Virus record (IMG/VR): IMGVR_UViG_3300025191_000001
Coordinates: 30,039-94,038 of that record
Length of the DNA stretch: 64,000 nucleotides
DNA from: a virus
Taxonomy: Duplodnaviria; Caudoviricetes
Direction: 5' to 3' (one strand)
The notes beneath the pieces were generated by a model, which was not told the origin of the DNA, did no database searches, and was given only the letters and a program-made list of their open reading frames with translations. How positions within the stretch are numbered: the first letter of the stretch is position 1; each line of letters starts with the position of its first letter. The translations under genes and the position numbers were made by a program. Of this stretch, positions 1 through 64,000 are shown piece after piece.

Positions 1-209
1 GATAATGTAACTAGTCCATCAATAATACCATCCATAAACTCTGTCTCATCCTTACTATTAAGGATCTCTTGTAGTTCACTCTTAATAATAGGAATCTGTT
101 TAGACTCCTCTACTCCACTAGGGTTAGCGATAGCATTGAATTTACGTACTTCCCTGTGAAACCATGTCAAATCGTAATCCGCGTGTCTTAGTAATTTACT
201 CTTATACAT
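1..209 (-). CDS. MazG-like/PRA-PH nucleotide pyrophosphohydrolase (partial, runs off window)
   Basis: Manual translation MYKSKLLRHADY...IKSELQEILNSKDETEFMDGIIDGLVTL; ExxE...ExxD..D pattern; GGAG RBS. Confidence 0.5.
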   Translation of the reverse strand, partial: MYKSKLLRHADYDLTWFHREVRKFNAIANPSGVEESKQIPIIKSELQEILNSKDETEFMDGIIDGLVTL

Positions 210-219
210 TTGTATCTCC

Positions 220-567
220 TTACGAGTTGAAAGATTTTTCTAGGTTGTCTATAAAATCTTCCATATATTCTATTTTATTTTCTACATTAAAGGCAATGTG
301 AGCCTCATTAAAGATTCTATTACTACTCCTCTCTGGATCTACGTTGTCCAACACTTCATTATAATCCAGGATATAATCAAAGTCTACGTATTCGCTCTCC
401 TCTTCGTACAATTGGAATAAGATACAAAATATCTTATTATCCTCAATGTACTCTAAACCAAATCCTTCTATGAACTCTACAAATTCAGAAACATCGTCCG
501 TATAAAAACATCTCATAGGGGTTACAGAAGGTTCTATGTGTACTGTATCTATACCTACTTCTTCCAT
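220..567 (-). CDS. hypothetical acidic protein
   Basis: ORF with AGGAG RBS, in operon. Confidence 0.7.
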   Translation of the reverse strand: MEEVGIDTVHIEPSVTPMRCFYTDDVSEFVEFIEGFGLEYIEDNKIFCILFQLYEEESEYVDFDYILDYNEVLDNVDPERSSNRIFNEAHIAFNVENKIEYMEDFIDNLEKSFNS

Positions 568-588
568 TTTATATCTCCTATTTACTCT

Positions 589-670
589 TGTAAGGCTCTA
601 TGAGAGGACTTATTAACTTACCCCATACAACCACCTTACTTAATATTTAAACCTCTTAGAATGACTCTCA
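589..670. repeat. dispersed ~80-bp intergenic element, copy E1
   Basis: Reverse complement aligns gaplessly with 24376-24457. Confidence 0.75.
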
Positions 671-1273
671 GGCGCTCTTAATCATACTCTCAAACCACTC
701 TGTTTCTTCTGGGGTTTCCGTAGGCACATAACCTGTTAAACGGTCAAACCTTTTTAGAAACTCATCCTTAGCAACTTGAGGACTCCAAGAGTGTATCTTG
801 ACATTATCTACTCTGTCAAACTCTTTTACCCAATCAGGTTTATGCAGGAACAACTGTCTAGCTTCTTCCCCACAGATATGATAATCGTAATAATCAATCA
901 ACTCTGTCTTAGCGGTTATATCATACTTACTCTGTATCACATTTTCAATCTTTAATTCCATATCAAAGTAATTATCTAAATGAGGTTTAATAGGACGTGG
1001 TATATCACATATGTAAGCTTCACTAGCATCATGTAATAAAGCTGACAACACCTCACGTTTATCCTTATAAGCTTGTTCTACTAAATCTGCAATAATACAA
1101 CAATGCTCTGCTACAGAATAAAATCTAGACACATGCCCACTAAACCTACAGTTCATAGACAAAGCTTGTGCAATATCCTCTATACAGATTTCTTCCTCTG
1201 TAGGGTCAAGGAAATGGAAATGTTTTCCTGTGTATGTTCCTATATAGGGTTTACCTTTATAAGGTTCATTCAT
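668..1273 (-). CDS. HD-domain phosphohydrolase (YfdR/YfbR-like 5'-deoxynucleotidase)
   Basis: IEDIAQALSMNCRFSGH, YSVAEH, ALLHDASEAYICDIPRPIK motifs. Confidence 0.85.
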   Translation of the reverse strand: MNEPYKGKPYIGTYTGKHFHFLDPTEEEICIEDIAQALSMNCRFSGHVSRFYSVAEHCCIIADLVEQAYKDKREVLSALLHDASEAYICDIPRPIKPHLDNYFDMELKIENVIQSKYDITAKTELIDYYDYHICGEEARQLFLHKPDWVKEFDRVDNVKIHSWSPQVAKDEFLKRFDRLTGYVPTETPEETEWFESMIKSA

Positions 1274-1847
1274 TTAAAAACTCCTCCACTAATTCTTCAC
1301 AACAATCTAGGTATTCTCCTAAAGTACCGTCGTTGTGAATGATGTGTGTATTAGGGAATCCCATTACATAATCCCTACTATCTCCTTCAAAAGAACATCC
1401 GTCTCTTGTGACATGAATCAAGAGGAAATTCTCTTCCCCTACTTCATCTAATAAACATTGAACCTCCTCTGCGAAACCTCCGTCAGAGAATATATTAACA
1501 CCTTCTTCTGCTGACTTAGCTGCCATAATGCCAAATACGTCCTTACCGAATAAGGGTTTAAGGACATTCTCTGACATGTGGATCATAGCATTACGTGGTG
1601 ACGTATTATTCATACTAATACGTAAATGACAACTAGGTTCTTCTTTATATTCCCTCTCGTAGAGGAAGTCCCACAAGTTGTCACTAATACCGTAAGCACT
1701 CTTTACTGCTTTAAAGAGGTTCTCCTTAACTTCCTTGTGGTGTGATGGAATCCCTTTAGAGTTTAAGTGTTTTACTAAGTGTTCCGCTGCAACGTCTTTC
1801 CCTGTATTAGGTGGCGCATTGAAAATGATTACTTTTTTATTTCCCAT
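1266..1847 (-). CDS. deoxynucleoside monophosphate kinase
   Basis: P-loop NAPPNTGKD, SDGGF motif; start moved to ATG after GAGGAG. Confidence 0.75.
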   Translation of the reverse strand: MGNKKVIIFNAPPNTGKDVAAEHLVKHLNSKGIPSHHKEVKENLFKAVKSAYGISDNLWDFLYEREYKEEPSCHLRISMNNTSPRNAMIHMSENVLKPLFGKDVFGIMAAKSAEEGVNIFSDGGFAEEVQCLLDEVGEENFLLIHVTRDGCSFEGDSRDYVMGFPNTHIIHNDGTLGEYLDCCEELVEEFLNE

Positions 1848-1858
1848 GATTTTCTCCT

Positions 1859-2392
1859 CTAAAAGTTCCAAGATTTTCCCACATTAATACAACTTATTGT
1901 AGCAAAATGTACTCCAAACACTTTAGCAATATCCCTTTGCTTAAAGCCTAACCTAATCCATTCTCGAATAAACTCCACGTCAAAGTTAGACAACTTACTG
2001 GAGATATTACTCTCCCCTCTAGGCATTACTCTTAGTCCTGTGTCAACTGCGTGTTGTTGATTACCTGAAGCATCCGTCCATTCTAGATTAGTCACAACAT
2101 TATTATTCTTAATGCCATCTATGTGGTTGACTTGATTACAACATTGTTTATCAGGTAGAAAAGCTTTTGAAACTAATCTGTGAACTTTCCCTATTTTACG
2201 TACCCCGTTCTTAATAAGGCACACTACGTGGTATCCATCTTTGTCCTCATTAAGTTTTAAGATCTGACCTTTTTGGAGTCTCTTGTTCCCATTACTATAA
2301 CTTATATACCTATCCACACTCCTTACATTGCCTAAGTTGCTTACCTGATACCAACCTTCGTAATCTTTTACGTCAAGCCATTCCTCTATCAT
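1859..2392 (-). CDS. NUMOD4-HNH homing endonuclease
   Basis: EEWLDVKDYEGWYQVSNLGNVRS; VHRLV...VNHIDGIKNNN..NLEW; C-terminal HTH. Confidence 0.9.
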   Translation of the reverse strand: MIEEWLDVKDYEGWYQVSNLGNVRSVDRYISYSNGNKRLQKGQILKLNEDKDGYHVVCLIKNGVRKIGKVHRLVSKAFLPDKQCCNQVNHIDGIKNNNVVTNLEWTDASGNQQHAVDTGLRVMPRGESNISSKLSNFDVEFIREWIRLGFKQRDIAKVFGVHFATISCINVGKSWNF

Positions 2393-3357
2393 TTTGTAAT
2401 GTTCCTCAAAAAGTCTTTGCGGTCTTCTGTGGTAGTCTTACTTATAGCATCACGTTTAACAGTACCACAATCATTACAACGATAAGCGCTAAATTCCGAC
2501 AAGTTGGTAAATGCAGACACATCTAACTTCTCTAAATCATGAGAGCCGCACACAGGGCAACGTTTACCTTGATTATCTCCAAAATATAGAGCCACATTGG
2601 GGTGGTTAGGTATGTAGGCACGAATCTTTAAGTAAAGTTCCCGTAGTGTGGGAATATCGCCAATGTTATAGTCTTTCATTTTACCAAACGCAGTACGATC
2701 ACCTCTCATACAATCAATCCACAAAGAGATACCCTCGTGGTGTAACTTATTATGAGGTAGGTTAAAGTACTTAGTAGAGTAACCTAAACTATTACTAGGC
2801 AAGCTCATAGCCTTTTTCATGCCTTTCAATGTACAAATTACACGGTATGGTGATGGGCTAGGGATTCCATGATAAGCGCACCGTTGATTAAACCATCCTG
2901 TATCAAAAGACTCATTTTGGATTACTACAATGTTAGCTTCGTCAAACCACTTCCACAAACGCATAACTAGTTCGTAGTCATCCTTATGGTCGTTATCAAA
3001 ACCGTCAAAATCATCTAAACCATAACACTCTATGCTACCTGTATCCTCGTGTAACCAGTTACAAGCGTAAGTGAGTATGTAAGGGAACTCAATAATATGA
3101 TCTGGTGTACTGAAGTGCTTAAACATCGAGAATGCTGCTACGATAGAGGCGCTAACTTCTAAGTCTAAGAAACAAACCTTAGCACCCTCAAACTCCTCTA
3201 CCTTTTCCCCTTCTTCCGCTTTTTCTATTACACGATTCCAGTAATCATTAATAGTACTCTTACCTCTACCAATCATTTCACCAATCTTACGAGAGGCTGT
3301 GCCTTTTAATTTCTCTTCTACAATTACTTTCTTCTCTTGCTCTGTTAATCTACTCAA
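2389..3357 (-). CDS. DEDD/RNase H-like 3'-5' exonuclease with N-terminal HTH and C-terminal Zn ribbon
   Basis: LDLE, NESFD, YNIGD motifs; CPVC...CNDC. Confidence 0.75.
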   Translation of the reverse strand: MSRLTEQEKKVIVEEKLKGTASRKIGEMIGRGKSTINDYWNRVIEKAEEGEKVEEFEGAKVCFLDLEVSASIVAAFSMFKHFSTPDHIIEFPYILTYACNWLHEDTGSIECYGLDDFDGFDNDHKDDYELVMRLWKWFDEANIVVIQNESFDTGWFNQRCAYHGIPSPSPYRVICTLKGMKKAMSLPSNSLGYSTKYFNLPHNKLHHEGISLWIDCMRGDRTAFGKMKDYNIGDIPTLRELYLKIRAYIPNHPNVALYFGDNQGKRCPVCGSHDLEKLDVSAFTNLSEFSAYRCNDCGTVKRDAISKTTTEDRKDFLRNITK

Positions 3358-3542
3358 TTCAATTCTCCTTTATCTTTACTGATATCCCCAAACATACTCA
3401 TCATACCATCACGTACCTCTTGTTGCATAGATAAATATTCGTAGTGATCTGAGGCTCGCTGGAATCTCAAATTAAACTCAGTCCCATCCTTTAAACGTTG
3501 TTCCACTACAATAGCGTATTGTGGTTCTAGTGTGCTACTCAT
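3354..3542 (-). CDS. hypothetical protein
   Basis: Translationally coupled ORF. Confidence 0.6.
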   Translation of the reverse strand: MSSTLEPQYAIVVEQRLKDGTEFNLRFQRASDHYEYLSMQQEVRDGMMSMFGDISKDKGELN

Positions 3543-4095
3543 TTAGTCTCTCCTCCTTCATAAATGCATCTACAAGTTGTTTGCGTCTCTTGGTTGCGTT
3601 AGACTCTGGCTTAATACCTAATCCTTCTAATACCTCATTCACACGCTTCTCCTTTTCAATTTGGATTGCTTTCTTAGTGGCGTATGCTAACTCAAAAGAG
3701 ATACCTTGTCTCTCTGCCAAAGAAAAAGTTGAATTACACGTCTTACAAATAGTCCTTAAATCGTCAGGGGTTATCCACACTAGCCTTTCTGTAAAAGATT
3801 GTATGTCCTTTTTATCTCTTAAACTTCCCGCTGGATTAATGTGGTCTACTTGCCCCTCTTTCTGTACAAATGTGCCTCCACAAATAGGACAATCAAAACC
3901 CCACACGTCTTTTACTTTACCTTTTGGGTTAGGGTTAGGTATTCTTTTCCTGTCTCTACGTATAGCCATTAACTTAGCTGGGTGCCTATTCCAAGCCTTT
4001 CTTAAACAACTTCTTATGTAAGACATGAAAGAGGATTTAGTTTTCCATATTTGTTTTAGGTCAGGGTGTTCCCAAGGGTTTATCTCGTTACTCAT
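3535..4095 (-). CDS. HNH-type endonuclease (possible resolvase)
   Basis: CPIC...VDHINP...CKTCN. Confidence 0.7.
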   Translation of the reverse strand: MSNEINPWEHPDLKQIWKTKSSFMSYIRSCLRKAWNRHPAKLMAIRRDRKRIPNPNPKGKVKDVWGFDCPICGGTFVQKEGQVDHINPAGSLRDKKDIQSFTERLVWITPDDLRTICKTCNSTFSLAERQGISFELAYATKKAIQIEKEKRVNEVLEGLGIKPESNATKRRKQLVDAFMKEERLNE

Positions 4096-4381
4096 CCCAC
4101 GAATCCTCTCCATAGTTTGTAGGGTTTGTGTTTACCCAAGCGTTATACTTCATGAGGGTGGTTTCGTAATCCTTGTTAGGTAAGTTCATAAAAGCGCAAG
4201 TTTCTATATTGAAAGTAGTTAAGCCACAACACTCACAGTACACCTCTTGACAAAGTACGTCTAAGTCTCTTGAATTAGTCCAACTTACATATTCACTACC
4301 ACAACGAGGACAAGGGGAGAACTCAGTAGAGAAATCCTTTTTAATGTAATCAGGTACTTCTCTTTTTGTATAGTTACTCAT
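4088..4381 (-). CDS. Zn-finger protein, Lar (restriction alleviation)-like
   Basis: PCPRCGS...VYCECCG. Confidence 0.45.
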   Translation of the reverse strand: MSNYTKREVPDYIKKDFSTEFSPCPRCGSEYVSWTNSRDLDVLCQEVYCECCGLTTFNIETCAFMNLPNKDYETTLMKYNAWVNTNPTNYGEDSWDE

Positions 4382-5468
4382 CCAACATCCCCATCTTTTT
4401 AAGAATCTTCTTAATACAAGTCTTATCGTCTTCCTTACGTTTCATGTAAGCAAGCTGAAATTGCATGTCAAGTACATCTAACCAAGTTGCTGTATGCTTA
4501 TTATCTTGCCAATCTAAATACTCGAAAGGTTCTTCACCATACCACTCTTTGTATTTCTTAACAATAAGTTCTAGGCATTGCTTATGGTTAGAGCATTTGT
4601 CTAGAGCATTCTTAGCCGTCTTACTACCCCACTTAGGTTTCTTGCGTTTCTCTTCAATCTTATCATCTATGAGAACCCTAGTATAAGTGTCACGACTACA
4701 ATAGTTGTCAGCTCCATCTGCGCATACAATCTGATAGTAAAGGAATTTCCAACCATCTCCTTTGACATCAGGATTCTTTAGAGTATTGTCAATCCACAAA
4801 TCACCAAACCCTTTCACCAATCTAGGTGCTTCCCATTTCTCATAGTTAAACCACCAACCTTCTGCTTGTAAGGAGTCCTTGTCAGCGCTCGAACCAATGA
4901 CTTTCTTACCTTCCTTAGCACCCTCAGTTACTCGAATCACTACACGGTCATCACACTCAAATCCTGTAACAACTTCTGCACCTAGATAGTCGATTGCATA
5001 CTGTTTAAGTTCTTCTCTTAGGACAGGTATAATACTTTTATCTCTGTTACCTTTATATCTTTTAGCCAGAGGCAGTTCATCCCTAAAGTTGCCCTCACCA
5101 TCAATGTACAACTCCATGTTGTCAGGGTGACACTTACACTTTTTACAAATGTTATTAAGCCTACGTTTAAGAGTGGAGATTGCATAACTAACTTTCTCAG
5201 GTTTCTGTATATCCTCCACAGCGAAGAAGTCCTCTGGTATATCTAACCCTTCTGTAAACTTCTTAAACTCTGTACGATTCTTGGCAAGAACTTTAGCGTC
5301 ATTGGCTGTGTTAGTAAACTGTACAAGACGTTCCTCACAAGCTGCTGCTGTCCTAAACACTTGCTCATCCATATCAATAACCAAAGTCACATCAGGGTCA
5401 ACCTCCCAAGGAATAACATCTTTTAAGGAGTCCTCTGTAACCTTTCCTTTCTTAGTGAATTTCTTCAA
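4374..5468 (-). CDS. 5'-3' exonuclease (T7 gp6-like)
   Basis: IDMD, NFR..L...YKGNR, ECDD, DKDSLQ, DGADNY motifs. Confidence 0.85.
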   Translation of the reverse strand: MKKFTKKGKVTEDSLKDVIPWEVDPDVTLVIDMDEQVFRTAAACEERLVQFTNTANDAKVLAKNRTEFKKFTEGLDIPEDFFAVEDIQKPEKVSYAISTLKRRLNNICKKCKCHPDNMELYIDGEGNFRDELPLAKRYKGNRDKSIIPVLREELKQYAIDYLGAEVVTGFECDDRVVIRVTEGAKEGKKVIGSSADKDSLQAEGWWFNYEKWEAPRLVKGFGDLWIDNTLKNPDVKGDGWKFLYYQIVCADGADNYCSRDTYTRVLIDDKIEEKRKKPKWGSKTAKNALDKCSNHKQCLELIVKKYKEWYGEEPFEYLDWQDNKHTATWLDVLDMQFQLAYMKRKEDDKTCIKKILKKMGMLDE

Positions 5469-5558
5469 TAGTGTTCTCCTCTTGTTATGTACCTATATTA
5501 GTACATTACCCTTATATTACCACTTAATGTTCTTATATAAGTACACTACGTTAGATAC

Positions 5559-5591
5559 AAAAGTAGAGGGAAGGAAAGACCCTCCCTCTTT
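5559..5591 (-). terminator. probable intrinsic terminator
   Basis: AGAGGGA/TCCCTCT stem followed by T-rich run on minus strand. Confidence 0.5.
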
Positions 5592-5594
5592 AGG

Positions 5595-5885
5595 CTATTC
5601 CCCTAATTGTTCTTCTTGTTCAGGGTATTCCCTGTCACCTGTAAGAATTTCGTAATGGCTTAATGTAGTAGAAATCTCCTCTACTTGGTCTTCCAACTTA
5701 GCTTTATCTAATGCAGCTTTAACCAAGGCGTTATATTCTTTCTTTGTAACAGGGTATTCCTCTACCGCAATTTCTGCATTATTCTTAATATCCTCTCGGA
5801 GAGTCTCGATTTCGCGTGTAAATTGTACAGACTCTTGTACAAGCTTTAATAGTTTCTCTCGTAGTTCTGGTTGCTTTGGTAACAT
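5595..5885 (-). CDS. small coiled-coil dsDNA-binding protein (T4 DsbA/GapR-like)
   Basis: Size and helical pattern, replication context. Confidence 0.45.
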   Translation of the reverse strand: MLPKQPELREKLLKLVQESVQFTREIETLREDIKNNAEIAVEEYPVTKKEYNALVKAALDKAKLEDQVEEISTTLSHYEILTGDREYPEQEEQLGE

Positions 5886-5895
5886 TTATTTCTCC

Positions 5896-6189
5896 TTATT
5901 TAAGTTTTGTTTCATCGAATTCTGGGAAAGTTAAATCAGGAGCTTCTCTATACAATTTCCCGTTCTTGGCATAAATAATCCATATATCGGGTTGTTCTTC
6001 TCCTACCCCACTAACAGAGATTAATTGGTCTGGAAACATAAGGCTAACTGTTTTGCAATCCTCATCAGACCTATACCATTTAATATCTTCTTCTTGGATA
6101 TACTCATACCCACTTACTTCTTTTAAAGCTTGTTGTACTTCTTCACTATTATTAGATATGTCATGTTGTGTATAATATCCCATAATCAC
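5896..6189 (-). CDS. hypothetical protein
   Basis: MGYYT...IKWY...GVGEE..DIW, RBS. Confidence 0.7.
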   Translation of the reverse strand: MIMGYYTQHDISNNSEEVQQALKEVSGYEYIQEEDIKWYRSDEDCKTVSLMFPDQLISVSGVGEEQPDIWIIYAKNGKLYREAPDLTFPEFDETKLK

Positions 6190-6195
6190 TCCTTC

Positions 6196-6275
6196 AAAGC
6201 CCCCTAAGAAGACTTCTCTGTAAAGGTATACAATGCCCTTACTTTAGTGAGAAGTCCTCTCAGAATGGCTTACGT
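6196..6275. repeat. dispersed intergenic element, copy E2
   Basis: TAAGAAGACTT...TATACAAT...AAGTCCTCTCAGAATGGCTTAC. Confidence 0.7.
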
Positions 6276-6292
6276 TTCGTTATATGACGTTA

Positions 6293-7252
6293 TTACTCAT
6301 CACCTAAATCAAATGGATTTACATCATCCTCTGGATCTTCATCAGGTTCTTGTTCTACCTTAGAAGGACGTTTTGGTTTAGTGGCAGTCTTTTTAGGTTT
6401 ATCCTCCTCAGAGTCATCACTAGAACTACCTCCTAGACGACCTGCCTTCTCAAGCTCCTTCTTCAAACCAGAGTCATCCCATTCCTTAGCTAACTGAAGA
6501 CGTTTTAGGGTCTTACTATTAACCTGCTTGAGGTCTTCCTCATCATTGTCACCGTCCATCATTACAGCAAATGGCTCAATGTTATGCTCTGGCATAGGAA
6601 TTGCTTTAGGCTTATTAGCAGGGCTAGAGATTTTAACATTCATAAACTTCTCATCATCTGACCAAGTAGCTTCAATGCTCATCATAAACTCTGCGCCAAG
6701 GAGTTCCCCTAAATCGAAGTCCTCTGGAACTTTGCCCTTCTTAACACCTGTCACTTTACACAAGGTAGCGATACGTGATTTAGGATTGTAACCATCCTTG
6801 CTAGGGTTAAGTGCGATAGGGGACGCTGCTCCTTCCCAGTCTCCTGCTAATAGTTCACGATAAGGTTTAAAGTCCTCTTCATCTGAATCTGAGGCAGGGT
6901 GCTTAGAATAGTCAATAAGAATAGAGGGGAAGTCTACCGTCATAACTACTGTATCGTTATCACTGTTCTTAACGTAGAACTTGTCACCCTCGACACGACC
7001 AACACCTACCTTAATAAGTTTATTCTGTTGCTCAGTGTTCTCCCAATCGTACTCACGTTCTGCCTCTTGGGGGGATTGCAAGCCAGTATCTACAATCCCA
7101 GAAATGAAGCAAGGTTGGGTAGGCTCATCTCCGTCCTCAGTACCATCCATAATACGATCATACACATAGTCATTCCACTCTTTCCATTGCTCATTAGAGA
7201 TAGAAGAACCACCACCAGTGTTTACTTTAGCCTTTTTCTTAAATTTACTCAT
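6293..7252 (-). CDS. putative single-stranded DNA-binding protein
   Basis: Near polymerase, acidic C-terminal tail ending NPFDLGDE. Confidence 0.5.
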   Translation of the reverse strand: MSKFKKKAKVNTGGGSSISNEQWKEWNDYVYDRIMDGTEDGDEPTQPCFISGIVDTGLQSPQEAEREYDWENTEQQNKLIKVGVGRVEGDKFYVKNSDNDTVVMTVDFPSILIDYSKHPASDSDEEDFKPYRELLAGDWEGAASPIALNPSKDGYNPKSRIATLCKVTGVKKGKVPEDFDLGELLGAEFMMSIEATWSDDEKFMNVKISSPANKPKAIPMPEHNIEPFAVMMDGDNDEEDLKQVNSKTLKRLQLAKEWDDSGLKKELEKAGRLGGSSSDDSEEDKPKKTATKPKRPSKVEQEPDEDPEDDVNPFDLGDE

Positions 7253-7491
7253 TACTTAGTTTCTCCTTCTGTGATTTTACCGTTTTGTTTATATACTTGA
7301 ACATTCTCATTTGGTTGAGGCGTAAGATACATAGTTGTACCTTCAATAACAACCTTAAGAGTGTTTGTTACTTTACAAGGTACTACCGTTGTAGCATTGT
7401 TCAAGGACTGTTGTACAGGAAATCCTGCAATATTGCCTTGCAATACGATATTGTAATATTGTGTAGGGTCTACGTTAATAGTTTCTGACAT
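7252..7491 (-). CDS. hypothetical protein
   Basis: Coupled ORF. Confidence 0.65.
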   Translation of the reverse strand: MSETINVDPTQYYNIVLQGNIAGFPVQQSLNNATTVVPCKVTNTLKVVIEGTTMYLTPQPNENVQVYKQNGKITEGETK

Positions 7492-7677
7492 TTATTTACT
7501 CCCATCTAGTTGTTTAATTCTGTTCTCTAAATATTCAATGTACAAAGCTGTTACACTCCACCCGTCTCCATTGTAGTTAGCTTCTCCTTCATATTCAATA
7601 TCTTCGTCCGCCTCATACTTTTCTATAATGTGTTGAGGGATGTTGTAAAGAACATCTTTATAAGAGTAGTATGCCAT
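7492..7677 (-). CDS. hypothetical protein
   Basis: Coupled ORF. Confidence 0.6.
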   Translation of the reverse strand: MAYYSYKDVLYNIPQHIIEKYEADEDIEYEGEANYNGDGWSVTALYIEYLENRIKQLDGSK

Positions 7678-7901
7678 TATTGTCCCTCCATCTTACGTTT
7701 CTGAATTTGAATACCTCGACTTACAAAATCACCAATAATCTTATGACCATCCATCACCTTCTCACGGCTGTAACCTGCTGGACGACCATTAGTAATGTCA
7801 TAAAGAAAATTATTCTCAGCAATCTTCTTTACAGACTCTTGCACCACTTTAGGGCTATCTTGCCCTAGTGATTGTAATAAATGAATTACTTTGTTAAACA
7901 T
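7677..7901 (-). CDS. hypothetical protein
   Basis: AGGAG RBS; promoter TTGCAT-N16-TATAAT at 7935-7962 (minus). Confidence 0.65.
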   Translation of the reverse strand: MFNKVIHLLQSLGQDSPKVVQESVKKIAENNFLYDITNGRPAGYSREKVMDGHKIIGDFVSRGIQIQKRKMEGQ

Positions 7902-7993
7902 GTTTACTTCTCCTTTTCTCTAATTTATAAGCATATTATAACTGAACTGAAATAATATGCAATGGTTATTTTAAATTAATTTAGTGTTAGTCC

Positions 7994-8327
7994 TTACAAG
8001 TCTATAAGTTCTTCCTTAACTAGCTCGTAGAACTCCGTCATCTTCTTATTACCTCCCCCATTTATAAAGCTTGATATAGAGGTACGGCTTCTCCCTATTT
8101 GCTCTGCTATCTTGTTAATACTATAACCTTTGTATTCTAAGATTGCAATGTTAGCAGCATCCTGTTCTGTGAACAACTTCATTTTTACCTGTCCTAGTAC
8201 TATTAACTCTACCTCCCTCAACTCCATGTCGTATATTTTCTTTAGGAGTACACTCTGCCAAGACTGCTTACTTGATAGATGTATTCAAAACCTTCTACGT
8301 CTTTCCACTCTTCTTTTGCTTGATCAA
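7994..8327 (-). pseudogene. degenerate NUMOD4-HNH homing endonuclease; HTH remnant ORF 7994-8227
   Basis: Three frames: EEWKDVEGFEYIYQVSSLGRV / CTPKENIRHGVEGG / KLFTEQDAA...GYSINKIAEQIGRSRTSIS; HNH core missing. Confidence 0.7.
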
Positions 8328-10789
8328 TGCACTACATAGTAATTATCTCCTTTTTTAAATCCGCCATTCAAATCTATAACAAACTTAGGGGGTTCCTCAT
8401 TAGGGAAGTGTTTAGGGTTCTTAAGATGATACTTATATATTTGATCCGCTGACCATGTGTAAGCATCCCCCGCCAGAGTCCCTGCGGTGTCCTCGTACCC
8501 ATTAGTGACCTCTAAAAGTAGCTCATCGTGAAAACTGCCCACTACCTTAACTTCCTTCTCTATTCCTCTTTTTTTCAAGTCTTTATAAAGTTTAACCGTT
8601 GCTAATTTCTGAGCTAATGCTTCAAACCCTTGGTCGATAGTATTAAAACTCTTATGACTACTATTATTCCATAGCCAATAACCAAACGCAAGGGGTAACA
8701 TGAAACCCCCTCCATACTTATAAGTTTGCTCGTAGTATTTCAGAACATCTATTACTGTATCCAAACCCATTTGTTCTAAGAACTGATTTTTCATCTTATT
8801 ACCTTGGTTCTCTGGTACACCCACCATCTTAGCAAGTTTAGACCCTGAACAACCAAATATCACTCCAAAACTGGCACCTTTGCTTTTCTTACGGGCAAGC
8901 ATAATAGATTTTATAAGAGGTTTCTTTTGAGTTTTAACTGCTAACTTCCAATCATCCTCCGAGGTTAGTCCAAACATCCTAGCGTTAACGCAGTGTGCAG
9001 ACTCTCCTACATATAATCCTTTTTCCTCATCCTCTGCTATACCTGCTGCTACATTGTAATAGTAAGCTTCGTTATTAGCGTAATATGCAGCGATTGATAA
9101 CTGAGCCGACTTCATATCAATACCTACAAGCGTTTTACCCTCTTCCGCTATAAAACACTCTCTTATCTCTTTTCCATAAAGTGCGGACTCTGAAGGTACA
9201 TTAACTACAATACGTTGTGCCCCTCTACCACTCCTCGTAGCAAAGTTATTCACTCCAGCAGGAATCCTACCATCTTCCCTTACATAACTTAGGATACCTT
9301 TGTTCTCAGGGTCTTTAAAGTTCTCTAAGAAGTTACGTCTATGTTTGTATGTATTATACTCAGCTATCTTCTTACCTAACCCTTCTGGTAATTGCTCATA
9401 ATCGTCATCCGTTAACTTAGGACTTGATACGAGATACTCTCCTTTCTTAACAACCTTAACCAACTGGTTATCGTAATGAGCTTTACGAGGCCATCTCACC
9501 TCTGTATTCTCTTCTACTTTAATGTAATTATCATTTACATCAGTTTTTAGATTCCACTCCTCCGCTTCTTTCCACCCAAGTTTAATTAGAAACCCTTTTA
9601 CAACTTCATGCTGTGTCAGTTTAGAAGGTTCAATGCTAATCCTTGTGAAAGCTCCGCAAACTATATCAGTGTCTTCTGGTTCTAAATCAAAATGGTTGCA
9701 TGTATTCTGATTTAATACTTTCGTCTCCCATTCTTCTTTATATATATTCCATCCTTTAGTGTGACCATGCTTACGTTTAATAACGTCAGTGACCTCTTTC
9801 TTAGTGTCAAAAGAAGGTACTCTGCCTAGAGTAGGATGTTCAGCTTTCCATGCTTTATGTTTCTCAGTGTTATAATATTTAACAGTGGGTTTATGAAAAG
9901 GTTTCTCGATGACATCTACAACCTCCCCATCTTTCTTCTTCTTAATCCACTTCTCTCTAACCCTACTAGAGTCAAAACCGAACAACTCAGACATTTCTCT
10001 TCGACTTACTTTAGGAGTAGAACCTTTAATAGTAGGTGGTAATTGAGGTTCGATTTCTTTACGTAGTACCTCTAATTTTTCATCTAAGTCTTTTATACAA
10101 CGCCTAGCATGTTCAATGTCAATCTTAACCCCGTTCTGTTCTTGACGGAAGCACTCAATAGCATACTGCCCCTCAATATCTAATGCTACAGAGAAATCTA
10201 CACCGTAACGTTCCTTTAAAAGAGAAGCCTCTTTATCTAGCATTAGATAACAACTAGCTTGTATTTTACAATCCTCTACAACCCTGTGCATCTTGAAAGC
10301 GTCTATTGTAGTCCAGTCTGTAATCTCAGGCTTATTAACACCGCACTTAATACCGTAAGCTTTAAGACCATGCGGGCTTTTAGCACCTTTAGGGGTAGGA
10401 CGTTCAAACCATTGCACTTTAGACTGTACAAACGTGTCGTGGTAGTCCTTACGTTTGATAGTGTTATCTTTCCATATCTTATCAATTACGTGTTTATCGT
10501 AACCATACGTATTATGGATAATTAGTTTACTACCATTAGCAACTGCTTTCTCCCAGAACTTAATTCCCTCATCCAATGTACCTACTCTAGCGGGTATTGT
10601 ATAAGTTTTATGGTCATAAGGGTCTACTACTTCTACATTATCAAACTCAGGGTGATCGTGAAACAGTAATACCTCCTCTGTCTCTATATCAATAGAACAA
10701 AGACAATGTATATCTTTCTTAGTATGAACTTTGTCATAGAAGCCCACTGCCTCAATATCTGAGGCAAGTAGTCTATTTTTATACTCCAT
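8324..10789 (-). CDS. DNA polymerase, family A, with 3'-5' exonuclease domain
   Basis: SDIEA exo I, HNTYGYD exo II, TRSGR, DMKSAQL motif A, RKKSKGASFGVIFG motif B, FHDE motif C. Confidence 0.95.
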   Translation of the reverse strand: MEYKNRLLASDIEAVGFYDKVHTKKDIHCLCSIDIETEEVLLFHDHPEFDNVEVVDPYDHKTYTIPARVGTLDEGIKFWEKAVANGSKLIIHNTYGYDKHVIDKIWKDNTIKRKDYHDTFVQSKVQWFERPTPKGAKSPHGLKAYGIKCGVNKPEITDWTTIDAFKMHRVVEDCKIQASCYLMLDKEASLLKERYGVDFSVALDIEGQYAIECFRQEQNGVKIDIEHARRCIKDLDEKLEVLRKEIEPQLPPTIKGSTPKVSRREMSELFGFDSSRVREKWIKKKKDGEVVDVIEKPFHKPTVKYYNTEKHKAWKAEHPTLGRVPSFDTKKEVTDVIKRKHGHTKGWNIYKEEWETKVLNQNTCNHFDLEPEDTDIVCGAFTRISIEPSKLTQHEVVKGFLIKLGWKEAEEWNLKTDVNDNYIKVEENTEVRWPRKAHYDNQLVKVVKKGEYLVSSPKLTDDDYEQLPEGLGKKIAEYNTYKHRRNFLENFKDPENKGILSYVREDGRIPAGVNNFATRSGRGAQRIVVNVPSESALYGKEIRECFIAEEGKTLVGIDMKSAQLSIAAYYANNEAYYYNVAAGIAEDEEKGLYVGESAHCVNARMFGLTSEDDWKLAVKTQKKPLIKSIMLARKKSKGASFGVIFGCSGSKLAKMVGVPENQGNKMKNQFLEQMGLDTVIDVLKYYEQTYKYGGGFMLPLAFGYWLWNNSSHKSFNTIDQGFEALAQKLATVKLYKDLKKRGIEKEVKVVGSFHDELLLEVTNGYEDTAGTLAGDAYTWSADQIYKYHLKNPKHFPNEEPPKFVIDLNGGFKKGDNYYVVH

Positions 10790-13771
10790 TTATTCTTCTC
10801 CTTCAAAAGGGTTAATGTCCTCCTCCACATTATCAGGTTCAAATGGAGGTTTATCTTCGTCTATGTTAGCAGGTTTTTTAGGTTTAGTCAGTTTCTTTTT
10901 ACTACTAGTTTCTTTTTTACTAGTAGGGTCTCCTTCAAAGTAATCTATCAGGTCATGTAGCTCTCTAGTTTTAAAGTCATAATAAAGGTCTGTAGCGTGT
11001 CCTGTGACACCCCCCCTGCATTTAGGCATATCAACTATAGTGGTATTACGCTCTACTGGGTCTTCTGCCATCTTATCCCTATTAAAGACAATATTTATAT
11101 GAGCAGATTGTACAAAACTACTAGAACCTATCGCATCATACTCTGTAGCTTTTCTTTGCTTTCCTTGTCCGTCAGCAGGAGGTTTCCTTGTGTGAAGTAC
11201 ATTAACAATAATGATACCTCTTTTTACCATTAACTTCTGCCACATCATATGCTTCTCTTGGTCAGAGTTATCAAGGGAGCGTAGTAAATCGCTTAATACA
11301 TCAATTACTATAACCTTACATCCATGCTGTTTAACCATTTGCTCTATCTGCTTCTCTACTACAGTGATTTTACCCTCACGTTCATCTACAATGTTAAAAC
11401 GAGGTACACCATACTCTGTACTAAATAAGTCTTCATACTTGTCCTTAATTTCAGGGCTATCGAGTAATTGAAGTACTTCCCCCCCTTCAGGTATAGCTTG
11501 TAAGTTAATACCTAAGTGCATAGATAACATATCAAGTGCATACTCTGCGGAAGTTGACTCTAAGGAAACTACCCCCGTCTTAGCAATATCAAGACAGTCC
11601 ATGATCCAATGATATACCATAGAATTTACAAGAGTCGTATTATGAGTAACTGTGCCGTCACCTAAACAAAATCTTTTATTACCATCGATCTGAAAACCGT
11701 AATATTGCCCCTTTCCTAAGCTTTCTACCTCAATGGATGTTCTTATAGGGTCTCTTCCACTTGTCCTATCTTTAGCGATTTTTCGTCCTACCTTCAAATT
11801 AAGTTTAGACATATCTCCAGACAAAAACATTCGCAAGTACTCGCCTTTGAAGTCATTTTGACAATTTTTTTCTACCACATTAGCCGTTACCCTAAAACCT
11901 AAACTCCTTGCTAACTTTAACGCATCCTCCGCCAGTTGGTTATTTTTTAGAGTTAGTTCATAGGAAACACCGTTGTGTAAATAGCCGTCTCCGTCTAATA
12001 AACCACTTAGCAACGCTACTCGGTCTTCGTAACAAGCTACCATATACTCTTGTGGTATATGTTTATTATTTATTAAGTTTTTATTCTTTAACCAAACTTT
12101 TAAACCCCCTTTTACGCTATAGGTAGTGCAGGTTTCTCTTAACGCTGAGGGGGATATAGTTATTTCATAATTATTATAACTACACCAATCGTACAACCAC
12201 TTTTTAAGTTCCCTATCTTTATTAGAAAAAGTGAACCTAGATGTAGCGGAATGTCCCTCTGCTAACCACAAACCCACCATATAAGGGTGTTCTACCTTAT
12301 TTCCTTTACCTAATTCCGTCATATCTGCTATGTATCCTTTAAGGGAATCCTTTTTAGTTTTACTTAGTTCTAAGTAATCCTTAATATTAATATCAACAGT
12401 TTGATTTTTGTTAAAACCAAACTTAGTGATAAAAGGTTTTAACGATAAAATATGACTCTCGTTGACAACATAGTCCATCCCTCTTTGTTGTTTTATTTTA
12501 TATAAATTTTCAAAACCTTGGCATACAGATAATATATTACGAGGGCTTCCGTCGTCGCCCATGACCTGATCACCTTTTTTAATATCTTGTACTTTTTTAA
12601 TAGTATTGTCTGCCATTAGTACTGGAGTATCCTTGCCCAAGCACTTGCCAACAGAACTATCGGCTATAATATTAACAATCCTCCCAAAACCAATGCCACC
12701 TCTCATATTTTCTTGCAGACGATGCATGAAAGGAGGTAACGTCAGTTTAGGTGTATTAAGAAAATCAGGAAGTTCCTCTATAATTTCATTAGAACCTTTA
12801 ATACCACTTGATACACAAGGTTTAGCATTGTAGAAATTACGTATAAATTGTTTATGTTTCCCTTTCTGTAGCATATCATTAGGGTCTTTACCCGACCACG
12901 TTACAATATGTACTTTCTCTGCTGGTAATACGTCTAAGCATCGTTCTATTGCCTCCTTGCCAGCTTTATCAGAGTCTAGGGCAAGGTATATGTTGTCATA
13001 GGTATCTAACCAATCGTATTGTGCTGATAGTTGTTTATAAGCACTTCCCTCCCCCGTGGTAGGAGAAACTATAGGGAATTGGTCGTACTCAGTTTGACCT
13101 CGTGACCTGTTGTATTCTGTAAACATCTCTAAAGCAGCATGGCAGTCCTCTTGCCCACCACAGACCATTACGTACTTTCCGTGACCTTTTTTCCATCGAA
13201 CTTGTCCGTATAAGTCGCTAGACATACCTGTCTTACCTAGTCTAGGTTGTTTAAAATTCTTAGGGTGTTTTCTTATAGTGTAGCCCGTAATTTTACCGTT
13301 TTCCGTCTCTGGGTAATAACGTGCTTCGACCTCTCCATTACTGTCAAGTTTTGTAAGACACCCATAGAATTTTACAAACTCATCCTTAATTCCTCTGTAC
13401 CCTTTACCTTTGTAGCCTATAGACCTAATTAAATTTTTAACTTCGTCTATAGATAAAGGTTCGGCTTTAGATGTCTTAGATAGTTTAATATTCTTAGACA
13501 CTTTACCGTTATCATCTAGACTTAAGTCATTTGCTATAGAGCTTTTACTCAACATATCATTGTCATAAACTTGGTTGCAAGACCAACAATAAGCGTCATA
13601 GTATGTACCTTCGTCTGTATCGTGTTGGTACACAGACATAGCGTCAGAACTACCACAACATTTTAAGGATGGATAATCCTCAATAATCTCATCAGATATA
13701 CAAGGGAAGTGTTGTGATATACGGTCTCCCGATGATTTACCCTCTTGTTTATTCTTTGTAATCTTCTTCAC
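10790..13771 (-). CDS. T7 gp4-like primase-helicase containing an intein
   Basis: Zn finger, TOPRIM (GQED, LDSDKAG), Walker A ADSSVGK/T, VIVID. Confidence 0.92.
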   Translation of the reverse strand: MKKITKNKQEGKSSGDRISQHFPCISDEIIEDYPSLKCCGSSDAMSVYQHDTDEGTYYDAYCWSCNQVYDNDMLSKSSIANDLSLDDNGKVSKNIKLSKTSKAEPLSIDEVKNLIRSIGYKGKGYRGIKDEFVKFYGCLTKLDSNGEVEARYYPETENGKITGYTIRKHPKNFKQPRLGKTGMSSDLYGQVRWKKGHGKYVMVCGGQEDCHAALEMFTEYNRSRGQTEYDQFPIVSPTTGEGSAYKQLSAQYDWLDTYDNIYLALDSDKAGKEAIERCLDVLPAEKVHIVTWSGKDPNDMLQKGKHKQFIRNFYNAKPCVSSGIKGSNEIIEELPDFLNTPKLTLPPFMHRLQENMRGGIGFGRIVNIIADSSVGKCLGKDTPVLMADNTIKKVQDIKKGDQVMGDDGSPRNILSVCQGFENLYKIKQQRGMDYVVNESHILSLKPFITKFGFNKNQTVDINIKDYLELSKTKKDSLKGYIADMTELGKGNKVEHPYMVGLWLAEGHSATSRFTFSNKDRELKKWLYDWCSYNNYEITISPSALRETCTTYSVKGGLKVWLKNKNLINNKHIPQEYMVACYEDRVALLSGLLDGDGYLHNGVSYELTLKNNQLAEDALKLARSLGFRVTANVVEKNCQNDFKGEYLRMFLSGDMSKLNLKVGRKIAKDRTSGRDPIRTSIEVESLGKGQYYGFQIDGNKRFCLGDGTVTHNTTLVNSMVYHWIMDCLDIAKTGVVSLESTSAEYALDMLSMHLGINLQAIPEGGEVLQLLDSPEIKDKYEDLFSTEYGVPRFNIVDEREGKITVVEKQIEQMVKQHGCKVIVIDVLSDLLRSLDNSDQEKHMMWQKLMVKRGIIIVNVLHTRKPPADGQGKQRKATEYDAIGSSSFVQSAHINIVFNRDKMAEDPVERNTTIVDMPKCRGGVTGHATDLYYDFKTRELHDLIDYFEGDPTSKKETSSKKKLTKPKKPANIDEDKPPFEPDNVEEDINPFEGEE
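11639..12643 (-). mobile_element. intein with LAGLIDADG endonuclease (335 aa) in helicase Walker A
   Basis: GK|CLGKDTPVLMAD...VNESHIL...LLSGLLDGDG...GTVTHN|TT. Confidence 0.93.
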
Positions 13772-13774
13772 ACA

Positions 13775-14080
13775 CTATCCCCCTAATTCATACATCACAT
13801 CAATCTCATTCACTCTTAGGTTATGCTCCATAGAAGTTTCTATATCGCTTAATGTCTCACTTAACTTTTTAGGATTACCAAATCCACCGTCTTCCTCTCT
13901 AACCCCTAAATCTCCCCAATCCTCTTCTCCAAACATATCCCTTTGATCACCTCGTATAAGCTCCTGTAACTGCTTCTCAAGAGACTTTAAGTATTTCTTG
14001 TCCGATACTACCTCTTTAGATTTAACATCGATAGAACGCTTTACAGAGACGATTTTGTATTCTAACTCTTGTTTAGTCAT
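13775..14080 (-). CDS. hypothetical protein
   Basis: Coupled ORF. Confidence 0.65.
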   Translation of the reverse strand: MTKQELEYKIVSVKRSIDVKSKEVVSDKKYLKSLEKQLQELIRGDQRDMFGEEDWGDLGVREEDGGFGNPKKLSETLSDIETSMEHNLRVNEIDVMYELGG

Positions 14081-14289
14081 TCTTTACTCCCCTCAATCTT
14101 CTTATTAAGATATTCCAAGTTATCTCTATTAGCCATACCCTGTGAAGACACTATATTAGCAAGGAATGCTACAAAGAGGATACCTACTAACGTTGCGTCT
14201 ACAGCATAGAACATTCCAAAGAAACAAGCTATAGCGATGTAAAAATTAATTTGATGGTAAACCTTGTTAGGTAGTATGTCTTTTTTCAT
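14077..14289 (-). CDS. small membrane protein
   Basis: Two hydrophobic segments, GGAGG RBS. Confidence 0.65.
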   Translation of the reverse strand: MKKDILPNKVYHQINFYIAIACFFGMFYAVDATLVGILFVAFLANIVSSQGMANRDNLEYLNKKIEGSKE

Positions 14290-14309
14290 AGATTACGCCT
14301 CCGTATCCT

Positions 14310-14720
14310 CTAATTTATCATCCTACGCCAACAATAATCTTCATCTTTGTTGGGGTTTTCTATATCCACCTTTTCTGAGTAGCAACCATTAGACTCTCCT
14401 AACCACCTCATATTAACATATCCCTTGCTAGTAGCTATATTGTAGAATGTCCAAGTAAAAGAATCTGGATAATCTATCCCTGTAGGATCATCTGTGTTAG
14501 TACTCTCTGTGAAAGATAAAACAGTCCCACCTTCTAGGTCTGCTTTATCTCCACAAATATCATATAAGTAAACATGTTCACAGCAATCCTGTTCATGGTG
14601 CATGATAATAACATTACCGTCATCGAACTCAAATTTAACAAGGTCACTGTCTACTTCCAAGCCTGTTACTTTAGTAATAGTTAATCCTGTCAAATCTTGT
14701 AAACAATTAATTTCTTTCAT
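14310..14720 (-). CDS. conserved phage hypothetical protein
   Basis: HEQDCCE, SFTWTFY, RWLGESNG motifs. Confidence 0.75.
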   Translation of the reverse strand: MKEINCLQDLTGLTITKVTGLEVDSDLVKFEFDDGNVIIMHHEQDCCEHVYLYDICGDKADLEGGTVLSFTESTNTDDPTGIDYPDSFTWTFYNIATSKGYVNMRWLGESNGCYSEKVDIENPNKDEDYCWRRMIN

Positions 14721-14723
14721 ACT

Positions 14724-15008
14724 TTACTCCTCCATAGATTCTATACTACGTCTAACTTTGATATTGTACTCTTTACAAAGGTAGTATGTATAGAACAAGT
14801 CTACAAGACACAAAATAAACGAGATAAAGTATAAAGCAGATACAAACATACCAAAGAAAAACAACACCACATATACAAGCCCCACTACATTGTCCTCTAG
14901 GTAAAATCTGTGAGCACCTAAGCCTCCGAATAGACCCCCTAACAAATAGGCAATAAATACATTCTTCTTACGTGAATCATATAACATCTCTTGTTGAAAA
15001 TTAGTCAT
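14724..15008 (-). CDS. TM2-domain membrane protein
   Basis: AYLLGGLFGGLGAHRFYL. Confidence 0.85.
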   Translation of the reverse strand: MTNFQQEMLYDSRKKNVFIAYLLGGLFGGLGAHRFYLEDNVVGLVYVVLFFFGMFVSALYFISFILCLVDLFYTYYLCKEYNIKVRRSIESMEE

Positions 15009-15034
15009 TAGTTTTCTCCTTAATTAAATTAATA

Positions 15035-15565
15035 TCAATCTTGCAATGGGAATGCCGAGAAAGGGCAAACCTCTACCCAATCAGGCTTAACCCTGTTAGT
15101 CCACTCTACCTTAATAGGTTTCTCTCTGTCAAGCCATTCTTTAAACTTTTCGTTTAAGTATCTCTTATAGGCCCTAGTTTGGTCGAATATCCCTAAAACT
15201 TTAAACTTCTCTGGCATTGCCATAGGGAACACTGTTAGACCAAGATTACATATATTATCAGGCATTAATCTCACTTTGTCAAGTACTGATTGTGTTTTAT
15301 GCACTTTACCTGTTCTGTAAGTGTATTCCTCACATAAAGCTGATAAGTGGTCTAGTGCCCATTGGTAATTGTCAGAACTCTTACGAATCCATACACTACA
15401 AGGGTGATTCTTATGTGTAGGTTTGTACCCTACAATATGCCCGTCTAACTCATAATGCGCTGTAGAAAGCATTTGCATCAGCTCCACAATCATCTTCCGT
15501 AAATGCACGTCACAGTGATGTTTAGCAGCTTCAACAGGGCACACGCTTGTAATGAATAGATTCAT
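15035..15565 (-). CDS. pyrimidine-dimer DNA glycosylase family (DenV-like) protein
   Basis: MNLF, KMIVE..QMLST, YKPTHKNHPCSVW, EYTYRTGKVH. Confidence 0.75.
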   Translation of the reverse strand: MNLFITSVCPVEAAKHHCDVHLRKMIVELMQMLSTAHYELDGHIVGYKPTHKNHPCSVWIRKSSDNYQWALDHLSALCEEYTYRTGKVHKTQSVLDKVRLMPDNICNLGLTVFPMAMPEKFKVLGIFDQTRAYKRYLNEKFKEWLDREKPIKVEWTNRVKPDWVEVCPFSAFPLQD

Positions 15566-15575
15566 AAACTATCTC

Positions 15576-15734
15576 CTAAATAATACCAACTTGTTTGCAG
15601 AACCATAACCCTACTATGAAAGAAAACACATAGCAAGGGATTTGAAGAATTAATTTTGACCTAGTGTTAGGTGTCTCTATGATACTTCCAATAAACAACA
15701 ACCATAACGCCAAGACTAATGCAATGTAAATCAT
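15576..15734 (-). CDS. 52-aa two-TM membrane protein (not in ORF track)
   Basis: Manual translation MIYIALVLALWLLFIGSIIETPNTRSKLILQIPCYVFSFIVGLWFCKQVGII. Confidence 0.6.
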   Translation of the reverse strand: MIYIALVLALWLLFIGSIIETPNTRSKLILQIPCYVFSFIVGLWFCKQVGII

Positions 15735-15739
15735 AATTA

Positions 15740-16117
15740 CTATCCTGCCTTAAAATATAATTCAGGTACGTCAGTCTCTTCATACCTGCTATACCCTATA
15801 AATTCGTCCTCACAAGTATCTATGTAAGGCATGATCCACTCAAAGAACTCCTCTATCTCTCCTTGATAATTCTTTATGTCACCCTTACCTAACAAAGAAT
15901 ACTGATCAGAGATACTGTCATAAGTGAGATTACCTACACAAGTACTAGGAGTGTAATAACTCCCATTCCCAAAAAGAAATCTCCACCTACGAGGTCTCCC
16001 TAGTAGGTAATGAGAATATTGTTCCTCTCCACACATAGCGAAAAGTGTACCTAGAACCTCTTTAGGTAAGTCCTTTTTTAAATCTACATTTACATAAATC
16101 TCTGTGTACATCCCCAT
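15740..16117 (-). CDS. conserved phage hypothetical protein
   Basis: MGMYTE...IKNY..EIEEF..W...FIGYSRYEE. Confidence 0.75.
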   Translation of the reverse strand: MGMYTEIYVNVDLKKDLPKEVLGTLFAMCGEEQYSHYLLGRPRRWRFLFGNGSYYTPSTCVGNLTYDSISDQYSLLGKGDIKNYQGEIEEFFEWIMPYIDTCEDEFIGYSRYEETDVPELYFKAG

Positions 16118-16128
16118 AATCCTATCTC

Positions 16129-16359
16129 CTATAAAGTTAAATTCTTAATAACAATTTTATCACCACAACAAGGGCAAGGGTATAGAGGGTGAAACTCTTG
16201 GGTGTCATACTTATCATAGTATGTAGTCTCACTGATCATTTCCTCTCCGCCATAAGGACTCTCTCTAAAGTAGTCTTCTACATCAACCTTACTAGTTATT
16301 ACATCTAAGTCTAATACACTTCCGCAGCTTTTGCAAGAAGTAAAGTTAAGATTTACCAT
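16129..16359 (-). CDS. Zn-ribbon protein
   Basis: CKSC...CPCC. Confidence 0.65.
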   Translation of the reverse strand: MVNLNFTSCKSCGSVLDLDVITSKVDVEDYFRESPYGGEEMISETTYYDKYDTQEFHPLYPCPCCGDKIVIKNLTL

Positions 16360-16369
16360 AATTACTCTC

Positions 16370-16570
16370 CTAAAATGTTGTTATTAAGATATGGTCTTCA
16401 TTAAGTTTTACCTCTATACCAGATAAATCTACAAAATACCACAAACTTTCTGAATTATCTTCAGCATTACCATCCATATCATACATACAACACTTCTCAC
16501 ATTCTTTTATGAGGCTTTCTATATTATCAGGATATTTATTTATAATAGATTCTGCTATAGAGCAATTCAT
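16370..16570 (-). CDS. hypothetical protein
   Basis: AGGAG RBS. Confidence 0.6.
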   Translation of the reverse strand: MNCSIAESIINKYPDNIESLIKECEKCCMYDMDGNAEDNSESLWYFVDLSGIEVKLNEDHILITTF

Positions 16571-16584
16571 AATTATTCTCCTAT

Positions 16585-16989
16585 TTAAATTTCTAGTGTA
16601 TTAACTAAAACCATCTTATCAACAAGTGCCATAGATTGTAAACTACTCTCTACAAGAAAATCCTGTGGGACTTCATATACTGAAATCTTAGCTACGTCTA
16701 ATTCTCTTACGTATCTTACAGCTTCTTCGTCTATATAGAACCAGTTTATGAGTTGGTCTAAAGAACTAAAACAGAAACGGTACTTAGTAATTTCATTAGA
16801 GATGCAGTAAGGAGAAAGAACAGGGTCACGCCATGGGGAGGGGTGTTTGTCTGCTAAGTACCCCTCTTTCCTAATCAGGATATTAGCTATGTAAGTACCT
16901 TGTTCCTCTAAATAGGCGCCTCTATATGCACCATTATTTCCTTTTATTATATCCCCTGTTTTGGATTCCAATCTGTAAACAAGTGGCAT
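16585..16989 (-). CDS. hypothetical protein
   Basis: VYRLE...HPSPW.D...F.S..QL..WF. Confidence 0.7.
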   Translation of the reverse strand: MPLVYRLESKTGDIIKGNNGAYRGAYLEEQGTYIANILIRKEGYLADKHPSPWRDPVLSPYCISNEITKYRFCFSSLDQLINWFYIDEEAVRYVRELDVAKISVYEVPQDFLVESSLQSMALVDKMVLVNTLEI

Positions 16990-16992
16990 AGT

Positions 16993-17283
16993 TTATTCTC
17001 CTTCCCATTGATCATGCAACACCTGTAGCATTTTTATAGTATTGCTTAAAGACTTTTTATTATCAAATAACAAGGTAACGTGGTTATCCTCAAAAGCTTC
17101 CTCGAAAGTTAGTGTCTTTTTATCTACACCCTCATTACAATAGGAAAACAAAAGACCTTTAAAACTCTCATGTCTTGCAGGGAACATCTTCATATCACCG
17201 TCACCTAAGTATAGGTGTGTGTTTATGATTGCGTTGTCTTCCTCTAATTCAAAACTGTGGAATATTCCATACTTATTGCTCAT
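16993..17283 (-). CDS. hypothetical protein
   Basis: Start reassigned to ATG after AGGAG. Confidence 0.65.
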   Translation of the reverse strand: MSNKYGIFHSFELEEDNAIINTHLYLGDGDMKMFPARHESFKGLLFSYCNEGVDKKTLTFEEAFEDNHVTLLFDNKKSLSNTIKMLQVLHDQWEGE

Positions 17284-17309
17284 AATTATTCTCCTATTTA
17301 AAATCCTCT

Positions 17310-17400
17310 CTGTAATCAATTCTAAGAGGACTTAATTCTTACCAATACCATTGTGTACCTAAAGGGTAGATCTCTTGCTAGAGAGGCTTACAGGACGTTC
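17310..17400. repeat. dispersed intergenic element, copy E3
   Basis: Reverse complement ends AGAATTAAGTCCTCTTAGAATTGATTACA, matching the end of E4. Confidence 0.7.
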
Positions 17401-17405
17401 TGTGG

Positions 17406-17675
17406 CTACATAAGTACACTAACTTTAAGTAGAAAGACTGTAGTATACTCAAGATCCCCTAGAGGGTCAATATACTTCAAAGTAACTTCAATATTTCCAT
17501 TGCTTTTTTCTTTATACTCATGTCTTGATAAGGTAAAAGCCCTACAACCAAATAAACCTAACTCCTCTAGGAATTCTGGGTCGTCCTCATTAAATATAGC
17601 TACAAAGTCCTCTACGCTCTCCGTCACTCTACCAATACAACCATCATAATACTGACACGTACTGACTAAATACAT
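17406..17675 (-). CDS. hypothetical protein, first gene of leftward operon
   Basis: AGGAG RBS, upstream promoter. Confidence 0.65.
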   Translation of the reverse strand: MYLVSTCQYYDGCIGRVTESVEDFVAIFNEDDPEFLEELGLFGCRAFTLSRHEYKEKSNGNIEVTLKYIDPLGDLEYTTVFLLKVSVLM

Positions 17676-17751
17676 AATTGTTTCTCCTAATTTTATTTAT
17701 TACGGAAGTCCACACGTCTACATGGCTTCCCTTTTCGATAACTTGTGATAT

Positions 17752-17780
17752 ACTATATACAGACATTAAGATGATGTCAA
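17752..17780 (-). promoter_or_regulatory. sigma70-type promoter for leftward operon
   Basis: TTGACA-N17-TATAGT. Confidence 0.7.
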
Positions 17781-18003
17781 CAAGGAAATTCAAATAAAAT
17801 GAAAATAATTCAAGTTGTAGATAATACATCTTCTCAAGGAACAATCTTAAAACAATTCCTTGACACAGAGTATGAATGTAGTTTAGAGTTATTCCACGTT
17901 ATCTTGTTCCTGTCGAAGTTCTATGACTTTGTTATTGATGATGGGGCTGTGGTAGTGTGTGATAAAGAATAGTTACTTTATAAGTAAAGTAGAAAAATAA
18001 TGC

Positions 18004-18031
18004 TTGACTTATAAATAAGTTGTGGTATAAT
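18004..18031 (+). promoter_or_regulatory. sigma70-type promoter
   Basis: TTGACT-N16-TATAAT with extended -10 TG. Confidence 0.7.
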
Positions 18032-18052
18032 ATATACAGAGGATAAAATCTA

Positions 18053-18292
18053 ATGGATAATTACTTAGAGAATTTAAAATTTTCACTAATTGATAAGGTA
18101 GTGGAGACTATGAAAGAACAAGGTATAACAGCTTATCGTATCGCTAAAGACAACGATATAAACGAAGCTTATCTTAGTAGAGTTTTGAATAAGAAAACAA
18201 TCACTACTATAGACCGTATATTAATCCTTGCGGATTGTATTGGGTTAAGAGTAGATGATATTATTTTTAGATTAGAGGTTGACAACAAGTAA
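18053..18292 (+). CDS. XRE/Cro-type HTH protein
   Basis: MKEQGITAYRIAKDNDINEAYLSRVLN. Confidence 0.8.
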   Translation: MDNYLENLKFSLIDKVVETMKEQGITAYRIAKDNDINEAYLSRVLNKKTITTIDRILILADCIGLRVDDIIFRLEVDNK

Positions 18293-18307
18293 TCTATATG
18301 TTTTAAT
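18279..18307 (+). promoter_or_regulatory. promoter upstream of structured element A
   Basis: TTGACA-N17-TTTAAT with TG extension. Confidence 0.55.
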
Positions 18308-18313
18308 GTAAGA

Positions 18314-18740
18314 ACAAGTAGTAAATTCATATATGTGGGTATACCTGTCCATATATGTCTTATCGTGGTTAGACAACGTGAGCCACTAGCACTAGGGAAG
18401 GTAAGGTCACTACCATGTAGTCATCGTATTACATGGTACACTTTACGGGGTTAGGTGCGATAGTCTGTCAGTTTGTATTAGCTGATGAAGATTAACCCCT
18501 GTTCAACCGATGATACTTAGGTTGTTCGTAACAAGGCTCTTATACAAATAAGAGATGGAAACTTCAAAAACTCTTGAACTCAAGAAGATAATCACTAAGG
18601 TGTTTCTTTTTAGATTCTGGTTTTAAAGATAAAACTTTCAACGCCCTGTCCCCGTAAAACACTGGCAAGTGTTTCCTATTTAGTTAGGTTATGGGGTAGG
18701 GTAGTTGCGTCTTTAAAACTTTGAATCTAAGAAGATAATC
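18314..18740 (+). ncRNA. putative large structured ncRNA or origin primer RNA, copy A
   Basis: No long ORF; series of stems covarying with the paralog at 46359-46779; conserved loops. Confidence 0.7.
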
Positions 18741-18830
18741 TATAAAGATACAATCTTTTAAAGAGACAATCTTTAAAGAGTACCTTTAACAACTACGTTG
18801 TTAGAATACAATCTTTATAAGAGAACAATC
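18720..18830. repeat. iteron-like block (ACAATCTTT x3) and palindrome TAACAAC-TAC-GTTGTTA (18787-18803)
   Basis: 18720-18765 is 45/46 identical to 46759-46804. Confidence 0.8.
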
Positions 18831-18942
18831 TACTAATTACTAGACTGTGAGAAATAAATAGTAATTAATAGTAAATACCTCTTGACTCTGTACTTTAATC
18901 TATCTATACTTACCTCACTTATTTAGGACGAGGTACAGAATT

Positions 18943-19092
18943 ATGAATGAACAAGTATTATTAGATGATGGTTGGTATTGGGTAATAAACAATGATCAAG
19001 GTTACTTGTGGTTAATTAAAGAGAGTGATATAGACTTTAGTAAGCACGTACATCAGTCGGATTGCTTAGACTTTAGAAACAAAACTAGATAA
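18943..19092 (+). CDS. 49-aa hypothetical protein (not in ORF track)
   Basis: GAGGT RBS, promoter TTGACT-N17-TATACT at 18882; MNEQVLLDDGWYWV... Confidence 0.6.
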   Translation: MNEQVLLDDGWYWVINNDQGYLWLIKESDIDFSKHVHQSDCLDFRNKTR

Positions 19093-19102
19093 GGAGTTTG
19101 TT

Positions 19103-19810
19103 ATGAAATATATGGGAAGTAAGAATCGAATAGCTAAAGAAATCCTACCTATTATATTGGATAATAGAAAACCTGACCAGTGGTATGTTGAGCCGTTTGT
19201 TGGTGGAGCTAATATGATTGATAAGGTAGGCGGTAAGCGTATTGCGAATGACCTAAATCAGTATGTAGTTACTATGTTATCTAGATTGGCAGAGGGGTGG
19301 ATTCCAGAGTTAATAACTAAGACAGGTTATCAAGACATTAAAAATAACCATGACGTATACCCAAAAGAGGTAGTAGGATGGGTAGGGATTAATTGTTCTT
19401 ACTCTGGTAAATGGTTTGGAGGGTATGCAGGTGAGGTTCAAACAAAACAAGGCAAGAGGGATTACCAAAAAGAGGCATTAAATAATGTGCTTAAACAAGC
19501 AGAATCTCTCAAAGGAATAACTTTCCTATCTGATGACTATTATAACTTAATTTTACCAAAAGCTAGTCTTATTTACTGTGATCCCCCTTACGCTAATACA
19601 ACAGGATATAAAGATAAATTTGACTATGAAAAGTTCTGGCAATGGTGCAGAGATAAACGCCAAGAAGGGCATGAAGTATTTATCAGTGAATACAATGCTC
19701 CAGATGATTTTACTTGTGTGTGGGAGAAACAAGTAAAGAGTTCTCTATCTGCTAATGGTAAATCTGGTGGAAATAAGCAGTCTATAGAAAAACTTTTTAC
19801 ATTAGTGTAA
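19103..19810 (+). CDS. DNA adenine methyltransferase (D12 class)
   Basis: YMGSK, YVEPFVGG, YCDPPY, FISEY. Confidence 0.9.
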   Translation: MKYMGSKNRIAKEILPIILDNRKPDQWYVEPFVGGANMIDKVGGKRIANDLNQYVVTMLSRLAEGWIPELITKTGYQDIKNNHDVYPKEVVGWVGINCSYSGKWFGGYAGEVQTKQGKRDYQKEALNNVLKQAESLKGITFLSDDYYNLILPKASLIYCDPPYANTTGYKDKFDYEKFWQWCRDKRQEGHEVFISEYNAPDDFTCVWEKQVKSSLSANGKSGGNKQSIEKLFTLV

Positions 19811-19877
19811 AATACTCCTTGACACACAATCACACTACACATAAACTAAGACAACATTAACAAAGAGGAGAAACATT

Positions 19878-20651
19878 ATGGAAAACGGTAAATATAGAGT
19901 GAAAGATGATTGTAAGACTTCTTCTGACGTAGAATTACAGATTGAAGTGGTAGACGGTGTTGCTACTTGTACAAAAGTAGAATATCTCTTGCATTGGGAG
20001 TTAGGCGAACAGATAGACACAGAATCCCTTAGTCCTGGACCTTGGGAACGTATCTCTAATGAGGAAATTCCCACATTTAAGAAAGGGGATAGGGTTAGGA
20101 AGAAAGATGGGACAAACTTTAGTAATAAGGAACTTGTAGCGACTGTAGATAGGGTTGAACCTATAGTTTGGCTGAAAGAAACAGCTACAAAGATTGACCC
20201 CCAATCTTTAGAACTAGTGCAGATTTCCTCTGAAGAACCTATTGATGAGTATCCTTTCAAAGAGGGTGATAAGGTTAAGAAAAAAGATGGGTATGCTTTT
20301 AGTAATGGACAATACGTTGTTACTGTAGATAGTAGCACGTATCTTGATGGTATGGCAGCAGTATGGATTAAAGAAACAAGTACTTATATTCACTCTGATC
20401 ATTTAGAGTTATGTATCTCTACTCCTACCCCACACAAATATGCTGATGTAATAAAAGCTTGGGCAGATGGGTATGAGGTGCAGCATCATAATAGTATAAA
20501 CGACGTGTGGTATAACAGTAATTTTCCCACCTTCGACCCAAACTTAAACTGGCGTATCAAACCAGATAACCCTAACCAAGATAGAATCCTAGAGATAGAG
20601 AGTACTATTACTGAATTACAAAATGAATTAGAAGAGTTAAAGACCTCTTAG
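19878..20651 (+). CDS. hypothetical protein with two SH3-like internal repeats
   Basis: FKxGDxVxKKDG..FSN...TVD...VWxKET twice; promoter TTGACA-N17-TAAACT at 19819. Confidence 0.75.
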   Translation: MENGKYRVKDDCKTSSDVELQIEVVDGVATCTKVEYLLHWELGEQIDTESLSPGPWERISNEEIPTFKKGDRVRKKDGTNFSNKELVATVDRVEPIVWLKETATKIDPQSLELVQISSEEPIDEYPFKEGDKVKKKDGYAFSNGQYVVTVDSSTYLDGMAAVWIKETSTYIHSDHLELCISTPTPHKYADVIKAWADGYEVQHHNSINDVWYNSNFPTFDPNLNWRIKPDNPNQDRILEIESTITELQNELEELKTS

Positions 20652-20656
20652 AAGTT

Positions 20657-20692
20657 ACACCCTTGCCTGAGATAGTGGTAAGGGTGTTTTTT
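20657..20692 (+). terminator. intrinsic terminator
   Basis: ACACCCTTGCC/GGTAAGGGTGT stem plus T tract. Confidence 0.8.
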
Positions 20693-20774
20693 ATTATCTA
20701 ATTTAAAATAGTTGTTGACATAGCTAGAGTAGTGGACTATTATTATTAAACCAATAAAAGAGAGGAATAAAATT

Positions 20775-20999
20775 ATGCAAAACATGTATAGAGTATCGGA
20801 TAGGTTACGTAGAAGAGAAGACACCATAAACTCATCGACTATCGTATCTAATGAATTTGAACAGTGTGGATGTTTATATTACTTCAGTAAGCTAGAAAAT
20901 GCGTGTAAAGCTGCAATAGAGTTTGACAATATGGTAGTGCCTATAGTTTACTGTAAAGACACTAGAAAGAGTGATGACTGGTATGAGGGGAAATTATGA
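20775..20999 (+). CDS. hypothetical protein
   Basis: GAGGA RBS, TTGACA-N17-TATTAT promoter upstream. Confidence 0.65.
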   Translation: MQNMYRVSDRLRRREDTINSSTIVSNEFEQCGCLYYFSKLENACKAAIEFDNMVVPIVYCKDTRKSDDWYEGKL

Positions 21000-21307
21000 A
21001 ATGTGAAGAATTAGTAAGTGTATTGAAATCCGCAGGTGTGGAAGTTCTTAATGAAGATGAATTTGGACGACTTGACGAAGACCTAAACCTCGTTAGGGAT
21101 TTGAGATTCTGTGTAGATGACTCAGAGTATTCGATAGTTTGGTTTAATAACATGATGACCCTCCATACATGGAACTCTACACAACAAACTATGTTCACTA
21201 GAATAGAGCATTCTGGTACATGGCCTAATAATTTCAAGCGTAACCTTCAAATGTATTACAAAGATGATTGTATTTGTATGATAGGACTAGAGAGGTATTC
21301 AGAATGA
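20996..21307 (+). CDS. hypothetical protein
   Basis: ATGA coupling. Confidence 0.65.
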   Translation: MKCEELVSVLKSAGVEVLNEDEFGRLDEDLNLVRDLRFCVDDSEYSIVWFNNMMTLHTWNSTQQTMFTRIEHSGTWPNNFKRNLQMYYKDDCICMIGLERYSE

Positions 21308-21612
21308 GTGAACAACTAGATTTATTTTCTTCTTATGAATGTGATCCTAGAGGTGCTACTGGTATGTATATCTGGTACAGTAATTGCCCTTGGGGAAAAC
21401 CCGACCTGTACTGCGATATTGTAAGTATTAAAGGTCAATACATAGTATTCAGTGTCATTAATGGAACATGGGAAGGTAGGTTGGACTTAGCAAATAAAAC
21501 TATGAGAATTTTCCACCCTTGGTATGAGGATAGTGTACACCTTTATCATAAATACGAATTTATTTACTATAAACCTAAAAAAGTTCTTGACACAGATAAC
21601 ATTCCTTCCTAG
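21304..21612 (+). CDS. hypothetical protein
   Basis: Start reassigned to ATGA overlap. Confidence 0.6.
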   Translation: MSEQLDLFSSYECDPRGATGMYIWYSNCPWGKPDLYCDIVSIKGQYIVFSVINGTWEGRLDLANKTMRIFHPWYEDSVHLYHKYEFIYYKPKKVLDTDNIPS

Positions 21613-21703
21613 AATACACATATTCAATAATCAATCACATTGAACAATGTTACAATTATTAATCACGAATATATTTATGAATAATCACACAGGAGAGACA
21701 ATT

Positions 21704-22312
21704 ATGAAAATTAACAGACTAGATTATGTACGTACAGAGGCTTTTAGTTTATGGGAGTTGACTTTGTTAGAAGAACTAATACGTAGTCAAGGTTATAAAT
21801 TAACAGATGAAGTGAATAGTTATTATGTTGGGAACTGGCTTGAATATGGAGTAGATGAGTCGGGTCATGCTGTTTTTTGGAATACTCAATTCTTAGAAAA
21901 GTGGGAGGGTAATGACATCACAGAGCAATTCCGTGATTATTTAGATAAGAGAGGAGCAGACGTTGAAAAGGAAGAATCTTCTAATAGTAAGTCCTTTACA
22001 AAGGATGATTTAAAAGATGGAATGGTTGTTAATTTTAGAAGAGGTGACAGTGGATTGATATTTAATAAGATGGTTTACTCCACAAGTAAGGAAGACTTTG
22101 CAAATCTTTCTACAAAAAGATGTATCATCGGCTTAGAACGTCTAAAAGAAGACCTCTCTCACAAAGATTTACCTTATTATGAAATCATCAAAGTATCATA
22201 CATGGACGAAGTTCTGTGGGAACGTATAGAAGAAACCCCTGAACAAAAGCGTATCAAAGAACTAGAGAAGATTATCTCTGAAGCTCAGAAAGCATTGGAG
22301 GGTCTACAATGA
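21704..22312 (+). CDS. hypothetical protein
   Basis: AGGAG RBS; FTKDDLKDGMVV motif. Confidence 0.7.
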   Translation: MKINRLDYVRTEAFSLWELTLLEELIRSQGYKLTDEVNSYYVGNWLEYGVDESGHAVFWNTQFLEKWEGNDITEQFRDYLDKRGADVEKEESSNSKSFTKDDLKDGMVVNFRRGDSGLIFNKMVYSTSKEDFANLSTKRCIIGLERLKEDLSHKDLPYYEIIKVSYMDEVLWERIEETPEQKRIKELEKIISEAQKALEGLQ

Positions 22313-22515
22313 GAGAGGTGAAACTCCCTTTTGAAGCCTGTGACGCTATTGTTATTGCCTGTTTAAAGGATGACTATGAGGATGTTAAAGCCTCTAAGGA
22401 GTATTACTCTATAGGATTAGCCAATGCTATACGATGCCTACTTAGGTACTACATGGTGGACAGTGAATACGAAGCTTGGACTACTAGTGTAGGTATAGAG
22501 GTAGATGAGGGCTAA
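22309..22515 (+). CDS. hypothetical protein
   Basis: ATGA coupling, GGAGG RBS. Confidence 0.65.
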   Translation: MREVKLPFEACDAIVIACLKDDYEDVKASKEYYSIGLANAIRCLLRYYMVDSEYEAWTTSVGIEVDEG

Positions 22516-22636
22516 CTTCTGGAGAGGGTATAGAAAGGGGTGGTACACAGGGTTCATTCTTGTGCTTATATCCTCTCTAATCCTCTACACAATTGTTATC
22601 ATCTATTTGACAAACTCACGAGGATTGTTATTCTAA
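22505..22636 (+). CDS. 43-aa single-TM membrane peptide (not in ORF track)
   Basis: MRANFWRGYRKGWYTGFILVLISSLILYTIVIIYLTNSRGLLF; GAGGT RBS. Confidence 0.6.
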   Translation: MRANFWRGYRKGWYTGFILVLISSLILYTIVIIYLTNSRGLLF

Positions 22637-22651
22637 AATTAGAATTCCTAT

Positions 22652-22748
22652 TAGAGCCTCTCAGACACGTTCTGAGGGGTTTTCTTGTATATAGTGGTAT
22701 GATTGTATACCTTAGAATTAAGTCCTCTTAGAATGGCTTACAGGAGCT
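22652..22748. repeat. dispersed intergenic element, copy E4
   Basis: TGAGGGGTTTT...GGTATGATTGTATACC...AAGTCCTCTTAGAATGGCTTACAG. Confidence 0.7.
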
Positions 22749-22841
22749 TTAAATTAATTATAAAATAATTGAAAATAATGTTTGACAGGGGGTTATTCTT
22801 TTGCAATACTTACCTTATCTAAACAGAGGAGAGAGTGGATA

Positions 22842-23033
22842 ATGAATATTGCAGAAACAATTGTACACAAAGCTAACGGAGACACAAGCTCTGTCATGGA
22901 ATTGTCTAATAAACATGCTGTTGATAGAGAACAAAACTTTGAGAAAGAGAAAACTTATTATTTCTTTGTTGACAACAGTGGTATTGTTGTCCATAATGAC
23001 CTTGTTGAAACATTTCCAGGAGAGTACTTATGA
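22842..23033 (+). CDS. hypothetical protein
   Basis: GAGGAG RBS, TTGACA promoter at 22782. Confidence 0.6.
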   Translation: MNIAETIVHKANGDTSSVMELSNKHAVDREQNFEKEKTYYFFVDNSGIVVHNDLVETFPGEYL

Positions 23034-23308
23034 TTGATATTACACGTATGTCAAATACAGAATTTAAACAGTTCACTAAAGGAAAGTTTTTCTCCTGCAA
23101 GTTTATTAAGAAATCAGGTGAACTTCGTGAATACAAAGGGGCTAGAGTAGAAGTTACTAAAGACAGTAAATTTACGATGCATAATAATATAGAGCATAAG
23201 CAGAATTTAGTTAGTGTGTATGTTCCTAATGAGAAACGTCCTAGGGCTACTCTTAATTTAGAAACTGTTAAAGAACTGACTTTCCAAGGGAAAACTTATA
23301 AATATTAA
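23030..23308 (+). CDS. WYL_2/Sm-like SH3 beta-barrel protein
   Basis: FSCKFIKKSGELREY motif. Confidence 0.55.
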   Translation: MIDITRMSNTEFKQFTKGKFFSCKFIKKSGELREYKGARVEVTKDSKFTMHNNIEHKQNLVSVYVPNEKRPRATLNLETVKELTFQGKTYKY

Positions 23309-23375
23309 GTGTTTACACAGGGAGGTGTGTTAAGGTAGTATTTGTTTTAGAATGTTAATGAGGAGAAGAGGAAGA

Positions 23376-23996
23376 ATGAGTGATTTAGATAGGTTATTTG
23401 AAAATGCGCCAGAGGGTGCGGTTGACTTGCGTGAACATAAACAAGCAGGGCATCTAAGATGGTTTGATAAAGAAGGTAAGGCTTGGTGTGGAGAAAATTG
23501 GTTTGTTTCTGAGTTTAAGAAATGGAAAACTATAGCTACACTACCACAGCCAGAACGCAAAACGGTTGAGGATGCGGTTGAGTACATCGAAGGCTACTGC
23601 GATGATGTATGGACATGTAGTCTTGACGCTTTATGTTACGTGGATGACGTTTGGTTTTATGACAAAGCTGGCATAAACAAGAATCAAGTATGCACCCGTG
23701 AAGAGTTCGAAGCTTGTGTTGCTGCTAAGGCTAAGAGAGAGCCTGAGTGGACTCATAGAACCAAACATAGCAAATTGTGCAAAATTGTTTTAGAGGAGCC
23801 TGACACTGACGGTTACATTGTTGTTTTAACAGAGGAGGGTGAATACATTAAACATCATACAGCACTCAAACCCATCAAGCCTACAATCACGAAGGCTGAG
23901 CATGAGTTTTTATGTAGGTTCTCTGCTGATGTAAGTGACATTCGTATAGTTAACGCTGTAGAGTCGTATCTAGCTGAGCATAAGGTAGTAGAGTAA
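23376..23996 (+). CDS. hypothetical protein
   Basis: FENAPEGA, VCTREEFEACV motifs, RBS. Confidence 0.7.
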   Translation: MSDLDRLFENAPEGAVDLREHKQAGHLRWFDKEGKAWCGENWFVSEFKKWKTIATLPQPERKTVEDAVEYIEGYCDDVWTCSLDALCYVDDVWFYDKAGINKNQVCTREEFEACVAAKAKREPEWTHRTKHSKLCKIVLEEPDTDGYIVVLTEEGEYIKHHTALKPIKPTITKAEHEFLCRFSADVSDIRIVNAVESYLAEHKVVE

Positions 23997-24134
23997 TCAC
24001 CTCCACAGACACATTGACACAGTTTTCTATATTGTGTATACTGACAATCTCTGGCTTAGGGCTTATTCTTATAGGATTAGAACTGGCTAGGATTGTCATT
24101 CTAATTATATCTACATTATTAAAGAGAAAACATT

Positions 24135-24341
24135 ATGAGGATAAGTAAGTCACAACATAGAGGATTATATTATTTCTTTGGGAGTGAAACCTCTTGTACA
24201 TTTGATAGGTTTAAGGTTAACACATACTCAGGGCAACTGTCTGTGGATTTGTATAGAGACAATGTTTATCTGATGTCTGTCAACTTTGAACATTCAAAAG
24301 AGTTTTGTAAGCAATGGAGACTGATGAGTATAAAGGACTGA
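24135..24341 (+). CDS. hypothetical protein
   Basis: ORF after TTGACA-N17-TATACT promoter at 24014. Confidence 0.55.
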   Translation: MRISKSQHRGLYYFFGSETSCTFDRFKVNTYSGQLSVDLYRDNVYLMSVNFEHSKEFCKQWRLMSIKD

Positions 24342-24375
24342 ATCTTTTAGGAACAACCTCTATATTAACACTCTC

Positions 24376-24460
24376 TGAGAGCCATTTTAAGAGGTTGTAA
24401 TTTTAACTAAGGTGATTGTATAGGGTAGAGTAATATCTCTTTATACAGAGCCATACAGGA
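24376..24460. repeat. dispersed intergenic element, copy E5
   Basis: Near-colinear with reverse complement of 589-670. Confidence 0.75.
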
Positions 24461-24476
24461 ACGATTAGGAGAGGTA

Positions 24477-24917
24477 ATGAACTTCCCAAAGAGAGAATAC
24501 GTAAGTGAACCAGAAATAACGAAAGTTTACACTATAAATGTACACATTGAACCTGAGATTATGTGGCATAAAGAGTTCACCTATATGGATAACGAGGCAC
24601 TGGCAACCTTTGATGGTGACAAAATCTACAGGAATTTAGAAAATAAAGTGGAAGTTGCTAGAGCTAAACAATTCGCAGAAGTTGTGGATGGAACATTAGA
24701 CAGCGTTTACATAAGCAAACAACTTATTATAGTAGAGCCAAAACTAGAAAGGATTCTTTCTGAGGATTATCGTAATAAGATAAAAGAACTAGAGGAAAAG
24801 CTCACTATAAAAGAGAACCTTTTAAAGGATAGAGTAACTACTATAGATTTATACAATAATCTACCGTGGTGGAAGAAACTTTTCACTTTTACTATTTACA
24901 ATGATGAGAATATATAA
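24477..24917 (+). CDS. hypothetical protein
   Basis: Coiled coil plus PWWKKLF C-terminal motif. Confidence 0.7.
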   Translation: MNFPKREYVSEPEITKVYTINVHIEPEIMWHKEFTYMDNEALATFDGDKIYRNLENKVEVARAKQFAEVVDGTLDSVYISKQLIIVEPKLERILSEDYRNKIKELEEKLTIKENLLKDRVTTIDLYNNLPWWKKLFTFTIYNDENI

Positions 24918-25168
24918 AACGATTAATACTAACATTAGGACTAGCGCTATTTCTCACTGGATGTGTAGAGGAAAAAGTAGTTTATTTGAATGAGAAAGGG
25001 GAACGGATGGAGGCTAGAGCTATATCCGATTGGAGTAATGAAGTAGGTGAAGTTTGTATTAAGAGGGTTGTCTATTATACGTATTTCTACGGAAACCGAG
25101 CAGGTATATCTCCTAAGATTGTTCCTAGGGGCAACCAATTCAATAAACCCTTTATAGAAAAATGCTAG
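24914..25168 (+). CDS. putative lipoprotein, apparent ATA start
   Basis: In-frame (M)KRLILTLGLALFLTG-C lipobox upstream of the annotated TTG at 24986. Confidence 0.6.
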   Translation: MKRLILTLGLALFLTGCVEEKVVYLNEKGERMEARAISDWSNEVGEVCIKRVVYYTYFYGNRAGISPKIVPRGNQFNKPFIEKC

Positions 25169-25204
25169 ATACAATTCCAGTTGAAAATTTGACCCGTTTA
25201 ATAG

Positions 25205-25240
25205 TCCCATTAGCTTAATTGCTAGTGGGATTTTTCTTTT
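25205..25240 (+). terminator. intrinsic terminator
   Basis: TCCCATTAGC/GCTAGTGGGA stem plus T tract. Confidence 0.8.
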
Positions 25241-25486
25241 TAGGGATCGACACTAAAGTCACTCTAGCCTAGAGTAAAAGATGGCTAGGATTTTGACACA
25301 AAGGGGATTTTCTCTGGACTAGAGACGAGGCTGATTATGCTAGACGCTTTTTTCGCTAGAAAGCTAATTAATTTTCATAAGTATAAAAATATATTATGCG
25401 ATTCTTTTATAAGGTATACCATACATTTATGGGATTTATATGAAGTATTTATTAGATAAATGACATGTTGGCATGAAAATTAATAA

Positions 25487-25503
25487 AGCAAATAGTATGC
25501 CAA
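25487..25503 (-). promoter_or_regulatory. sigma54 -24/-12 box
   Basis: TTGGCATACTATTTGCT (GG-N10-GC). Confidence 0.55.
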
Positions 25504-25647
25504 TTTATTTTCTATTGGGCAGGGATGGTTCAAGCAAAAGCTTTACATATAAATGTGGGTTATCTACCTTGCCCCGTTTTTCTCAATTTGTGAAGCTAGT
25601 ATAAATAAAGCGCTCACATATTGCAAGCGCTTTTTGAAATTATCTTA

Positions 25648-25902
25648 TTATTTAATTAGTTTCCCTTTTACCTTGCTATAACCTTGCGCACCAACACTAT
25701 TGTAATATGTAAATTTTACAGTCTTTTGTAGTATATCTTTACCAGAAAATTTTAGGGCGTATTTTTCAGGAGATACAGGGTTACTTGTAAAATCTAGCAA
25801 TTGAATATTACAACGTGCCCCCTCGTCTATCATAAAATTAGTGTTTTCAATTAAAAATTTCAATGCATCTTTTTTTGTCATATCTTTAAAATTGTTATTC
25901 AT
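25648..25902 (-). CDS. pre-early hypothetical protein
   Basis: AGGTGG RBS; terminator AAAGCGCT/AGCGCTTT near 25608-25636. Confidence 0.6.
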   Translation of the reverse strand: MNNNFKDMTKKDALKFLIENTNFMIDEGARCNIQLLDFTSNPVSPEKYALKFSGKDILQKTVKFTYYNSVGAQGYSKVKGKLIK

Positions 25903-26082
25903 TTGTCCACCTTTTCATTAATTGGCATTATCGCCTTGAACGGTTGAAAGCTTACACTATTAGATAAGAATGTAAAGAACAAAAAGCAATAAACATAGAA
26001 GTTTTTAGAATAGTGAAAGTTTCACATTTATATTTATTTGTGTTTTAATAAAAATAATTATTTAGAGTTAAAAGGTGGAATA

Positions 26083-26316
26083 ATGTCTTTAGTGGAAAAG
26101 CAAATTTTTATTGCCTCTCATAGAGGTAAAGTGCAAATAGTTGACGTGTTTTTAAATAATACATTATACGATGAAACCTCACAAAAAACAGCTTGTGAGG
26201 TACATTACACACTCGTAGATGAGGTTGGTGTATTAGAGAAAAGTTTTGATAAAATAGAATTTTCTACTTATGTAGGATATTGGGATATAAATTTCATAAA
26301 AAAGTGTTTGACATAG
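26083..26316 (+). CDS. pre-early hypothetical protein
   Basis: AAGGTGG RBS. Confidence 0.6.
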   Translation: MSLVEKQIFIASHRGKVQIVDVFLNNTLYDETSQKTACEVHYTLVDEVGVLEKSFDKIEFSTYVGYWDINFIKKCLT

Positions 26317-26379
26317 TGAAAAATCTTATGTAGATTGTAATCCATGTAATGATGCATTAATAAATGAAGGTTTAAGGTT

Positions 26380-26739
26380 ATGAGCAATCGTATAGTGATT
26401 TATGCCCCGTCCAATTTAGGTTATAAAAAAATTACATCCCGTACAATAGAAGAGGGGACTGTCTTACCCAAAAATTACTTCTACACCGAGGAGGAAGCGG
26501 TTAACGAGTATGACAGACGTAAAAAAGAATGTGAGGAAGAAAGAAAACACTTTGAAAATTCTTTTTTATTCGAGGCAAAAGAAGCAGAAGAAAAAATAAA
26601 CCAAGTTTTAAAAAATACAGGTTTTGATTTAGACTTTTGTTATGATGGGGATAGCCAAGGCATACACTCAGAAAAACTATATATCAGTAAGACTATAGCG
26701 GGTAAGTATCATCATTATTTTGAATATGAATTAAAATAA
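26380..26739 (+). CDS. pre-early hypothetical protein
   Basis: AAGG RBS after promoter. Confidence 0.7.
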   Translation: MSNRIVIYAPSNLGYKKITSRTIEEGTVLPKNYFYTEEEAVNEYDRRKKECEEERKHFENSFLFEAKEAEEKINQVLKNTGFDLDFCYDGDSQGIHSEKLYISKTIAGKYHHYFEYELK

Positions 26740-26801
26740 AGTTTGACAAATAAAAACATGTAGTTTAGTGTTAGCACTCATTCAATAAATAAGGTTTACA
26801 A

Positions 26802-26888
26802 ATGGAACTCGAAAAACTTTTAAACATACTACTTTACATTGGTTTTGTGTGTGGTATGGTAACGACTCTTCACTTAGTTTTAGTTAAT
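26802..26888 (+). CDS. 28-aa membrane peptide (not in ORF track)
   Basis: MELEKLLNILLYIGFVCGMVTTLHLVFS; AAGGT RBS just after promoter. Confidence 0.5.
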
Positions 26889-26907
26889 TTATAAAAGGTA
26901 ACAAATT

Positions 26908-27210
26908 ATGGTACAAGGTTTAATTCTATTCTCTGATAGTTCACGCGGTATAACTATTCCACAATTTTTCGCTAAATCAGTACAGCGTAATTATGTTTAT
27001 GGCATTAATGAAGAGGATCTGGATTGGTTTTTATCTAATGACGTTGATCATATAGAATACTGGGATCGGTGGGATGAAATATTAAACAATTGTTACATAC
27101 AAGACCATGATAATAATACATGGTATTTATCCCAAGACGGCGACCTATGGTTATTTAATGAAGAAGCAATGACTGAAGAAGAAAAAGAAAACTTTTTTGG
27201 TCAATTTTAA
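26908..27210 (+). CDS. acidic pre-early protein
   Basis: RGITIPQFFA...EYWDRWDEIL...YLSQDGDLW. Confidence 0.7.
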   Translation: MVQGLILFSDSSRGITIPQFFAKSVQRNYVYGINEEDLDWFLSNDVDHIEYWDRWDEILNNCYIQDHDNNTWYLSQDGDLWLFNEEAMTEEEKENFFGQF

Positions 27211-27301
27211 TAAAAACCTATTGACAGGGTGAAAACTTTAGTGATAACATTTGCACTGTCATCTAGACAAACAAATTAATTTTTTAAAAGGTAAATAAAT
27301 T

Positions 27302-27706
27302 ATGCAAAACTTAACTTTTAGTGATTACTATACAGAATGCGAAAACACGGCTTCATTGATTGTTGAGCAAGCGATTGACGATCTTCAGCGTGAAAATGAG
27401 GAAGTAACAGAAGACGCGGTTGAGGAAAAAATACACGATTATATTCTACATGAGACGATAGATTCTCATGAATATGTCACCTATAATTATTATCATTTGC
27501 CGATCTTACAAATTAGTTCTAATGATGATTATATGATAGAAAATATGGGGTCAGATTGTTTAATGCATGAATTGAAAAATAATGGTCTAAGTGGTTTACA
27601 TATGGCTTTAACTTTCTGGACTTTTTATGCGGATGTTAGCGAGTATCTAGCGGATGAAATAAACAAACAACTGGAAAAGTTAAAAGAAGGAAACGAAAAT
27701 GTATAA
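27302..27706 (+). CDS. Ocr-like (T7 gp0.3) DNA-mimic anti-restriction protein
   Basis: Very acidic; IHDYILHETIDSHEYVTYNYY resembles Ocr LHDAIHMAADNAVPHYY; pre-early position. Confidence 0.55.
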   Translation: MQNLTFSDYYTECENTASLIVEQAIDDLQRENEEVTEDAVEEKIHDYILHETIDSHEYVTYNYYHLPILQISSNDDYMIENMGSDCLMHELKNNGLSGLHMALTFWTFYADVSEYLADEINKQLEKLKEGNENV

Positions 27707-27818
27707 CTCGAGAATCTTTGATCGCAAAAGTGACTTTTTAAGCAAGTCAGAAAGAAAACATATTAAGCAGGAACGCAACAAAAGAAGAAGTAAGTTTAAC
27801 AGGTACGATCTAGCATAA
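27699..27818 (+). CDS. 39-aa basic peptide (not in ORF track)
   Basis: MYNSRIFDRKSDFLSKSERKHIKQERNKRRSKFNRYDLA; AAGGA RBS. Confidence 0.5.
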   Translation: MYNSRIFDRKSDFLSKSERKHIKQERNKRRSKFNRYDLA

Positions 27819-27934
27819 GGCTTTTAACACTAGGTTATTGACTTCTTTCAGCTTAATATCCTAGAATTAAGAGCCTTAGAAAGTCTCTTATTTTTGAAAT
27901 GAAGTTTTAACTATAGGCACTTGTTGCAGCTAGT

Positions 27935-28338
27935 GCCTATTATTAAAATTTTATAAATCGGCAATAATACCACAATTTGAAAACTATGGTGAAAATATGG
28001 TTACAATTCTATTTACTAATTGTGCAATAACAGTAAAGTCAGATATTAACGGCTGGACTTATTCCAGTTTAATTAACACACTTGATAAATTAATCGGCTT
28101 AACGGATCTTACTGATCCCGTAGTAATGGTAAAGTGTGGTAACATTAAAACATTAACACGTAAGTTAATGGAACAAGGTTTAATAGTTAACGAACGCCCT
28201 AGAAAATGCATTTATTAACGGGATTGTCAAAAGATTAAAATTCACAAACTGATTTAGATTACATTTAAGAAGTGTAGCCTATTATTAAAATTTTATTAAT
28301 TGGCAATAATGCCACAATTAAACTATGGTGAAAATATG
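27935..28338 (+). repeat. ~63-bp direct repeat of a gene leader (27935-27999; 28277-28338)
   Basis: GCCTATTATTAAAATTTTAT...GGCAATAAT.CCACAATT...AACTATGGTGAAAATATG in both. Confidence 0.85.
27997..28218 (+). CDS. pre-early hypothetical protein
   Basis: GGTGA RBS in repeat. Confidence 0.6.
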   Translation: MVTILFTNCAITVKSDINGWTYSSLINTLDKLIGLTDLTDPVVMVKCGNIKTLTRKLMEQGLIVNERPRKCIY

Positions 28339-28557
28339 TTTTTTATTGTTACACGTGAAAATGAGGACGGCTCTTTTGATAACGCAGGGATGATCAATCG
28401 CTTTTCTACTAGTTACTACGGAACTGTAAAAGGTCTAGTTAAACATATTATAAGTGATAACTGGAAAAAATCAGGCTTCAGACTTGAAGTGTTCCGTAAT
28501 CAATACGATACTAGGCTAGTAGATACATTGTACTTTAAAGCGGGGGAGGTATTATAA
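28336..28557 (+). CDS. pre-early hypothetical protein
   Basis: Start at the ATG of the repeat. Confidence 0.65.
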   Translation: MFFIVTRENEDGSFDNAGMINRFSTSYYGTVKGLVKHIISDNWKKSGFRLEVFRNQYDTRLVDTLYFKAGEVL

Positions 28558-28559
28558 CA

Positions 28560-28874
28560 ATGACTTCACTATCAGAACAAATCAGAGCTATAAAAACAGC
28601 TAATCAATTGAACAAATTTATCGACACGTTAAATCTAACAAAAGTCGAATGCTTAAAATATAATTCCCTATATTGGCTATATGTAGGGGATGACTTTGCC
28701 CAGCTTAGCGTTAACCATGGTCACGCATCAAAATTCGAGTACACCAGGCGTTACATTGATTCAGACGGTAAAATGGTAGTAATAGGCACTAGTGAGGCTT
28801 TATTTAATAAGCAAGGATTAAATAAGATTTTAGACTCACTCAATAAACGTATAGATGGATTTTACAATGCTTAA
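28560..28874 (+). CDS. pre-early hypothetical protein
   Basis: GGAGG RBS. Confidence 0.65.
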   Translation: MTSLSEQIRAIKTANQLNKFIDTLNLTKVECLKYNSLYWLYVGDDFAQLSVNHGHASKFEYTRRYIDSDGKMVVIGTSEALFNKQGLNKILDSLNKRIDGFYNA

Positions 28875-29151
28875 ACTAATCAAAAAAATCAAAGTTCAAA
28901 ACGAAATAGACACTATCAAAAAAGAGACTAGAAAAGATTGCAACAATCTACTGTTAAAAATGGCGTTGGTAGATACATTACATTACATGTATAGTGAGAA
29001 GGTTGGGGATAGCATGATTAAGAATAACTTTAAACAATTGTGTGCTTTTCTGGAGGTTGGCGTATATAAATTCATTCATCTAACTATAGAGGTATACTTG
29101 CATAATGACGGTACAAAAAGTGCAAGGATTATTAGTGAGGAAAAACTTTAA
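28867..29151 (+). CDS. pre-early hypothetical protein
   Basis: Overlapping start. Confidence 0.6.
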   Translation: MLKLIKKIKVQNEIDTIKKETRKDCNNLLLKMALVDTLHYMYSEKVGDSMIKNNFKQLCAFLEVGVYKFIHLTIEVYLHNDGTKSARIISEEKL

Positions 29152-29231
29152 AATTATTTTATTTTAGTTGTTGACAGTTAAAACGAGTGTCTGTATTGTG
29201 GGCACTCATTCAATAAATAAGGTTTTAAATT

Positions 29232-29426
29232 ATGAGTAATTCAATTGACGTATACGGTTCTTTCTCTGAATGTTGCGACATCTCAGTCGCCGGTACGTAT
29301 AAAAACGGTTGGGAATTTGAGGACATTGTAGACAATAGCTTCTTATCTAGAAAAGAAGCATTGAAGTCTATAAAAGACTGGGCAAAACGTGAACAAGTAG
29401 GACTTGACGAAATTTGTTTCTTTTAA
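29232..29426 (+). CDS. pre-early hypothetical protein
   Basis: Promoter plus AAGG RBS. Confidence 0.6.
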   Translation: MSNSIDVYGSFSECCDISVAGTYKNGWEFEDIVDNSFLSRKEALKSIKDWAKREQVGLDEICFF

Positions 29427-29502
29427 TAATTGTCTTTTCTAATAGAGTCCTGTATTATCGGGACTCTATCAAAAAGCTAATTATTTCTAACAAGGTGATA
29501 TC

Positions 29503-29907
29503 ATGAACAATTCACAACTATTCAAGCAAGCGCATTCAGTGGCACGTCAAACAGTTAAGCAGGTGGGCGATTATCAAATTGCTTTCACACTAGCATTGCG
29601 TGAATTGATAGCGGAAAATAAAAAGCCTAATTACAAAACTATTTCTATCAATGTTTTAGATTCTGAGTCTATCGCAACAAATAGCGCAATCCTGTCAGCT
29701 ATTATTTTAACAGTTTTATTGTTCACAACGTTGTCACTTTTCGCGCCAATTATCGGGGCATTAGTTGGTTGTATTACATGGCTTGCCACTATCTTATTGT
29801 TAGAGTTATCACAATGGGCAATGTTCAAAGCGTTATCATTTTTCTATGTTGATAACACTCAGTTTGAAGATGCAATTAACGATAGAAAAGTTTTCATTAT
29901 TGAATAG
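29503..29907 (+). CDS. pre-early membrane protein
   Basis: N-terminal LFKQAH..AR...DY...F..AL motif plus two TM helices. Confidence 0.65.
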   Translation: MNNSQLFKQAHSVARQTVKQVGDYQIAFTLALRELIAENKKPNYKTISINVLDSESIATNSAILSAIILTVLLFTTLSLFAPIIGALVGCITWLATILLLELSQWAMFKALSFFYVDNTQFEDAINDRKVFIIE

Positions 29908-29997
29908 CAATAAATTTAAAATAAAGTTTGACATAGTGGACGCTAATCAATAGTATTCGCTATGCACTCTTTATTAATTCTAATTTATAGGTGATTT

Positions 29998-30618
29998 ATG
30001 TCTAATCTTCACTCTTCTATCGTTAAAACTTGTTTCTCACTTGCTAAATTCAATAACGGTTTATTCAAGTCTGAAAAACAAGGTAAATTTTTGTCTTCAC
30101 TTGGTATTACTATTAGCTCTACTCAAAACCACAATCTAGGTTATGAATACAATTTTAAAACTTGTGGTACTACATACTGGACTATTTACCTTGACGCTAA
30201 AGGCGTGAATAAAATCACTAAGGAAAATTCAAAAGGCTTGACTGTGCACTTTGAAAGAGAAGAAGGCAGCGCATACCAGAATAAACAAGACATTAAAAAG
30301 GCGGCATTGGAAAAATACTTACCACTTTATAAGATGACAGAAGACAAGTGTCATAAAATATCAGACCGTGAATTTGAGTTAGAAGACAAGGCAGGAGAAA
30401 CGTATTACACTGACTACGTATTGAAGCTTATTCAATCTGAAGCGTTCAAATCGTTAGATGAACAAACTAGGATTGAGAAAGTGGAAGATCTAACCGATAG
30501 AATAAAACGCATTATGAATCTAGCGAAAAAGAATAGTATCCGTTTAAATTGTAAATATAAGTTTTATTCTCGTATATCTGAACAGTACAGAATGCTTACC
30601 TATCCTATTATTAAATAG
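29998..30618 (+). CDS. pre-early hypothetical protein
   Basis: NNGLFKSEKQ..FL motif; AGGTG RBS. Confidence 0.7.
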   Translation: MSNLHSSIVKTCFSLAKFNNGLFKSEKQGKFLSSLGITISSTQNHNLGYEYNFKTCGTTYWTIYLDAKGVNKITKENSKGLTVHFEREEGSAYQNKQDIKKAALEKYLPLYKMTEDKCHKISDREFELEDKAGETYYTDYVLKLIQSEAFKSLDEQTRIEKVEDLTDRIKRIMNLAKKNSIRLNCKYKFYSRISEQYRMLTYPIIK

Positions 30619-30647
30619 CCATTTAGAAGCCTTGTAACACTCTAAAA

Positions 30648-30674
30648 TAAAGCACCTAATAGAGGTGCTTTTTT
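30648..30674 (+). terminator. intrinsic terminator ending the pre-early block
   Basis: AAAGCACCT/AGGTGCTTT stem plus T tract. Confidence 0.85.
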
Positions 30675-30869
30675 ATTGCTTGCAATAAATGAGGACATCT
30701 TACAAGGATTAAGACAACCGTTATAGCGGCATACAAGCACCGCTACGGCCTTTAAAACTTACACCTAACACAATGGCATACCTTAACGTTTTAAACGTTA
30801 TCACGGGCTTTACAGGAACTGTAATGGCTATATCTGTGTTAGGAGTGTTAACCTTTAAAGATTGTATCT

Positions 30870-31091
30870 TAATAACTACGTTATTAGAGTATCTCTTATT
30901 AATTACATTAATAGATTAGAACGTTAACAATTAATTGTTAATTTGTACCTTTATAGTTTTGTAACCTTGTTAACCCTAGTGATACTTTGAAGCATTCTTG
31001 TGTTAGCTTGCTAACCAATTTGATTCCCTCCCTTGCAAGTACCTTGCCACTTTGTTCCTTTATAGATTGCCCCCTAATAACGTAGTTATTA
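30870..31091. repeat. two palindromes TAATAAC-(TAC/GTA)-GTTATTA (30870-30886; 31075-31091)
   Basis: Same palindrome as at 18787 and 46826 with a compensatory C:G to T:A change. Confidence 0.75.
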
Positions 31092-31333
31092 AAATTAATC
31101 CTTTATTATGTATTAAACTAGAAATCTTCCATCACAGGGTACTAAAAAGGTATCATTTTAACGTAGTGAAGAGTTCTCACTTATACCAATACACTTGTTT
31201 AAGTTGTACCTTAATAAGCTTACAATGCTATAGAGAGCCTCTGAGAGGGGATATCTTTAGATACTACTCTTGGCATACTATATGCTTAAAGAAATATATG
31301 GTATAGAATATGCTATAGCAATAACCTTGCCAG
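31034..31333. promoter_or_regulatory. three sigma54 -24/-12 boxes (31034-31050 minus; 31270-31286 plus; 31317-31333 minus)
   Basis: GTGGCAAGGTACTTGCA; TTGGCATACTATATGCT; CTGGCAAGGTTATTGCT. Confidence 0.55.
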
Positions 31334-31415
31334 AGTGTACAATTTTGAAAGATTATTCTTTTATATGTATATAAGGATTTTTTTCACTTAGAAGGTACTA
31401 AAAAGGTATCATTTT
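31138..31415 (+). repeat. 22-bp exact direct repeat GGTACTAAAAAGGTATCATTTT (31138-31159; 31394-31415)
   Basis: Direct reading. Confidence 0.85.
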
Positions 31416-31891
31416 CATAAAGGAATACTTATGCAAAAATATTGCATATTCATTCAAGGATACTATGTTGGGTAGGTATGCATGTTAAGCGGGTAAGTAT
31501 TCAATAGGGAAAAGCTATCAATATTTGAGAATTACAAATGTAATCTATACGGGAAAAAGTCCTACCTTAAACACCCAATCACATGAATCCTCATGAACCT
31601 ACATATTTTAGGATATTCTTTTTGAAGTTAATCTAATAAAAGGTGATATTTTGTATATAAAAATGTTGGAAAAATACTAATTTTTTAAGAGTACATATGT
31701 ATAAGGTATATTTCTGTAAAGTAGATATATTTCAATAGGTTACACTAAATAAATAGATATTTTAGGAGAGGTAGATATTTTGTAAGATATTGATATTTCT
31801 GAGGTTATAGATTTTGTAGGTTAATGTATGTTTTTGAGAGGTTACTACTTGTTGTACGTAATACTAAGTATTGTAAAGGGTAGAACCCATC

Positions 31892-31996
31892 GTAGGACGC
31901 TCTGTACGGCACGTACAAGGGTTTTATCTGTAAAGTTACCCTGTTGTATAGCCTTGTTATATAATCTCCACTAAATCGCTTACAGAGCTTCTGAGG
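31892..31996. repeat. dispersed intergenic element, copy E6 (diverged)
   Basis: AAGGGTTTT...TTGTATAGCCTT...AATCGCTTACAGAG. Confidence 0.5.
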
Positions 31997-32090
31997 ATTA
32001 AGTAGGGTTTCTCGTCAGAACTACTTGACATGGGACAAAACTGTATGCTACTATAGAGGTAATGTCTTAATAAATTAACAGGAGTTTTAT

Positions 32091-32693
32091 ATGAAGAATT
32101 ATGTTGTGTACTTTGCTTTCTTAGGTGGTGAGTTGGTCTATATTGGGAAAGGTTTTAAGGGAAGGGAATTTCACTTGACTACTGGAACGTCTCATGTCTA
32201 CGAAGCTAATAAGGCGCATTTTGAAGGGAAGACTTTAGAAGTGAAAAGTATTAGCTTGTCTAAGCAAGAGGAATCTGATTTAGAAATAGAAAAGACTCTT
32301 ATACAGGCTTTTAATCCTCCTTGGAACAAACAACACTCATCCGAGGGAAAATACTTCCAGTACAAGAGTGTGTCTCAGAAAGAGGATGTTAATACCTTGC
32401 TGGTTGAGGAGATACGAAGTTTAATAGAGTATAATAAATCTATAGAGATTCAGTTGATTAGTGAAATTGATTGTAGAAAATTATATGAGAGTAAGTTTGA
32501 GAATGTGAATAAATCGGTGCATGATTTGGAAGTAATGAAGAGGGGTATAGGCTCTATGAGTAAGAAAGAATATATGGAAGTTCTTAGGTGTAGTGGTTAT
32601 ACTCAAGTAGAGTGTATGGATATTTTAGGTATATCACTGAGTACTGCTAAGAGATGGGATAAGAAGATTAAACTAAAAAACCCACTAAATTGA
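32091..32693 (+). CDS. GIY-YIG-like endonuclease with C-terminal HTH
   Basis: VYFAFLGGELVYIGKG...R...E..LI...NPPWN; own TTGACA promoter at 32025. Confidence 0.7.
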   Translation: MKNYVVYFAFLGGELVYIGKGFKGREFHLTTGTSHVYEANKAHFEGKTLEVKSISLSKQEESDLEIEKTLIQAFNPPWNKQHSSEGKYFQYKSVSQKEDVNTLLVEEIRSLIEYNKSIEIQLISEIDCRKLYESKFENVNKSVHDLEVMKRGIGSMSKKEYMEVLRCSGYTQVECMDILGISLSTAKRWDKKIKLKNPLN

Positions 32694-32934
32694 TTAGAGA
32701 GCTTCTCAGAGAGAGGGAGGGTTTCTTGGTAAGATAGGGAGTGTTATGGTTAATGCTCCTCCCTAATCCTATCCTCAAGTAGCTGCTTTAAACCACAACC
32801 TCAATACGTAGTGTCATTATGCACCGCTTCTACCCAAGATGCAATCTCATTACTGTATTCCTTTGAATCAGGGAAAACTTTCTTAATGTGATTGAGGATT
32901 TCTTGTTTGTACATGCAGATATCTAAGATTGTTG

Positions 32935-33276
32935 TCATAGGTTCTCCTTTCTATACCCATTGTTATAAAGAAGTTTTATCAAGACTTCGTAATCCGCAGA
33001 GTTTAAGTTGTAGGGTATATGTTTATCATCGTCAAACAACTCTGTTAATTCTTCTTCAAATATTTCATACTCGCTTCTGTGTTTACGTACATCTTCTAAT
33101 CTTGCATAAAGGTAAGACTGTGTATCAACCCAATTTCTCCATATAATCCCTTCAGCATCATACCCTACACATTTAACCCTAGCCCATCTATCTCCTAATA
33201 CGTTGCTAGTAAGGAACACTTCACAGTATTCACCTATATCTGGTTGATAATTATTTGTCATTATGTTTCCCTCCAC
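32935..33276 (-). CDS. hypothetical protein
   Basis: Coupled ORF in minus operon. Confidence 0.6.
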   Translation of the reverse strand: MEGNIMTNNYQPDIGEYCEVFLTSNVLGDRWARVKCVGYDAEGIIWRNWVDTQSYLYARLEDVRKHRSEYEIFEEELTELFDDDKHIPYNLNSADYEVLIKLLYNNGYRKENL

Positions 33277-33493
33277 CTCTAATATTATCTCTGTTAATGT
33301 AAGCCTCTGTAGCAGAATTAATATTCTCCACTAATTTCCTACCTTTGTCTGTTAACACTATACCTTGATCAATTACCCCTATCAACCCCTTAATCTCTAA
33401 TATGCTTCTATCTCCTGTATGCACTTGTAAGGGAAGTGTTTTATCAGGGTATAGTGTTTTAATAATACTAACTTGTGTACGAGATAGACTCAT
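33251..33493 (-). CDS. small winged-helix-like protein
   Basis: LEIKGLI...LTDKGRKL. Confidence 0.55.
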   Translation of the reverse strand: MSLSRTQVSIIKTLYPDKTLPLQVHTGDRSILEIKGLIGVIDQGIVLTDKGRKLVENINSATEAYINRDNIRGGGKHNDK

Positions 33494-33495
33494 AA

Positions 33496-34026
33496 TTACC
33501 CTTCACCCGACATCTTATCATAAAGATATGTCTCTCTATCTATGTACATATTACTATCCTCTGTAAGTTCTTCTAACAAAGCTTTACTAGTTTTTATCTG
33601 TGATAATACATACTCTATTGAACGCTCCTTGTAACGTATTTCTCTTTGCAATACTCTCTTCATCTTATCAAGGTTCTTCTTAGCTCCTTTACGAATATAG
33701 AAGTTACCTCCCATACTGTTAGGATGGCTAAGGTCTACACAATCCTCATCTAAGTAGTATGCTCTTTGTCTAGGGTCTGCTTCTATTAAGTCATTCATAT
33801 TACCTACATAGGTGAGGTCTAACATTTCTAATGCTTTCTCTTTAGAGAAGAACTTATTGTTACTTGTGTTTCCCCAGTATGTGTCTACAAGGTAATCCTC
33901 ATCAACAATACCGATCTTACTGCAACACCAATATAATGTGCCAGAGCTTATTTTGTGTTGTCTCTTGTCATATTCATTATCATTCCAAGACCATCTGTAT
34001 ATGTCACCGTTTTTCCAACTAATCAT
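33496..34026 (-). CDS. hypothetical protein
   Basis: GGAGG RBS, ATGA coupling. Confidence 0.7.
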   Translation of the reverse strand: MISWKNGDIYRWSWNDNEYDKRQHKISSGTLYWCCSKIGIVDEDYLVDTYWGNTSNNKFFSKEKALEMLDLTYVGNMNDLIEADPRQRAYYLDEDCVDLSHPNSMGGNFYIRKGAKKNLDKMKRVLQREIRYKERSIEYVLSQIKTSKALLEELTEDSNMYIDRETYLYDKMSGEG

Positions 34027-34229
34027 AAAACCTCCACTTCCTTAATCATTAAATGCGCAACTTCTTTGTCAGCAAGTTCACTGTGTAAATCCTCTTGATA
34101 GTGCATAACTAATTGACCTGCATCATCAAGATTATGATAACGTTCTACTAATTTCCCCTCACTTTCAGATACACATACTAAATATTCCCACTCATACCAG
34201 TCATAACTATAACTAAATAAACCTTTCAT
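34023..34229 (-). CDS. hypothetical protein
   Basis: GGAGG RBS. Confidence 0.65.
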   Translation of the reverse strand: MKGLFSYSYDWYEWEYLVCVSESEGKLVERYHNLDDAGQLVMHYQEDLHSELADKEVAHLMIKEVEVL

Positions 34230-34607
34230 AATCTAATCCTCCCAATTAACTGTATATCCAGTGTCAATACCTTTAAGCTTGTACACCTCTTCTTGGAGTT
34301 GCTCTTTTATATTCTAATTCCCTCTCAAGTTCCTTTATACGTGCATTAGCTTGTTCAGTTGCCCATATTTCAGTCATCTTCTTTCTGAATACTTGCAAAG
34401 GGGTACTACCATTCCAATCACAAGTTATGCTACCATGACAGAAGTTATTGTCAGTGTAACCATCAAACACTTGTTGCATTACATATTATATGACTTCATC
34501 TCTGCATGATAATGCTTCATAGAACTCTAACACTTCCTCTCTTGACATAGAGTAGAATAGTTCGTGATGGTCGTCAATAGTTATTGTTACTTTTGCATCA
34601 TGTATTT

Positions 34608-35414
34608 TCATAGGTATTCCCATCTCTTAATTGTTGATAAACTCATCTCTAGCATATCAGCTACTACTTTCTGTGTAAACCCCTTACTACGAAGTAATTT
34701 AGCTTTCTCTTTATTAGGTAGTTCTTCCATGCCAGTGATTTCTTTAAGTGTAGATATGTCACTACTCTGTAACTCTACCTTACCTTCTAAGTATATACTG
34801 TTGTTTTCCAGTATGTCAACCTTTTCTTCTAGCCCTGCCAAGGTTTCATGAAGAGTTACTCCTTTGGAGAGTTCATTGAGTTGATTGTTTAGTGTAGATG
34901 CTTTCTTGATGGCTGTTCTAGGCAGTGTACCCTTCTTAGACATGTCTTTTTGCTTATTGTGTAGCTCAGTATGTTCTTCTTGAGATATGCCCTTAGAGAG
35001 CCTTACAGGAGCATTGTCATCGAAGTATTTCACTACATCCTTGCCATAGTAATATCCCCTACTAGCCATGTCCTTAACATCCTCTACTTTCTCTCCGTGA
35101 ATAGGGGCAATCTCTGTGTAGGCATCAATAGGCTTACCTCCTTGCCCTAAGATATAAGCATAAGCACTCTTAGCTAAGTCTAATGTGATATACCTCTTAG
35201 GTTCATATCCTTCTTTAGATTGTTCTACTGCTTGTACACGTTTCCTATTTACCTTAGCTTGTGCTTCAATATCATTCCTTGTGTAGAATCCATAGTGTAT
35301 CATTAACTCTGTGAATTTATCTCCTATGATTTTCATTCTAAGGGAATGATCTATGTCTTTAGAGACAAGGGAGCATGCCTCTTTGTATATGTCGTCTGAT
35401 GTTTTGTCTGTCAC
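34608..35414 (-). CDS. DNA-binding protein with C-terminal HTH
   Basis: LRSKGFTQKVVADMLEMSLSTIKRW. Confidence 0.7.
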   Translation of the reverse strand: MTDKTSDDIYKEACSLVSKDIDHSLRMKIIGDKFTELMIHYGFYTRNDIEAQAKVNRKRVQAVEQSKEGYEPKRYITLDLAKSAYAYILGQGGKPIDAYTEIAPIHGEKVEDVKDMASRGYYYGKDVVKYFDDNAPVRLSKGISQEEHTELHNKQKDMSKKGTLPRTAIKKASTLNNQLNELSKGVTLHETLAGLEEKVDILENNSIYLEGKVELQSSDISTLKEITGMEELPNKEKAKLLRSKGFTQKVVADMLEMSLSTIKRWEYL

Positions 35415-35568
35415 CCTTCCACCCTCTTAATTGTGAACACTTCATAAGGGTCTAAGCTAAAAGACCTCTCTAAAGTTGATACCTTGTATTCAGAATATTC
35501 TAAAGTGTCGTATTCCTCTACAAATTTATGTTGTGTGTAAAGAGAGTGACACCACACTTCGTATTTAG

Positions 35569-35763
35569 TCACACCTTATCCTCTTCTAATGGATGTTTCA
35601 AACCTGTAATCCCTATCTTAGCGCGTTCTATTGAAATACAGTCTGCTATGAAGTCACAAGATTGCCAATCTCTCATTTCCATACACTGTATGTATTTCTC
35701 TTTGTATTCTTCAATACTTTTTAGTATCTTACTTTTATCTTCCTCTTGCATGTAGTACGTCAT
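35569..35763 (-). CDS. hypothetical protein
   Basis: GAGGAGG RBS before MTYYMQ. Confidence 0.6.
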   Translation of the reverse strand: MTYYMQEEDKSKILKSIEEYKEKYIQCMEMRDWQSCDFIADCISIERAKIGITGLKHPLEEDKV

Positions 35764-36038
35764 AATACCTCCTCTAAAACTAGACCTCTGCGATGGCAAG
35801 CTCCTTTAAGTTCTTCTAATGTGAAACCCTCATAAGGGTTGAAGTCTGGTAAAGAGTCTAACTCACCATCTACAATGTCGTCAAGAAGTATTTGTGAATA
35901 GAGGTCAAACATATCTAAGGCACTGCCATTCTGATTCCAACCTACTGCATTGTAACACTCAAAGAGCAACCCACTGCAACAAGGGCAATCTTCGTTCCCG
36001 TCATACCAAGAGTCATCTGTGTATTTGTATACTTTCAT
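35760..36038 (-). CDS. hypothetical protein
   Basis: CPCC motif, coupling. Confidence 0.65.
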   Translation of the reverse strand: MKVYKYTDDSWYDGNEDCPCCSGLLFECYNAVGWNQNGSALDMFDLYSQILLDDIVDGELDSLPDFNPYEGFTLEELKGACHRRGLVLEEVL

Positions 36039-36217
36039 CCATTCAATTCCTTCATAACATCTACTCCATTAAATTCCTTCCAAAACTTATCTTGTCCCGC
36101 GATATACAATACAGCGTCTTGTTCTGATAAAGTGTCTCTATTGTCTTTTCCAAAGTAAGCGTCTGAATATCCGAGCTTGTAGAGTTGTTCATCTTTATAG
36201 TTGTTATGATGTGACAT
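36035..36217 (-). CDS. hypothetical protein
   Basis: AAGGAG RBS. Confidence 0.55.
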   Translation of the reverse strand: MSHHNNYKDEQLYKLGYSDAYFGKDNRDTLSEQDAVLYIAGQDKFWKEFNGVDVMKELNG

Positions 36218-37226
36218 TACTGAACTCCTTATTATGCTTGTGCCAGTCGGATATTAGGCCAAATAGTGTGTCTTCTATCTTAACGTAATCAGGTTTATTT
36301 GGCAACACAGATTGCTTCGCCATAAGTTCTACCCTGTACATCAAATATTCTAACATAGGTTTAACCTCAGTAGTCCAATCCATTTGCCCTCCCTTAACTC
36401 TAAGAATTAAATATCGAACAGAGCTAGGTAACACTACATCCATTTTTCCTTTAAGTAGTGCTGTCTCTAATTGATACCCTGCCCTAAAAGCATGTGACAC
36501 TGCTTTCCAATCAATACCTTCGTTATCCATAGCCAGTTTTGCTCTGTTTCCGTACTTGTTAATCTCAGATGAAATCCTTTCATAAAATTCTTTTAAGTAG
36601 GTAGTCCACTGATGTTTCTTGCCCAGTACCTCATAATGATCATCTTCTTTTTTAAGAAACTCATCTGTAGGCAGTGACTCCATAAAATCCATTAACCTAG
36701 AAGGACTGTCGTTGAGGTTGTAATCACACACCTTAAGGTGCTTTTTAACCTTGTGTAAACTATCTAGCCTACTACCTTTAATTCCGTACTTAGCTGCTTG
36801 CCTACTGCAGTACCCAAAGTACGCTTTCATATCTTTATGAATAAATAGATCATAAAATTCATTACGCAGTCTATACACAGGGTGGTTAGTCTCTTGTGCT
36901 AATTCACTAGTAATCATATTGCCATAGTCGTCATAATAAGTTACAGCTTCTTCTGGGGCGAATAACATATCAAATGTCACCATCTCACCTTTAGACAACA
37001 ATTGCACAAACTTTTGGATACTGTACACCTCATAATCTGTATCTTCTGACGTATTTTTCTCATTACTCTTGTTAGTAGAGTAATCAATAGAGTCTTTAAC
37101 TTTACCTAACATCATAGATTTAAGGTCAGGCATGTAGATACCTTTAAAATCTAAATCTGATTCAGGTGTATTTAGTTTGTATAGATGGCTCCCATGTACA
37201 AACTTTGCCAATAACTTACCTTGCAT
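36204..37226 (-). CDS. Pol-beta superfamily nucleotidyltransferase (T4 NrdC.11-like)
   Basis: HGSHLYKLNTPESDLDFKGIY, QAAKYGIKGSR, IDWKAVSHA. Confidence 0.85.
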   Translation of the reverse strand: MQGKLLAKFVHGSHLYKLNTPESDLDFKGIYMPDLKSMMLGKVKDSIDYSTNKSNEKNTSEDTDYEVYSIQKFVQLLSKGEMVTFDMLFAPEEAVTYYDDYGNMITSELAQETNHPVYRLRNEFYDLFIHKDMKAYFGYCSRQAAKYGIKGSRLDSLHKVKKHLKVCDYNLNDSPSRLMDFMESLPTDEFLKKEDDHYEVLGKKHQWTTYLKEFYERISSEINKYGNRAKLAMDNEGIDWKAVSHAFRAGYQLETALLKGKMDVVLPSSVRYLILRVKGGQMDWTTEVKPMLEYLMYRVELMAKQSVLPNKPDYVKIEDTLFGLISDWHKHNKEFSNVTS

Positions 37227-37464
37227 AATTCATCTCCTCCCACACAGTGAAATCCCTAATATTAGTCCATTCCTTAGCTTCCTCCGCTTTAATACGTAGG
37301 CTTTCAGAAACTGTGTATTCTTTGTTAGTGTCAAGCCATAGAATGTATTCAGGGTCTAAGTCAGCAACCTCTCCACAGGTTTTACTTACGTGTTTTCCAA
37401 AAGTTAAAAACGTGTTTCTGTAAAGTATAAAATCTTTAGTCACAATCTTTTTGAATTTTTTCAT
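37216..37464 (-). CDS. small protein with FGKH motif (DUF3820/ExoX C-terminal-like)
   Basis: LTFGKH...DPEYILWL. Confidence 0.65.
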   Translation of the reverse strand: MKKFKKIVTKDFILYRNTFLTFGKHVSKTCGEVADLDPEYILWLDTNKEYTVSESLRIKAEEAKEWTNIRDFTVWEEMNYAR

Positions 37465-37473
37465 TATATACCC

Positions 37474-38187
37474 CTATTTACCGTGATTTTCTGAATATCC
37501 AGCGCCTTCTTTATTAAGACGAGTAATAGCTTCTTTCCTAGCCTTACAAGCAAGGTCGAATGCCTCTTTTTTGCCATATTTTCTTATAGAAAAATATCTA
37601 GTCTGCCATTTACCATCTAATTCCGACCAAGCTGCAACGTACCCTTTAATTTTACCACTTTCTTTGCGAAGAGATACCCCTGTAAACCCTGTAGTATTAT
37701 TTTTACTTTTTCTTTTATTCCTTGCTTGCTTCTCTTTCAAAACCCAAGTACAGTTATCGGGGTGATATCCCTTGTTTACGTCTGCTCTTTCTATTGAATA
37801 ATTTTCGTTAGGTCTCCTCCCCATATCATATATAAACTGCTCAAAAGAGTTTTTCCAACCTTCATACATATCAATACCTCTGCCCCCGTAATCAACATAA
37901 CCTTTGTCATTTTTATTGTAGCATCTTCCTTTTATACTGCTCCATATGTAGTATTCAGAAGCGTGGGACATACCGTGTGTAGCTCTTCTCTTACTCATAA
38001 GTTCTTTTTGTAGGCAGCCACAACTTCTTGTCTGACCACTTACTAAACTGTAAGCCACTACCTCTACTTTGTTACCGCAGGTACATTCACATAAGTATTT
38101 AGTATTACGGTTACTATCACTCCCTATAAATTCTATTACTTTTAGTCTGCCGAAAGTTTCTCCTTCGTGATTTACAAATTTACCCAT
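37474..38187 (-). CDS. HNH-like homing endonuclease with AP2 domain
   Basis: GETFGRLKV, CECTCG, SCGC, YGGRGI, SIERADVNKGYHPDNCTW, AP2-like C-terminus. Confidence 0.85.
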   Translation of the reverse strand: MGKFVNHEGETFGRLKVIEFIGSDSNRNTKYLCECTCGNKVEVVAYSLVSGQTRSCGCLQKELMSKRRATHGMSHASEYYIWSSIKGRCYNKNDKGYVDYGGRGIDMYEGWKNSFEQFIYDMGRRPNENYSIERADVNKGYHPDNCTWVLKEKQARNKRKSKNNTTGFTGVSLRKESGKIKGYVAAWSELDGKWQTRYFSIRKYGKKEAFDLACKARKEAITRLNKEGAGYSENHGK

Positions 38188-38247
38188 TTCTTAAACTCCT
38201 GTAAAACCTTTTAAATTTCTTGAAAGTCCTTGTATTCTCCTTATTTA

Positions 38248-38682
38248 TCAGTCAGTAAATACTATATCTATGTTACCTGTTTCATCACACACTAATTGCA
38301 TCTTAGATATATCTACGTCATCGACAATATCTCTATTTGATTTAAAACTTTTAATAATACGTTCTTCTAAATCCTCTTCAAAATCTTTTACAATTTCTTG
38401 GAAAGCTTTATTTTTTCTAACTGTATTACGCCAGTCTTTCTCTTTTAAAAATGTACCATACTGAAGTAAGGTATCTACAGCGTCTTTAGGGTCGGAGGTT
38501 ATCTTAATTATATCAGCTTGAGTTTCATCCCAACAGTAGTATAAATCTATAGTTTCAATTCCTAACACTTTCTTAAACTCTGTAGTGATGAAATTTCCCA
38601 TCCAATCTTCCCAGCCTTCGGTTTTCTGTAGGTCGGATTCGTACATGTTCATTCTCCTTAGTTGTTCATAAAAATTGTACAC
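38248..38682 (-). CDS. hypothetical protein
   Basis: ORF in operon. Confidence 0.6.
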   Translation of the reverse strand: MYNFYEQLRRMNMYESDLQKTEGWEDWMGNFITTEFKKVLGIETIDLYYCWDETQADIIKITSDPKDAVDTLLQYGTFLKEKDWRNTVRKNKAFQEIVKDFEEDLEERIIKSFKSNRDIVDDVDISKMQLVCDETGNIDIVFTD

Positions 38683-38698
38683 CCTTAAAAAGTGAACG

Positions 38699-40003
38699 TC
38701 AAGTGTTATTTTTCCTAAGTCCTCTATAAAATTGCTTAACGTCTTTATGTACTATTACATCATTATAAGTAGGTTCTTTCACAAATGCAATACTTTTTAA
38801 ATCTTTAACTCTAGACAGAGCTACATACAATTGTCCGTGACTAAATGCCCCTTTCCCTATATCAATTGCAACATTATTTAAAGTTTGTCCTTGGCTAACG
38901 TGTACAGATTGCGCATAAGCCAATTCTAAAGGTATCTGTGTAAACTTGCTGACAACTTCCTTCTCTAAGTTACCAAGTTTGTTACGGTAGTTATATTTTT
39001 CCCATGTGTTAGGTAGTACTGTAACCTCCCTACCATTATGTTTCTTAACACGAACCATAACCTTATCTACATAAGTTACTATGCCCTTCTCCCCGTTGAC
39101 GTATTCTCCGTTCTCATCATTAGCCTTAAACATTACTCTCGCTCCTTCTCGGAGTTCCACCTTATGCCCTACCGTGGAGTCAGCCCACTTATCTTCTGTC
39201 AGTATATTTTCGATACGTGCTTGGTAGGTGAATATAGGAGTCTCTAACCTCTTAAAGTATTTCCTATTGTACTTCCTTACATCTGCCTTGTAGTTACATA
39301 ACACAGTAACATCTTCATTAGGTACGTAAGGAGTAGATTCTTTAATTATTGCGTCAAGTGCAAATTTGTAATTTTTATCTTTCTGGCGAATACTCGAAAG
39401 CATTTTAGCCTGTCTTTCATCTTGCTGTCTAAATACTTTAGTGAGTTCCACTAACTCAAACTGGAAAGCAGCACTCTTAAAACAGAAAGGAGATGAGTAC
39501 TCACTGTAGTATGCTTCTTCCTCATAAGACGTGATAACTGGATCGATCTGGAAAAAATCACCAACCACGATTATTTGTAGACCGCCAAAGGGCTTATTGT
39601 TTCCCCTAACCATCTGTAATTTAGAGTTTATAAGTTCAAACATGTCCATACGTAGGCAGCTAATTTCATCTATCACTATGCGTTTTACAGGAGAATACAC
39701 TCCAAATAAGTCTTTAGCCTTACGTGAAGCACTCATGAAGTCCTGTGCGGTAGGTACACCTAGCGGGAGTCCAAACGTCCTATGGCATGTGGTCCCTTTA
39801 ATGTTTAAAGCAGCTATACCCGTAGGGGCACACAAAATTGTATTAGGATCTAGTATGTGGTCAATCACTACCGACTTTCCACAACCTGCCTCAGCGGTTA
39901 ATAATACATTCTTCCCATCCCTAATTTTACTTAATGCCATCTCTTGTTCCTGCGAAAGTGTGATCCCCACATTCCCCTCCTTACAACTGTTTATCTTCAT
40001 CAA
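38699..40003 (-). CDS. Pif1/RecD-like SF1B DNA helicase
   Basis: AEAGCGKS, APTGIAA, IDEIS, PFGG.Q..VGDFFQ, FRQ, SQGQTL, GQLYVALSRV. Confidence 0.92.
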   Translation of the reverse strand: MMKINSCKEGNVGITLSQEQEMALSKIRDGKNVLLTAEAGCGKSVVIDHILDPNTILCAPTGIAALNIKGTTCHRTFGLPLGVPTAQDFMSASRKAKDLFGVYSPVKRIVIDEISCLRMDMFELINSKLQMVRGNNKPFGGLQIIVVGDFFQIDPVITSYEEEAYYSEYSSPFCFKSAAFQFELVELTKVFRQQDERQAKMLSSIRQKDKNYKFALDAIIKESTPYVPNEDVTVLCNYKADVRKYNRKYFKRLETPIFTYQARIENILTEDKWADSTVGHKVELREGARVMFKANDENGEYVNGEKGIVTYVDKVMVRVKKHNGREVTVLPNTWEKYNYRNKLGNLEKEVVSKFTQIPLELAYAQSVHVSQGQTLNNVAIDIGKGAFSHGQLYVALSRVKDLKSIAFVKEPTYNDVIVHKDVKQFYRGLRKNNT

Positions 40004-40256
40004 AGACTATTTTCCAGAAGTCATCCCATCTACTTTTTACTAAAAAATACAATCCTATACAATTCCCTACTACACATCCTAAGAAGATTATCCCTACGAT
40101 ATACCACACTGCATTATCCATTACAACTCATCCTCAAAATTCATTATAAACTCATCTATGTCATCAAACAAGTCTTTCTCTTTATCAGTGTGTAAACTGT
40201 CATAAGGAAACTCTTGTGCAAGACGCTCTCTTAATTTATTAAGAATAACTCTAGCT

Positions 40257-40757
40257 TTATGCTTTGTCATAATACTTCCCTTCTAGTTTTGTAATCTCGT
40301 TAATATTATCCTCTATCCAAACCATAGCGTAGGAAGTCTCATCCCTCATACACTCATACACTGTTTGATAATCCCATCCCTTAAAGCAATCGTAATACTT
40401 ACACAAAGCCTTAGCATGTTCAATCCTTTTAGAATGTTGTTCTTTCTCAGGGTATAATTGCACAGTAATCTCATGCCCTAGTATTTCCATATCTCTTTCT
40501 ATGGAATCACTTCCAAAGAGTAATCTCAATGTGTTTATAATACTCTGCTTAAACTTAGCTTCATATAATTCTTGTGCAATAACTCCTGTAGAGTTAGTAA
40601 GCCCTCTTACAATCTTAATATAGAAAGGTGTATTGGTAGCTTGTACATTAATGGGTAGCTCATCTTTAATTAGTAATATAGGACATACAATGCTTAGGCC
40701 TGTCCACAAGATAATACTGAAAGTTAGTATGTAAAAAAGTTGCTCAATCATTGCCAT
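40257..40757 (-). CDS. membrane-anchored hypothetical protein
   Basis: N-terminal TM helix. Confidence 0.65.
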   Translation of the reverse strand: MAMIEQLFYILTFSIILWTGLSIVCPILLIKDELPINVQATNTPFYIKIVRGLTNSTGVIAQELYEAKFKQSIINTLRLLFGSDSIERDMEILGHEITVQLYPEKEQHSKRIEHAKALCKYYDCFKGWDYQTVYECMRDETSYAMVWIEDNINEITKLEGKYYDKA

Positions 40758-40932
40758 TCTCCTTTAAATATTTAATCTCATCTTTTAGTTCTTCTATTTC
40801 TTCCTCTAGTGCGTATATCTTATAAAGAAGTTCTTCCTCTGCTCCCTCTTGCGCTTCTTCTATTTGATCGTCAATGAACTGTTGTAGTTCATATACTAAA
40901 TCACTTACATCTGTAAAACTATATGTTGTCAT
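40744..40932 (-). CDS. small acidic coiled-coil protein
   Basis: AGGAG RBS. Confidence 0.6.
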   Translation of the reverse strand: MTTYSFTDVSDLVYELQQFIDDQIEEAQEGAEEELLYKIYALEEEIEELKDEIKYLKENGND

Positions 40933-40950
40933 ATTGTCTCCTTTGAAGAA

Positions 40951-40968
40951 AGAGGGCTTTCGCCCTCT
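40951..40968 (-). terminator. intrinsic terminator
   Basis: AGAGGGC-GAAA-GCCCTCT followed by TTCTT. Confidence 0.7.
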
Positions 40969-40976
40969 ATAAAGAA

Positions 40977-42110
40977 TTATTCGTAGAAAGTTACAGTACG
41001 TTCTTGAGGGAACACCTCGTATATATTCTCCATTTCAAGGTTCTCGTAACCAACATAACTGTAGTAGCTGTATTCTACACGGTAGTATCTACCTTTCCAA
41101 GAGAACACAGCATAGCAATCTTCTGAACCACCCTCACCGCCACCCTCTTGGGTAATATGCTTCGCATCTTTTGGTAGACTACCCCATCCGTCTACAAGGT
41201 TTTCCTCAAAGAGAAGATACAAGGTCATATCGGTATCGTAGTAATCTAATCCTTCTTCAATACCTGCATCTGCAATCTCTCTCAACAATTCTAGTGCTTT
41301 ATCTTCACCTAAATACTTAGACATATATTTCTCCTCTAAATTTAACAGTTTTACTACTTTATCAAAATCCTCTTTACGAGGTCTTACAAAATGTTCTAAG
41401 TTTAAGACAATAAAATCTGTAGCCCATCCCTTAGTCAAATTTGTAATCGTTTTCTGTAGGGCAAGTGAGTATGCTTTCATCCAAGTCATACCTCTATCGA
41501 ACCAGTATTGTTTAAGATACCAACGCTCTAAGGCTATAGCGGTTATTTCCTCTCTGAACATACTAATCTGTTCTACAAAATCTAGTTTATTAAACTTACT
41601 CTTATCAATCAACACCTGTTTACCATCTTTTAAACATTTAGTATAAGTAGGTGGCTCAGGATGTGTAATCAACTCATGAAGTAAGTCATGGTCATATTCA
41701 TACTCTACGAAGTCATTAAAGAACATTTCTTTAGACTTGTCAAGATTTAAAAATGATTTATCTCCTAAATCTTCTTTCCACCAGTTGATTAACTCTTCGT
41801 AAAGGTCTGGTATAAGTTTACAACCTTTTTGTTTCAACACTAGTATATCTTTCTTGTGTTTCTGCCAAGAAGGATTACTCCAACCTAAGTGAGAACATTT
41901 AATAGTATACACCATATCAGGTGTGGCGTAGATAGAATTACTGCTGTATGTGAATAATAGTTCAAATAATGAAAATGGTACAGGCACAACGTCATATCCT
42001 TTATCCTTGTATTTGTCTGCTAAATCCAGAGGACACATCAAATCAACGTCTTTGCTACCTCTAAGCATTATACCATGTTTAGACAATGCTGTTGTACCTA
42101 TAATTATCAT
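40977..42110 (-). CDS. conserved phage protein, nucleotidyltransferase-like N-terminus fused to an acidic C-terminal domain
   Basis: IGTTAL...KDVDL, YTIKCSH, YDHDLLHE; internal RBS/ATG at 41324. Confidence 0.7.
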   Translation of the reverse strand: MIIIGTTALSKHGIMLRGSKDVDLMCPLDLADKYKDKGYDVVPVPFSLFELLFTYSSNSIYATPDMVYTIKCSHLGWSNPSWQKHKKDILVLKQKGCKLIPDLYEELINWWKEDLGDKSFLNLDKSKEMFFNDFVEYEYDHDLLHELITHPEPPTYTKCLKDGKQVLIDKSKFNKLDFVEQISMFREEITAIALERWYLKQYWFDRGMTWMKAYSLALQKTITNLTKGWATDFIVLNLEHFVRPRKEDFDKVVKLLNLEEKYMSKYLGEDKALELLREIADAGIEEGLDYYDTDMTLYLLFEENLVDGWGSLPKDAKHITQEGGGEGGSEDCYAVFSWKGRYYRVEYSYYSYVGYENLEMENIYEVFPQERTVTFYE

Positions 42111-42119
42111 ATTGTCTCC

Positions 42120-42386
42120 TCAATTAATTGGTTTCTGATTCATATCTTCATTCATATCTCTAGCTAAATCCCAGTAAACAACCCCTTTCCTATCTACAAA
42201 TACATCGAAAGATTGCGTCTCAAAAGGATTAGTTGGATTAATAATATCATAACGATAAAGGCTGTCAAGTCTTTTTGTACCTAATTGCCTAATTTGTATT
42301 GCTACTTGCTGCCCAGTCTTAAATGCTATGCCATTTTGCAAGGAATACTTCATAGCGATTAATTTATCTTGCATGTTATTGTCCAT
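42120..42386 (-). CDS. hypothetical protein
   Basis: GAGGAG RBS before MDNNMQ. Confidence 0.6.
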   Translation of the reverse strand: MDNNMQDKLIAMKYSLQNGIAFKTGQQVAIQIRQLGTKRLDSLYRYDIINPTNPFETQSFDVFVDRKGVVYWDLARDMNEDMNQKPIN

Positions 42387-42798
42387 GAGATACTTTCTCC
42401 TCAGTGTCAATAATAATTTTATCAAAGCTTGCCCATAACTTGTCTTGACTAGTGGAATCCCCTGTACATTGATATACACTACCTGACCAAGATAAATCCT
42501 TTTCCATCATCATGTTTATGTAAAACATATCATTAAGGTCTTCCTCCCAATTATCCTCTAAATCTTTTAAGAGTTTGCCTACCTCAGAAAGTTTAATCTC
42601 GGACAGTGACAGTTGCCCATGACCATTGTAGAACTCTGTCTGATTCAACACTTGTTTCCATAAAGGGGTAGGCTCTTGATAAATATCCTCTTCTAAGATT
42701 TTTAACTTTCTATCTATCTCTGCTAGATGCTCATCTACCTTCTGTCTTAGGTAGAATACGTCTTCAGCTAAGTCTTGTCTGCAAGTATCTGTAATCAT
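42376..42798 (-). CDS. hypothetical protein
   Basis: GAGGAG RBS. Confidence 0.65.
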   Translation of the reverse strand: MITDTCRQDLAEDVFYLRQKVDEHLAEIDRKLKILEEDIYQEPTPLWKQVLNQTEFYNGHGQLSLSEIKLSEVGKLLKDLEDNWEEDLNDMFYINMMMEKDLSWSGSVYQCTGDSTSQDKLWASFDKIIIDTEEKVSHGQ

Positions 42799-42995
42799 AA
42801 TTTATTCTCCTCATTTAGTTTATTTAAAATATTCTCACAATACTCGTATGTGCCCTCACACACAAAGTTTTCACATATAATATCTGTATTAAAGAATTTG
42901 GCGTCTACGTAGGACATTACTTTGTATTTGTTTTCACTAGGCAATCCTGTAGCGATAATTTTGTGTTTTGGTTTATTCAATATCGACCTCCTCAA
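42795..42995 (-). CDS. hypothetical protein
   Basis: Coupled ORF. Confidence 0.5.
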   Translation of the reverse strand: MRRSILNKPKHKIIATGLPSENKYKVMSYVDAKFFNTDIICENFVCEGTYEYCENILNKLNEENKL

Positions 42996-43185
42996 TTTTA
43001 ATTACTTGACAAGGAAAGTCGTCCTCTAGGTCTAACGGAAAGAATTTAATTTCACAAGTATCTTCCTCAAAGAATCTCTCTTGTCTCATTCTAGACATAA
43101 ACCATTCTCTTTCCTCTGGGTCGTCAAAGTTGCACCATAAGTCTTCGTCAACTTCTATTAGTATTTCTGCTTTAAGGTATTTCAT
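42973..43185 (-). CDS. acidic hypothetical protein
   Basis: GGAGGAG RBS. Confidence 0.6.
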   Translation of the reverse strand: MKYLKAEILIEVDEDLWCNFDDPEEREWFMSRMRQERFFEEDTCEIKFFPLDLEDDFPCQVIKIEEVDIE

Positions 43186-43355
43186 AGGTCAGTCTCCTCC
43201 TCCTCTGTCAATCTACCATAACAGTCATCTGCTAAGGTCGCATATTTACTTAATAATTCCTCTGTATCTTTTAACAGTCCCTCGTTTACTTTACCTGTAG
43301 CTAAGATGTGTAAGAATCTCAATTCATCGTATAACTGGTACAAAGCCTTATCCAT
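43182..43355 (-). CDS. 57-aa hypothetical protein (not in ORF track)
   Basis: MDKALYQLYDELRFLHILATG...; GAGGAG RBS; TTGACA-N17-TATCAT promoter upstream. Confidence 0.6.
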   Translation of the reverse strand: MDKALYQLYDELRFLHILATGKVNEGLLKDTEELLSKYATLADDCYGRLTEEEETDL

Positions 43356-43441
43356 AGTTTCTCCTCTTATAAAATTAAAGTCTGTAAAGCACCACTTTTT
43401 AAAATGATACCTTACAGACTTTGTGTTGTCAACTAATTATT

Positions 43442-44224
43442 TTAAATATCACCCTCATATAGTTTAGTGATAAATTTACTACCTTCAGAACGTCTATTCT
43501 CATCAGTATTCATCTTGACATAACCTACATGGTCATATTTGGCAAACCTTTGGTCGTTTTGTATATAAGTTACTCTTTCTATGAAGTCTTTAAAACCATC
43601 TTCTCGTTTCTTAACTGCATAGCGTTGCCTACTGTCGCCTAAGACTAGGTATTTAGTGCCTACACCACAACGCTCTAATAAGAGTTTAACAGTGTCAGGA
43701 CTCATTAGCTGGCTCTCATCTATAATCACAACACTGTAATCGAATGTACTGCCTAAGAGGAAGTTAGGGATTGTCAATCTAATACGACCTGCTGCTTCAT
43801 CAGCCTCCAATTTAGGTTTAGACATAAATTCTTGGAAGATGTATCTTGTAGTTTGAAGATGCGCGAGAAGTTTGTCTGACTCGGAACCAGAAAGATACCC
43901 TATCTGATCATCCCCTGTCTCACAAGGAGACTTAATAAAAATTATGTTATTGTACTCTTGAGATTTAATGGATTGCAGTGCTAAGTACAAGGAGATAGAA
44001 GTTTTACCACAACCACTAGGTGCATCTACAATAGTGAAAGTGTGCTGATTAAAACTATCAACTACAAAGTTTTGTTGCCCTGCAGGTTCAAACCAATCCA
44101 TATTCCAATCATTGTCGAACTCTTTCTTCTTACGTTCTAATGCCAAATCCTCTATGCCCCTTTTTACACGTTGTTCGTGTTTATCAATTTTCTCTTTACG
44201 ATTAGGTTTACGTTCTCTAGTCAT
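43442..44224 (-). CDS. phoH: PhoH-like ATPase
   Basis: APSGCGKT, IGYLSG, FLLGSTF, IIDESQ, LLERCG, GDSRQ. Confidence 0.88.
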   Translation of the reverse strand: MTRERKPNRKEKIDKHEQRVKRGIEDLALERKKKEFDNDWNMDWFEPAGQQNFVVDSFNQHTFTIVDAPSGCGKTSISLYLALQSIKSQEYNNIIFIKSPCETGDDQIGYLSGSESDKLLAHLQTTRYIFQEFMSKPKLEADEAAGRIRLTIPNFLLGSTFDYSVVIIDESQLMSPDTVKLLLERCGVGTKYLVLGDSRQRYAVKKREDGFKDFIERVTYIQNDQRFAKYDHVGYVKMNTDENRRSEGSKFITKLYEGDI

Positions 44225-44904
44225 TATTCACTGTCCCCTTCATCATCTTCACCTACCATCATAGCCACTAACTCACGTTTCGTCTTTTTGAGTAGTTCCT
44301 CTTTAGTAGGTAATCCTTGTGATTGTTCATCATAGAACTCTTCTTCAATAGATTTTCTATATTCAAACATTCTTTCTAATCGTTCTTTATGCTCAGAAAT
44401 GTCATGGATATATAATGGAGTTCCCTTGAGTACATCAGTGAGTTCCTCATCGGTAAGAAATCCTTTGTAGACTTCCTCGTAGAAGGTTCGTATATCTCTG
44501 TCATGGAAATCTGTACTAGCTTTAATCTCAGGTGCTTTATTTGGAAAGTGTCCATACGTAGCTGTGTGTATCATTGTGTAAGCATAAGGTTCAATTCCTA
44601 TACTATCCCCCGCTAAGAGTAGGACACTGCCACCAGAAGAAGCTACGGACTTATTAACAGTGTATACAGTGGCATTCGTCATTCTTAAAGCATTGTATAC
44701 CGCTTTAGCAGTGTTTACACACCCACCATAACAGAAAACATTAAGCACAATCACCTCGTCCTCATGAGCCTCCTCACATACATTAAGTAACTTCTCAAAC
44801 TGAGAAATGTCCTCTATGTGACGTGGAGTAGTGAAACAATGTTTCTCCCCAAGTGAACGCACTTTATAACTACAACCATTTTCTAATTTATCACTCATAT
44901 CCAA
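44224..44904 (-). CDS. ClpP-like serine protease
   Basis: GGCV, VASSGGSVLLLAG, TMIHT. Confidence 0.75.
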   Translation of the reverse strand: MDMSDKLENGCSYKVRSLGEKHCFTTPRHIEDISQFEKLLNVCEEAHEDEVIVLNVFCYGGCVNTAKAVYNALRMTNATVYTVNKSVASSGGSVLLLAGDSIGIEPYAYTMIHTATYGHFPNKAPEIKASTDFHDRDIRTFYEEVYKGFLTDEELTDVLKGTPLYIHDISEHKERLERMFEYRKSIEEEFYDEQSQGLPTKEELLKKTKRELVAMMVGEDDEGDSE

Positions 44905-45011
44905 AACTCCTTATTTTAACCAAATGTTCTACTTCCTCTCTAGGAGAGAGTTTACTTGTACCACAATACTCCTCTATATAGTAACATGCCTCTTCGTGTG
45001 TGTAACCTTCT

Positions 45012-45335
45012 TCAATCAATATCTTGTACATAATTTACTTTAAAACTCCCTGGCACAATTGCATCCATTACTATTACTTTCTCTAGTCCTACTACACACC
45101 ATCGAAATATTTCTATTAACCACTCTCTTTCACAATCTTGTCTATTAACAGGGTCTACTATTACGAATCCTGTGGACTTTTCATACAGGAAGGCATTTAC
45201 TATGTGGAAGCAATAATCTTTTCTCAAGTATTTAACTAGGGAGTTGACTCCTTCTGGTGTACACTCAAATGTAGGCATATTAAGTCTTGAGGCAAAGGGA
45301 AATTCTTGTCTGAAGTAATCGTCTTTACAAATCAT
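45012..45335 (-). CDS. hypothetical protein
   Basis: Coupled ORF. Confidence 0.6.
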   Translation of the reverse strand: MICKDDYFRQEFPFASRLNMPTFECTPEGVNSLVKYLRKDYCFHIVNAFLYEKSTGFVIVDPVNRQDCEREWLIEIFRWCVVGLEKVIVMDAIVPGSFKVNYVQDID

Positions 45336-45501
45336 CTTTGTCCTCTCTGCAACTCAATGCACCCCTTAACCAATCTAAATCCTTTCTATTAATGTCCTTA
45401 ATTAAGAAATTACCACCAATATCTTCGTGAGAAATTACCATTCCATGTATTTTACAAATTTCTATAATCCTCTCTAGGAAAGCTTGTTCTCTTTTATTCA
45501 T
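45325..45501 (-). CDS. hypothetical protein
   Basis: MNKREQAF...ISHEDIGGNF. Confidence 0.55.
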   Translation of the reverse strand: MNKREQAFLERIIEICKIHGMVISHEDIGGNFLIKDINRKDLDWLRGALSCREDKDDL

Positions 45502-45844
45502 GTCTATCCCCTGACACTGCCACCTCAAAGAATTTACCCTTTAAACATTCTTCTAATGACACAATTCTGACTGAATCAGGGTAATTATCTAATAAACTAT
45601 TAAGTGTGCCCATGTTATAAGCTCCTGTAACGCCCTCAGACAATAGATTACATTTATATGTACTACCACTATACCCTATAAAAGAAATCGTCTCAGAATC
45701 GCATACAGCTCGTTCTATGCCACTATTCATCCTCCAACTATCACTACCTAAATAACCTCCTGCCCAAGAACCAAATACTTTGTATATAATTTCATCTTCG
45801 TATTTAATTTCTAGGAGGGCAAACTTGTCTGGATTGTATATCAT
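45494..45844 (-). CDS. conserved phage hypothetical protein
   Basis: YKVFGSWAGGYLGSDSWRMNSGI...GYSGSTYKC. Confidence 0.8.
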   Translation of the reverse strand: MIYNPDKFALLEIKYEDEIIYKVFGSWAGGYLGSDSWRMNSGIERAVCDSETISFIGYSGSTYKCNLLSEGVTGAYNMGTLNSLLDNYPDSVRIVSLEECLKGKFFEVAVSGDRHE

Positions 45845-46194
45845 AAATATTCCTCCACATAAATATTATTCTCTCTACGGTAAGCCATCTCTTTACACAT
45901 TGCTACATGTACATAAGGTTCGTAGTCTGAAACAGTCCACATGATTAATGATTGTAAGTGTTCATCAGAGATATTGCAAAGTTCAATTCTCTGAGGTTCA
46001 TTTAGTCTATCACCTCCCTTAGTAAATACACGCCCCCATGTAAACTCCTGACGGTAGTTCTCCCAATCATTGTACATCTTATCAGCTTCTCTCTGATTTA
46101 GTCTTACAATGGCTTCTAGTTCGTTATACGAGGTGTCTAACCCTATCTTAGCGTACATCTCAAAGAGTTCCTCTAATTTGTTGCTATGTTGCAT
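45841..46194 (-). CDS. hypothetical protein
   Basis: AGGAG RBS, first gene after promoter. Confidence 0.7.
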   Translation of the reverse strand: MQHSNKLEELFEMYAKIGLDTSYNELEAIVRLNQREADKMYNDWENYRQEFTWGRVFTKGGDRLNEPQRIELCNISDEHLQSLIMWTVSDYEPYVHVAMCKEMAYRRENNIYVEEYL

Positions 46195-46229
46195 TATATT
46201 TCTCCTTTAAGTTCCCTACCTAAGAACAT

Positions 46230-46257
46230 ATTCTACCACAGGTTTGTTCCCTGTCAA
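46230..46257 (-). promoter_or_regulatory. sigma70 promoter for leftward operon
   Basis: TTGACA-N16-TAGAAT with TG extension. Confidence 0.7.
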
Positions 46258-46324
46258 CTGTTTATTTTCAATTATTTTATTTAAGGGGTTTAGGTATTAT
46301 TTTAAGTTTATTTGAAAATAGTAG

Positions 46325-46352
46325 TTGCAAAGTTTGAAAACTCGTGTATAAT
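46325..46352 (+). promoter_or_regulatory. promoter upstream of structured element B
   Basis: TTGCAA-N16-TATAAT. Confidence 0.65.
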
Positions 46353-46358
46353 TAATCT

Positions 46359-46779
46359 TATACGGTAAAGAAATGTTTTTGTGTAAAGTCTTTCGACATT
46401 TCGCCTTAACGGGTCGTTCCACTAGAAAGCGTCAGTGGATAGCAATAGGACAGAAGATGGTCACTGTAACCTAATCATCGTATTAGGTCAATACACCTCT
46501 TAGGGAGTAGTTGCGATAGCCTGTAACGTGCTTAGACGTTATGAAAAGTACTCCTTTCCAGATAACTTAGCAGAGTCTGGCTAACAATCCCATGCCCTAA
46601 TGTGTATGGTGGAAACCTCAAAATCTTGAACTCAAGAAGATAATCTCTTTATTAGATTCAAATTTTATGATGGCAGAACTAGTCCCTAGAGTTCACGTAA
46701 AACCGATTATAAGGTTTCCTTTTTAAGGTTGTGTTCTTTAGGGCAGTTTTGCCTAAAATTTGAATCTAAGAAGATAATC
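46359..46779 (+). ncRNA. putative large structured ncRNA or origin primer RNA, copy B
   Basis: Paralog of 18314-18740 with covarying stems and identical loops. Confidence 0.7.
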
Positions 46780-46845
46780 TATAAAGATGCAATCTTTTAA
46801 AGAGTAACCTTTAAAAGATATACTCTAACAACTACGTTGTTAAGA
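46759..46845. repeat. iteron-like block and palindrome TAACAAC-TAC-GTTGTTA (46826-46842)
   Basis: 46759-46804 is 45/46 identical to 18720-18765. Confidence 0.8.
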
Positions 46846-47042
46846 ATCCTTCTAACTACTTGTCTGTCAAATATCTCTCTTACAAACGTGACAGTATAGG
46901 TTTGTATAAGGTCAGACTACCAACACACTAGTATTACGTATACCAATACAGTACTATATCAATATAATTCAATTAATTTACCATTATAATGAAATAGTTC
47001 TTGACTTGGTACAAAATCGATGATACTATATACTTGTAGACA

Positions 47043-47309
47043 ATGAAAAATAAACAAGTAAACGAGGTTAGATATATGAGATGTGTAAGTTGTAATCGTA
47101 TGCTAACGGACACTGAACGTATGTCTGTTAAGTATTACATTGATGAGGATACCCCACAGTTGTTAGTTAAGACAGATATTCCAGAGGACATGTGCCATAA
47201 TTGTAAAGTGCAAAGTTTCACTACGGCGTATTACTCTAACAGAGAATATGCCTTTGAGGGATTAACCTCTGGGTTGTGTCCTTCAGCAGGATTTAGTGAT
47301 AATTATTAA
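47043..47309 (+). CDS. Zn-finger protein
   Basis: MRCVSCNRML...DMCHNC; the internal ATG after GAGGT is the likelier start. Confidence 0.7.
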   Translation: MKNKQVNEVRYMRCVSCNRMLTDTERMSVKYYIDEDTPQLLVKTDIPEDMCHNCKVQSFTTAYYSNREYAFEGLTSGLCPSAGFSDNY

Positions 47310-47318
47310 GGAAACATT

Positions 47319-47579
47319 ATGAGTAGAGCAGAGACATTTTTAAGGTGCAGTAATTGCTTAGAAAAGCTTAATCTAATATGTGATAAGCTAGGGTATGATG
47401 ACAGTGATAGAGAGGTAGTTGCAGAAGTGTTATTATTCCTTGAGATGGGGAAGCTTAAAGAGAAATCTAAAAAGATTGACTTCGATAAGGTTGTTAGAGA
47501 TAGCAAGGAAAGAACTAAAGATAATCCTTTTTTACAAGACCCTTATGTAAATTTGAACTTATCCAAAGTGAAATTCTAA
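47319..47579 (+). CDS. hypothetical protein
   Basis: AAGGA RBS. Confidence 0.6.
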   Translation: MSRAETFLRCSNCLEKLNLICDKLGYDDSDREVVAEVLLFLEMGKLKEKSKKIDFDKVVRDSKERTKDNPFLQDPYVNLNLSKVKF

Positions 47580-47724
47580 TGATTTTATTAGATTAGGATT
47601 GTGTTTCTAAACTAAATTCCTAATTAGAACAATGGTTTAATAAAATTGATTAAAAAAGTGCTGTACAATCGAAAAAGTTGTGCTACAATATATACAGACA
47701 CTAAAGAAAACTTAGTAAATAAAT

Positions 47725-47950
47725 TTCCCTCTAACGCCATAATGGATTGCACAGATGTAGTCGGGCGAACCTTAGAGGATTTAATTAGGTAGTGTAAAAC
47801 TTTAATAAGAACTACCTCCTTCCTAAAGACTCTCTCTTAAAGAGTCTCCCTGTTTAGCAGAGTCCATTCCCTCCTTCGGAGGGTAGTGCATAAATCTACC
47901 CTAGCTTGTGTTGTTTTCCTTCTCCTCCATGCAAGCTGCTCTGCTAACTT
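47725..47950 (+). ncRNA. structured non-coding leader or sRNA with anti-SD motifs
   Basis: Nested stems, no ORF, extended -10 TGcTACAAT upstream. Confidence 0.45.
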
Positions 47951-48007
47951 TCTTTCTATTTTACAAGCACCTCGCAAGTGTTGAAACAAGTAACACACAA
48001 TAAGATT

Positions 48008-48090
48008 CTTTAAAAATAAACTTAACTATTAGATGGGTTTATATCTTACTTGTCCCTGTTGCGAACTGACAGTTAAGTTTATTTTTAAAG
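48008..48090. repeat. 20-bp perfect inverted repeat overlapping the RBS of the HNH gene
   Basis: CTTTAAAAATAAACTTAACT / AGTTAAGTTTATTTTTAAAG. Confidence 0.85.
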
Positions 48091-48101
48091 GAATTTTTAT
48101 T

Positions 48102-48911
48102 TTGACTATATCTAAAGAACTATTTAACTATGTTTTAAATAATACTAATGTAAAAGAAGATACTGGTTGTTGGGAATACCAAGGTAATATCAGTAAGACA
48201 GGTTATGGATTTGCTTCGTTGAACAGAGAAAAATCTTCAGCACATAGAGCGGTTTACCAGTTTCTGTACAGGAAAGTTAGTTTACCTTATATGCTTTGTC
48301 ATATATGTAATAACCCAAAGTGCTGTAATCCTGACCACTTGTACGAAGGCACTGCAAGAGAAAATGAAAGAGACTCTATACTTGCGGGTACTAGTCTATT
48401 TTACAACATAGACCAACGAGGTGAGAACAACATCTCTTCTAAGTTGACTCAAGATATAGTAATAAAAGCAAGAAAATTGGCGGAGGAAGGCCACACCCAT
48501 AATTACATATCTCAACGGCTTGGGGTAATTAGGCGAACATTGTCTAGGGCTATTACAGGACAATCTTGGTCTAATTTGAATGACATCCAACACCCTGTTA
48601 CTTATAACAGCACTAAAGGTAGTTCCCCTTACAAAGGCGTTAAAATCAACAAGGCTAGAGGTAAAGAAGGGGAACTTAGATACGTAGCAAGAATAGGATA
48701 TAAAGGTATTAGGTTTTATATCGGTGGATTTTTGAGTGAAGAAGAAGCTGCACAGCGGTATGACTATTGTTACCAGTGTATCAACGAAACCAACACCTGC
48801 CCGAACGGTACAACAGAGGACGTACTCGCTACTATACAAAAAGATACCAAACTAAATAGACGTTTAAAAGACTTCGTTATAAAGGCGGATAACAATGCCA
48901 ACAAAGAATAA
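48102..48911 (+). CDS. HNH homing endonuclease with HTH and AP2 domains
   Basis: GCWEYQG, AHRAVY, CHICNNPKCCNPDHLYEGT..EN, SSPYKGV...EEEAA..YD; TTG start after AAGGA. Confidence 0.88.
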   Translation: MTISKELFNYVLNNTNVKEDTGCWEYQGNISKTGYGFASLNREKSSAHRAVYQFLYRKVSLPYMLCHICNNPKCCNPDHLYEGTARENERDSILAGTSLFYNIDQRGENNISSKLTQDIVIKARKLAEEGHTHNYISQRLGVIRRTLSRAITGQSWSNLNDIQHPVTYNSTKGSSPYKGVKINKARGKEGELRYVARIGYKGIRFYIGGFLSEEEAAQRYDYCYQCINETNTCPNGTTEDVLATIQKDTKLNRRLKDFVIKADNNANKE

Positions 48912-49248
48912 GACCAACGTGGGTGGCAGACCTCGTGGGTCTAGGAACAAATTAAATGCCTCTGATGAGATTAAGAAAGCTCTCAACAGAGGAACAGGCT
49001 TAGTGGAGCTTAAAGAATTTTTATGGGGTATGATGCAAGACCCTAAAGTATCAGAAATGCAAAAGGCAAAGTTCACACAGATGTATTTAGATGTGATGAA
49101 GTATATTCACACAGAGAACCTTAAAATAGAGAACCCTAAAGAAGATGGTTCTTCTAAAGAATCTAAAGAGATTCATGAAGAGGAGAATACAGATAACACT
49201 CCTGCAAAGAGTGACAAGGTTGCAAGGTTGTCTTTTGGAAGTAAATAA
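48895..49248 (+). CDS. putative terminase small subunit
   Basis: GGRPRGSRNK motif, size, start of late operon. Confidence 0.6.
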   Translation: MPTKNKTNVGGRPRGSRNKLNASDEIKKALNRGTGLVELKEFLWGMMQDPKVSEMQKAKFTQMYLDVMKYIHTENLKIENPKEDGSSKESKEIHEEENTDNTPAKSDKVARLSFGSK

Positions 49249-49278
49249 CCTTGCTTATAACAAGTGAGAGGACAAATT

Positions 49279-49905
49279 ATGCAACTTCAAGATTTCAATA
49301 GTGTTACAGAAGCAAGAGAATATTCCTACAAAGTTTATCGTAAAATTGGCGGCAATGAGGCTAGGCAATTCTTTGGCATTATGGGTGTCCTAGACGGGCT
49401 AGAGGATAGCAAAGATTCTACAACTTCCGTACAAGTTATCCCTAACATACCTACTACACTAGGAGCTATATGCAGGACTGTGTTACAGACTATGTTAAAC
49501 GGACAATTTGCAACAGACCCTACTACAGAAGATGGCGCTTTGAATAGGGCAGCATCCCAAGTGTTAGTAAATAATAATGTATTTAGTGTCACTCTTAATC
49601 AGGAGTTCTTTAAGAGGTCTGAATCTTTAGTATATCCTTTCGAGAATGTTTCTGAGTATGATTGGAAACGCGCAAAGGGTTTACCGATTACACAGAAGGA
49701 AGTTGTACCAGTAAACGGTTATATAAAAATCACACTAACACAAGACGTAGAGCAGCACAGACCACAAGTATATGTTGATATTCAAGGCATAAAGCAGCGC
49801 ATCACAGGGTTCGGTGTAGTCGATAAAGCAGGTGATTATCTTGCGCAAGTGCCGCGTGGGTATGCGAGTTTTTACGTCGATGACGCTTACGGTGTGATTG
49901 CGTAA
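49279..49905 (+). CDS. hypothetical protein, fibre-associated
   Basis: GAGGA RBS; TAATG-coupled to next gene. Confidence 0.65.
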   Translation: MQLQDFNSVTEAREYSYKVYRKIGGNEARQFFGIMGVLDGLEDSKDSTTSVQVIPNIPTTLGAICRTVLQTMLNGQFATDPTTEDGALNRAASQVLVNNNVFSVTLNQEFFKRSESLVYPFENVSEYDWKRAKGLPITQKEVVPVNGYIKITLTQDVEQHRPQVYVDIQGIKQRITGFGVVDKAGDYLAQVPRGYASFYVDDAYGVIA

Positions 49906-51512
49906 TGGCGTATTATTTAGCGTTTGATGGGGTTAATGACTATGTACGCCTACCCTTCACACGACCCGACAACATGGAGATAAATCTTCGCATTGTCGCG
50001 CCGCCACAACTCGATAGACGGTTTCTTTCATGGGCGAAAGACACCTCAACTTCGTTCATGGGTATAGGCTCAGGTAATACATCTGGCACGCAAACTAAGC
50101 TGAGAAAATTTGGTGGCGGTGGTTCAAATTTAACGGGTGCGGCTGACGTATTCGACGGTAATCCGCACGATATAAAGATAAAAATAACCGATAACCTTCT
50201 GGAAATATTTGTTGACGGTGGCGTTTCGCCCGATATATCAACAACAATATTTAGCAACGCTACCTCTAGCTACGCAATATGGACAATTGGCGCAGTAGTA
50301 AGAAAATCAAACCTTGCAGTTTCATCCGCTTGCGAAATGGATTTATATTCGTTTAATTTTGAGGATCAGGATGTAGGCGCAAGCGACACAAGAAACTACG
50401 ACCCAAGCGCATCAAACGGAACAGGGCAAATACTACCCGACACAGAAGGCAACAACGACGGTACACTTGTAAACTTTCCCACAGACGATAGCCAGTGGAT
50501 ATTCTATGACGATGGTGGCTCAGTAGACTACACTATAACTCTCGATTCAGGAAATTACTCTTTAACAGGTAACTCCTTAGCACTACTTAGTGATAGAAAC
50601 ATTTCCTTAGAGAATGGTAGCTATAGTCTTACAGGTACAGACTTAAACTTAGCAGTACAACGCTCTATAAGCTTATCTGATGGCATTTACTCTAAACAAG
50701 GTACAAACACTAACTTAGTATTAGAACGTCTCTTAGGGTTAGATACAGTGGGCTACACTAATGTAGGTAATGCTTTAGGACTTTTAGCTGTTAGAAGTTT
50801 ACCACTAGAACAAGGTTTTTACTCAAAAGATGGGTCTTTATTAAGTTTATTCCTTAATAGGACTATCGCCCTAGAACAAGGAGACTACTCTTATCTTGGC
50901 AGTGACATAAACCTCCAGTACGGGCAAGAGTTCAGGTTATCCTTAGAACAGGGTACATACTCCTTACAAGGCACTGAGACAGGACTTCTAAAAGATTACA
51001 TCCTACCTTTAGAAACTAAATCCTACAGTTACGCTCCTGAAAACATATCTCTATTGGCAAATAGAAAGATTAACACTGAATCAGGTGATTATTCTTATAC
51101 AGGGTCTCCTATCAATTTCATTTATGAAGCAGGAGGTATCACGTATACGTTGTCGATTGATTCAGGAAGTTATTCTTTAACAGGACAACCTCTTAATCTT
51201 CTAGCTAATCGTAGACTACCAATAGATTTTGGTGAATACACTTACGAAGGGGTTGATTCAGACATACTCTACAATAGAGTAGTTGCCTTAGATAGTGGCG
51301 TATACACAAGTGCTGGTACAGATACAGGGTTAAGAGTTAACAGAAGATTAGTATTTCAAAACGGAAACTACTCTCTACAAGGTACTCCTATTACTTTATC
51401 CTATACAGGGGAAGTGTTAGCAATGCTAGAGGGATACAGACTCTCTTATAAGAAACACCCTATAAAACAACTTAAATATAAACCATATAACATTACTGCA
51501 AGGTACAATTAA
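49905..51512 (+). CDS. fibre protein: LamG/ConA-like N-terminal domain plus 13 x 22-aa repeats
   Basis: YLAFDGVNDYV...DGNPHDI...GTLVNFPTDDSQW; repeats xLxLxxGxYxxxGxxxxLxxxR. Confidence 0.75.
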   Translation: MAYYLAFDGVNDYVRLPFTRPDNMEINLRIVAPPQLDRRFLSWAKDTSTSFMGIGSGNTSGTQTKLRKFGGGGSNLTGAADVFDGNPHDIKIKITDNLLEIFVDGGVSPDISTTIFSNATSSYAIWTIGAVVRKSNLAVSSACEMDLYSFNFEDQDVGASDTRNYDPSASNGTGQILPDTEGNNDGTLVNFPTDDSQWIFYDDGGSVDYTITLDSGNYSLTGNSLALLSDRNISLENGSYSLTGTDLNLAVQRSISLSDGIYSKQGTNTNLVLERLLGLDTVGYTNVGNALGLLAVRSLPLEQGFYSKDGSLLSLFLNRTIALEQGDYSYLGSDINLQYGQEFRLSLEQGTYSLQGTETGLLKDYILPLETKSYSYAPENISLLANRKINTESGDYSYTGSPINFIYEAGGITYTLSIDSGSYSLTGQPLNLLANRRLPIDFGEYTYEGVDSDILYNRVVALDSGVYTSAGTDTGLRVNRRLVFQNGNYSLQGTPITLSYTGEVLAMLEGYRLSYKKHPIKQLKYKPYNITARYN

Positions 51513-51514
51513 TA

Positions 51515-51928
51515 ATGGCTACATACACTAAATATGAATCAGGCATTAAGCATTTGGCTACGGATATTAACTGTGCCACAGATACTTTTAAGATTGCCCT
51601 AACAAACACAGCACCTAATGTAGGTACACATGAGTTCTTAGCAGACGCTACCGAGATTACTGCTGGAAACGGCTATTCTGCTGGAGGCGTAACTATAGGA
51701 ACTACTTCCTCTGAAACAGGAGGTACATTCTCTCTTACTCCTTCAGGTGATGTTGTTATTACAGCTTCAGGTGGTACAATTGGTGCATTCCGATACGCCG
51801 TATTCTACTCAGACACCCCTACAAATGATCCCCTACTATCAAGCTTTGACTATGGTTCAAGTATTACACTAAACGATGGTGAAAGTCTTACAATTGATGT
51901 AGGTACTACACTATTCACATTGAGTTAA
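51515..51928 (+). CDS. small beta-rich virion structural protein
   Basis: DTFKIALTNTAP...GNGYSAGG...FRYAVFY...FDYGSSITLNDGE. Confidence 0.7.
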   Translation: MATYTKYESGIKHLATDINCATDTFKIALTNTAPNVGTHEFLADATEITAGNGYSAGGVTIGTTSSETGGTFSLTPSGDVVITASGGTIGAFRYAVFYSDTPTNDPLLSSFDYGSSITLNDGESLTIDVGTTLFTLS

Positions 51929-51932
51929 TTAT

Positions 51933-52265
51933 ATGCTTCAAAATGTAATTATGAAAGGCAGAGATAACCCTGTCGAGATTTCATTCTCCTTTGATGAAGG
52001 AGACTTTAAGGAATTAGGTCTTAACACATTCTCTGAGATAAAGGTTACATTAGGAAGCAATATATACTCTACTATTGATAACTCTTCTCAAGTGTTCGTA
52101 TCTAATAATACAGACCTTACGATTAACGTAGGTGGAGATGAGAGCCTTGAGAAAGGGAGTTACCTGCCAGAGATTGTAGGTTATAGTAATGTATACACTC
52201 AAGGTTATGAACTCACTGGTAAGTGTAAACCTATATTAAGTTATCTTGAGGTGAGAGACTGTTAG
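51933..52265 (+). CDS. Ig-like/BppU-like adaptor protein
   Basis: GRDNPVEISF pattern; resembles 55538-56011. Confidence 0.45.
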   Translation: MLQNVIMKGRDNPVEISFSFDEGDFKELGLNTFSEIKVTLGSNIYSTIDNSSQVFVSNNTDLTINVGGDESLEKGSYLPEIVGYSNVYTQGYELTGKCKPILSYLEVRDC

Positions 52266-52364
52266 AAGGTTTGCACTTTGGAGAGGGGTTTTACTTAAAG
52301 AGGGCTATGTTGTAATTGACGCATGGTCTAACACAATTTCAATTACAGTATAGAGAGATAGGGA

Positions 52365-55300
52365 ATGGCAGAAACAAATTTAAACTTGAAGCAGTCTTCT
52401 GGCTCGCAAATCCCGAGCGAGTTGAGCGTAATTTCGGGCAACTTCTCTTTCAGGCAGGACGGTACAGGCCTCCAAGGCCAAAGCGGCACGGTTTCTAGGT
52501 TAGAAGTTAACGGAGTTACCAGCAATTTTTTGCTTGATACTTCGTTTATCCCAACAGTCGATGAATCGTTTTTTAGAATCGATTTCCATTATGAAAATTC
52601 AAGTAACTTTTACAGAGTGGTATACACAAGCGATGCGGCTGGTGATTACGTAAATTATCACGGATTACGTATACATAAAATTGCTGGCGGTTCGCAAGTA
52701 AGTGAAGAATTAATTGATTTTCGCCCGATATTAGGGGCATATTCGAATACAGCATCTATTAGGCTAAAAATAGTCTCTGACGGAGCTAACTTTACCATAA
52801 GTGTTTTTGAAGGAAGTTCATTTACTGACGTTTTATCTCAGGAGATTTCTCCTGTAAATAATAATGGTGGGCTTTTCATACAAACAAATAACGGTAGTCA
52901 TGTTATGGAAAACGTGAGCTATGACCCATCTTATAGTGAGCTTTCTCAACCAACAGAGCCAACCGACCCTGTAGTTGTACCACCTCTTTCTTTACCCAAA
53001 ACCATTTCAGGGTATAAGCGTAAATTTACAAAACTAGGTAAGTTGTTTGACAAGCCTAGTACCATGAATGACCAAAGAGAATATTGGTTTAGACCTTTTT
53101 TAACCGAAGGTATTGCAAACTTTCCTAGCGATAAGTACCCCGTAGCGGCTGTGTCATCGCCGAACCACTCCACAGGTTTTGGTGGTATATATTTAAGACT
53201 CTACGAAGAAAAAGGAAGCTACGATCTAAACGACGCTGATAGCTGGCATGAATACCAAGACGTATCAAACCTGCCCGAGTTTGATCATGTAGAGAAAAAA
53301 ACAAACCCTATTTTTGTCTCCAAAGGTCGTGACGCAAGACAAACAGAAACACCCCAGCCATTTATAAAAGATAACGGTGATTTTGTTCTGTGGTTTCACG
53401 CAGCTAGAATGGATTACTCTGACCAGGGGATTCCAGGTGATTTTCAATCTACTCGTTACTGTGTAACAAATAACTTTCCTGATTTTGATGATGCAACCAC
53501 CCAAGATGCGGGTTTTATGGTAGACCCCAACAAAATTGAGAGTGATGGGCATACAGGATATTTTCGAGGCGGTAAAAACAATTTTAGAGGTATTCCGTAC
53601 TCTTTTATCGGCAACTCCTTGCTTGGATCTTCTGGTGGCACTGGGGGCGTGTCGAGGCAGTATGTTGCCGGTAATTCAGTTGAAGACTTTAAGCATTATG
53701 AAGTAGGTTCTCGCGTGTACGGAACGCTAAGGGATTACAGCGAGTTTCCAAACGACAAGGTTCTTGTTATCGAAATCATTCACGATACCAAGCGAGAGGG
53801 CGCTTATAATCGAGTGATGGGGAATATAAAGAACGCGGTAGGTGGTGGTGCTTCCACTAACGGCGTTCAATGCGAAGTGCTGATGGATGATCACCTGAAC
53901 ATAGTATCGCGCCCTAATATTTTTGTTGAGCAAGGTTTGGCTGGCGAGTTTGATGCTTCTGAAATTTCAAATTACGATGAAATATCTTATGCGGGTAAAG
54001 ACTACGGATTTTACAACACCACACTAAGTAACGGCAGCTCTGGTATTGGTATCGGTCTTGTAGAAGATGTTCCTCACAATTGGGATTTGCACTACACTGG
54101 AGGCGGCAGAGCTGAGTTAATATCTAGCGAATCTACCGCTAGTGCAGTTGCGCCTGACTGGGTATTTAGTGAGACCCCCAGCGTGTTTTCAGAAGCGCCA
54201 AACGAAATTGTAGGGGGTTATAACTACACAGAAATTAACTTACCTCAGAACGGCGATGTCTCAACGGCACTTCATAACGCAAATATCACGCTATCAAACC
54301 ACGATATTATTGATGTGTATTTTACTCGCATCGGAAAACAAACAGCAGATGGTATTCGGCTAGAGTTTGGTTTAACTGACACTGTAGACAGCCCCTTGAA
54401 TGCAATTTCTTATTTGTGGAGAGCCAGTGATGGGAGTGCTACCGCGCCAGATGAGCCAATGCGCGTTAATGTTTATAAAGATGGTGAAGTAAACGAAAGC
54501 GCTGCGTCTAATTACTTTGGACAAGCTTCAGACTGGAAGCCCTCTAGCTTTGAGGCGGCCACCTCTAAACATAGCGTTGGGTTTAGAATAATACCGTCTC
54601 AGAATAGACTTATATTGTTAGAGGGTGTTTCTGAAACTGATGTATTTGATATAACTGGTTTTGATTATGATGCAGTTTTAAACCTGTTTATTAAAGCCAA
54701 TATTGCCACTGCGGCCAGTGCTGACTCAGGTATCGTATTTGATAGCGTTAAGGTTATTACTTACACCGATGAATCAATCGCCGTACCCGCCGCACCCATT
54801 ATCAGCACAAGCAAAACAACTAGCAGCGTGACAGTTAGCTCAAATACAGTTAGTGGTGTTACGGGTTACAAGTATTTCTTAGATAACCAGTCTAACGAAA
54901 CCGGTACGTTTACAGATCTTGAACCAGAGGCCACCTACACCGTTTACGCTCGTGCAAGTAACACATTAGGTGATTCGGCACCAAGCACTATTCAAACGGT
55001 TACAACTGATGCGGTTATCCCAACTAACCAAGCCCCAACCGCCAACGCTGGCGCTAATCAATCTGTAGCAGCAGGTGCATTAGTTCAAGTGTCAGCGTCA
55101 GGCAGTACAGACGGTGATGGTACTATTGTTGGTTACGCATGGCGTGAAACTACGAATGTAGGGGTAACACTATCTAGCACTACAGAAGAAAACATTACAT
55201 TTACAGCGCCTAGTTCAAGTGCAGCACAAACAGTAACGTTAGAACTTATCGTTACTGATGATGATGGTGTAGATTCAGCGCCTGTGACAGTTAATATTAA

Positions 55301-55538
55301 CGTATTAGCACAAGTAATTCAATCTACATTAAACCTCTCTTGGGAAGGTCTCCCTGATAACACATACACAGTGTTGTTTATAGATAGAGATAACGATAGT
55401 GTCCTTTCAAGAAGTGTAACCTCTTCTAACGAGACAGCTAAAGTGACGTTACCTTTACCAGTTGGAACTAAGGTAGATTACTATTGGTATAACGAAACCT
55501 CTATGGATGCTGTGTTAAATACAGGAGTCACTGAGTAA
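52365..55538 (+). CDS. large multidomain adhesin or possible glycosidase (beta-propeller-like, FN3, PKD/Ig)
   Basis: FTDLEPEATYTVYARASN (FN3); NQAPTANAGANQSV...DGDGTIVGYAW...LIVTDDDG (PKD). Confidence 0.75.
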   Translation: MAETNLNLKQSSGSQIPSELSVISGNFSFRQDGTGLQGQSGTVSRLEVNGVTSNFLLDTSFIPTVDESFFRIDFHYENSSNFYRVVYTSDAAGDYVNYHGLRIHKIAGGSQVSEELIDFRPILGAYSNTASIRLKIVSDGANFTISVFEGSSFTDVLSQEISPVNNNGGLFIQTNNGSHVMENVSYDPSYSELSQPTEPTDPVVVPPLSLPKTISGYKRKFTKLGKLFDKPSTMNDQREYWFRPFLTEGIANFPSDKYPVAAVSSPNHSTGFGGIYLRLYEEKGSYDLNDADSWHEYQDVSNLPEFDHVEKKTNPIFVSKGRDARQTETPQPFIKDNGDFVLWFHAARMDYSDQGIPGDFQSTRYCVTNNFPDFDDATTQDAGFMVDPNKIESDGHTGYFRGGKNNFRGIPYSFIGNSLLGSSGGTGGVSRQYVAGNSVEDFKHYEVGSRVYGTLRDYSEFPNDKVLVIEIIHDTKREGAYNRVMGNIKNAVGGGASTNGVQCEVLMDDHLNIVSRPNIFVEQGLAGEFDASEISNYDEISYAGKDYGFYNTTLSNGSSGIGIGLVEDVPHNWDLHYTGGGRAELISSESTASAVAPDWVFSETPSVFSEAPNEIVGGYNYTEINLPQNGDVSTALHNANITLSNHDIIDVYFTRIGKQTADGIRLEFGLTDTVDSPLNAISYLWRASDGSATAPDEPMRVNVYKDGEVNESAASNYFGQASDWKPSSFEAATSKHSVGFRIIPSQNRLILLEGVSETDVFDITGFDYDAVLNLFIKANIATAASADSGIVFDSVKVITYTDESIAVPAAPIISTSKTTSSVTVSSNTVSGVTGYKYFLDNQSNETGTFTDLEPEATYTVYARASNTLGDSAPSTIQTVTTDAVIPTNQAPTANAGANQSVAAGALVQVSASGSTDGDGTIVGYAWRETTNVGVTLSSTTEENITFTAPSSSAAQTVTLELIVTDDDGVDSAPVTVNINVLAQVIQSTLNLSWEGLPDNTYTVLFIDRDNDSVLSRSVTSSNETAKVTLPLPVGTKVDYYWYNETSMDAVLNTGVTE

Positions 55539-56011
55539 TGCAGTTAGGTGTATTAGGTACATTAGGTGTATATGGGGTTGAGGTAATAACGCCTCCTCCT
55601 GTTACTGACCAAGAGCAAGTATTAAGAATTGCCTCTACTCAATTCACTGTTGTTGGTAATGGTCAATATTTCGGATATGCCACAAGAGGTAACATATCTA
55701 TTCTTAAATTTAAAGCAGAGAATAACTTCCAAGGAGGTATCAACCTTTCTAATGGTTACTTTGATTTTGAGAACAATGGAGTAGATAAAGTTGTCATAGA
55801 GGTAGATAACACACCTTACTTTATAACAAGCGAAGATTCTTCTATAACATTCTCTAAAGAGAACCTTATATGTAGATTTGGAGACTTAGATATACCACAC
55901 AATTACACAGGTAAGATTAATGTAATCATCTATGTAGGGAATGATCCTGATGGAATATATATGTCTAGTCATTCATGTAGGTATGTAATGACAGTAAGGT
56001 ATCAAACATAG
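55538..56011 (+). CDS. Ig-like adaptor protein
   Basis: TAATG-coupled; resembles 51933-52265. Confidence 0.5.
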   Translation: MQLGVLGTLGVYGVEVITPPPVTDQEQVLRIASTQFTVVGNGQYFGYATRGNISILKFKAENNFQGGINLSNGYFDFENNGVDKVVIEVDNTPYFITSEDSSITFSKENLICRFGDLDIPHNYTGKINVIIYVGNDPDGIYMSSHSCRYVMTVRYQT

Positions 56012-56019
56012 GAGAAGAT

Positions 56020-56589
56020 ATGAAAATTAAAAATGAATCTATATTAGGGCTTCCTAATTTCATTAAGGTTTTCTACCAAGACTGTAAATCTGGAAGAGCT
56101 ACAGGTTGGTGGGGAGAGAACTATGGTAGACGTAGTGAACGTCTTAATGTAGAACACAAAGGTAATAAACTTGTCAACACATACGATTTAATTAACTATA
56201 TTAAAGACAATGTTGAGGATGTATATCAAGAAGAGGTAGATACTTTCGCTAGTAAAGTTAACAGAGCTTACCCAGTGTTAAACTTCCAAAGAGCTTATAA
56301 ATGGGAAGTATCCTTAGAGGAAGCTCCTCCTAAAGAGGAAGAGGTTGTAGAGGATACATCTGAACAAGAAACTCTTGAAAAGGAAACCCATGAGCAAGAG
56401 ACTCTTACAGAGGATGCACCTCAAGAAGATAAGCCTGAACCAGACTTTGACTTTGCTAAGAAGATTGAAGATAGGAAAGAGTTAAAAGAATACGCTAAAG
56501 GGTTTGGTTTCAAACTTGATAGTCGTAAGTCACTTCCTGATATGATGAAATCTTTCCAAGGCAAGTTTCACGCATCTAAAGGGAAGTAG
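56020..56589 (+). CDS. hypothetical protein with acidic linker and small C-terminal helical domain
   Basis: ELKEYAKGFGFKLDSRKS. Confidence 0.7.
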   Translation: MKIKNESILGLPNFIKVFYQDCKSGRATGWWGENYGRRSERLNVEHKGNKLVNTYDLINYIKDNVEDVYQEEVDTFASKVNRAYPVLNFQRAYKWEVSLEEAPPKEEEVVEDTSEQETLEKETHEQETLTEDAPQEDKPEPDFDFAKKIEDRKELKEYAKGFGFKLDSRKSLPDMMKSFQGKFHASKGK

Positions 56590-56632
56590 TTAACAATAAA
56601 TAATAATCACATACAGTATCAGGAGATACAAG

Positions 56633-57400
56633 ATGATTAAAGATATAGAGTATTGGGCTGGACTTGCAGACGCTGACGGTTCTTTCAATTTAATGTACAG
56701 TAAGAGACCTAGTGGGTTGTTTTATACTCAATTGTCTTTTAACTTATACCAAAAAGATAAGACAATTCTTGAAGAATTTAATAAATACTTCGGCGTTAAT
56801 ATTAATGTTTGTAATAAACAAGACGTCCACGTTGTGAGAATTACAGGGGAGAAAGCAAGGTGGTTTTACTCCCAAGTCAAACCCTACTTAGTTATTAAGA
56901 AACCTCTAGTGTTATTTTTGGAGAGGAATGATAAGAAACATCTCACCCAGAAAGAGAAAGACACTTTAGTTCAGAAAATTAAAGTTAAAAGATACAGTAA
57001 TACTCATAACTATAAACACGACAATACCCCCGCGTGGTCTGCGGGTTTCATAGACGGAGACGGATGTTTCACTTGTAATTATAAGAAGGGAGACGGGAGC
57101 CTTGGTTTTGTAATCTCCGTAGTTTCTCATAAAGACCAAAGTTGCGGTTTACAACTTTTGAAATCTTTCTACGGAGGTTCTATTTCAAAAGATTGTAATT
57201 GTAATAGGTGGAGGATGTCGTTGAGTGATAAGTCACTACACCTCTTGATGCAATTAAGGGACAACCTAAAGATTAAAAAGTCTCAATGTGATTTCATAAT
57301 AAAATGTATTGAAGAAGAAAAGCACAAGAAAGTAAATGGAGCTACTAAAGAGTCTAACCTACTTTTAAAACAAGAATTATCTTCTATGAATAAGAGGTAG
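56633..57400 (+). CDS. free-standing double-motif LAGLIDADG homing endonuclease
   Basis: YWAGLADADGSF and WSAGFIDGDGCF. Confidence 0.9.
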   Translation: MIKDIEYWAGLADADGSFNLMYSKRPSGLFYTQLSFNLYQKDKTILEEFNKYFGVNINVCNKQDVHVVRITGEKARWFYSQVKPYLVIKKPLVLFLERNDKKHLTQKEKDTLVQKIKVKRYSNTHNYKHDNTPAWSAGFIDGDGCFTCNYKKGDGSLGFVISVVSHKDQSCGLQLLKSFYGGSISKDCNCNRWRMSLSDKSLHLLMQLRDNLKIKKSQCDFIIKCIEEEKHKKVNGATKESNLLLKQELSSMNKR

Positions 57401-57402
57401 GT

Positions 57403-58953
57403 ATGGCTAGGAAGTTTAAGAATGATGATATACTAGTCAGTAAAGCCTTTGAGGATTTTGCTTCTGGTATAGAATTACAACCCCACCAAGAGGACTTTTG
57501 TGCGGCAACGCAGAAGATTGTTTTCTTCGGCGGAGGAATGGGCGGCGGAAAAACTTTTGCCTCTCTTATAGACAACACTCAAGGTATTCACGACCCTGAT
57601 TATAAGTCTGTATTTATAAGAACAACAACAACAGAAATTGATCAAGGCTTATGGCCTGACGCGAAAGGTCTCTACATGAAGTTCCTAACAGACGATGGAA
57701 CTACTAACGGAAGATACTTAGGTAAAGCTCACATAGACGAGAAACGTAAGATAATCACTTTCCCTAGTGGCGCTACTACAGCATTTGCTTACTTACAGAA
57801 TGACGAAGATACTAAACGTTTCTTTGGTAGTGAGTTAGCAAAAGTGTACTTTGAGGAGGCCCAATTTCGAAGTTGGAGGCAGTTCACAATATTATTATCA
57901 CGTAACCGCTCAAGGGCGCAAGTTACTAAAGGTATAAGATGCACCCTTAATCCTGATGATAGAAGCTGGATTTTCGATTTCGTAAAGCGTTACCTTGATG
58001 ACGAAGGTTACCCTATCAGAAAGTTGTCTGGAAAGACTGCATACTACTATATCAAAGACGGTAAGCTATATACCTCATGGAATAAGAAGAATCTTAAAGA
58101 AGAGTTTAATCTCACTAAAGATCCTCTATCTTATACCTACATACCCGCTAAACTTTCTGACAACAAGAAACTATTAGAACTTGACCCTGACTATCAAGAC
58201 GTTCTTGCAGCGTTACCTGATGTAGAAAGGAAACGTTATGAGGATGGTTGTTGGTTAGACACAGGGCAACAAGGTCTATACTTCAAAAGAGAGTGGCTTC
58301 AACCTGTTGCTACCCTCCCCAAAGCCTGCTCTCGTGTAAGAGGTTACGACTTAGCAGCTTCTGAAAAGACTCCTACTACATACCCTGACTTTACAGTAGG
58401 TATTGGCATGGCTAAAGATAGAGAGGGTAACTTCTATATCTACGGTAACTATGTCAGAGACTTCAAAGACGATGACTCTGATATACATGGTTGTTTTAGA
58501 AAGAGTAGTGGTACTCGCGACCAGATAATGCTTACACAAGCAATGCATGATGGTAAAGACTGTGAAATAGTCATGCCTCAAGATGCTGGCGCTGCTGGTA
58601 AGGAGTCCTTCCAACACAAGGTTAAGTTCTTCCTATCACATGGCTTTAAAGTTAGGAAAGACCCTGCTGGACATACAGCAAGGAAAGGTGAAAAGGCTGA
58701 GTCATTCCTTACAGCGTGTGAACATGGTTTTGTTTACATTGTAAGAGATTCATTTACCCCTTCATCTTATGACTGGCTTATGGGGCAACTTGAAGTGTTC
58801 AACCCTAATGAAAAGTCTACGTCCTCTTATAAAGACGATGCTATGGACGCATGTGCTTCAGGGTTCAACTATCTTAACTCTAAAATTAATAATACAGTGC
58901 AGATGCTTCCTGATATTAACTCACCAACTTTAAAGAGTCAACTTGGAATTTAA
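57403..58953 (+). CDS. terL: terminase large subunit
   Basis: GGGMGGGKT, FEEAQ, TLNPD, GYDLA, KDDAMDA. Confidence 0.93.
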   Translation: MARKFKNDDILVSKAFEDFASGIELQPHQEDFCAATQKIVFFGGGMGGGKTFASLIDNTQGIHDPDYKSVFIRTTTTEIDQGLWPDAKGLYMKFLTDDGTTNGRYLGKAHIDEKRKIITFPSGATTAFAYLQNDEDTKRFFGSELAKVYFEEAQFRSWRQFTILLSRNRSRAQVTKGIRCTLNPDDRSWIFDFVKRYLDDEGYPIRKLSGKTAYYYIKDGKLYTSWNKKNLKEEFNLTKDPLSYTYIPAKLSDNKKLLELDPDYQDVLAALPDVERKRYEDGCWLDTGQQGLYFKREWLQPVATLPKACSRVRGYDLAASEKTPTTYPDFTVGIGMAKDREGNFYIYGNYVRDFKDDDSDIHGCFRKSSGTRDQIMLTQAMHDGKDCEIVMPQDAGAAGKESFQHKVKFFLSHGFKVRKDPAGHTARKGEKAESFLTACEHGFVYIVRDSFTPSSYDWLMGQLEVFNPNEKSTSSYKDDAMDACASGFNYLNSKINNTVQMLPDINSPTLKSQLGI

Positions 58954-58959
58954 GGAATT

Positions 58960-60471
58960 ATGTCAGACGAAAAAGAAATAGATATTAGAAAGGCTGAGGC
59001 AAATCCTGACTCTAATTCAAAAAGACTCAGGTTAGGTGAGGTAGGAACTCCTTACATTAATGCTGTAGCTGGTATCATCAAAGAGGAAGCTCGTAGAGAG
59101 TTGCAATTCCCAAGATGCCTACAAACTTACGATGAGATGAGACAGAACGCTACAATAGCTGCTGGTCTTACTGTTAATGAGGTTTTCCTAACTAAGTCAT
59201 TAATGAATGTCAAGGTACAAGCAGGAGACCCTAACAGTGAGAAATCTGTGGAGTTTGCCAATGCCTTGAATTGGAACTTTAAGAACTTAGTAGGGCAAAC
59301 TTGGTATGACGTAGTTACCGCTATGATTACATACCAACAGTACGGGTTCTCTTGGTTAGAGAAAGTCTACGAGAAGAACTCTAGTAAGAATTACCCATAC
59401 CAATACAAGATTAAGAAATTAGCACCTCGCTCACAGAAGAGTATTAAAGGATGGTTAATGGATGAGGATGCAAGGGAGCTTAAAGGTTTAGAACAATGGT
59501 CTCAGTCAATCCTAACTAACCCCTACCAACAATATGTAAGTGGTCAGAAGTTCGGTACAAGCACTGTGAAGCTACGTAGAGACAAGTTACTACTCTTCTC
59601 ATGGGATAACAAGAACCATAACCCTCAAGGCATATCTCCTCTTAACGGCTGTTACAGGGCGTATAAAGAGTTGAGTATGATAGCTAGTTATGAAGTCACA
59701 GGTGTTTCTAAAGATCTTGCTGGTGTGTTGGTTCTACGTGTTCCTACTGATATTATTAATAAAGCTGCTGAAGACCCTAGTTCTCACGAAGCTAAATCTC
59801 TTGCTCAATTACAAAAGAATGCGGCAAGTGTTCATGCTGGTGATCAAACGTATATGCTCTTAGGGAGTGATACAATTGATGGAAGTGGTTCTGGACATAG
59901 AGCATACGATGTAACCTTACAGGGTGTTGAGGGAGGTAGTAAGTCTTATAAAACTACTGAGCTTATACAAGAACGTAAGAAACAAATACTAGATAGCCTA
60001 GGGGTAGGTTTCCTTAACTTAGGTAATGATGGTGTAGGTTCTTATGCCTTAGCTACGGGTAAACAATCATTACATGCTCACTATATGGAAAGACACCTTA
60101 TATTCATTAAGAGTGTATTAGAGAATGACTTATTCAAACAGTTAGCTGAAATTAATGATATTGAGTTATCACAAGATGAAATGCCTGTCATTGAATACGG
60201 TGATTTAGATGAGCCTGACTTAGATACTATGAGTAAGGTTATACAACGTGTTGCTAGTGTCGGTATGATGCCTAAGAATAAAGAGTTCCTAATGAAAATA
60301 TACGAAGCTATGGGGTTAGATACCTCTATGTTTGAGGATATGACTGAAGAGGAGTTCTTAGAATTGCTTACAGAGGACACTAGTGCGGCAGGTGAAGGTC
60401 TGGGTAGCTCAGGTACGGGAATCACACAAGCAGAGGGTGCAAGCTCCATAACAAACAGCGAGAACGCTTAA
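58960..60471 (+). CDS. portal protein
   Basis: Follows terL; YGFSWLEKVY, KKLAPR, GSYAL motifs. Confidence 0.88.
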   Translation: MSDEKEIDIRKAEANPDSNSKRLRLGEVGTPYINAVAGIIKEEARRELQFPRCLQTYDEMRQNATIAAGLTVNEVFLTKSLMNVKVQAGDPNSEKSVEFANALNWNFKNLVGQTWYDVVTAMITYQQYGFSWLEKVYEKNSSKNYPYQYKIKKLAPRSQKSIKGWLMDEDARELKGLEQWSQSILTNPYQQYVSGQKFGTSTVKLRRDKLLLFSWDNKNHNPQGISPLNGCYRAYKELSMIASYEVTGVSKDLAGVLVLRVPTDIINKAAEDPSSHEAKSLAQLQKNAASVHAGDQTYMLLGSDTIDGSGSGHRAYDVTLQGVEGGSKSYKTTELIQERKKQILDSLGVGFLNLGNDGVGSYALATGKQSLHAHYMERHLIFIKSVLENDLFKQLAEINDIELSQDEMPVIEYGDLDEPDLDTMSKVIQRVASVGMMPKNKEFLMKIYEAMGLDTSMFEDMTEEEFLELLTEDTSAAGEGLGSSGTGITQAEGASSITNSENA

Positions 60472-60974
60472 TGGATAATAAAACATTACTAGATAAGTTT
60501 AAAGAGTTCTTAGATGCCAACGTAGGAGGCTCTCAGGAGAATCATAAAGAATACGTTGAGTCTGATACTACTTTAGTAAAATCTCTTGACACAATGGAGC
60601 GTAGAGCCTTGTACGTGGTCTTAGAGCCACAAGATAGTCTAGAGGAAGTATCGGACTTACATGGTGACTTCTATGATTCTATTACAGTAGAGAAAGCTTG
60701 TAGGAGCTTTAATAAGCACTCCAATAAAGCAGGTCTCTACCACGAATACACAGTAGAGAGTGACCTTGTTGAGATTGAACAATCTTGGATTAACCCTGCT
60801 GAGTTTAAGACAGAGGAAGGTCTCACCATTAAGAAAGGTACATGGTTAATGTGGTTACATTTCCCTAAGCCTGAGAATGACGAAAATGACACTATATGGG
60901 CTGACGTACTTAATGACGAGTTTACAGGTGTTAGTGTTGAATGTGCAGGTAGAGGATACGAATTAGATGCCTAA
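60471..60974 (+). CDS. prohead protease (XkdF-like)
   Basis: DLHGD, YHE, IKKGTWLM, FTGVSVE. Confidence 0.85.
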   Translation: MDNKTLLDKFKEFLDANVGGSQENHKEYVESDTTLVKSLDTMERRALYVVLEPQDSLEEVSDLHGDFYDSITVEKACRSFNKHSNKAGLYHEYTVESDLVEIEQSWINPAEFKTEEGLTIKKGTWLMWLHFPKPENDENDTIWADVLNDEFTGVSVECAGRGYELDA

Positions 60975-61866
60975 AGCTAAACGTAATATTACAGAGTTCA
61001 ACTTTGAAGAGGAAGGTGCAAGTATTCATCTAGTTTCTAAGAAACAAGGTGGGGCTGCTAATGGCTTCAAGACTCTCATAAAGAAATCTAACGCTACTAA
61101 CAAACTACCTGATGTAGATGAAGTAGGTGTAGATATTCAAAAGAAATTAGAACAGATTAAAGTCACTATGTCAATGGAAGAGTTCTTAAAGAAGTTCTTT
61201 AACATGTACTACGATGACGCAGAATTGCTTACCGCAATGTTAGGGTTTGAAACTGAGCATGAAGCTTATATGAACTCCCTAGAAGAAGACTCAGAACCTA
61301 TGACCTACTCAGATTACATTGCTAGTAAGCTGGACAGTTTTGAGATTATGAAGTCAATGCAAGAAGGAAACTACGAACAAGCTTCTGCATTAGATTACGT
61401 TACCATTCTTGAATTACAAGAAAACTTAGAAAATAAACTAAATGAGGAAATGATGGATAAAGTATCTATTGAAAAATCTCTACTTACTGACTTAGAAGGT
61501 AAGGCGGAGAAACTAGAAGCGCAAGTAGAGATTCAAAAATCACTTGAAGCTCAAGTGGAGTCACTACAAGGTGAGTTAGACACTATCAAGAAAGCACAAG
61601 TAGAAGCAGAAGAAGCCTCTATGAAAGCTCGTCTAGAGGGTGTAGTTGCAGAAGATAAGATTGAGTCATTGGCTAAATCACTCCTTGCTATGGATAAAGA
61701 AGCTGCTGACATTATGATCGACACGCTTACTAACGCTCAAAAGAAAACTGAAGAGTCTGACCTTTTCGTAGAGAAATCTTTAGAAGGTGAGCCAGAGATT
61801 AAATCAGAAAAAGAAGAACGAGACCTTGCTATGCAAAAAGCTCTCGAAGAAGCTTACTCTAAGTAA
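60967..61866 (+). CDS. capsid scaffolding protein
   Basis: HLV....GAANG motif, acidic coiled coil, repeated xKS sites. Confidence 0.7.
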   Translation: MPKAKRNITEFNFEEEGASIHLVSKKQGGAANGFKTLIKKSNATNKLPDVDEVGVDIQKKLEQIKVTMSMEEFLKKFFNMYYDDAELLTAMLGFETEHEAYMNSLEEDSEPMTYSDYIASKLDSFEIMKSMQEGNYEQASALDYVTILELQENLENKLNEEMMDKVSIEKSLLTDLEGKAEKLEAQVEIQKSLEAQVESLQGELDTIKKAQVEAEEASMKARLEGVVAEDKIESLAKSLLAMDKEAADIMIDTLTNAQKKTEESDLFVEKSLEGEPEIKSEKEERDLAMQKALEEAYSK

Positions 61867-61897
61867 TTTAAACAATAACTAAATAGGAAAACAAATA

Positions 61898-62365
61898 ATG
61901 ACTGTTATTGCTACTAAAAATGATGCACAGGTATTGTCTGCTGTATTGATGGATGACCTAGCTGGTCTAGTTCTTGACCACAACTTTGCTCACCGTCAGA
62001 CTCTTACAGAAGGTTCTGCTACTGATGTTAAGATTGGTGATGTAGTGGTGTACGACTCTGCAAATGACCAATGGGAACTTGCTGCTACTGGTGCAACTCT
62101 TGATGGTGACAGCCCTCTAGGTTTCGGTCTAGGTGTTGTAGTAGGTTTTGAATCACTAGGCGATACTTATACTAAGAATATGACCACTGGCAACATTGTT
62201 GTTCTTTACCAAGGCTCAGTGAATGTTAAAGAAGCAGGTCTAGATTTTGGTACTCTTAACACAGCAGAGACAGCATCAGCTAAAGCTCAGTTAGGTAGAC
62301 AAGGTATCAAACTGATGAAGACTAGCACTAAACTAGATAGCTCTTTCTACAGCGCGTCAGTTTAA
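61898..62365 (+). CDS. head decoration protein
   Basis: Position between scaffold and capsid, size. Confidence 0.7.
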   Translation: MTVIATKNDAQVLSAVLMDDLAGLVLDHNFAHRQTLTEGSATDVKIGDVVVYDSANDQWELAATGATLDGDSPLGFGLGVVVGFESLGDTYTKNMTTGNIVVLYQGSVNVKEAGLDFGTLNTAETASAKAQLGRQGIKLMKTSTKLDSSFYSASV

Positions 62366-62395
62366 TTTAAAAGAATAATAACGGAGATATAAAGA

Positions 62396-63481
62396 ATGAA
62401 ATTTGGTCGTTTTGACGTAACTAAAGCTGTACGTGATATGGGTGATATTAATAAGCTACATGACTTAACTGGCATGATTAGCAAGTCACCAAATGTCCCA
62501 ACTCTTATGAGTGACCTACTAGGTGGCTCTATTGAATCAGAGTTCCTTTCAACTAACACTTTTGAGCATGACTCAACAGAACGTTTCATCGCTGACATTA
62601 AAGACAAGTCTTTTACTGAACGTGGTGAAGCATTTGACCAACGTGGTGAAACTAAAACTCACCTATTCAAAGTTCCTAGCTTTGGTATCCAAACTCACAT
62701 TAAGCCATCTGATGCGCTTCGTCGTCGTGTTGAAGGTACTAAAGATGAGATGGAAACTATTGACCGTCTAGTAGCTAAAGATATTGCTGACATTCAGAAG
62801 TCTTGGGCTTTGTTTGAAGAGCGTCAGATTGTATCTACTATCACTACTGGTAGTTTGTATGTTCCTAATGGTTCTGTACAGTCTTATGACTTCTATGCAG
62901 AGTACACTGCTAACAACGCAGCTAACCGCCCTACAGTAAACTTCAAGTTCAACGATGACAATGCTTACCCTCGTGAAGTTGGTGAGGAAGCGCGTAACCT
63001 AATCGCTGACAACCTTCTTGATGGTCAGACTATTGATGGCTTTATCTGCCTATGTGGTAAAGAGTTCTTCAAGCAACGTATCTCTCACCCTAAAGAAGAA
63101 CAAGCAATGGTACAACGTGCTGGTATCTTAGGTCAAGACCCTCTTATCGAGCGCCTAGATAACTTCACTAATGGTGCAATGTACCGTAAGTACCGTGGTG
63201 CCGATGACATCCTTTACGTAGAGTACACTGCTAAAGTTGGTGGCGCTGCCCTAATCGCAGACGACGAAGGTTACATCATGCCGTTGAATGCTGGTTCAGT
63301 GTTTACTCGTGCGTATGCTCCTGCTGAAACTATGCAGTATGCAAATACTACTGCTGCATCTCAGTACGCTTGGAGATTCGATGATGAGTTCTCTGGTACT
63401 AAGCTGTTCTGGGAATCAAACCAAGGTCTGTACTTGAACAACCCTAATACTATTGTTAAAGTGACTATGACTGTAGCTTAA
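62396..63481 (+). CDS. major capsid protein (lambda E-like family)
   Basis: Position, 361 aa, AYAPAE..YANT...ESN..Y...P motif. Confidence 0.88.
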   Translation: MKFGRFDVTKAVRDMGDINKLHDLTGMISKSPNVPTLMSDLLGGSIESEFLSTNTFEHDSTERFIADIKDKSFTERGEAFDQRGETKTHLFKVPSFGIQTHIKPSDALRRRVEGTKDEMETIDRLVAKDIADIQKSWALFEERQIVSTITTGSLYVPNGSVQSYDFYAEYTANNAANRPTVNFKFNDDNAYPREVGEEARNLIADNLLDGQTIDGFICLCGKEFFKQRISHPKEEQAMVQRAGILGQDPLIERLDNFTNGAMYRKYRGADDILYVEYTAKVGGAALIADDEGYIMPLNAGSVFTRAYAPAETMQYANTTAASQYAWRFDDEFSGTKLFWESNQGLYLNNPNTIVKVTMTVA

Positions 63482-63496
63482 TAGTGTTAACTTTAA

Positions 63497-63520
63497 AGGA
63501 GGGGCATTCGCCCCTTCTTC
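63497..63520 (+). terminator. terminator after capsid gene
   Basis: GAGGGGC-ATTC-GCCCCTT followed by CTT. Confidence 0.7.
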
Positions 63521-63538
63521 TGTTGTTTAAGGAAAGCC

Positions 63539-63979
63539 ATGATAGATATTAACTATAATGATCCAACAAGCTTTGTTCGAAGTAACATTGGTGATCCTAA
63601 CGCACGTTATGTAAGCGACAACACTATTACATCTGCCCTTGCTAAGAATGATGGTAACATAGATAAAGCCTCTATTCTTATAATGGAGACTATGTTAACA
63701 CACTTCTCTATTCAAGCGGAGGAGAGTAAAACAGGTGATGTATGGTATAAATTCACCAATCTCTATGAAAGATTTAAGAGTAGATTAGATGAGTTTAAAA
63801 ACAGTAGTTCCTCTAAACACGGTATTCCTATCATTATAGGAGGTACACGTATTAGTGAAAAGAATGCTGTAGTACAAGACATTGATTCTTTCCTCCCCCA
63901 CTTACTAGACGACTGGAGAACTCTCCAAGAACAAGCAAGGTTAATAGATGAGGATAAGGCAAGGTATAGAGATGTTTAA
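63539..63979 (+). CDS. head-tail adaptor/completion protein
   Basis: VRSNIGD motif, position after capsid gene. Confidence 0.65.
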   Translation: MIDINYNDPTSFVRSNIGDPNARYVSDNTITSALAKNDGNIDKASILIMETMLTHFSIQAEESKTGDVWYKFTNLYERFKSRLDEFKNSSSSKHGIPIIIGGTRISEKNAVVQDIDSFLPHLLDDWRTLQEQARLIDEDKARYRDV

Positions 63980-64000
63980 TGTAAGGGTCACTCGTAAAAC

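Follow-up and report, generated by a model that had tools for sequence, protein, structure and literature searches.

The window, by which we denote the whole stretch of 64,000 nucleotides analysed here, comprises positions 30039-94038 of a viral record of 94,038 bp that is assigned by IMG/VR to the class with direct terminal repeats. It contains two related elements, termed copy A and copy B, and the source of both is a marine Alteromonas phage. The copies mark the two points where transcription turns rightward and head both rightward gene blocks: downstream of A lie small early genes and a methyltransferase gene, downstream of B the block with the genes for terminase, portal and capsid. The leftward operons, which start from the same gaps, carry no such element. 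The gene blocks and the features of both copies are compiled in Table 1. With respect to the coding regions, two observations were made in passing. The 1057-aa ORF at 52365-55538 (+ strand), which is located upstream of the terminase gene, has no PHROG match at E 1e-5; residues ~345-722 of the 993-aa primase-helicase (10790-13771, - strand) also match terminase large-subunit families, probably via the ATPase fold of this protein.

Table 1. Gene blocks, RNA copies, promoters and repeated words of the window (all positions refer to the window)
Feature	Position	Strand	Content or basis
Gene block	1-17.8 kb	-	replication genes: family A DNA polymerase, primase-helicase, exonuclease
Gene block	18.05-33 kb	+	small early-type genes and DNA methyltransferase
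Gene block	33-46.2 kb	-	Dda-like helicase, nucleotidyltransferase, PhoH-like protein, Clp-type protease
Gene block	47.0-64 kb	+	small proteins, HNH endonuclease, terminase, portal, major head protein
HTH-gene promoter	18004-18031		promoter scan
HTH gene, 79 aa, XRE-type	18053..18292	+	ORF list; first rightward gene, just 5' of copy A
Copy A promoter	18279..18307	+	sigma70-type TTGACA-17 nt-TTTAAT, read from sequence
Structured RNA copy A	18314..18741	+	helix coordinates, model matches, covariation
Invariant 18-mer no. 1, copy A (GAACTCAAGAAGATAATC)	18576..18593	+	
Invariant 18-mer no. 2, copy A (GAATCTAAGAAGATAATC)	18723..18740	+	
Repeat/palindrome block after A	18744..18830	.	AAAGAnACAATCTTT twice, AACAAC-TAC-GTTGTT, further ACAATCTTT
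Second promoter after A	18882..18910	+	sigma70-type TTGACT-17-TATACT, before first downstream gene (18943)
Copy B promoter	46325..46352	+	sigma70-type TTGCAA-16 nt-TATAAT
Structured RNA copy B	46359..46780	+	helix coordinates, model matches, covariation
Invariant 18-mer no. 1, copy B	46628..46645	+	
Invariant 18-mer no. 2, copy B	46762..46779	+	
Repeat/palindrome block after B	46783..46845	.	AAAGATGCAATCTTT and AACAAC-TAC-GTTGTT
Second promoter after B	47001..47029	+	sigma70-type TTGACT-17-TACTAT with TG, before first gene of rightward block (47043)

A sequence-only reading of this DNA had placed one copy at each switch between divergent transcription units. This is correct for copy B, which fills the divergent gap 46195-47042. 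Copy A is found ~260 nt to the right of its switch, because the 79-aa HTH gene comes first. The product of this gene matches PHROG families of transcriptional repressors and regulators (E 3.6e-5), and its last codons hold the -35 box of the copy A promoter. The same reading had described both regions as free of ORFs, as preceded immediately by a sigma70-type promoter and as running into a block of repeats and palindromes. All three statements agree with our data: according to the ORF list, no ORF is common to both copies, and both the promoters and the blocks were located next to A and B. In the region 38000-56000, contigs from RNA libraries are patchy and shallow, are distributed over early as well as late genes and leave 46414-47014 uncovered; being contigs, and with a repeated sequence involved, they are uninformative on expression. 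At 46620 and 46842, public DNA contigs over copy B switch to the sequence of copy A; in one joined form, 46645-46755 is left out. As the A/B repeat confuses assemblers, assemblies of such phages may be chimeric at window positions 46620-46842.

Each block consists of 2-3 words similar to AAAGAnACAATCTTT and one palindrome, and is followed by AT-rich DNA; note that the G+C content of the whole genome is itself only 31-41%. The block words are themselves palindromic and consequently fit dimeric operator sites as well as iterons. A related region was observed at 30620-31430, in the middle of the rightward early block. This ORF-poor stretch of 800 bp opens with a bidirectional terminator-like hairpin (30650-30670) and contains the sequence AATAAC-TAC-GTTATT, its inverse at a distance of ~205 bp, a reversed AAGATACAATCTTT word and a perfect palindrome of 18 bp (TTAACAATTAATTGTTAA). 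It is a candidate for an operator cluster or an origin.

Homologues of the element were identified by means of BLAST and exact-pattern scans, the latter being the method by which the sequence collections were searched. These are the B-position element of Alteromonas phage vB_AmeM_PT11-V22 (V22 in the following), two copies in the IMG/VR record G001 (87 kb), one of A type and one of B type, and a further B-type sequence on the metagenome contig L060. A third type, named C, is represented by one copy in G002 (93.6 kb) and occurs also on the IMG/VR fragment L007 and the metagenome contig L058. In total, this gives 7 distinct sequences belonging to three deep lineages. Two copies exist in the genome studied here and in G001, one copy each in G002 and V22. 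Copy A is closer to copy A of G001 than to copy B; therefore, the duplication predates the divergence of these phages. The HTH gene, too, is found 5' of the A-type copy of G001 and of the A position of V22. A sigma70-type promoter precedes the element by 7-15 nt in 7/7 homologues, and the promoter of the V22 orthologue of copy B matches the consensus at 12/12 positions. As judged from these promoters, each element is predicted to constitute the first ~430 nt of a transcript that is initiated by the host sigma70 RNA polymerase at a strong promoter of its own.

For the modelling, helices were defined on the four B-type sequences, and the covariance models R1, R2 and R3 were built from those alone. 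R1 and R2 matched all three A- and C-type sequences over their full lengths (E 5.7e-10 to 4.9e-21), and R3 matched both A-type copies (E 5.2e-15 and 3.1e-11). In copy A, the matches are arranged in the order R3 (18319-18446, E 3.1e-11), R1 (18446-18593, E 4.5e-13) and R2 (18576-18746, E 1.2e-12). R3 gave no match to the C type, which is devoid of most of helix P3. At the A position of V22, none of the three models matched; a different ORF-free leader is located there. The distribution of the element is very narrow, being confined to four phage genomes plus fragments. In the scan of viral contigs, the matches in L008 and L076 turned out to be coding repeats, and among the 51 matches in metagenome contigs only L058 and L060 were real; the remaining pattern matches proved to be chance or coding repeats. 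When representatives of 185,579 prokaryote species were scanned with a paired-12-mer pattern, 6 matches were found, none of which fits R2. Searches with neighbouring proteins led to V22-like phages only.

Two details of the V22 genome deserve a description of their own. At its A position (L010:3256-3690), a copy-A-like HTH gene and promoter are followed by the unrelated leader of ~435 nt, which has a closing stem of 16 bp, a folding z-score of -2.09 and, towards its end, one ACAATCTTTTAAAG word. This leader may be a second, different structured RNA occupying the same slot. Moreover, the gene for an HNH endonuclease directly follows the element in V22 (L003:3333-4127) and is found ~1.2 kb further downstream in our window (48033-48911); it appears to be mobile within the region around the element.

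An alignment of A and B consists of long identical blocks alternating with dissimilar ones. The comparison of the sequences confirmed that both copies share one predicted architecture of at least 14 helices, spread over ~430 nt, and the six stem pairs that had been proposed for A and B are all present in their places. The 5' domain is formed by P1-P7. It begins with the hairpins P1 and P2, the word UAGCA and the three-part hairpin P3, whose loop UCAUCGUA is conserved. P4 encloses the invariant word UGCGAUAG, helix P5 and the invariant AUGAA; P4 is followed by P6, UAACAA, P7 and UGGAAAC, which leads into the first invariant 18-mer. The first 12-mer and its linker make up P8. All homologues have this pairing, which joins the variable linker located 3' of the first 18-mer to part of the AAGAAGAUAAUC core, in differing registers. 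The 3' domain is a rod (P9-P11), which ends in two small hairpins (P12 and P13). In the A types, P12 is capped by a GNRA-type GGCA tetraloop; most of the other sequences carry GAUUAUAA there. In copy B, the outer stem of the rod, P9, consists of 16 perfect base pairs. Like the 5' domain, the 3' domain carries the invariant 18-mer at its end; here, the first 8 nt provide the 3' arm of P9 and the remainder is unpaired. Conservation of both sequence and structure ends at this second 18-mer. The two 18-mers of each copy are direct repeats, which are ~135-150 bp apart, and their exact 12-mer core occurs four times in the 94-kb genome, in each case within the two elements. Of the linkers that had been listed as conserved and unpaired, TAGCA, TGCGATAG, ATGAA, TAACAA, TGGAAAC and the long word ending in AAGAAGATAATC were verified; GGTCACT is not unpaired, as its GGT forms the top of the outer P3 helix.

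In the A-type copy of G001 (L068:1500-1660), both 12-mers carry an identical C-to-A change at the last base (AAGAAGATAATA). This change looks concerted, as is to be expected if one factor reads both words. A pairing between the two 12-mers, as proposed by RNAalifold, was rejected, since the shared change breaks it. Three tertiary pairings are candidates. For the P3c loop (AUCGUA/UGCGAU), one consistent and one inconsistent change were observed; the C type lacks this hairpin. The pairing GGAAAC/GUUUCC has one uncompensated change, which occurs in the C type. The pairing of the P12 loop (GAUUAU/AUAAUC) is lost in the A types, where the GNRA loop is found instead. Two further explanations of individual parts were discarded. 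The 18-mers are poor sigma70 promoters with only 9/12 matches and poor -35 boxes, and they occur nowhere else in the genome. An interpretation of the rod as a MITE with target-site duplication is at odds with the separation of the first repeat from the inverted repeat and with the covariation of the rod in all lineages.

The stability of single-sequence folding is weak, with z-scores of -2.05 for A and -0.74 for B. For this reason, the case for the fold rests on the comparison with homologues. Covariation was assessed in alignments of 6-7 homologues; as controls served 500 shuffles and alignments in which the pairing partners were slid by 1-3 columns. For P1-P3, 99.4% of the cells were paired (slid control 31-47%) and 18 of 30 pairs had changed on both sides. 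The corresponding values were 97.7% (32-54%) and 20 of 25 pairs for P4-P7, and 90.2% (24-53%) and 20 of 44 pairs for P9-P13. All parts taken together, 58 of 99 pairs had changed on both sides and 90-99% of the cells were paired, compared to 24-54% in the slid controls, in alignments fitted to the model, which favours the structure. Independent of this fitting are the stems of A and C, which can be read directly from the sequence, and the slid controls, which share the alignments. In none of the 500 shuffles were the observed values reached, neither for the percentage of paired cells, nor for the number of pairs or cells changed on both sides, nor for the covariation score.

Two additional measures concern the level at which selection acts. 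The identity of A and B is 53% in paired and 73% in unpaired columns; a stronger divergence of the paired columns characterises an RNA with functional linkers. The helices contain 44 G-U cells versus 5 A-C cells, and it is therefore the + strand that folds. Thus, the sequence-only reading was right both in recognising covarying stems in two paralogous elements and in taking the G-U pairs of the plus strand as a hint at the RNA level. The comparisons demonstrate that the RNA of the + strand has a conserved and ornate predicted structure.

A search of the whole window with the 4227 models of Rfam 15, which had been suggested as a check for a known family, yielded no match at gathering thresholds. 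In relaxed mode, only chance matches were obtained, which are far below threshold and mostly hit miRNA precursors on account of the long P9 hairpin. In the genome paper of V22, Rfam was searched and no ncRNA was reported (PMC7289586); the element is therefore unannotated. The proposal of an undescribed large structured phage RNA stands up to these analyses: the fold covaries, the folding strand is the one read from the conserved promoter, and there is no match in Rfam 15. We conclude that the element is a real, so far undescribed and narrowly distributed family of large structured phage RNAs.

As regards the function, we tentatively, and at low confidence, consider the element to be a leader RNA acting in cis on the transcription of the long rightward operons, in analogy to put of phage HK022. 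According to this model, the nascent leader would fold behind the polymerase and act in cis; the folded leader, or a factor bound to its invariant words, would alter how polymerase or transcript enters the long gene block on the right; pauses and terminators, for instance, might be suppressed. Cis action of this kind is exerted by the nut sites of lambda and by the two put RNAs present in HK022. The invariant 18-mers, which contain a -10-like GATAAT, would be contact or pause sites, and the following palindrome block would be a separate DNA module of the operator type. Several findings suggest this role. Every copy is situated between a promoter and the first gene and points into the downstream gene block; terminator-like sites exist on the + strand within the A block (22656, 25203 and 30650); and the A-type copies lie downstream of the HTH gene with its promoter and therefore inside an operon. 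No second promoter was seen by eye in V22, where the HNH gene starts ~50 nt after the block, and for copy A of G001, where the next ORF follows after ~60 nt, so that the element must be the 5' leader of an mRNA in these cases. HK022 put has a length of ~70 nt, consists of two stem-loops forming a V shape, and causes protein-independent antitermination through the beta-prime zinc-binding domain of RNA polymerase. HK022 possesses two paralogous put RNAs of similar sequence and fold behind its early promoters PL and PR (PMC9378689). Copies A and B mirror this arrangement, as they are paralogous, are located just past early sigma70 promoters and point into long operons. Unlike put with its two stem-loops, the element has at least 14 helices and shows no sequence or model similarity; it is outside the put family, and may work like put. 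Its size is an argument against a cis effect, because known cis antiterminator RNAs are small and the element is six times larger than put; likewise, so many helices are more typical of RNPs or ribozyme-like RNAs. Furthermore, a good second promoter is located between the element and the first gene for A and B (promoter scan) as well as for copy B of G001, L060 and the C type (by eye), which makes those genes independent of the promoter of the element, and in V22 and G002, which have a single copy, the second operon manages without it. The combination of boxA and boxB known from lambda nut was not found; GCTCTTA occurs only in copy A of the window, as 5' arm of P7; the corresponding arm reads CCATGC in B-type and CCTTCT in C-type sequences. 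Alternatively, the early transcript might end near the palindrome block, for example at a protein roadblock, and give rise to a free and stable ncRNA that, in concert with proteins of phage or host, would act in trans as a scaffold, a decoy or a catalyst. We judge this to be possible, if rather doubtful. The promoter of the element and the second promoter, which precedes the genes in most contexts, could delimit a separate transcription unit, the invariant single-stranded words suggest the binding of a trans-factor, and conservation stops at the second 18-mer. However, the stretches from copies A and B to the respective first gene yielded no intrinsic terminator, and the next gene in V22 and after copy A of G001 follows without a promoter visible by eye. 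With their size and ornate multi-helix fold including candidate tertiary contacts, the copies resemble GOLLD and ROOL, two Rfam families of large, multi-domain and strongly covarying phage-carried RNAs of unknown function, which we take to be included in the 4227 models. The resemblance is limited to being a large ornate phage RNA that has no assigned role; the element is smaller, is known only from a handful of Alteromonas myophages and invariably heads an operon, immediately after a promoter. The phi29 pRNA is likewise a structured RNA read from an early promoter, and the fold is preserved among its relatives despite low sequence identity. In contrast to this single-copy RNA of ~120-170 nt, which belongs to the phi29-type packaging motor, nothing ties the element to packaging.

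The sequence-only reading had offered, as an alternative to an undescribed ncRNA, a folded primer RNA for replication origins. By analogy with ColE1 RNA II and the T4 origins oriF and oriG, transcription through the folded RNA into the block and the AT-rich tract would prime replication or open the DNA. As in these systems, a promoter-driven, untranslated RNA of several hundred nt leads into repeats and AT-rich DNA, and the repeated words, the palindrome and the AT-rich stretch follow each copy. In addition, both copies coincide with local minima of the cumulative GC skew, whose maximum is near 31-33 kb, and the replication genes for the family A polymerase and the primase-helicase start just left of copy A. 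However, the skew follows gene orientation everywhere, and for this reason it was dismissed as origin evidence. The block words recur in both orientations at 30854-31091 without an RNA element, and one of them persists at the A position of V22 behind the unrelated leader; the block is therefore a separate module at the DNA level, which is a difference to the ColE1 and T4 origin transcripts. Unlike RNA II, the element lacks a G-rich segment for a persistent hybrid, its 3' part and the following block being rich in A/T with few G. Weak promoter-like sites on the minus strand lie at different places (46491-46463 in B, 18641-18614 in A), and no antisense promoter was seen by eye at matching places of these two copies. 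Moreover, T4-type origins need no conserved RNA fold. The primer proposal is not supported, and we regard a role as origin primer or R-loop RNA as decidedly unlikely. Still far less probable is a feature of the DNA that has no role as RNA, such as cruciforms, a single-strand initiation site or an array of protein sites. The 16-bp perfect inverted repeat given by P9 of copy B could indeed extrude as a cruciform, and the 18-mers are invariant direct repeats, as protein sites would be. However, the ratio of G-U to A-C cells implies that only one strand folds well, helices with bulges and loops of 3 to 8 nt covary, the promoter is conserved at a fixed distance, and double-stranded protein sites would not select compensatory changes.

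Structured ncRNAs of more than 400 nt with strong covariation are, to our knowledge, rare, and each of them has so far given new biology or a new RNA architecture. An unlikely but far-reaching outcome would be a new kind of large, tertiary-folded RNA machine, by which a lytic phage might reprogram the transcription or replication apparatus of its host without a dedicated protein. Such a machine would be either a put-like RNA that is held on the elongating RNA polymerase and is six times the size of the largest one known, or a primer similar to RNA II by which two origins are defined. Since V22 is a cultured and strictly lytic phage with a known host and a single copy, the element is experimentally accessible. 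That the element always follows an early promoter and heads an operon leads to a testable idea, namely that a marine phage may control the polymerase of its host by means of an RNA.

Follow-up and report, generated by a model that had tools for sequence, protein, structure and literature searches.

A fixed-length rod in a probable 480-nt structured RNA behind the early promoters of Alteromonas phages

Gene context of the two copies

The stretch of DNA analyzed here, which we refer to as the window, is 64,000 nt long and corresponds to positions 30039-94038 of a virus record of 94,038 bp, for which the nearest named relative was Alteromonas phage vB_AmeM_PT11-V22 (hereafter V22), of the genus Myoalterovirus. 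The element under study was present in 2 copies in the window, which we refer to as copy A and copy B. Copy B was located in a gap at 46195-47042 that contains no ORF and separates a leftward gene block from a rightward one, and it was 92.7% identical to V22 over an unannotated gap at 86231-86911 of MN877442. Copy A was located in a similar gap, and gene orientation as well as GC skew switched at both places. Each copy was placed directly 3' of an early promoter, and the 2 copies headed the 2 rightward gene blocks. The promoter of copy B was of the sigma70 type (Table 1), and both its -35 and -10 hexamers were conserved in the aligned relatives. None of the small ORFs inside the element was conserved between A and B, and tRNA or tmRNA genes were not found in the window.

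The next gene downstream of each copy had a promoter of its own, at 18882-18910 for A and at 47001-47029 for B. No intrinsic terminator was found after the element in either A or B, and read-through into the downstream genes is therefore possible. In V22, an entire HNH gene was located between the element and the next gene, which indicates that a fixed spacing to the downstream start codon is not needed.

Other features were noted in the vicinity of the 2 loci. Genes for HNH endonucleases were located directly 3' of the RNA gene at locus A in the related phage genome G002 (L327:6549-7298, minus strand) and at locus B in V22 (MN877442 86974-87768), while the HNH gene in the window (48033-48911) was located 1.2 kb past copy B; these neighbors suggest that the conserved RNA gene provides a homing neighborhood. 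The rightward block after copy A (18900-30600) contained about 17 strong sigma70-like promoters on the plus strand (TTGACA, a 17-nt spacer and a -10 hexamer), approximately one per small gene, and such a promoter-dense block is typical of an early host-takeover region. Moreover, a 54-nt promoter-like module with the sequence GTTGTGnTAyAATATATACAGA preceded early genes near both elements (17994-18047, 47652-47705, and 17717-17770). A segment of 1.5 kb at 30618-32091, after a strong intrinsic terminator at 30649-30671, was almost without ORFs.

Table 1. Positions in the window of copy B, its promoter and its domains, and of the paralogous copy A
Feature	Position	Strand	Description
Sigma70-type promoter, copy B	46325-46352	+	TTGCAA, 16 nt, TATAAT; predicted start near 46360; consensus scan
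5' domain (model R3)	46366-46504	+	Four helices: 46370-77/46395-402, 46418-23/46434-39, 46454-61/46495-501, 46469-75/46482-88
Middle domain (model R2)	46495-46619	+	46503-09/46549-55 enclosing 46525-29/46536-40; then 46558-62/46576-80 and 46590-94/46605-09
Small hairpin and motif copy 1	46624-46645	+	UCUUG-AACU-CAAGA, followed by the motif at 46628-46645
Rod, copy B (model R1)	46652-46769	+	118 nt; helices of 16, 9, and 7 bp in a stack, with a junction-closing helix
Tip three-way junction	46695-46734	+	Closing helix ACGUAA/UUGUGU; hairpin 1 AACC-GAUUAUAA-GGUU; hairpin 2 CCUU-UUU-AAGG
Motif copy 2	46762-46779	+	GAAYYYAAGAAGAUAAUC; bases 1-8 serve as 3' strand of the rod basal helix
AU-rich tail	46780-46845	+	Hairpin AAAGAU-GCA-AUCUUU at 46783-97; 15-16-nt repeats ATCTTTTAAAGAG; terminal hairpin UAACAAC-UAC-GUUGUUA at 46826-42
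Copy A, paralog of the whole element	about 18320-18803	+	Rod at 18610-18730

Architecture and distribution of the element

A sequence-only reading had described a 118-nt rod with a branched tip of 2 hairpins under the range 46359-46845. This range corresponds to the whole of copy B, whereas the rod proper occupies the shorter interval given in Table 1. The rod is one domain of an ORF-free structured element of about 480 nt. The helices of this element, at least 13 in total, fall in the 5' and middle domains, in a small hairpin, in the rod and its two-hairpin tip, and in the AU-rich tail. The last helix listed for the 5' domain (46469-75/46482-88) enclosed a conserved loop, CAUCGU. Conserved single-stranded words were located between the helices, namely UAGCA, UGCGAUAGCCUGU, AUGAAAAG, UAACAA, and UGGAAAC, the last four of which belong to the middle domain.

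All of the stems that had been named for the rod of copy B were present, and every pair was verified by script: stem 1, TTAGATTCAAATTTTA/TAAAATTTGAATCTAA (16 bp); stem 2, GGCAGAACT/AGTTTTGCC (9 bp, including one G.T); stem 3, CCCTAGA/TTTAGGG (7 bp, including one G.T); and the tip hairpins AACC/GGTT and CCTT/AAGG. The junction-closing helix, ACGUAA/UUGUGU in copy B, was missing from that list and was added here. Only small bulges were seen in the interior of the rod, below the branched tip. The minimum-energy RNA fold of the plus strand of copy B was the rod with its branched tip (-47.5 kcal/mol, z = -8.3), and the plus-strand RNA fold of the copy A rod had the same shape (-49.5 kcal/mol, z = -7.4), with none of 200 shuffled sequences being as stable in either case. 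The suggestion that copy A has the same shape with a different stem sequence was true of A and also of 6 further copies from related phages, and all 8 copies folded independently to the same rod and two-hairpin tip.

The junction sequences had been described as kept between A and B, and the words (G/A)TAAAAC, GTTTCC, and AGGTT indeed showed no variation across the copies. The tip loops were not conserved between the A and B types, the loops of B being GAUUAUAA and UUU and those of A being GGCA and AUUUAGU. The loop GGCA, which had been taken for a GNRA loop, has a C as its third base and is not of this kind. In 5 of the 6 copies of the B and G001 types, tip loop 1 contained the self-complementary hexamer UUAUAA.

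The rod was flanked by 2 copies of the motif GAAYYYAAGAAGAUAAUC (GAAYYYAAGAAGATAATC), which occurred exactly 4 times in the window, 2 per element, compared with 0.05 occurrences expected by chance. The motif was near-invariant in all 8 copies of the element, the sole difference being the last base in both motifs of the A copy in G002. A search of the opposite strand of the 94-kb genome for antisense targets of the AAGAAGAUAAUC motif gave no exact match and one match with a single mismatch.

Homologs were sought by DNA-pattern and neighbor-protein scans of a viral collection and by scans of metagenomes and bacterial genomes, and the resulting loci were screened with nhmmer and the rod model R1. 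Eight distinct copies from about five lineages were obtained: copies A and B in the window, a single copy each in V22 and G001, an A-type and a B-type copy in G002, a copy in the fragment L061, and copies in 2 other fragments that were the same as (L058) or near-identical to (L016) the copy in G001. No homologs were found beyond the 4 phage genomes and these 3 fragments in the viral collection, the metagenomes, or the bacterial genomes. Genomes usually contained 2 copies, with V22 and G001 holding only one, and the single copy in G001 was assigned to locus B by synteny. The sequence identities were 82% to 85% between B copies, 77% to 81% between A copies, and 66% to 73% between A and B copies. 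The orthologs are thus more similar to each other than to the paralogs, and the duplication is older than the divergence of these phages.

At locus A, the genomes of V22 and G001 contained a different ORF-free element of about 400 nt behind the same promoter, here called A' (L080:6838-7245, which equals MN877442 56838-57245, and G001:C1:84011-84412). The 2 sequences of A' were 82% identical, with 10 compensatory pairs between them. A relationship of A' to A and B was rejected, as it was unmatched by all 3 covariance models; it may represent a second, unrelated structured RNA.

Covariation, strand preference, and the tail

The stems were not alignable by sequence, and a rod alignment produced with MAFFT only displayed almost no covariation for this reason. 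Covariance-model alignments were therefore used. The rod model R1 was built from the four B-type copies only, and the models R2 and R3, for the middle and 5' domains, were also built from B-type copies only. Searches with R1 recovered the rods of the G001 type and the A type with E-values of 1e-16 to 1e-10, and searches with R2 recovered the A-type and G001-type copies with E-values of 3e-5 to 6e-13. R3 matched the A-type copies only, with E-values of 1e-11 to 1e-14, and left the G001-type copies, which have no counterpart of one inner hairpin, unmatched.

In the rod alignment of the 8 copies (A7), 91% of the cells were paired and 20 of the 46 pairs showed double compensatory changes; none of 500 shuffles reached any of the 5 measures, and sliding the partner by 1 to 3 columns reduced the pairing to 31% to 56%. 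The corresponding values were 97.7% of cells paired and 19 of 22 pairs double-changed for the middle domain (alignment A10), and 98.2% of cells paired and 16 of 28 pairs double-changed for the 5' domain (alignment A11), with 0 of 500 shuffles reaching the observed scores for either domain and the slid controls falling far below them in all 3 tests. Since the alignments were fitted with covariance models of the proposed structure, these counts lean towards that structure, and they represent only about five independent lineages.

The variation along the rod was unevenly distributed. The middle helices were almost wholly variable, the 8 bp at the base and the helices of the junction were nearly fixed, and helices 4 to 6, which form the tip junction, were 98% to 100% paired. 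The length of the rod was 115 to 121 nt in all 8 copies, with a 3' arm of 39 to 40 nt. Of the earlier proposal of an element that is recognized by its shape, the part that concerns the shape was borne out, with strong covariation, a fixed arm length, and invariance confined to the base and the tip junction.

Two additional pairings were considered. A pseudoknot between AUCGU and GCGAU was not supported, as the change in V22 was uncompensated, the change in G002 was one-sided and improved the pairing, and G001 had no loop hairpin, yet contained UGCGAAU. For the candidate pairing GGAAAC/GUUUCC, both sides were nearly invariant, giving no variation to compare.

Direct repeats on both sides of a 118-nt inverted repeat might also be taken to signify a miniature inverted-repeat mobile element in a noncoding region, with the 18-nt motifs as its target duplication. 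We give this interpretation next to no credence. Only the 2 loci were found in the 94-kb genome, with no further copies, there was no empty site in any relative, and the rod was present in every homolog. Furthermore, the arms covary, their length has been conserved since before the duplication into A and B, and the second repeat itself belongs to the basal helix. With neither dispersed copies nor empty sites, a MITE-type element is effectively refuted.

The plus strand yielded the more stable fold in 8 of 8 rods, with 2 to 6 G.U pairs per rod compared with 0 to 2 on the minus strand. The plus strand was likewise more stable for the whole elements, as exemplified by copy A with -153 versus -120.5 kcal/mol. 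Among the 703 pair cells from all modeled pairs, there were 51 G.U versus 9 A.C combinations, a count that is somewhat biased by the models having been built on the plus strand. The sequence-only reading had allowed for an action either as RNA or as a single-stranded DNA hairpin on a displaced strand. The RNA alternative is strongly favored by the promoter, the greater stability of the plus strand, the excess of G.U pairs, and the covariation across 480 nt, and a single-stranded DNA hairpin on the plus strand is less favored. We consider it very probable that the element folds as a structured-RNA domain of the plus strand.

A purely DNA-level element, that is, a cruciform or a single-strand DNA hairpin bound by a phage protein with the RNA having no role, appears highly improbable. 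It is in line with such an element that a DNA fold of the inverted repeat was also obtained (z = -8.0 with the plus strand and -5.9 with the minus strand) and that the repeats in the tail resemble operator half-sites. However, the G.U excess and the greater stability of the plus strand in all 8 copies speak against it, a two-strand cruciform is disfavored because it would incur a penalty on the other strand, and helices that are not palindromic also covary across 480 nt behind a promoter.

The AU-rich tail showed a different pattern of evolution. In a comparison of the tails in the window (46780-46845 and 18741-18830) and those in L008 and L063, the identity between A and B within a genome was 78% in both G000 and G002, whereas the identities between genomes were 57% for B and B and 51% for A and A, which is a trend opposite to that of the core and the rod. 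The 15-16-nt repeats of the tail contained the dyad TCTTTAAAGA. The terminal hairpin module of the tail recurred at 30849-30886 and 31054-31091, and in these copies within the segment at 30618-32091 there was a compensatory stem change (TAATAAC...GTTATTA) and, in one of them, an inverted loop. It was also noted that a gene for a Cro/C1-type helix-turn-helix protein (18053-18292 in the window) was located just upstream of the copy A promoter in G000 and V22, that G002 encoded a protein without detectable similarity at this site (L327 about 7650-7900, minus strand), and that G001 had none, in parallel with the 3 types of tail. The type of tail follows that of the helix-turn-helix gene located 5' of locus A. 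The tail may belong to the RNA, it may act at the DNA level as an array for protein binding, or gene conversion may have homogenized it. The boxA consensus was also compared with the tail, and a boxA/nut interpretation was rejected, as CU(C/U)UAACAA was found only in G000 and V22, with other sequences at this position in G001 and G002.

Possible roles and comparison with known RNAs

No part of the window matched Rfam 15 at the gathering thresholds, including the families GOLLD, ROOL, HEARO, OLE, raiA, 6S, pRNA, tmRNA, RNase P, and the group I and II introns, and with E-values of up to 10 the only matches in the region of copy B were to miRNA precursors, as generic hairpins that scored far below the threshold. 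Large RNAs with many conserved helices are rare, and where their functions have been solved they are usually ribozymes, the cores of ribonucleoproteins or, recently, RNA-only cages. Noncoding RNAs were previously sought in V22 with Rfam-based tools, and none was reported (PMC7289586).

The closest category is that of GOLLD and ROOL, which are phage- or prophage-borne noncoding RNAs of several hundred nucleotides with many helices and of unknown function that form RNA-only cages (PMC12286853). Like them, the element described here is a large phage-borne noncoding RNA with many covariation-supported helices, and the long arms of GOLLD and ROOL make contacts (PMC12286853). Unlike them, it is smaller, has no Rfam match and no tRNA gene in the window, and usually consists of 2 old paralogs behind early promoters. 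Large structured phage RNAs of unknown function are thus already known as a category, and what is new, rather than a mechanism, is the family and its architecture, a previously undescribed and unannotated family of structured phage RNAs of about 480 nt.

In the explanation that we consider best overall, and on balance probable, the rod is the spacer arm of a stand-alone early structured RNA. The sequence of the stem is free, its length is fixed, and neither the base nor the tip junction varies, which makes a spacer that presents a docking site the most likely role of the arm. Host RNA polymerase would transcribe the RNA of about 480 nt rightward from the sigma70-type early promoter, and the arm, with about 38 stacked bp, would most likely be a rigid spacer that keeps the conserved junction at a defined distance from the core of the RNA. 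The tip would then dock to a partner, which may be a protein or an RNA, in the latter case either a separate molecule or a different region of the element itself. Since the tip loops differ between the A and B types, recognition would rest on the junction and not on the loops. The RNA as a whole would be a stand-alone early transcript that acts on its partner during host takeover, with the tip as the presumed contact site. That the RNA is a stand-alone RNA acting in trans, rather than a cis leader or a primer, is favored by the separate promoters of the next genes, the approximately 17 promoters in the block after copy A, and the HNH insertion in V22, and we propose this more specific point tentatively, at slightly below even confidence.

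The RNA might also belong to a new class of large ornate phage RNAs without a dedicated protein, for example as a ribozyme or as an RNA complex that assembles by itself, which we consider unlikely. The rod of fixed length would in that case be a bridge that touches a neighboring molecule, the UUAUAA in loop 1 could form kissing contacts, and early in infection the 2 old paralogs could assemble into separate or mixed complexes.

The position of both copies immediately downstream of early promoters, where the rightward blocks begin, and the lack of a terminator downstream of either copy could alternatively point to a leader RNA that acts in cis, folding on the nascent transcript and modifying the polymerase or otherwise controlling read-through into the rightward blocks. 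The put RNA of phage HK022 acts in this manner, in cis on the zinc-binding domain of the RNA polymerase beta-prime subunit, and suppresses termination. It is about 70 nt long and consists of 2 stem-loops (PMC9378689). There are 2 copies, putL and putR, just past the early promoters of the phage, and they are a paralogous pair with a similar shape, differing sequences, and 2 adjacent stem-loops (PMC9378689), comparable to the 2 small adjacent hairpins at the tip of the rod. A processive mechanism would also tolerate the HNH insertion after the element in V22. On the other hand, the element of about 480 nt and at least 13 helices is about 7 times the size of put, and a put RNA was rejected on grounds of size and architecture. 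The put copies serve divergent operons, whereas both copies of the phage element point rightward and the leftward blocks that start in the same gaps are without such an element. Moreover, the downstream genes have their own promoters, the block after copy A being promoter-rich, and the boxA-like word CUUUAACAA is merely part of a covarying hairpin and is missing from G001 and G002. A cis-acting leader of this kind therefore has a minor share of the probability in our assessment.

A primer RNA for a replication origin is less probable still. Its transcript would remain hybridized within the AU-rich repeats of the tail and prime the leading strand, in the manner of ColE1 RNA II or of the T4 and T7 origins. 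The ColE1 RNA II pre-primer is a structured transcript of about 500 nt from a sigma70 promoter, and its fold matters. The order of the features at the phage loci, with a promoter, about 420 nt of folded RNA, and an AT-rich array of 15-16-nt units, would fit such a primer, as would the location of both copies at minima of the cumulative GC skew, the T7-kind replisome encoded by V22 (Pol I and a primase-helicase), and the covariation of the tail repeats within a genome, as seen for pairs of iterons and initiators. However, the GC skew is explained just as well by gene orientation, V22 and G001 have a single copy each and an unrelated element at their locus A, and neither an initiator gene nor an antisense regulator was found. 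In contrast to ColE1 RNA II, no antisense RNA I promoter or origin is defined here, the setting is that of a phage, and there are 2 copies; phage origins of such a type are not known to need an RNA with 13 helices.

Two other known RNAs were compared with the rod. The pRNA of phi29 is transcribed from an early promoter and has a long helix that leads to a three-way junction with 2 hairpins, and its secondary structure is conserved among relatives with little conservation of the sequence. The rod resembles it in its long helix ending in a two-hairpin three-way junction and in a structure that is kept while the sequence is free. It differs in that there is no Rfam match to pRNA, the present phage is a myovirus with a terminase, and the rod makes up only a single domain within a far larger RNA. 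A phi29-type pRNA was also rejected because there is no 4-nt complementarity between the 2 tip loops in either B or A, unlike the loops that form the ring. A 6S RNA was rejected as well, as the rod, with its small bulges and branched tip, has no large central bubble resembling an open promoter, and there is no Rfam match to 6S.

The element represents an unannotated class of RNA in lytic marine phages, a family confined to a small group of marine Alteromonas phages, and its role is directly testable because V22 and its Alteromonas host are in culture. With a stem of variable sequence, a fixed length, and a tip that does not vary, all clearly set apart, the rod is an obvious first target for mutation and pull-down experiments.
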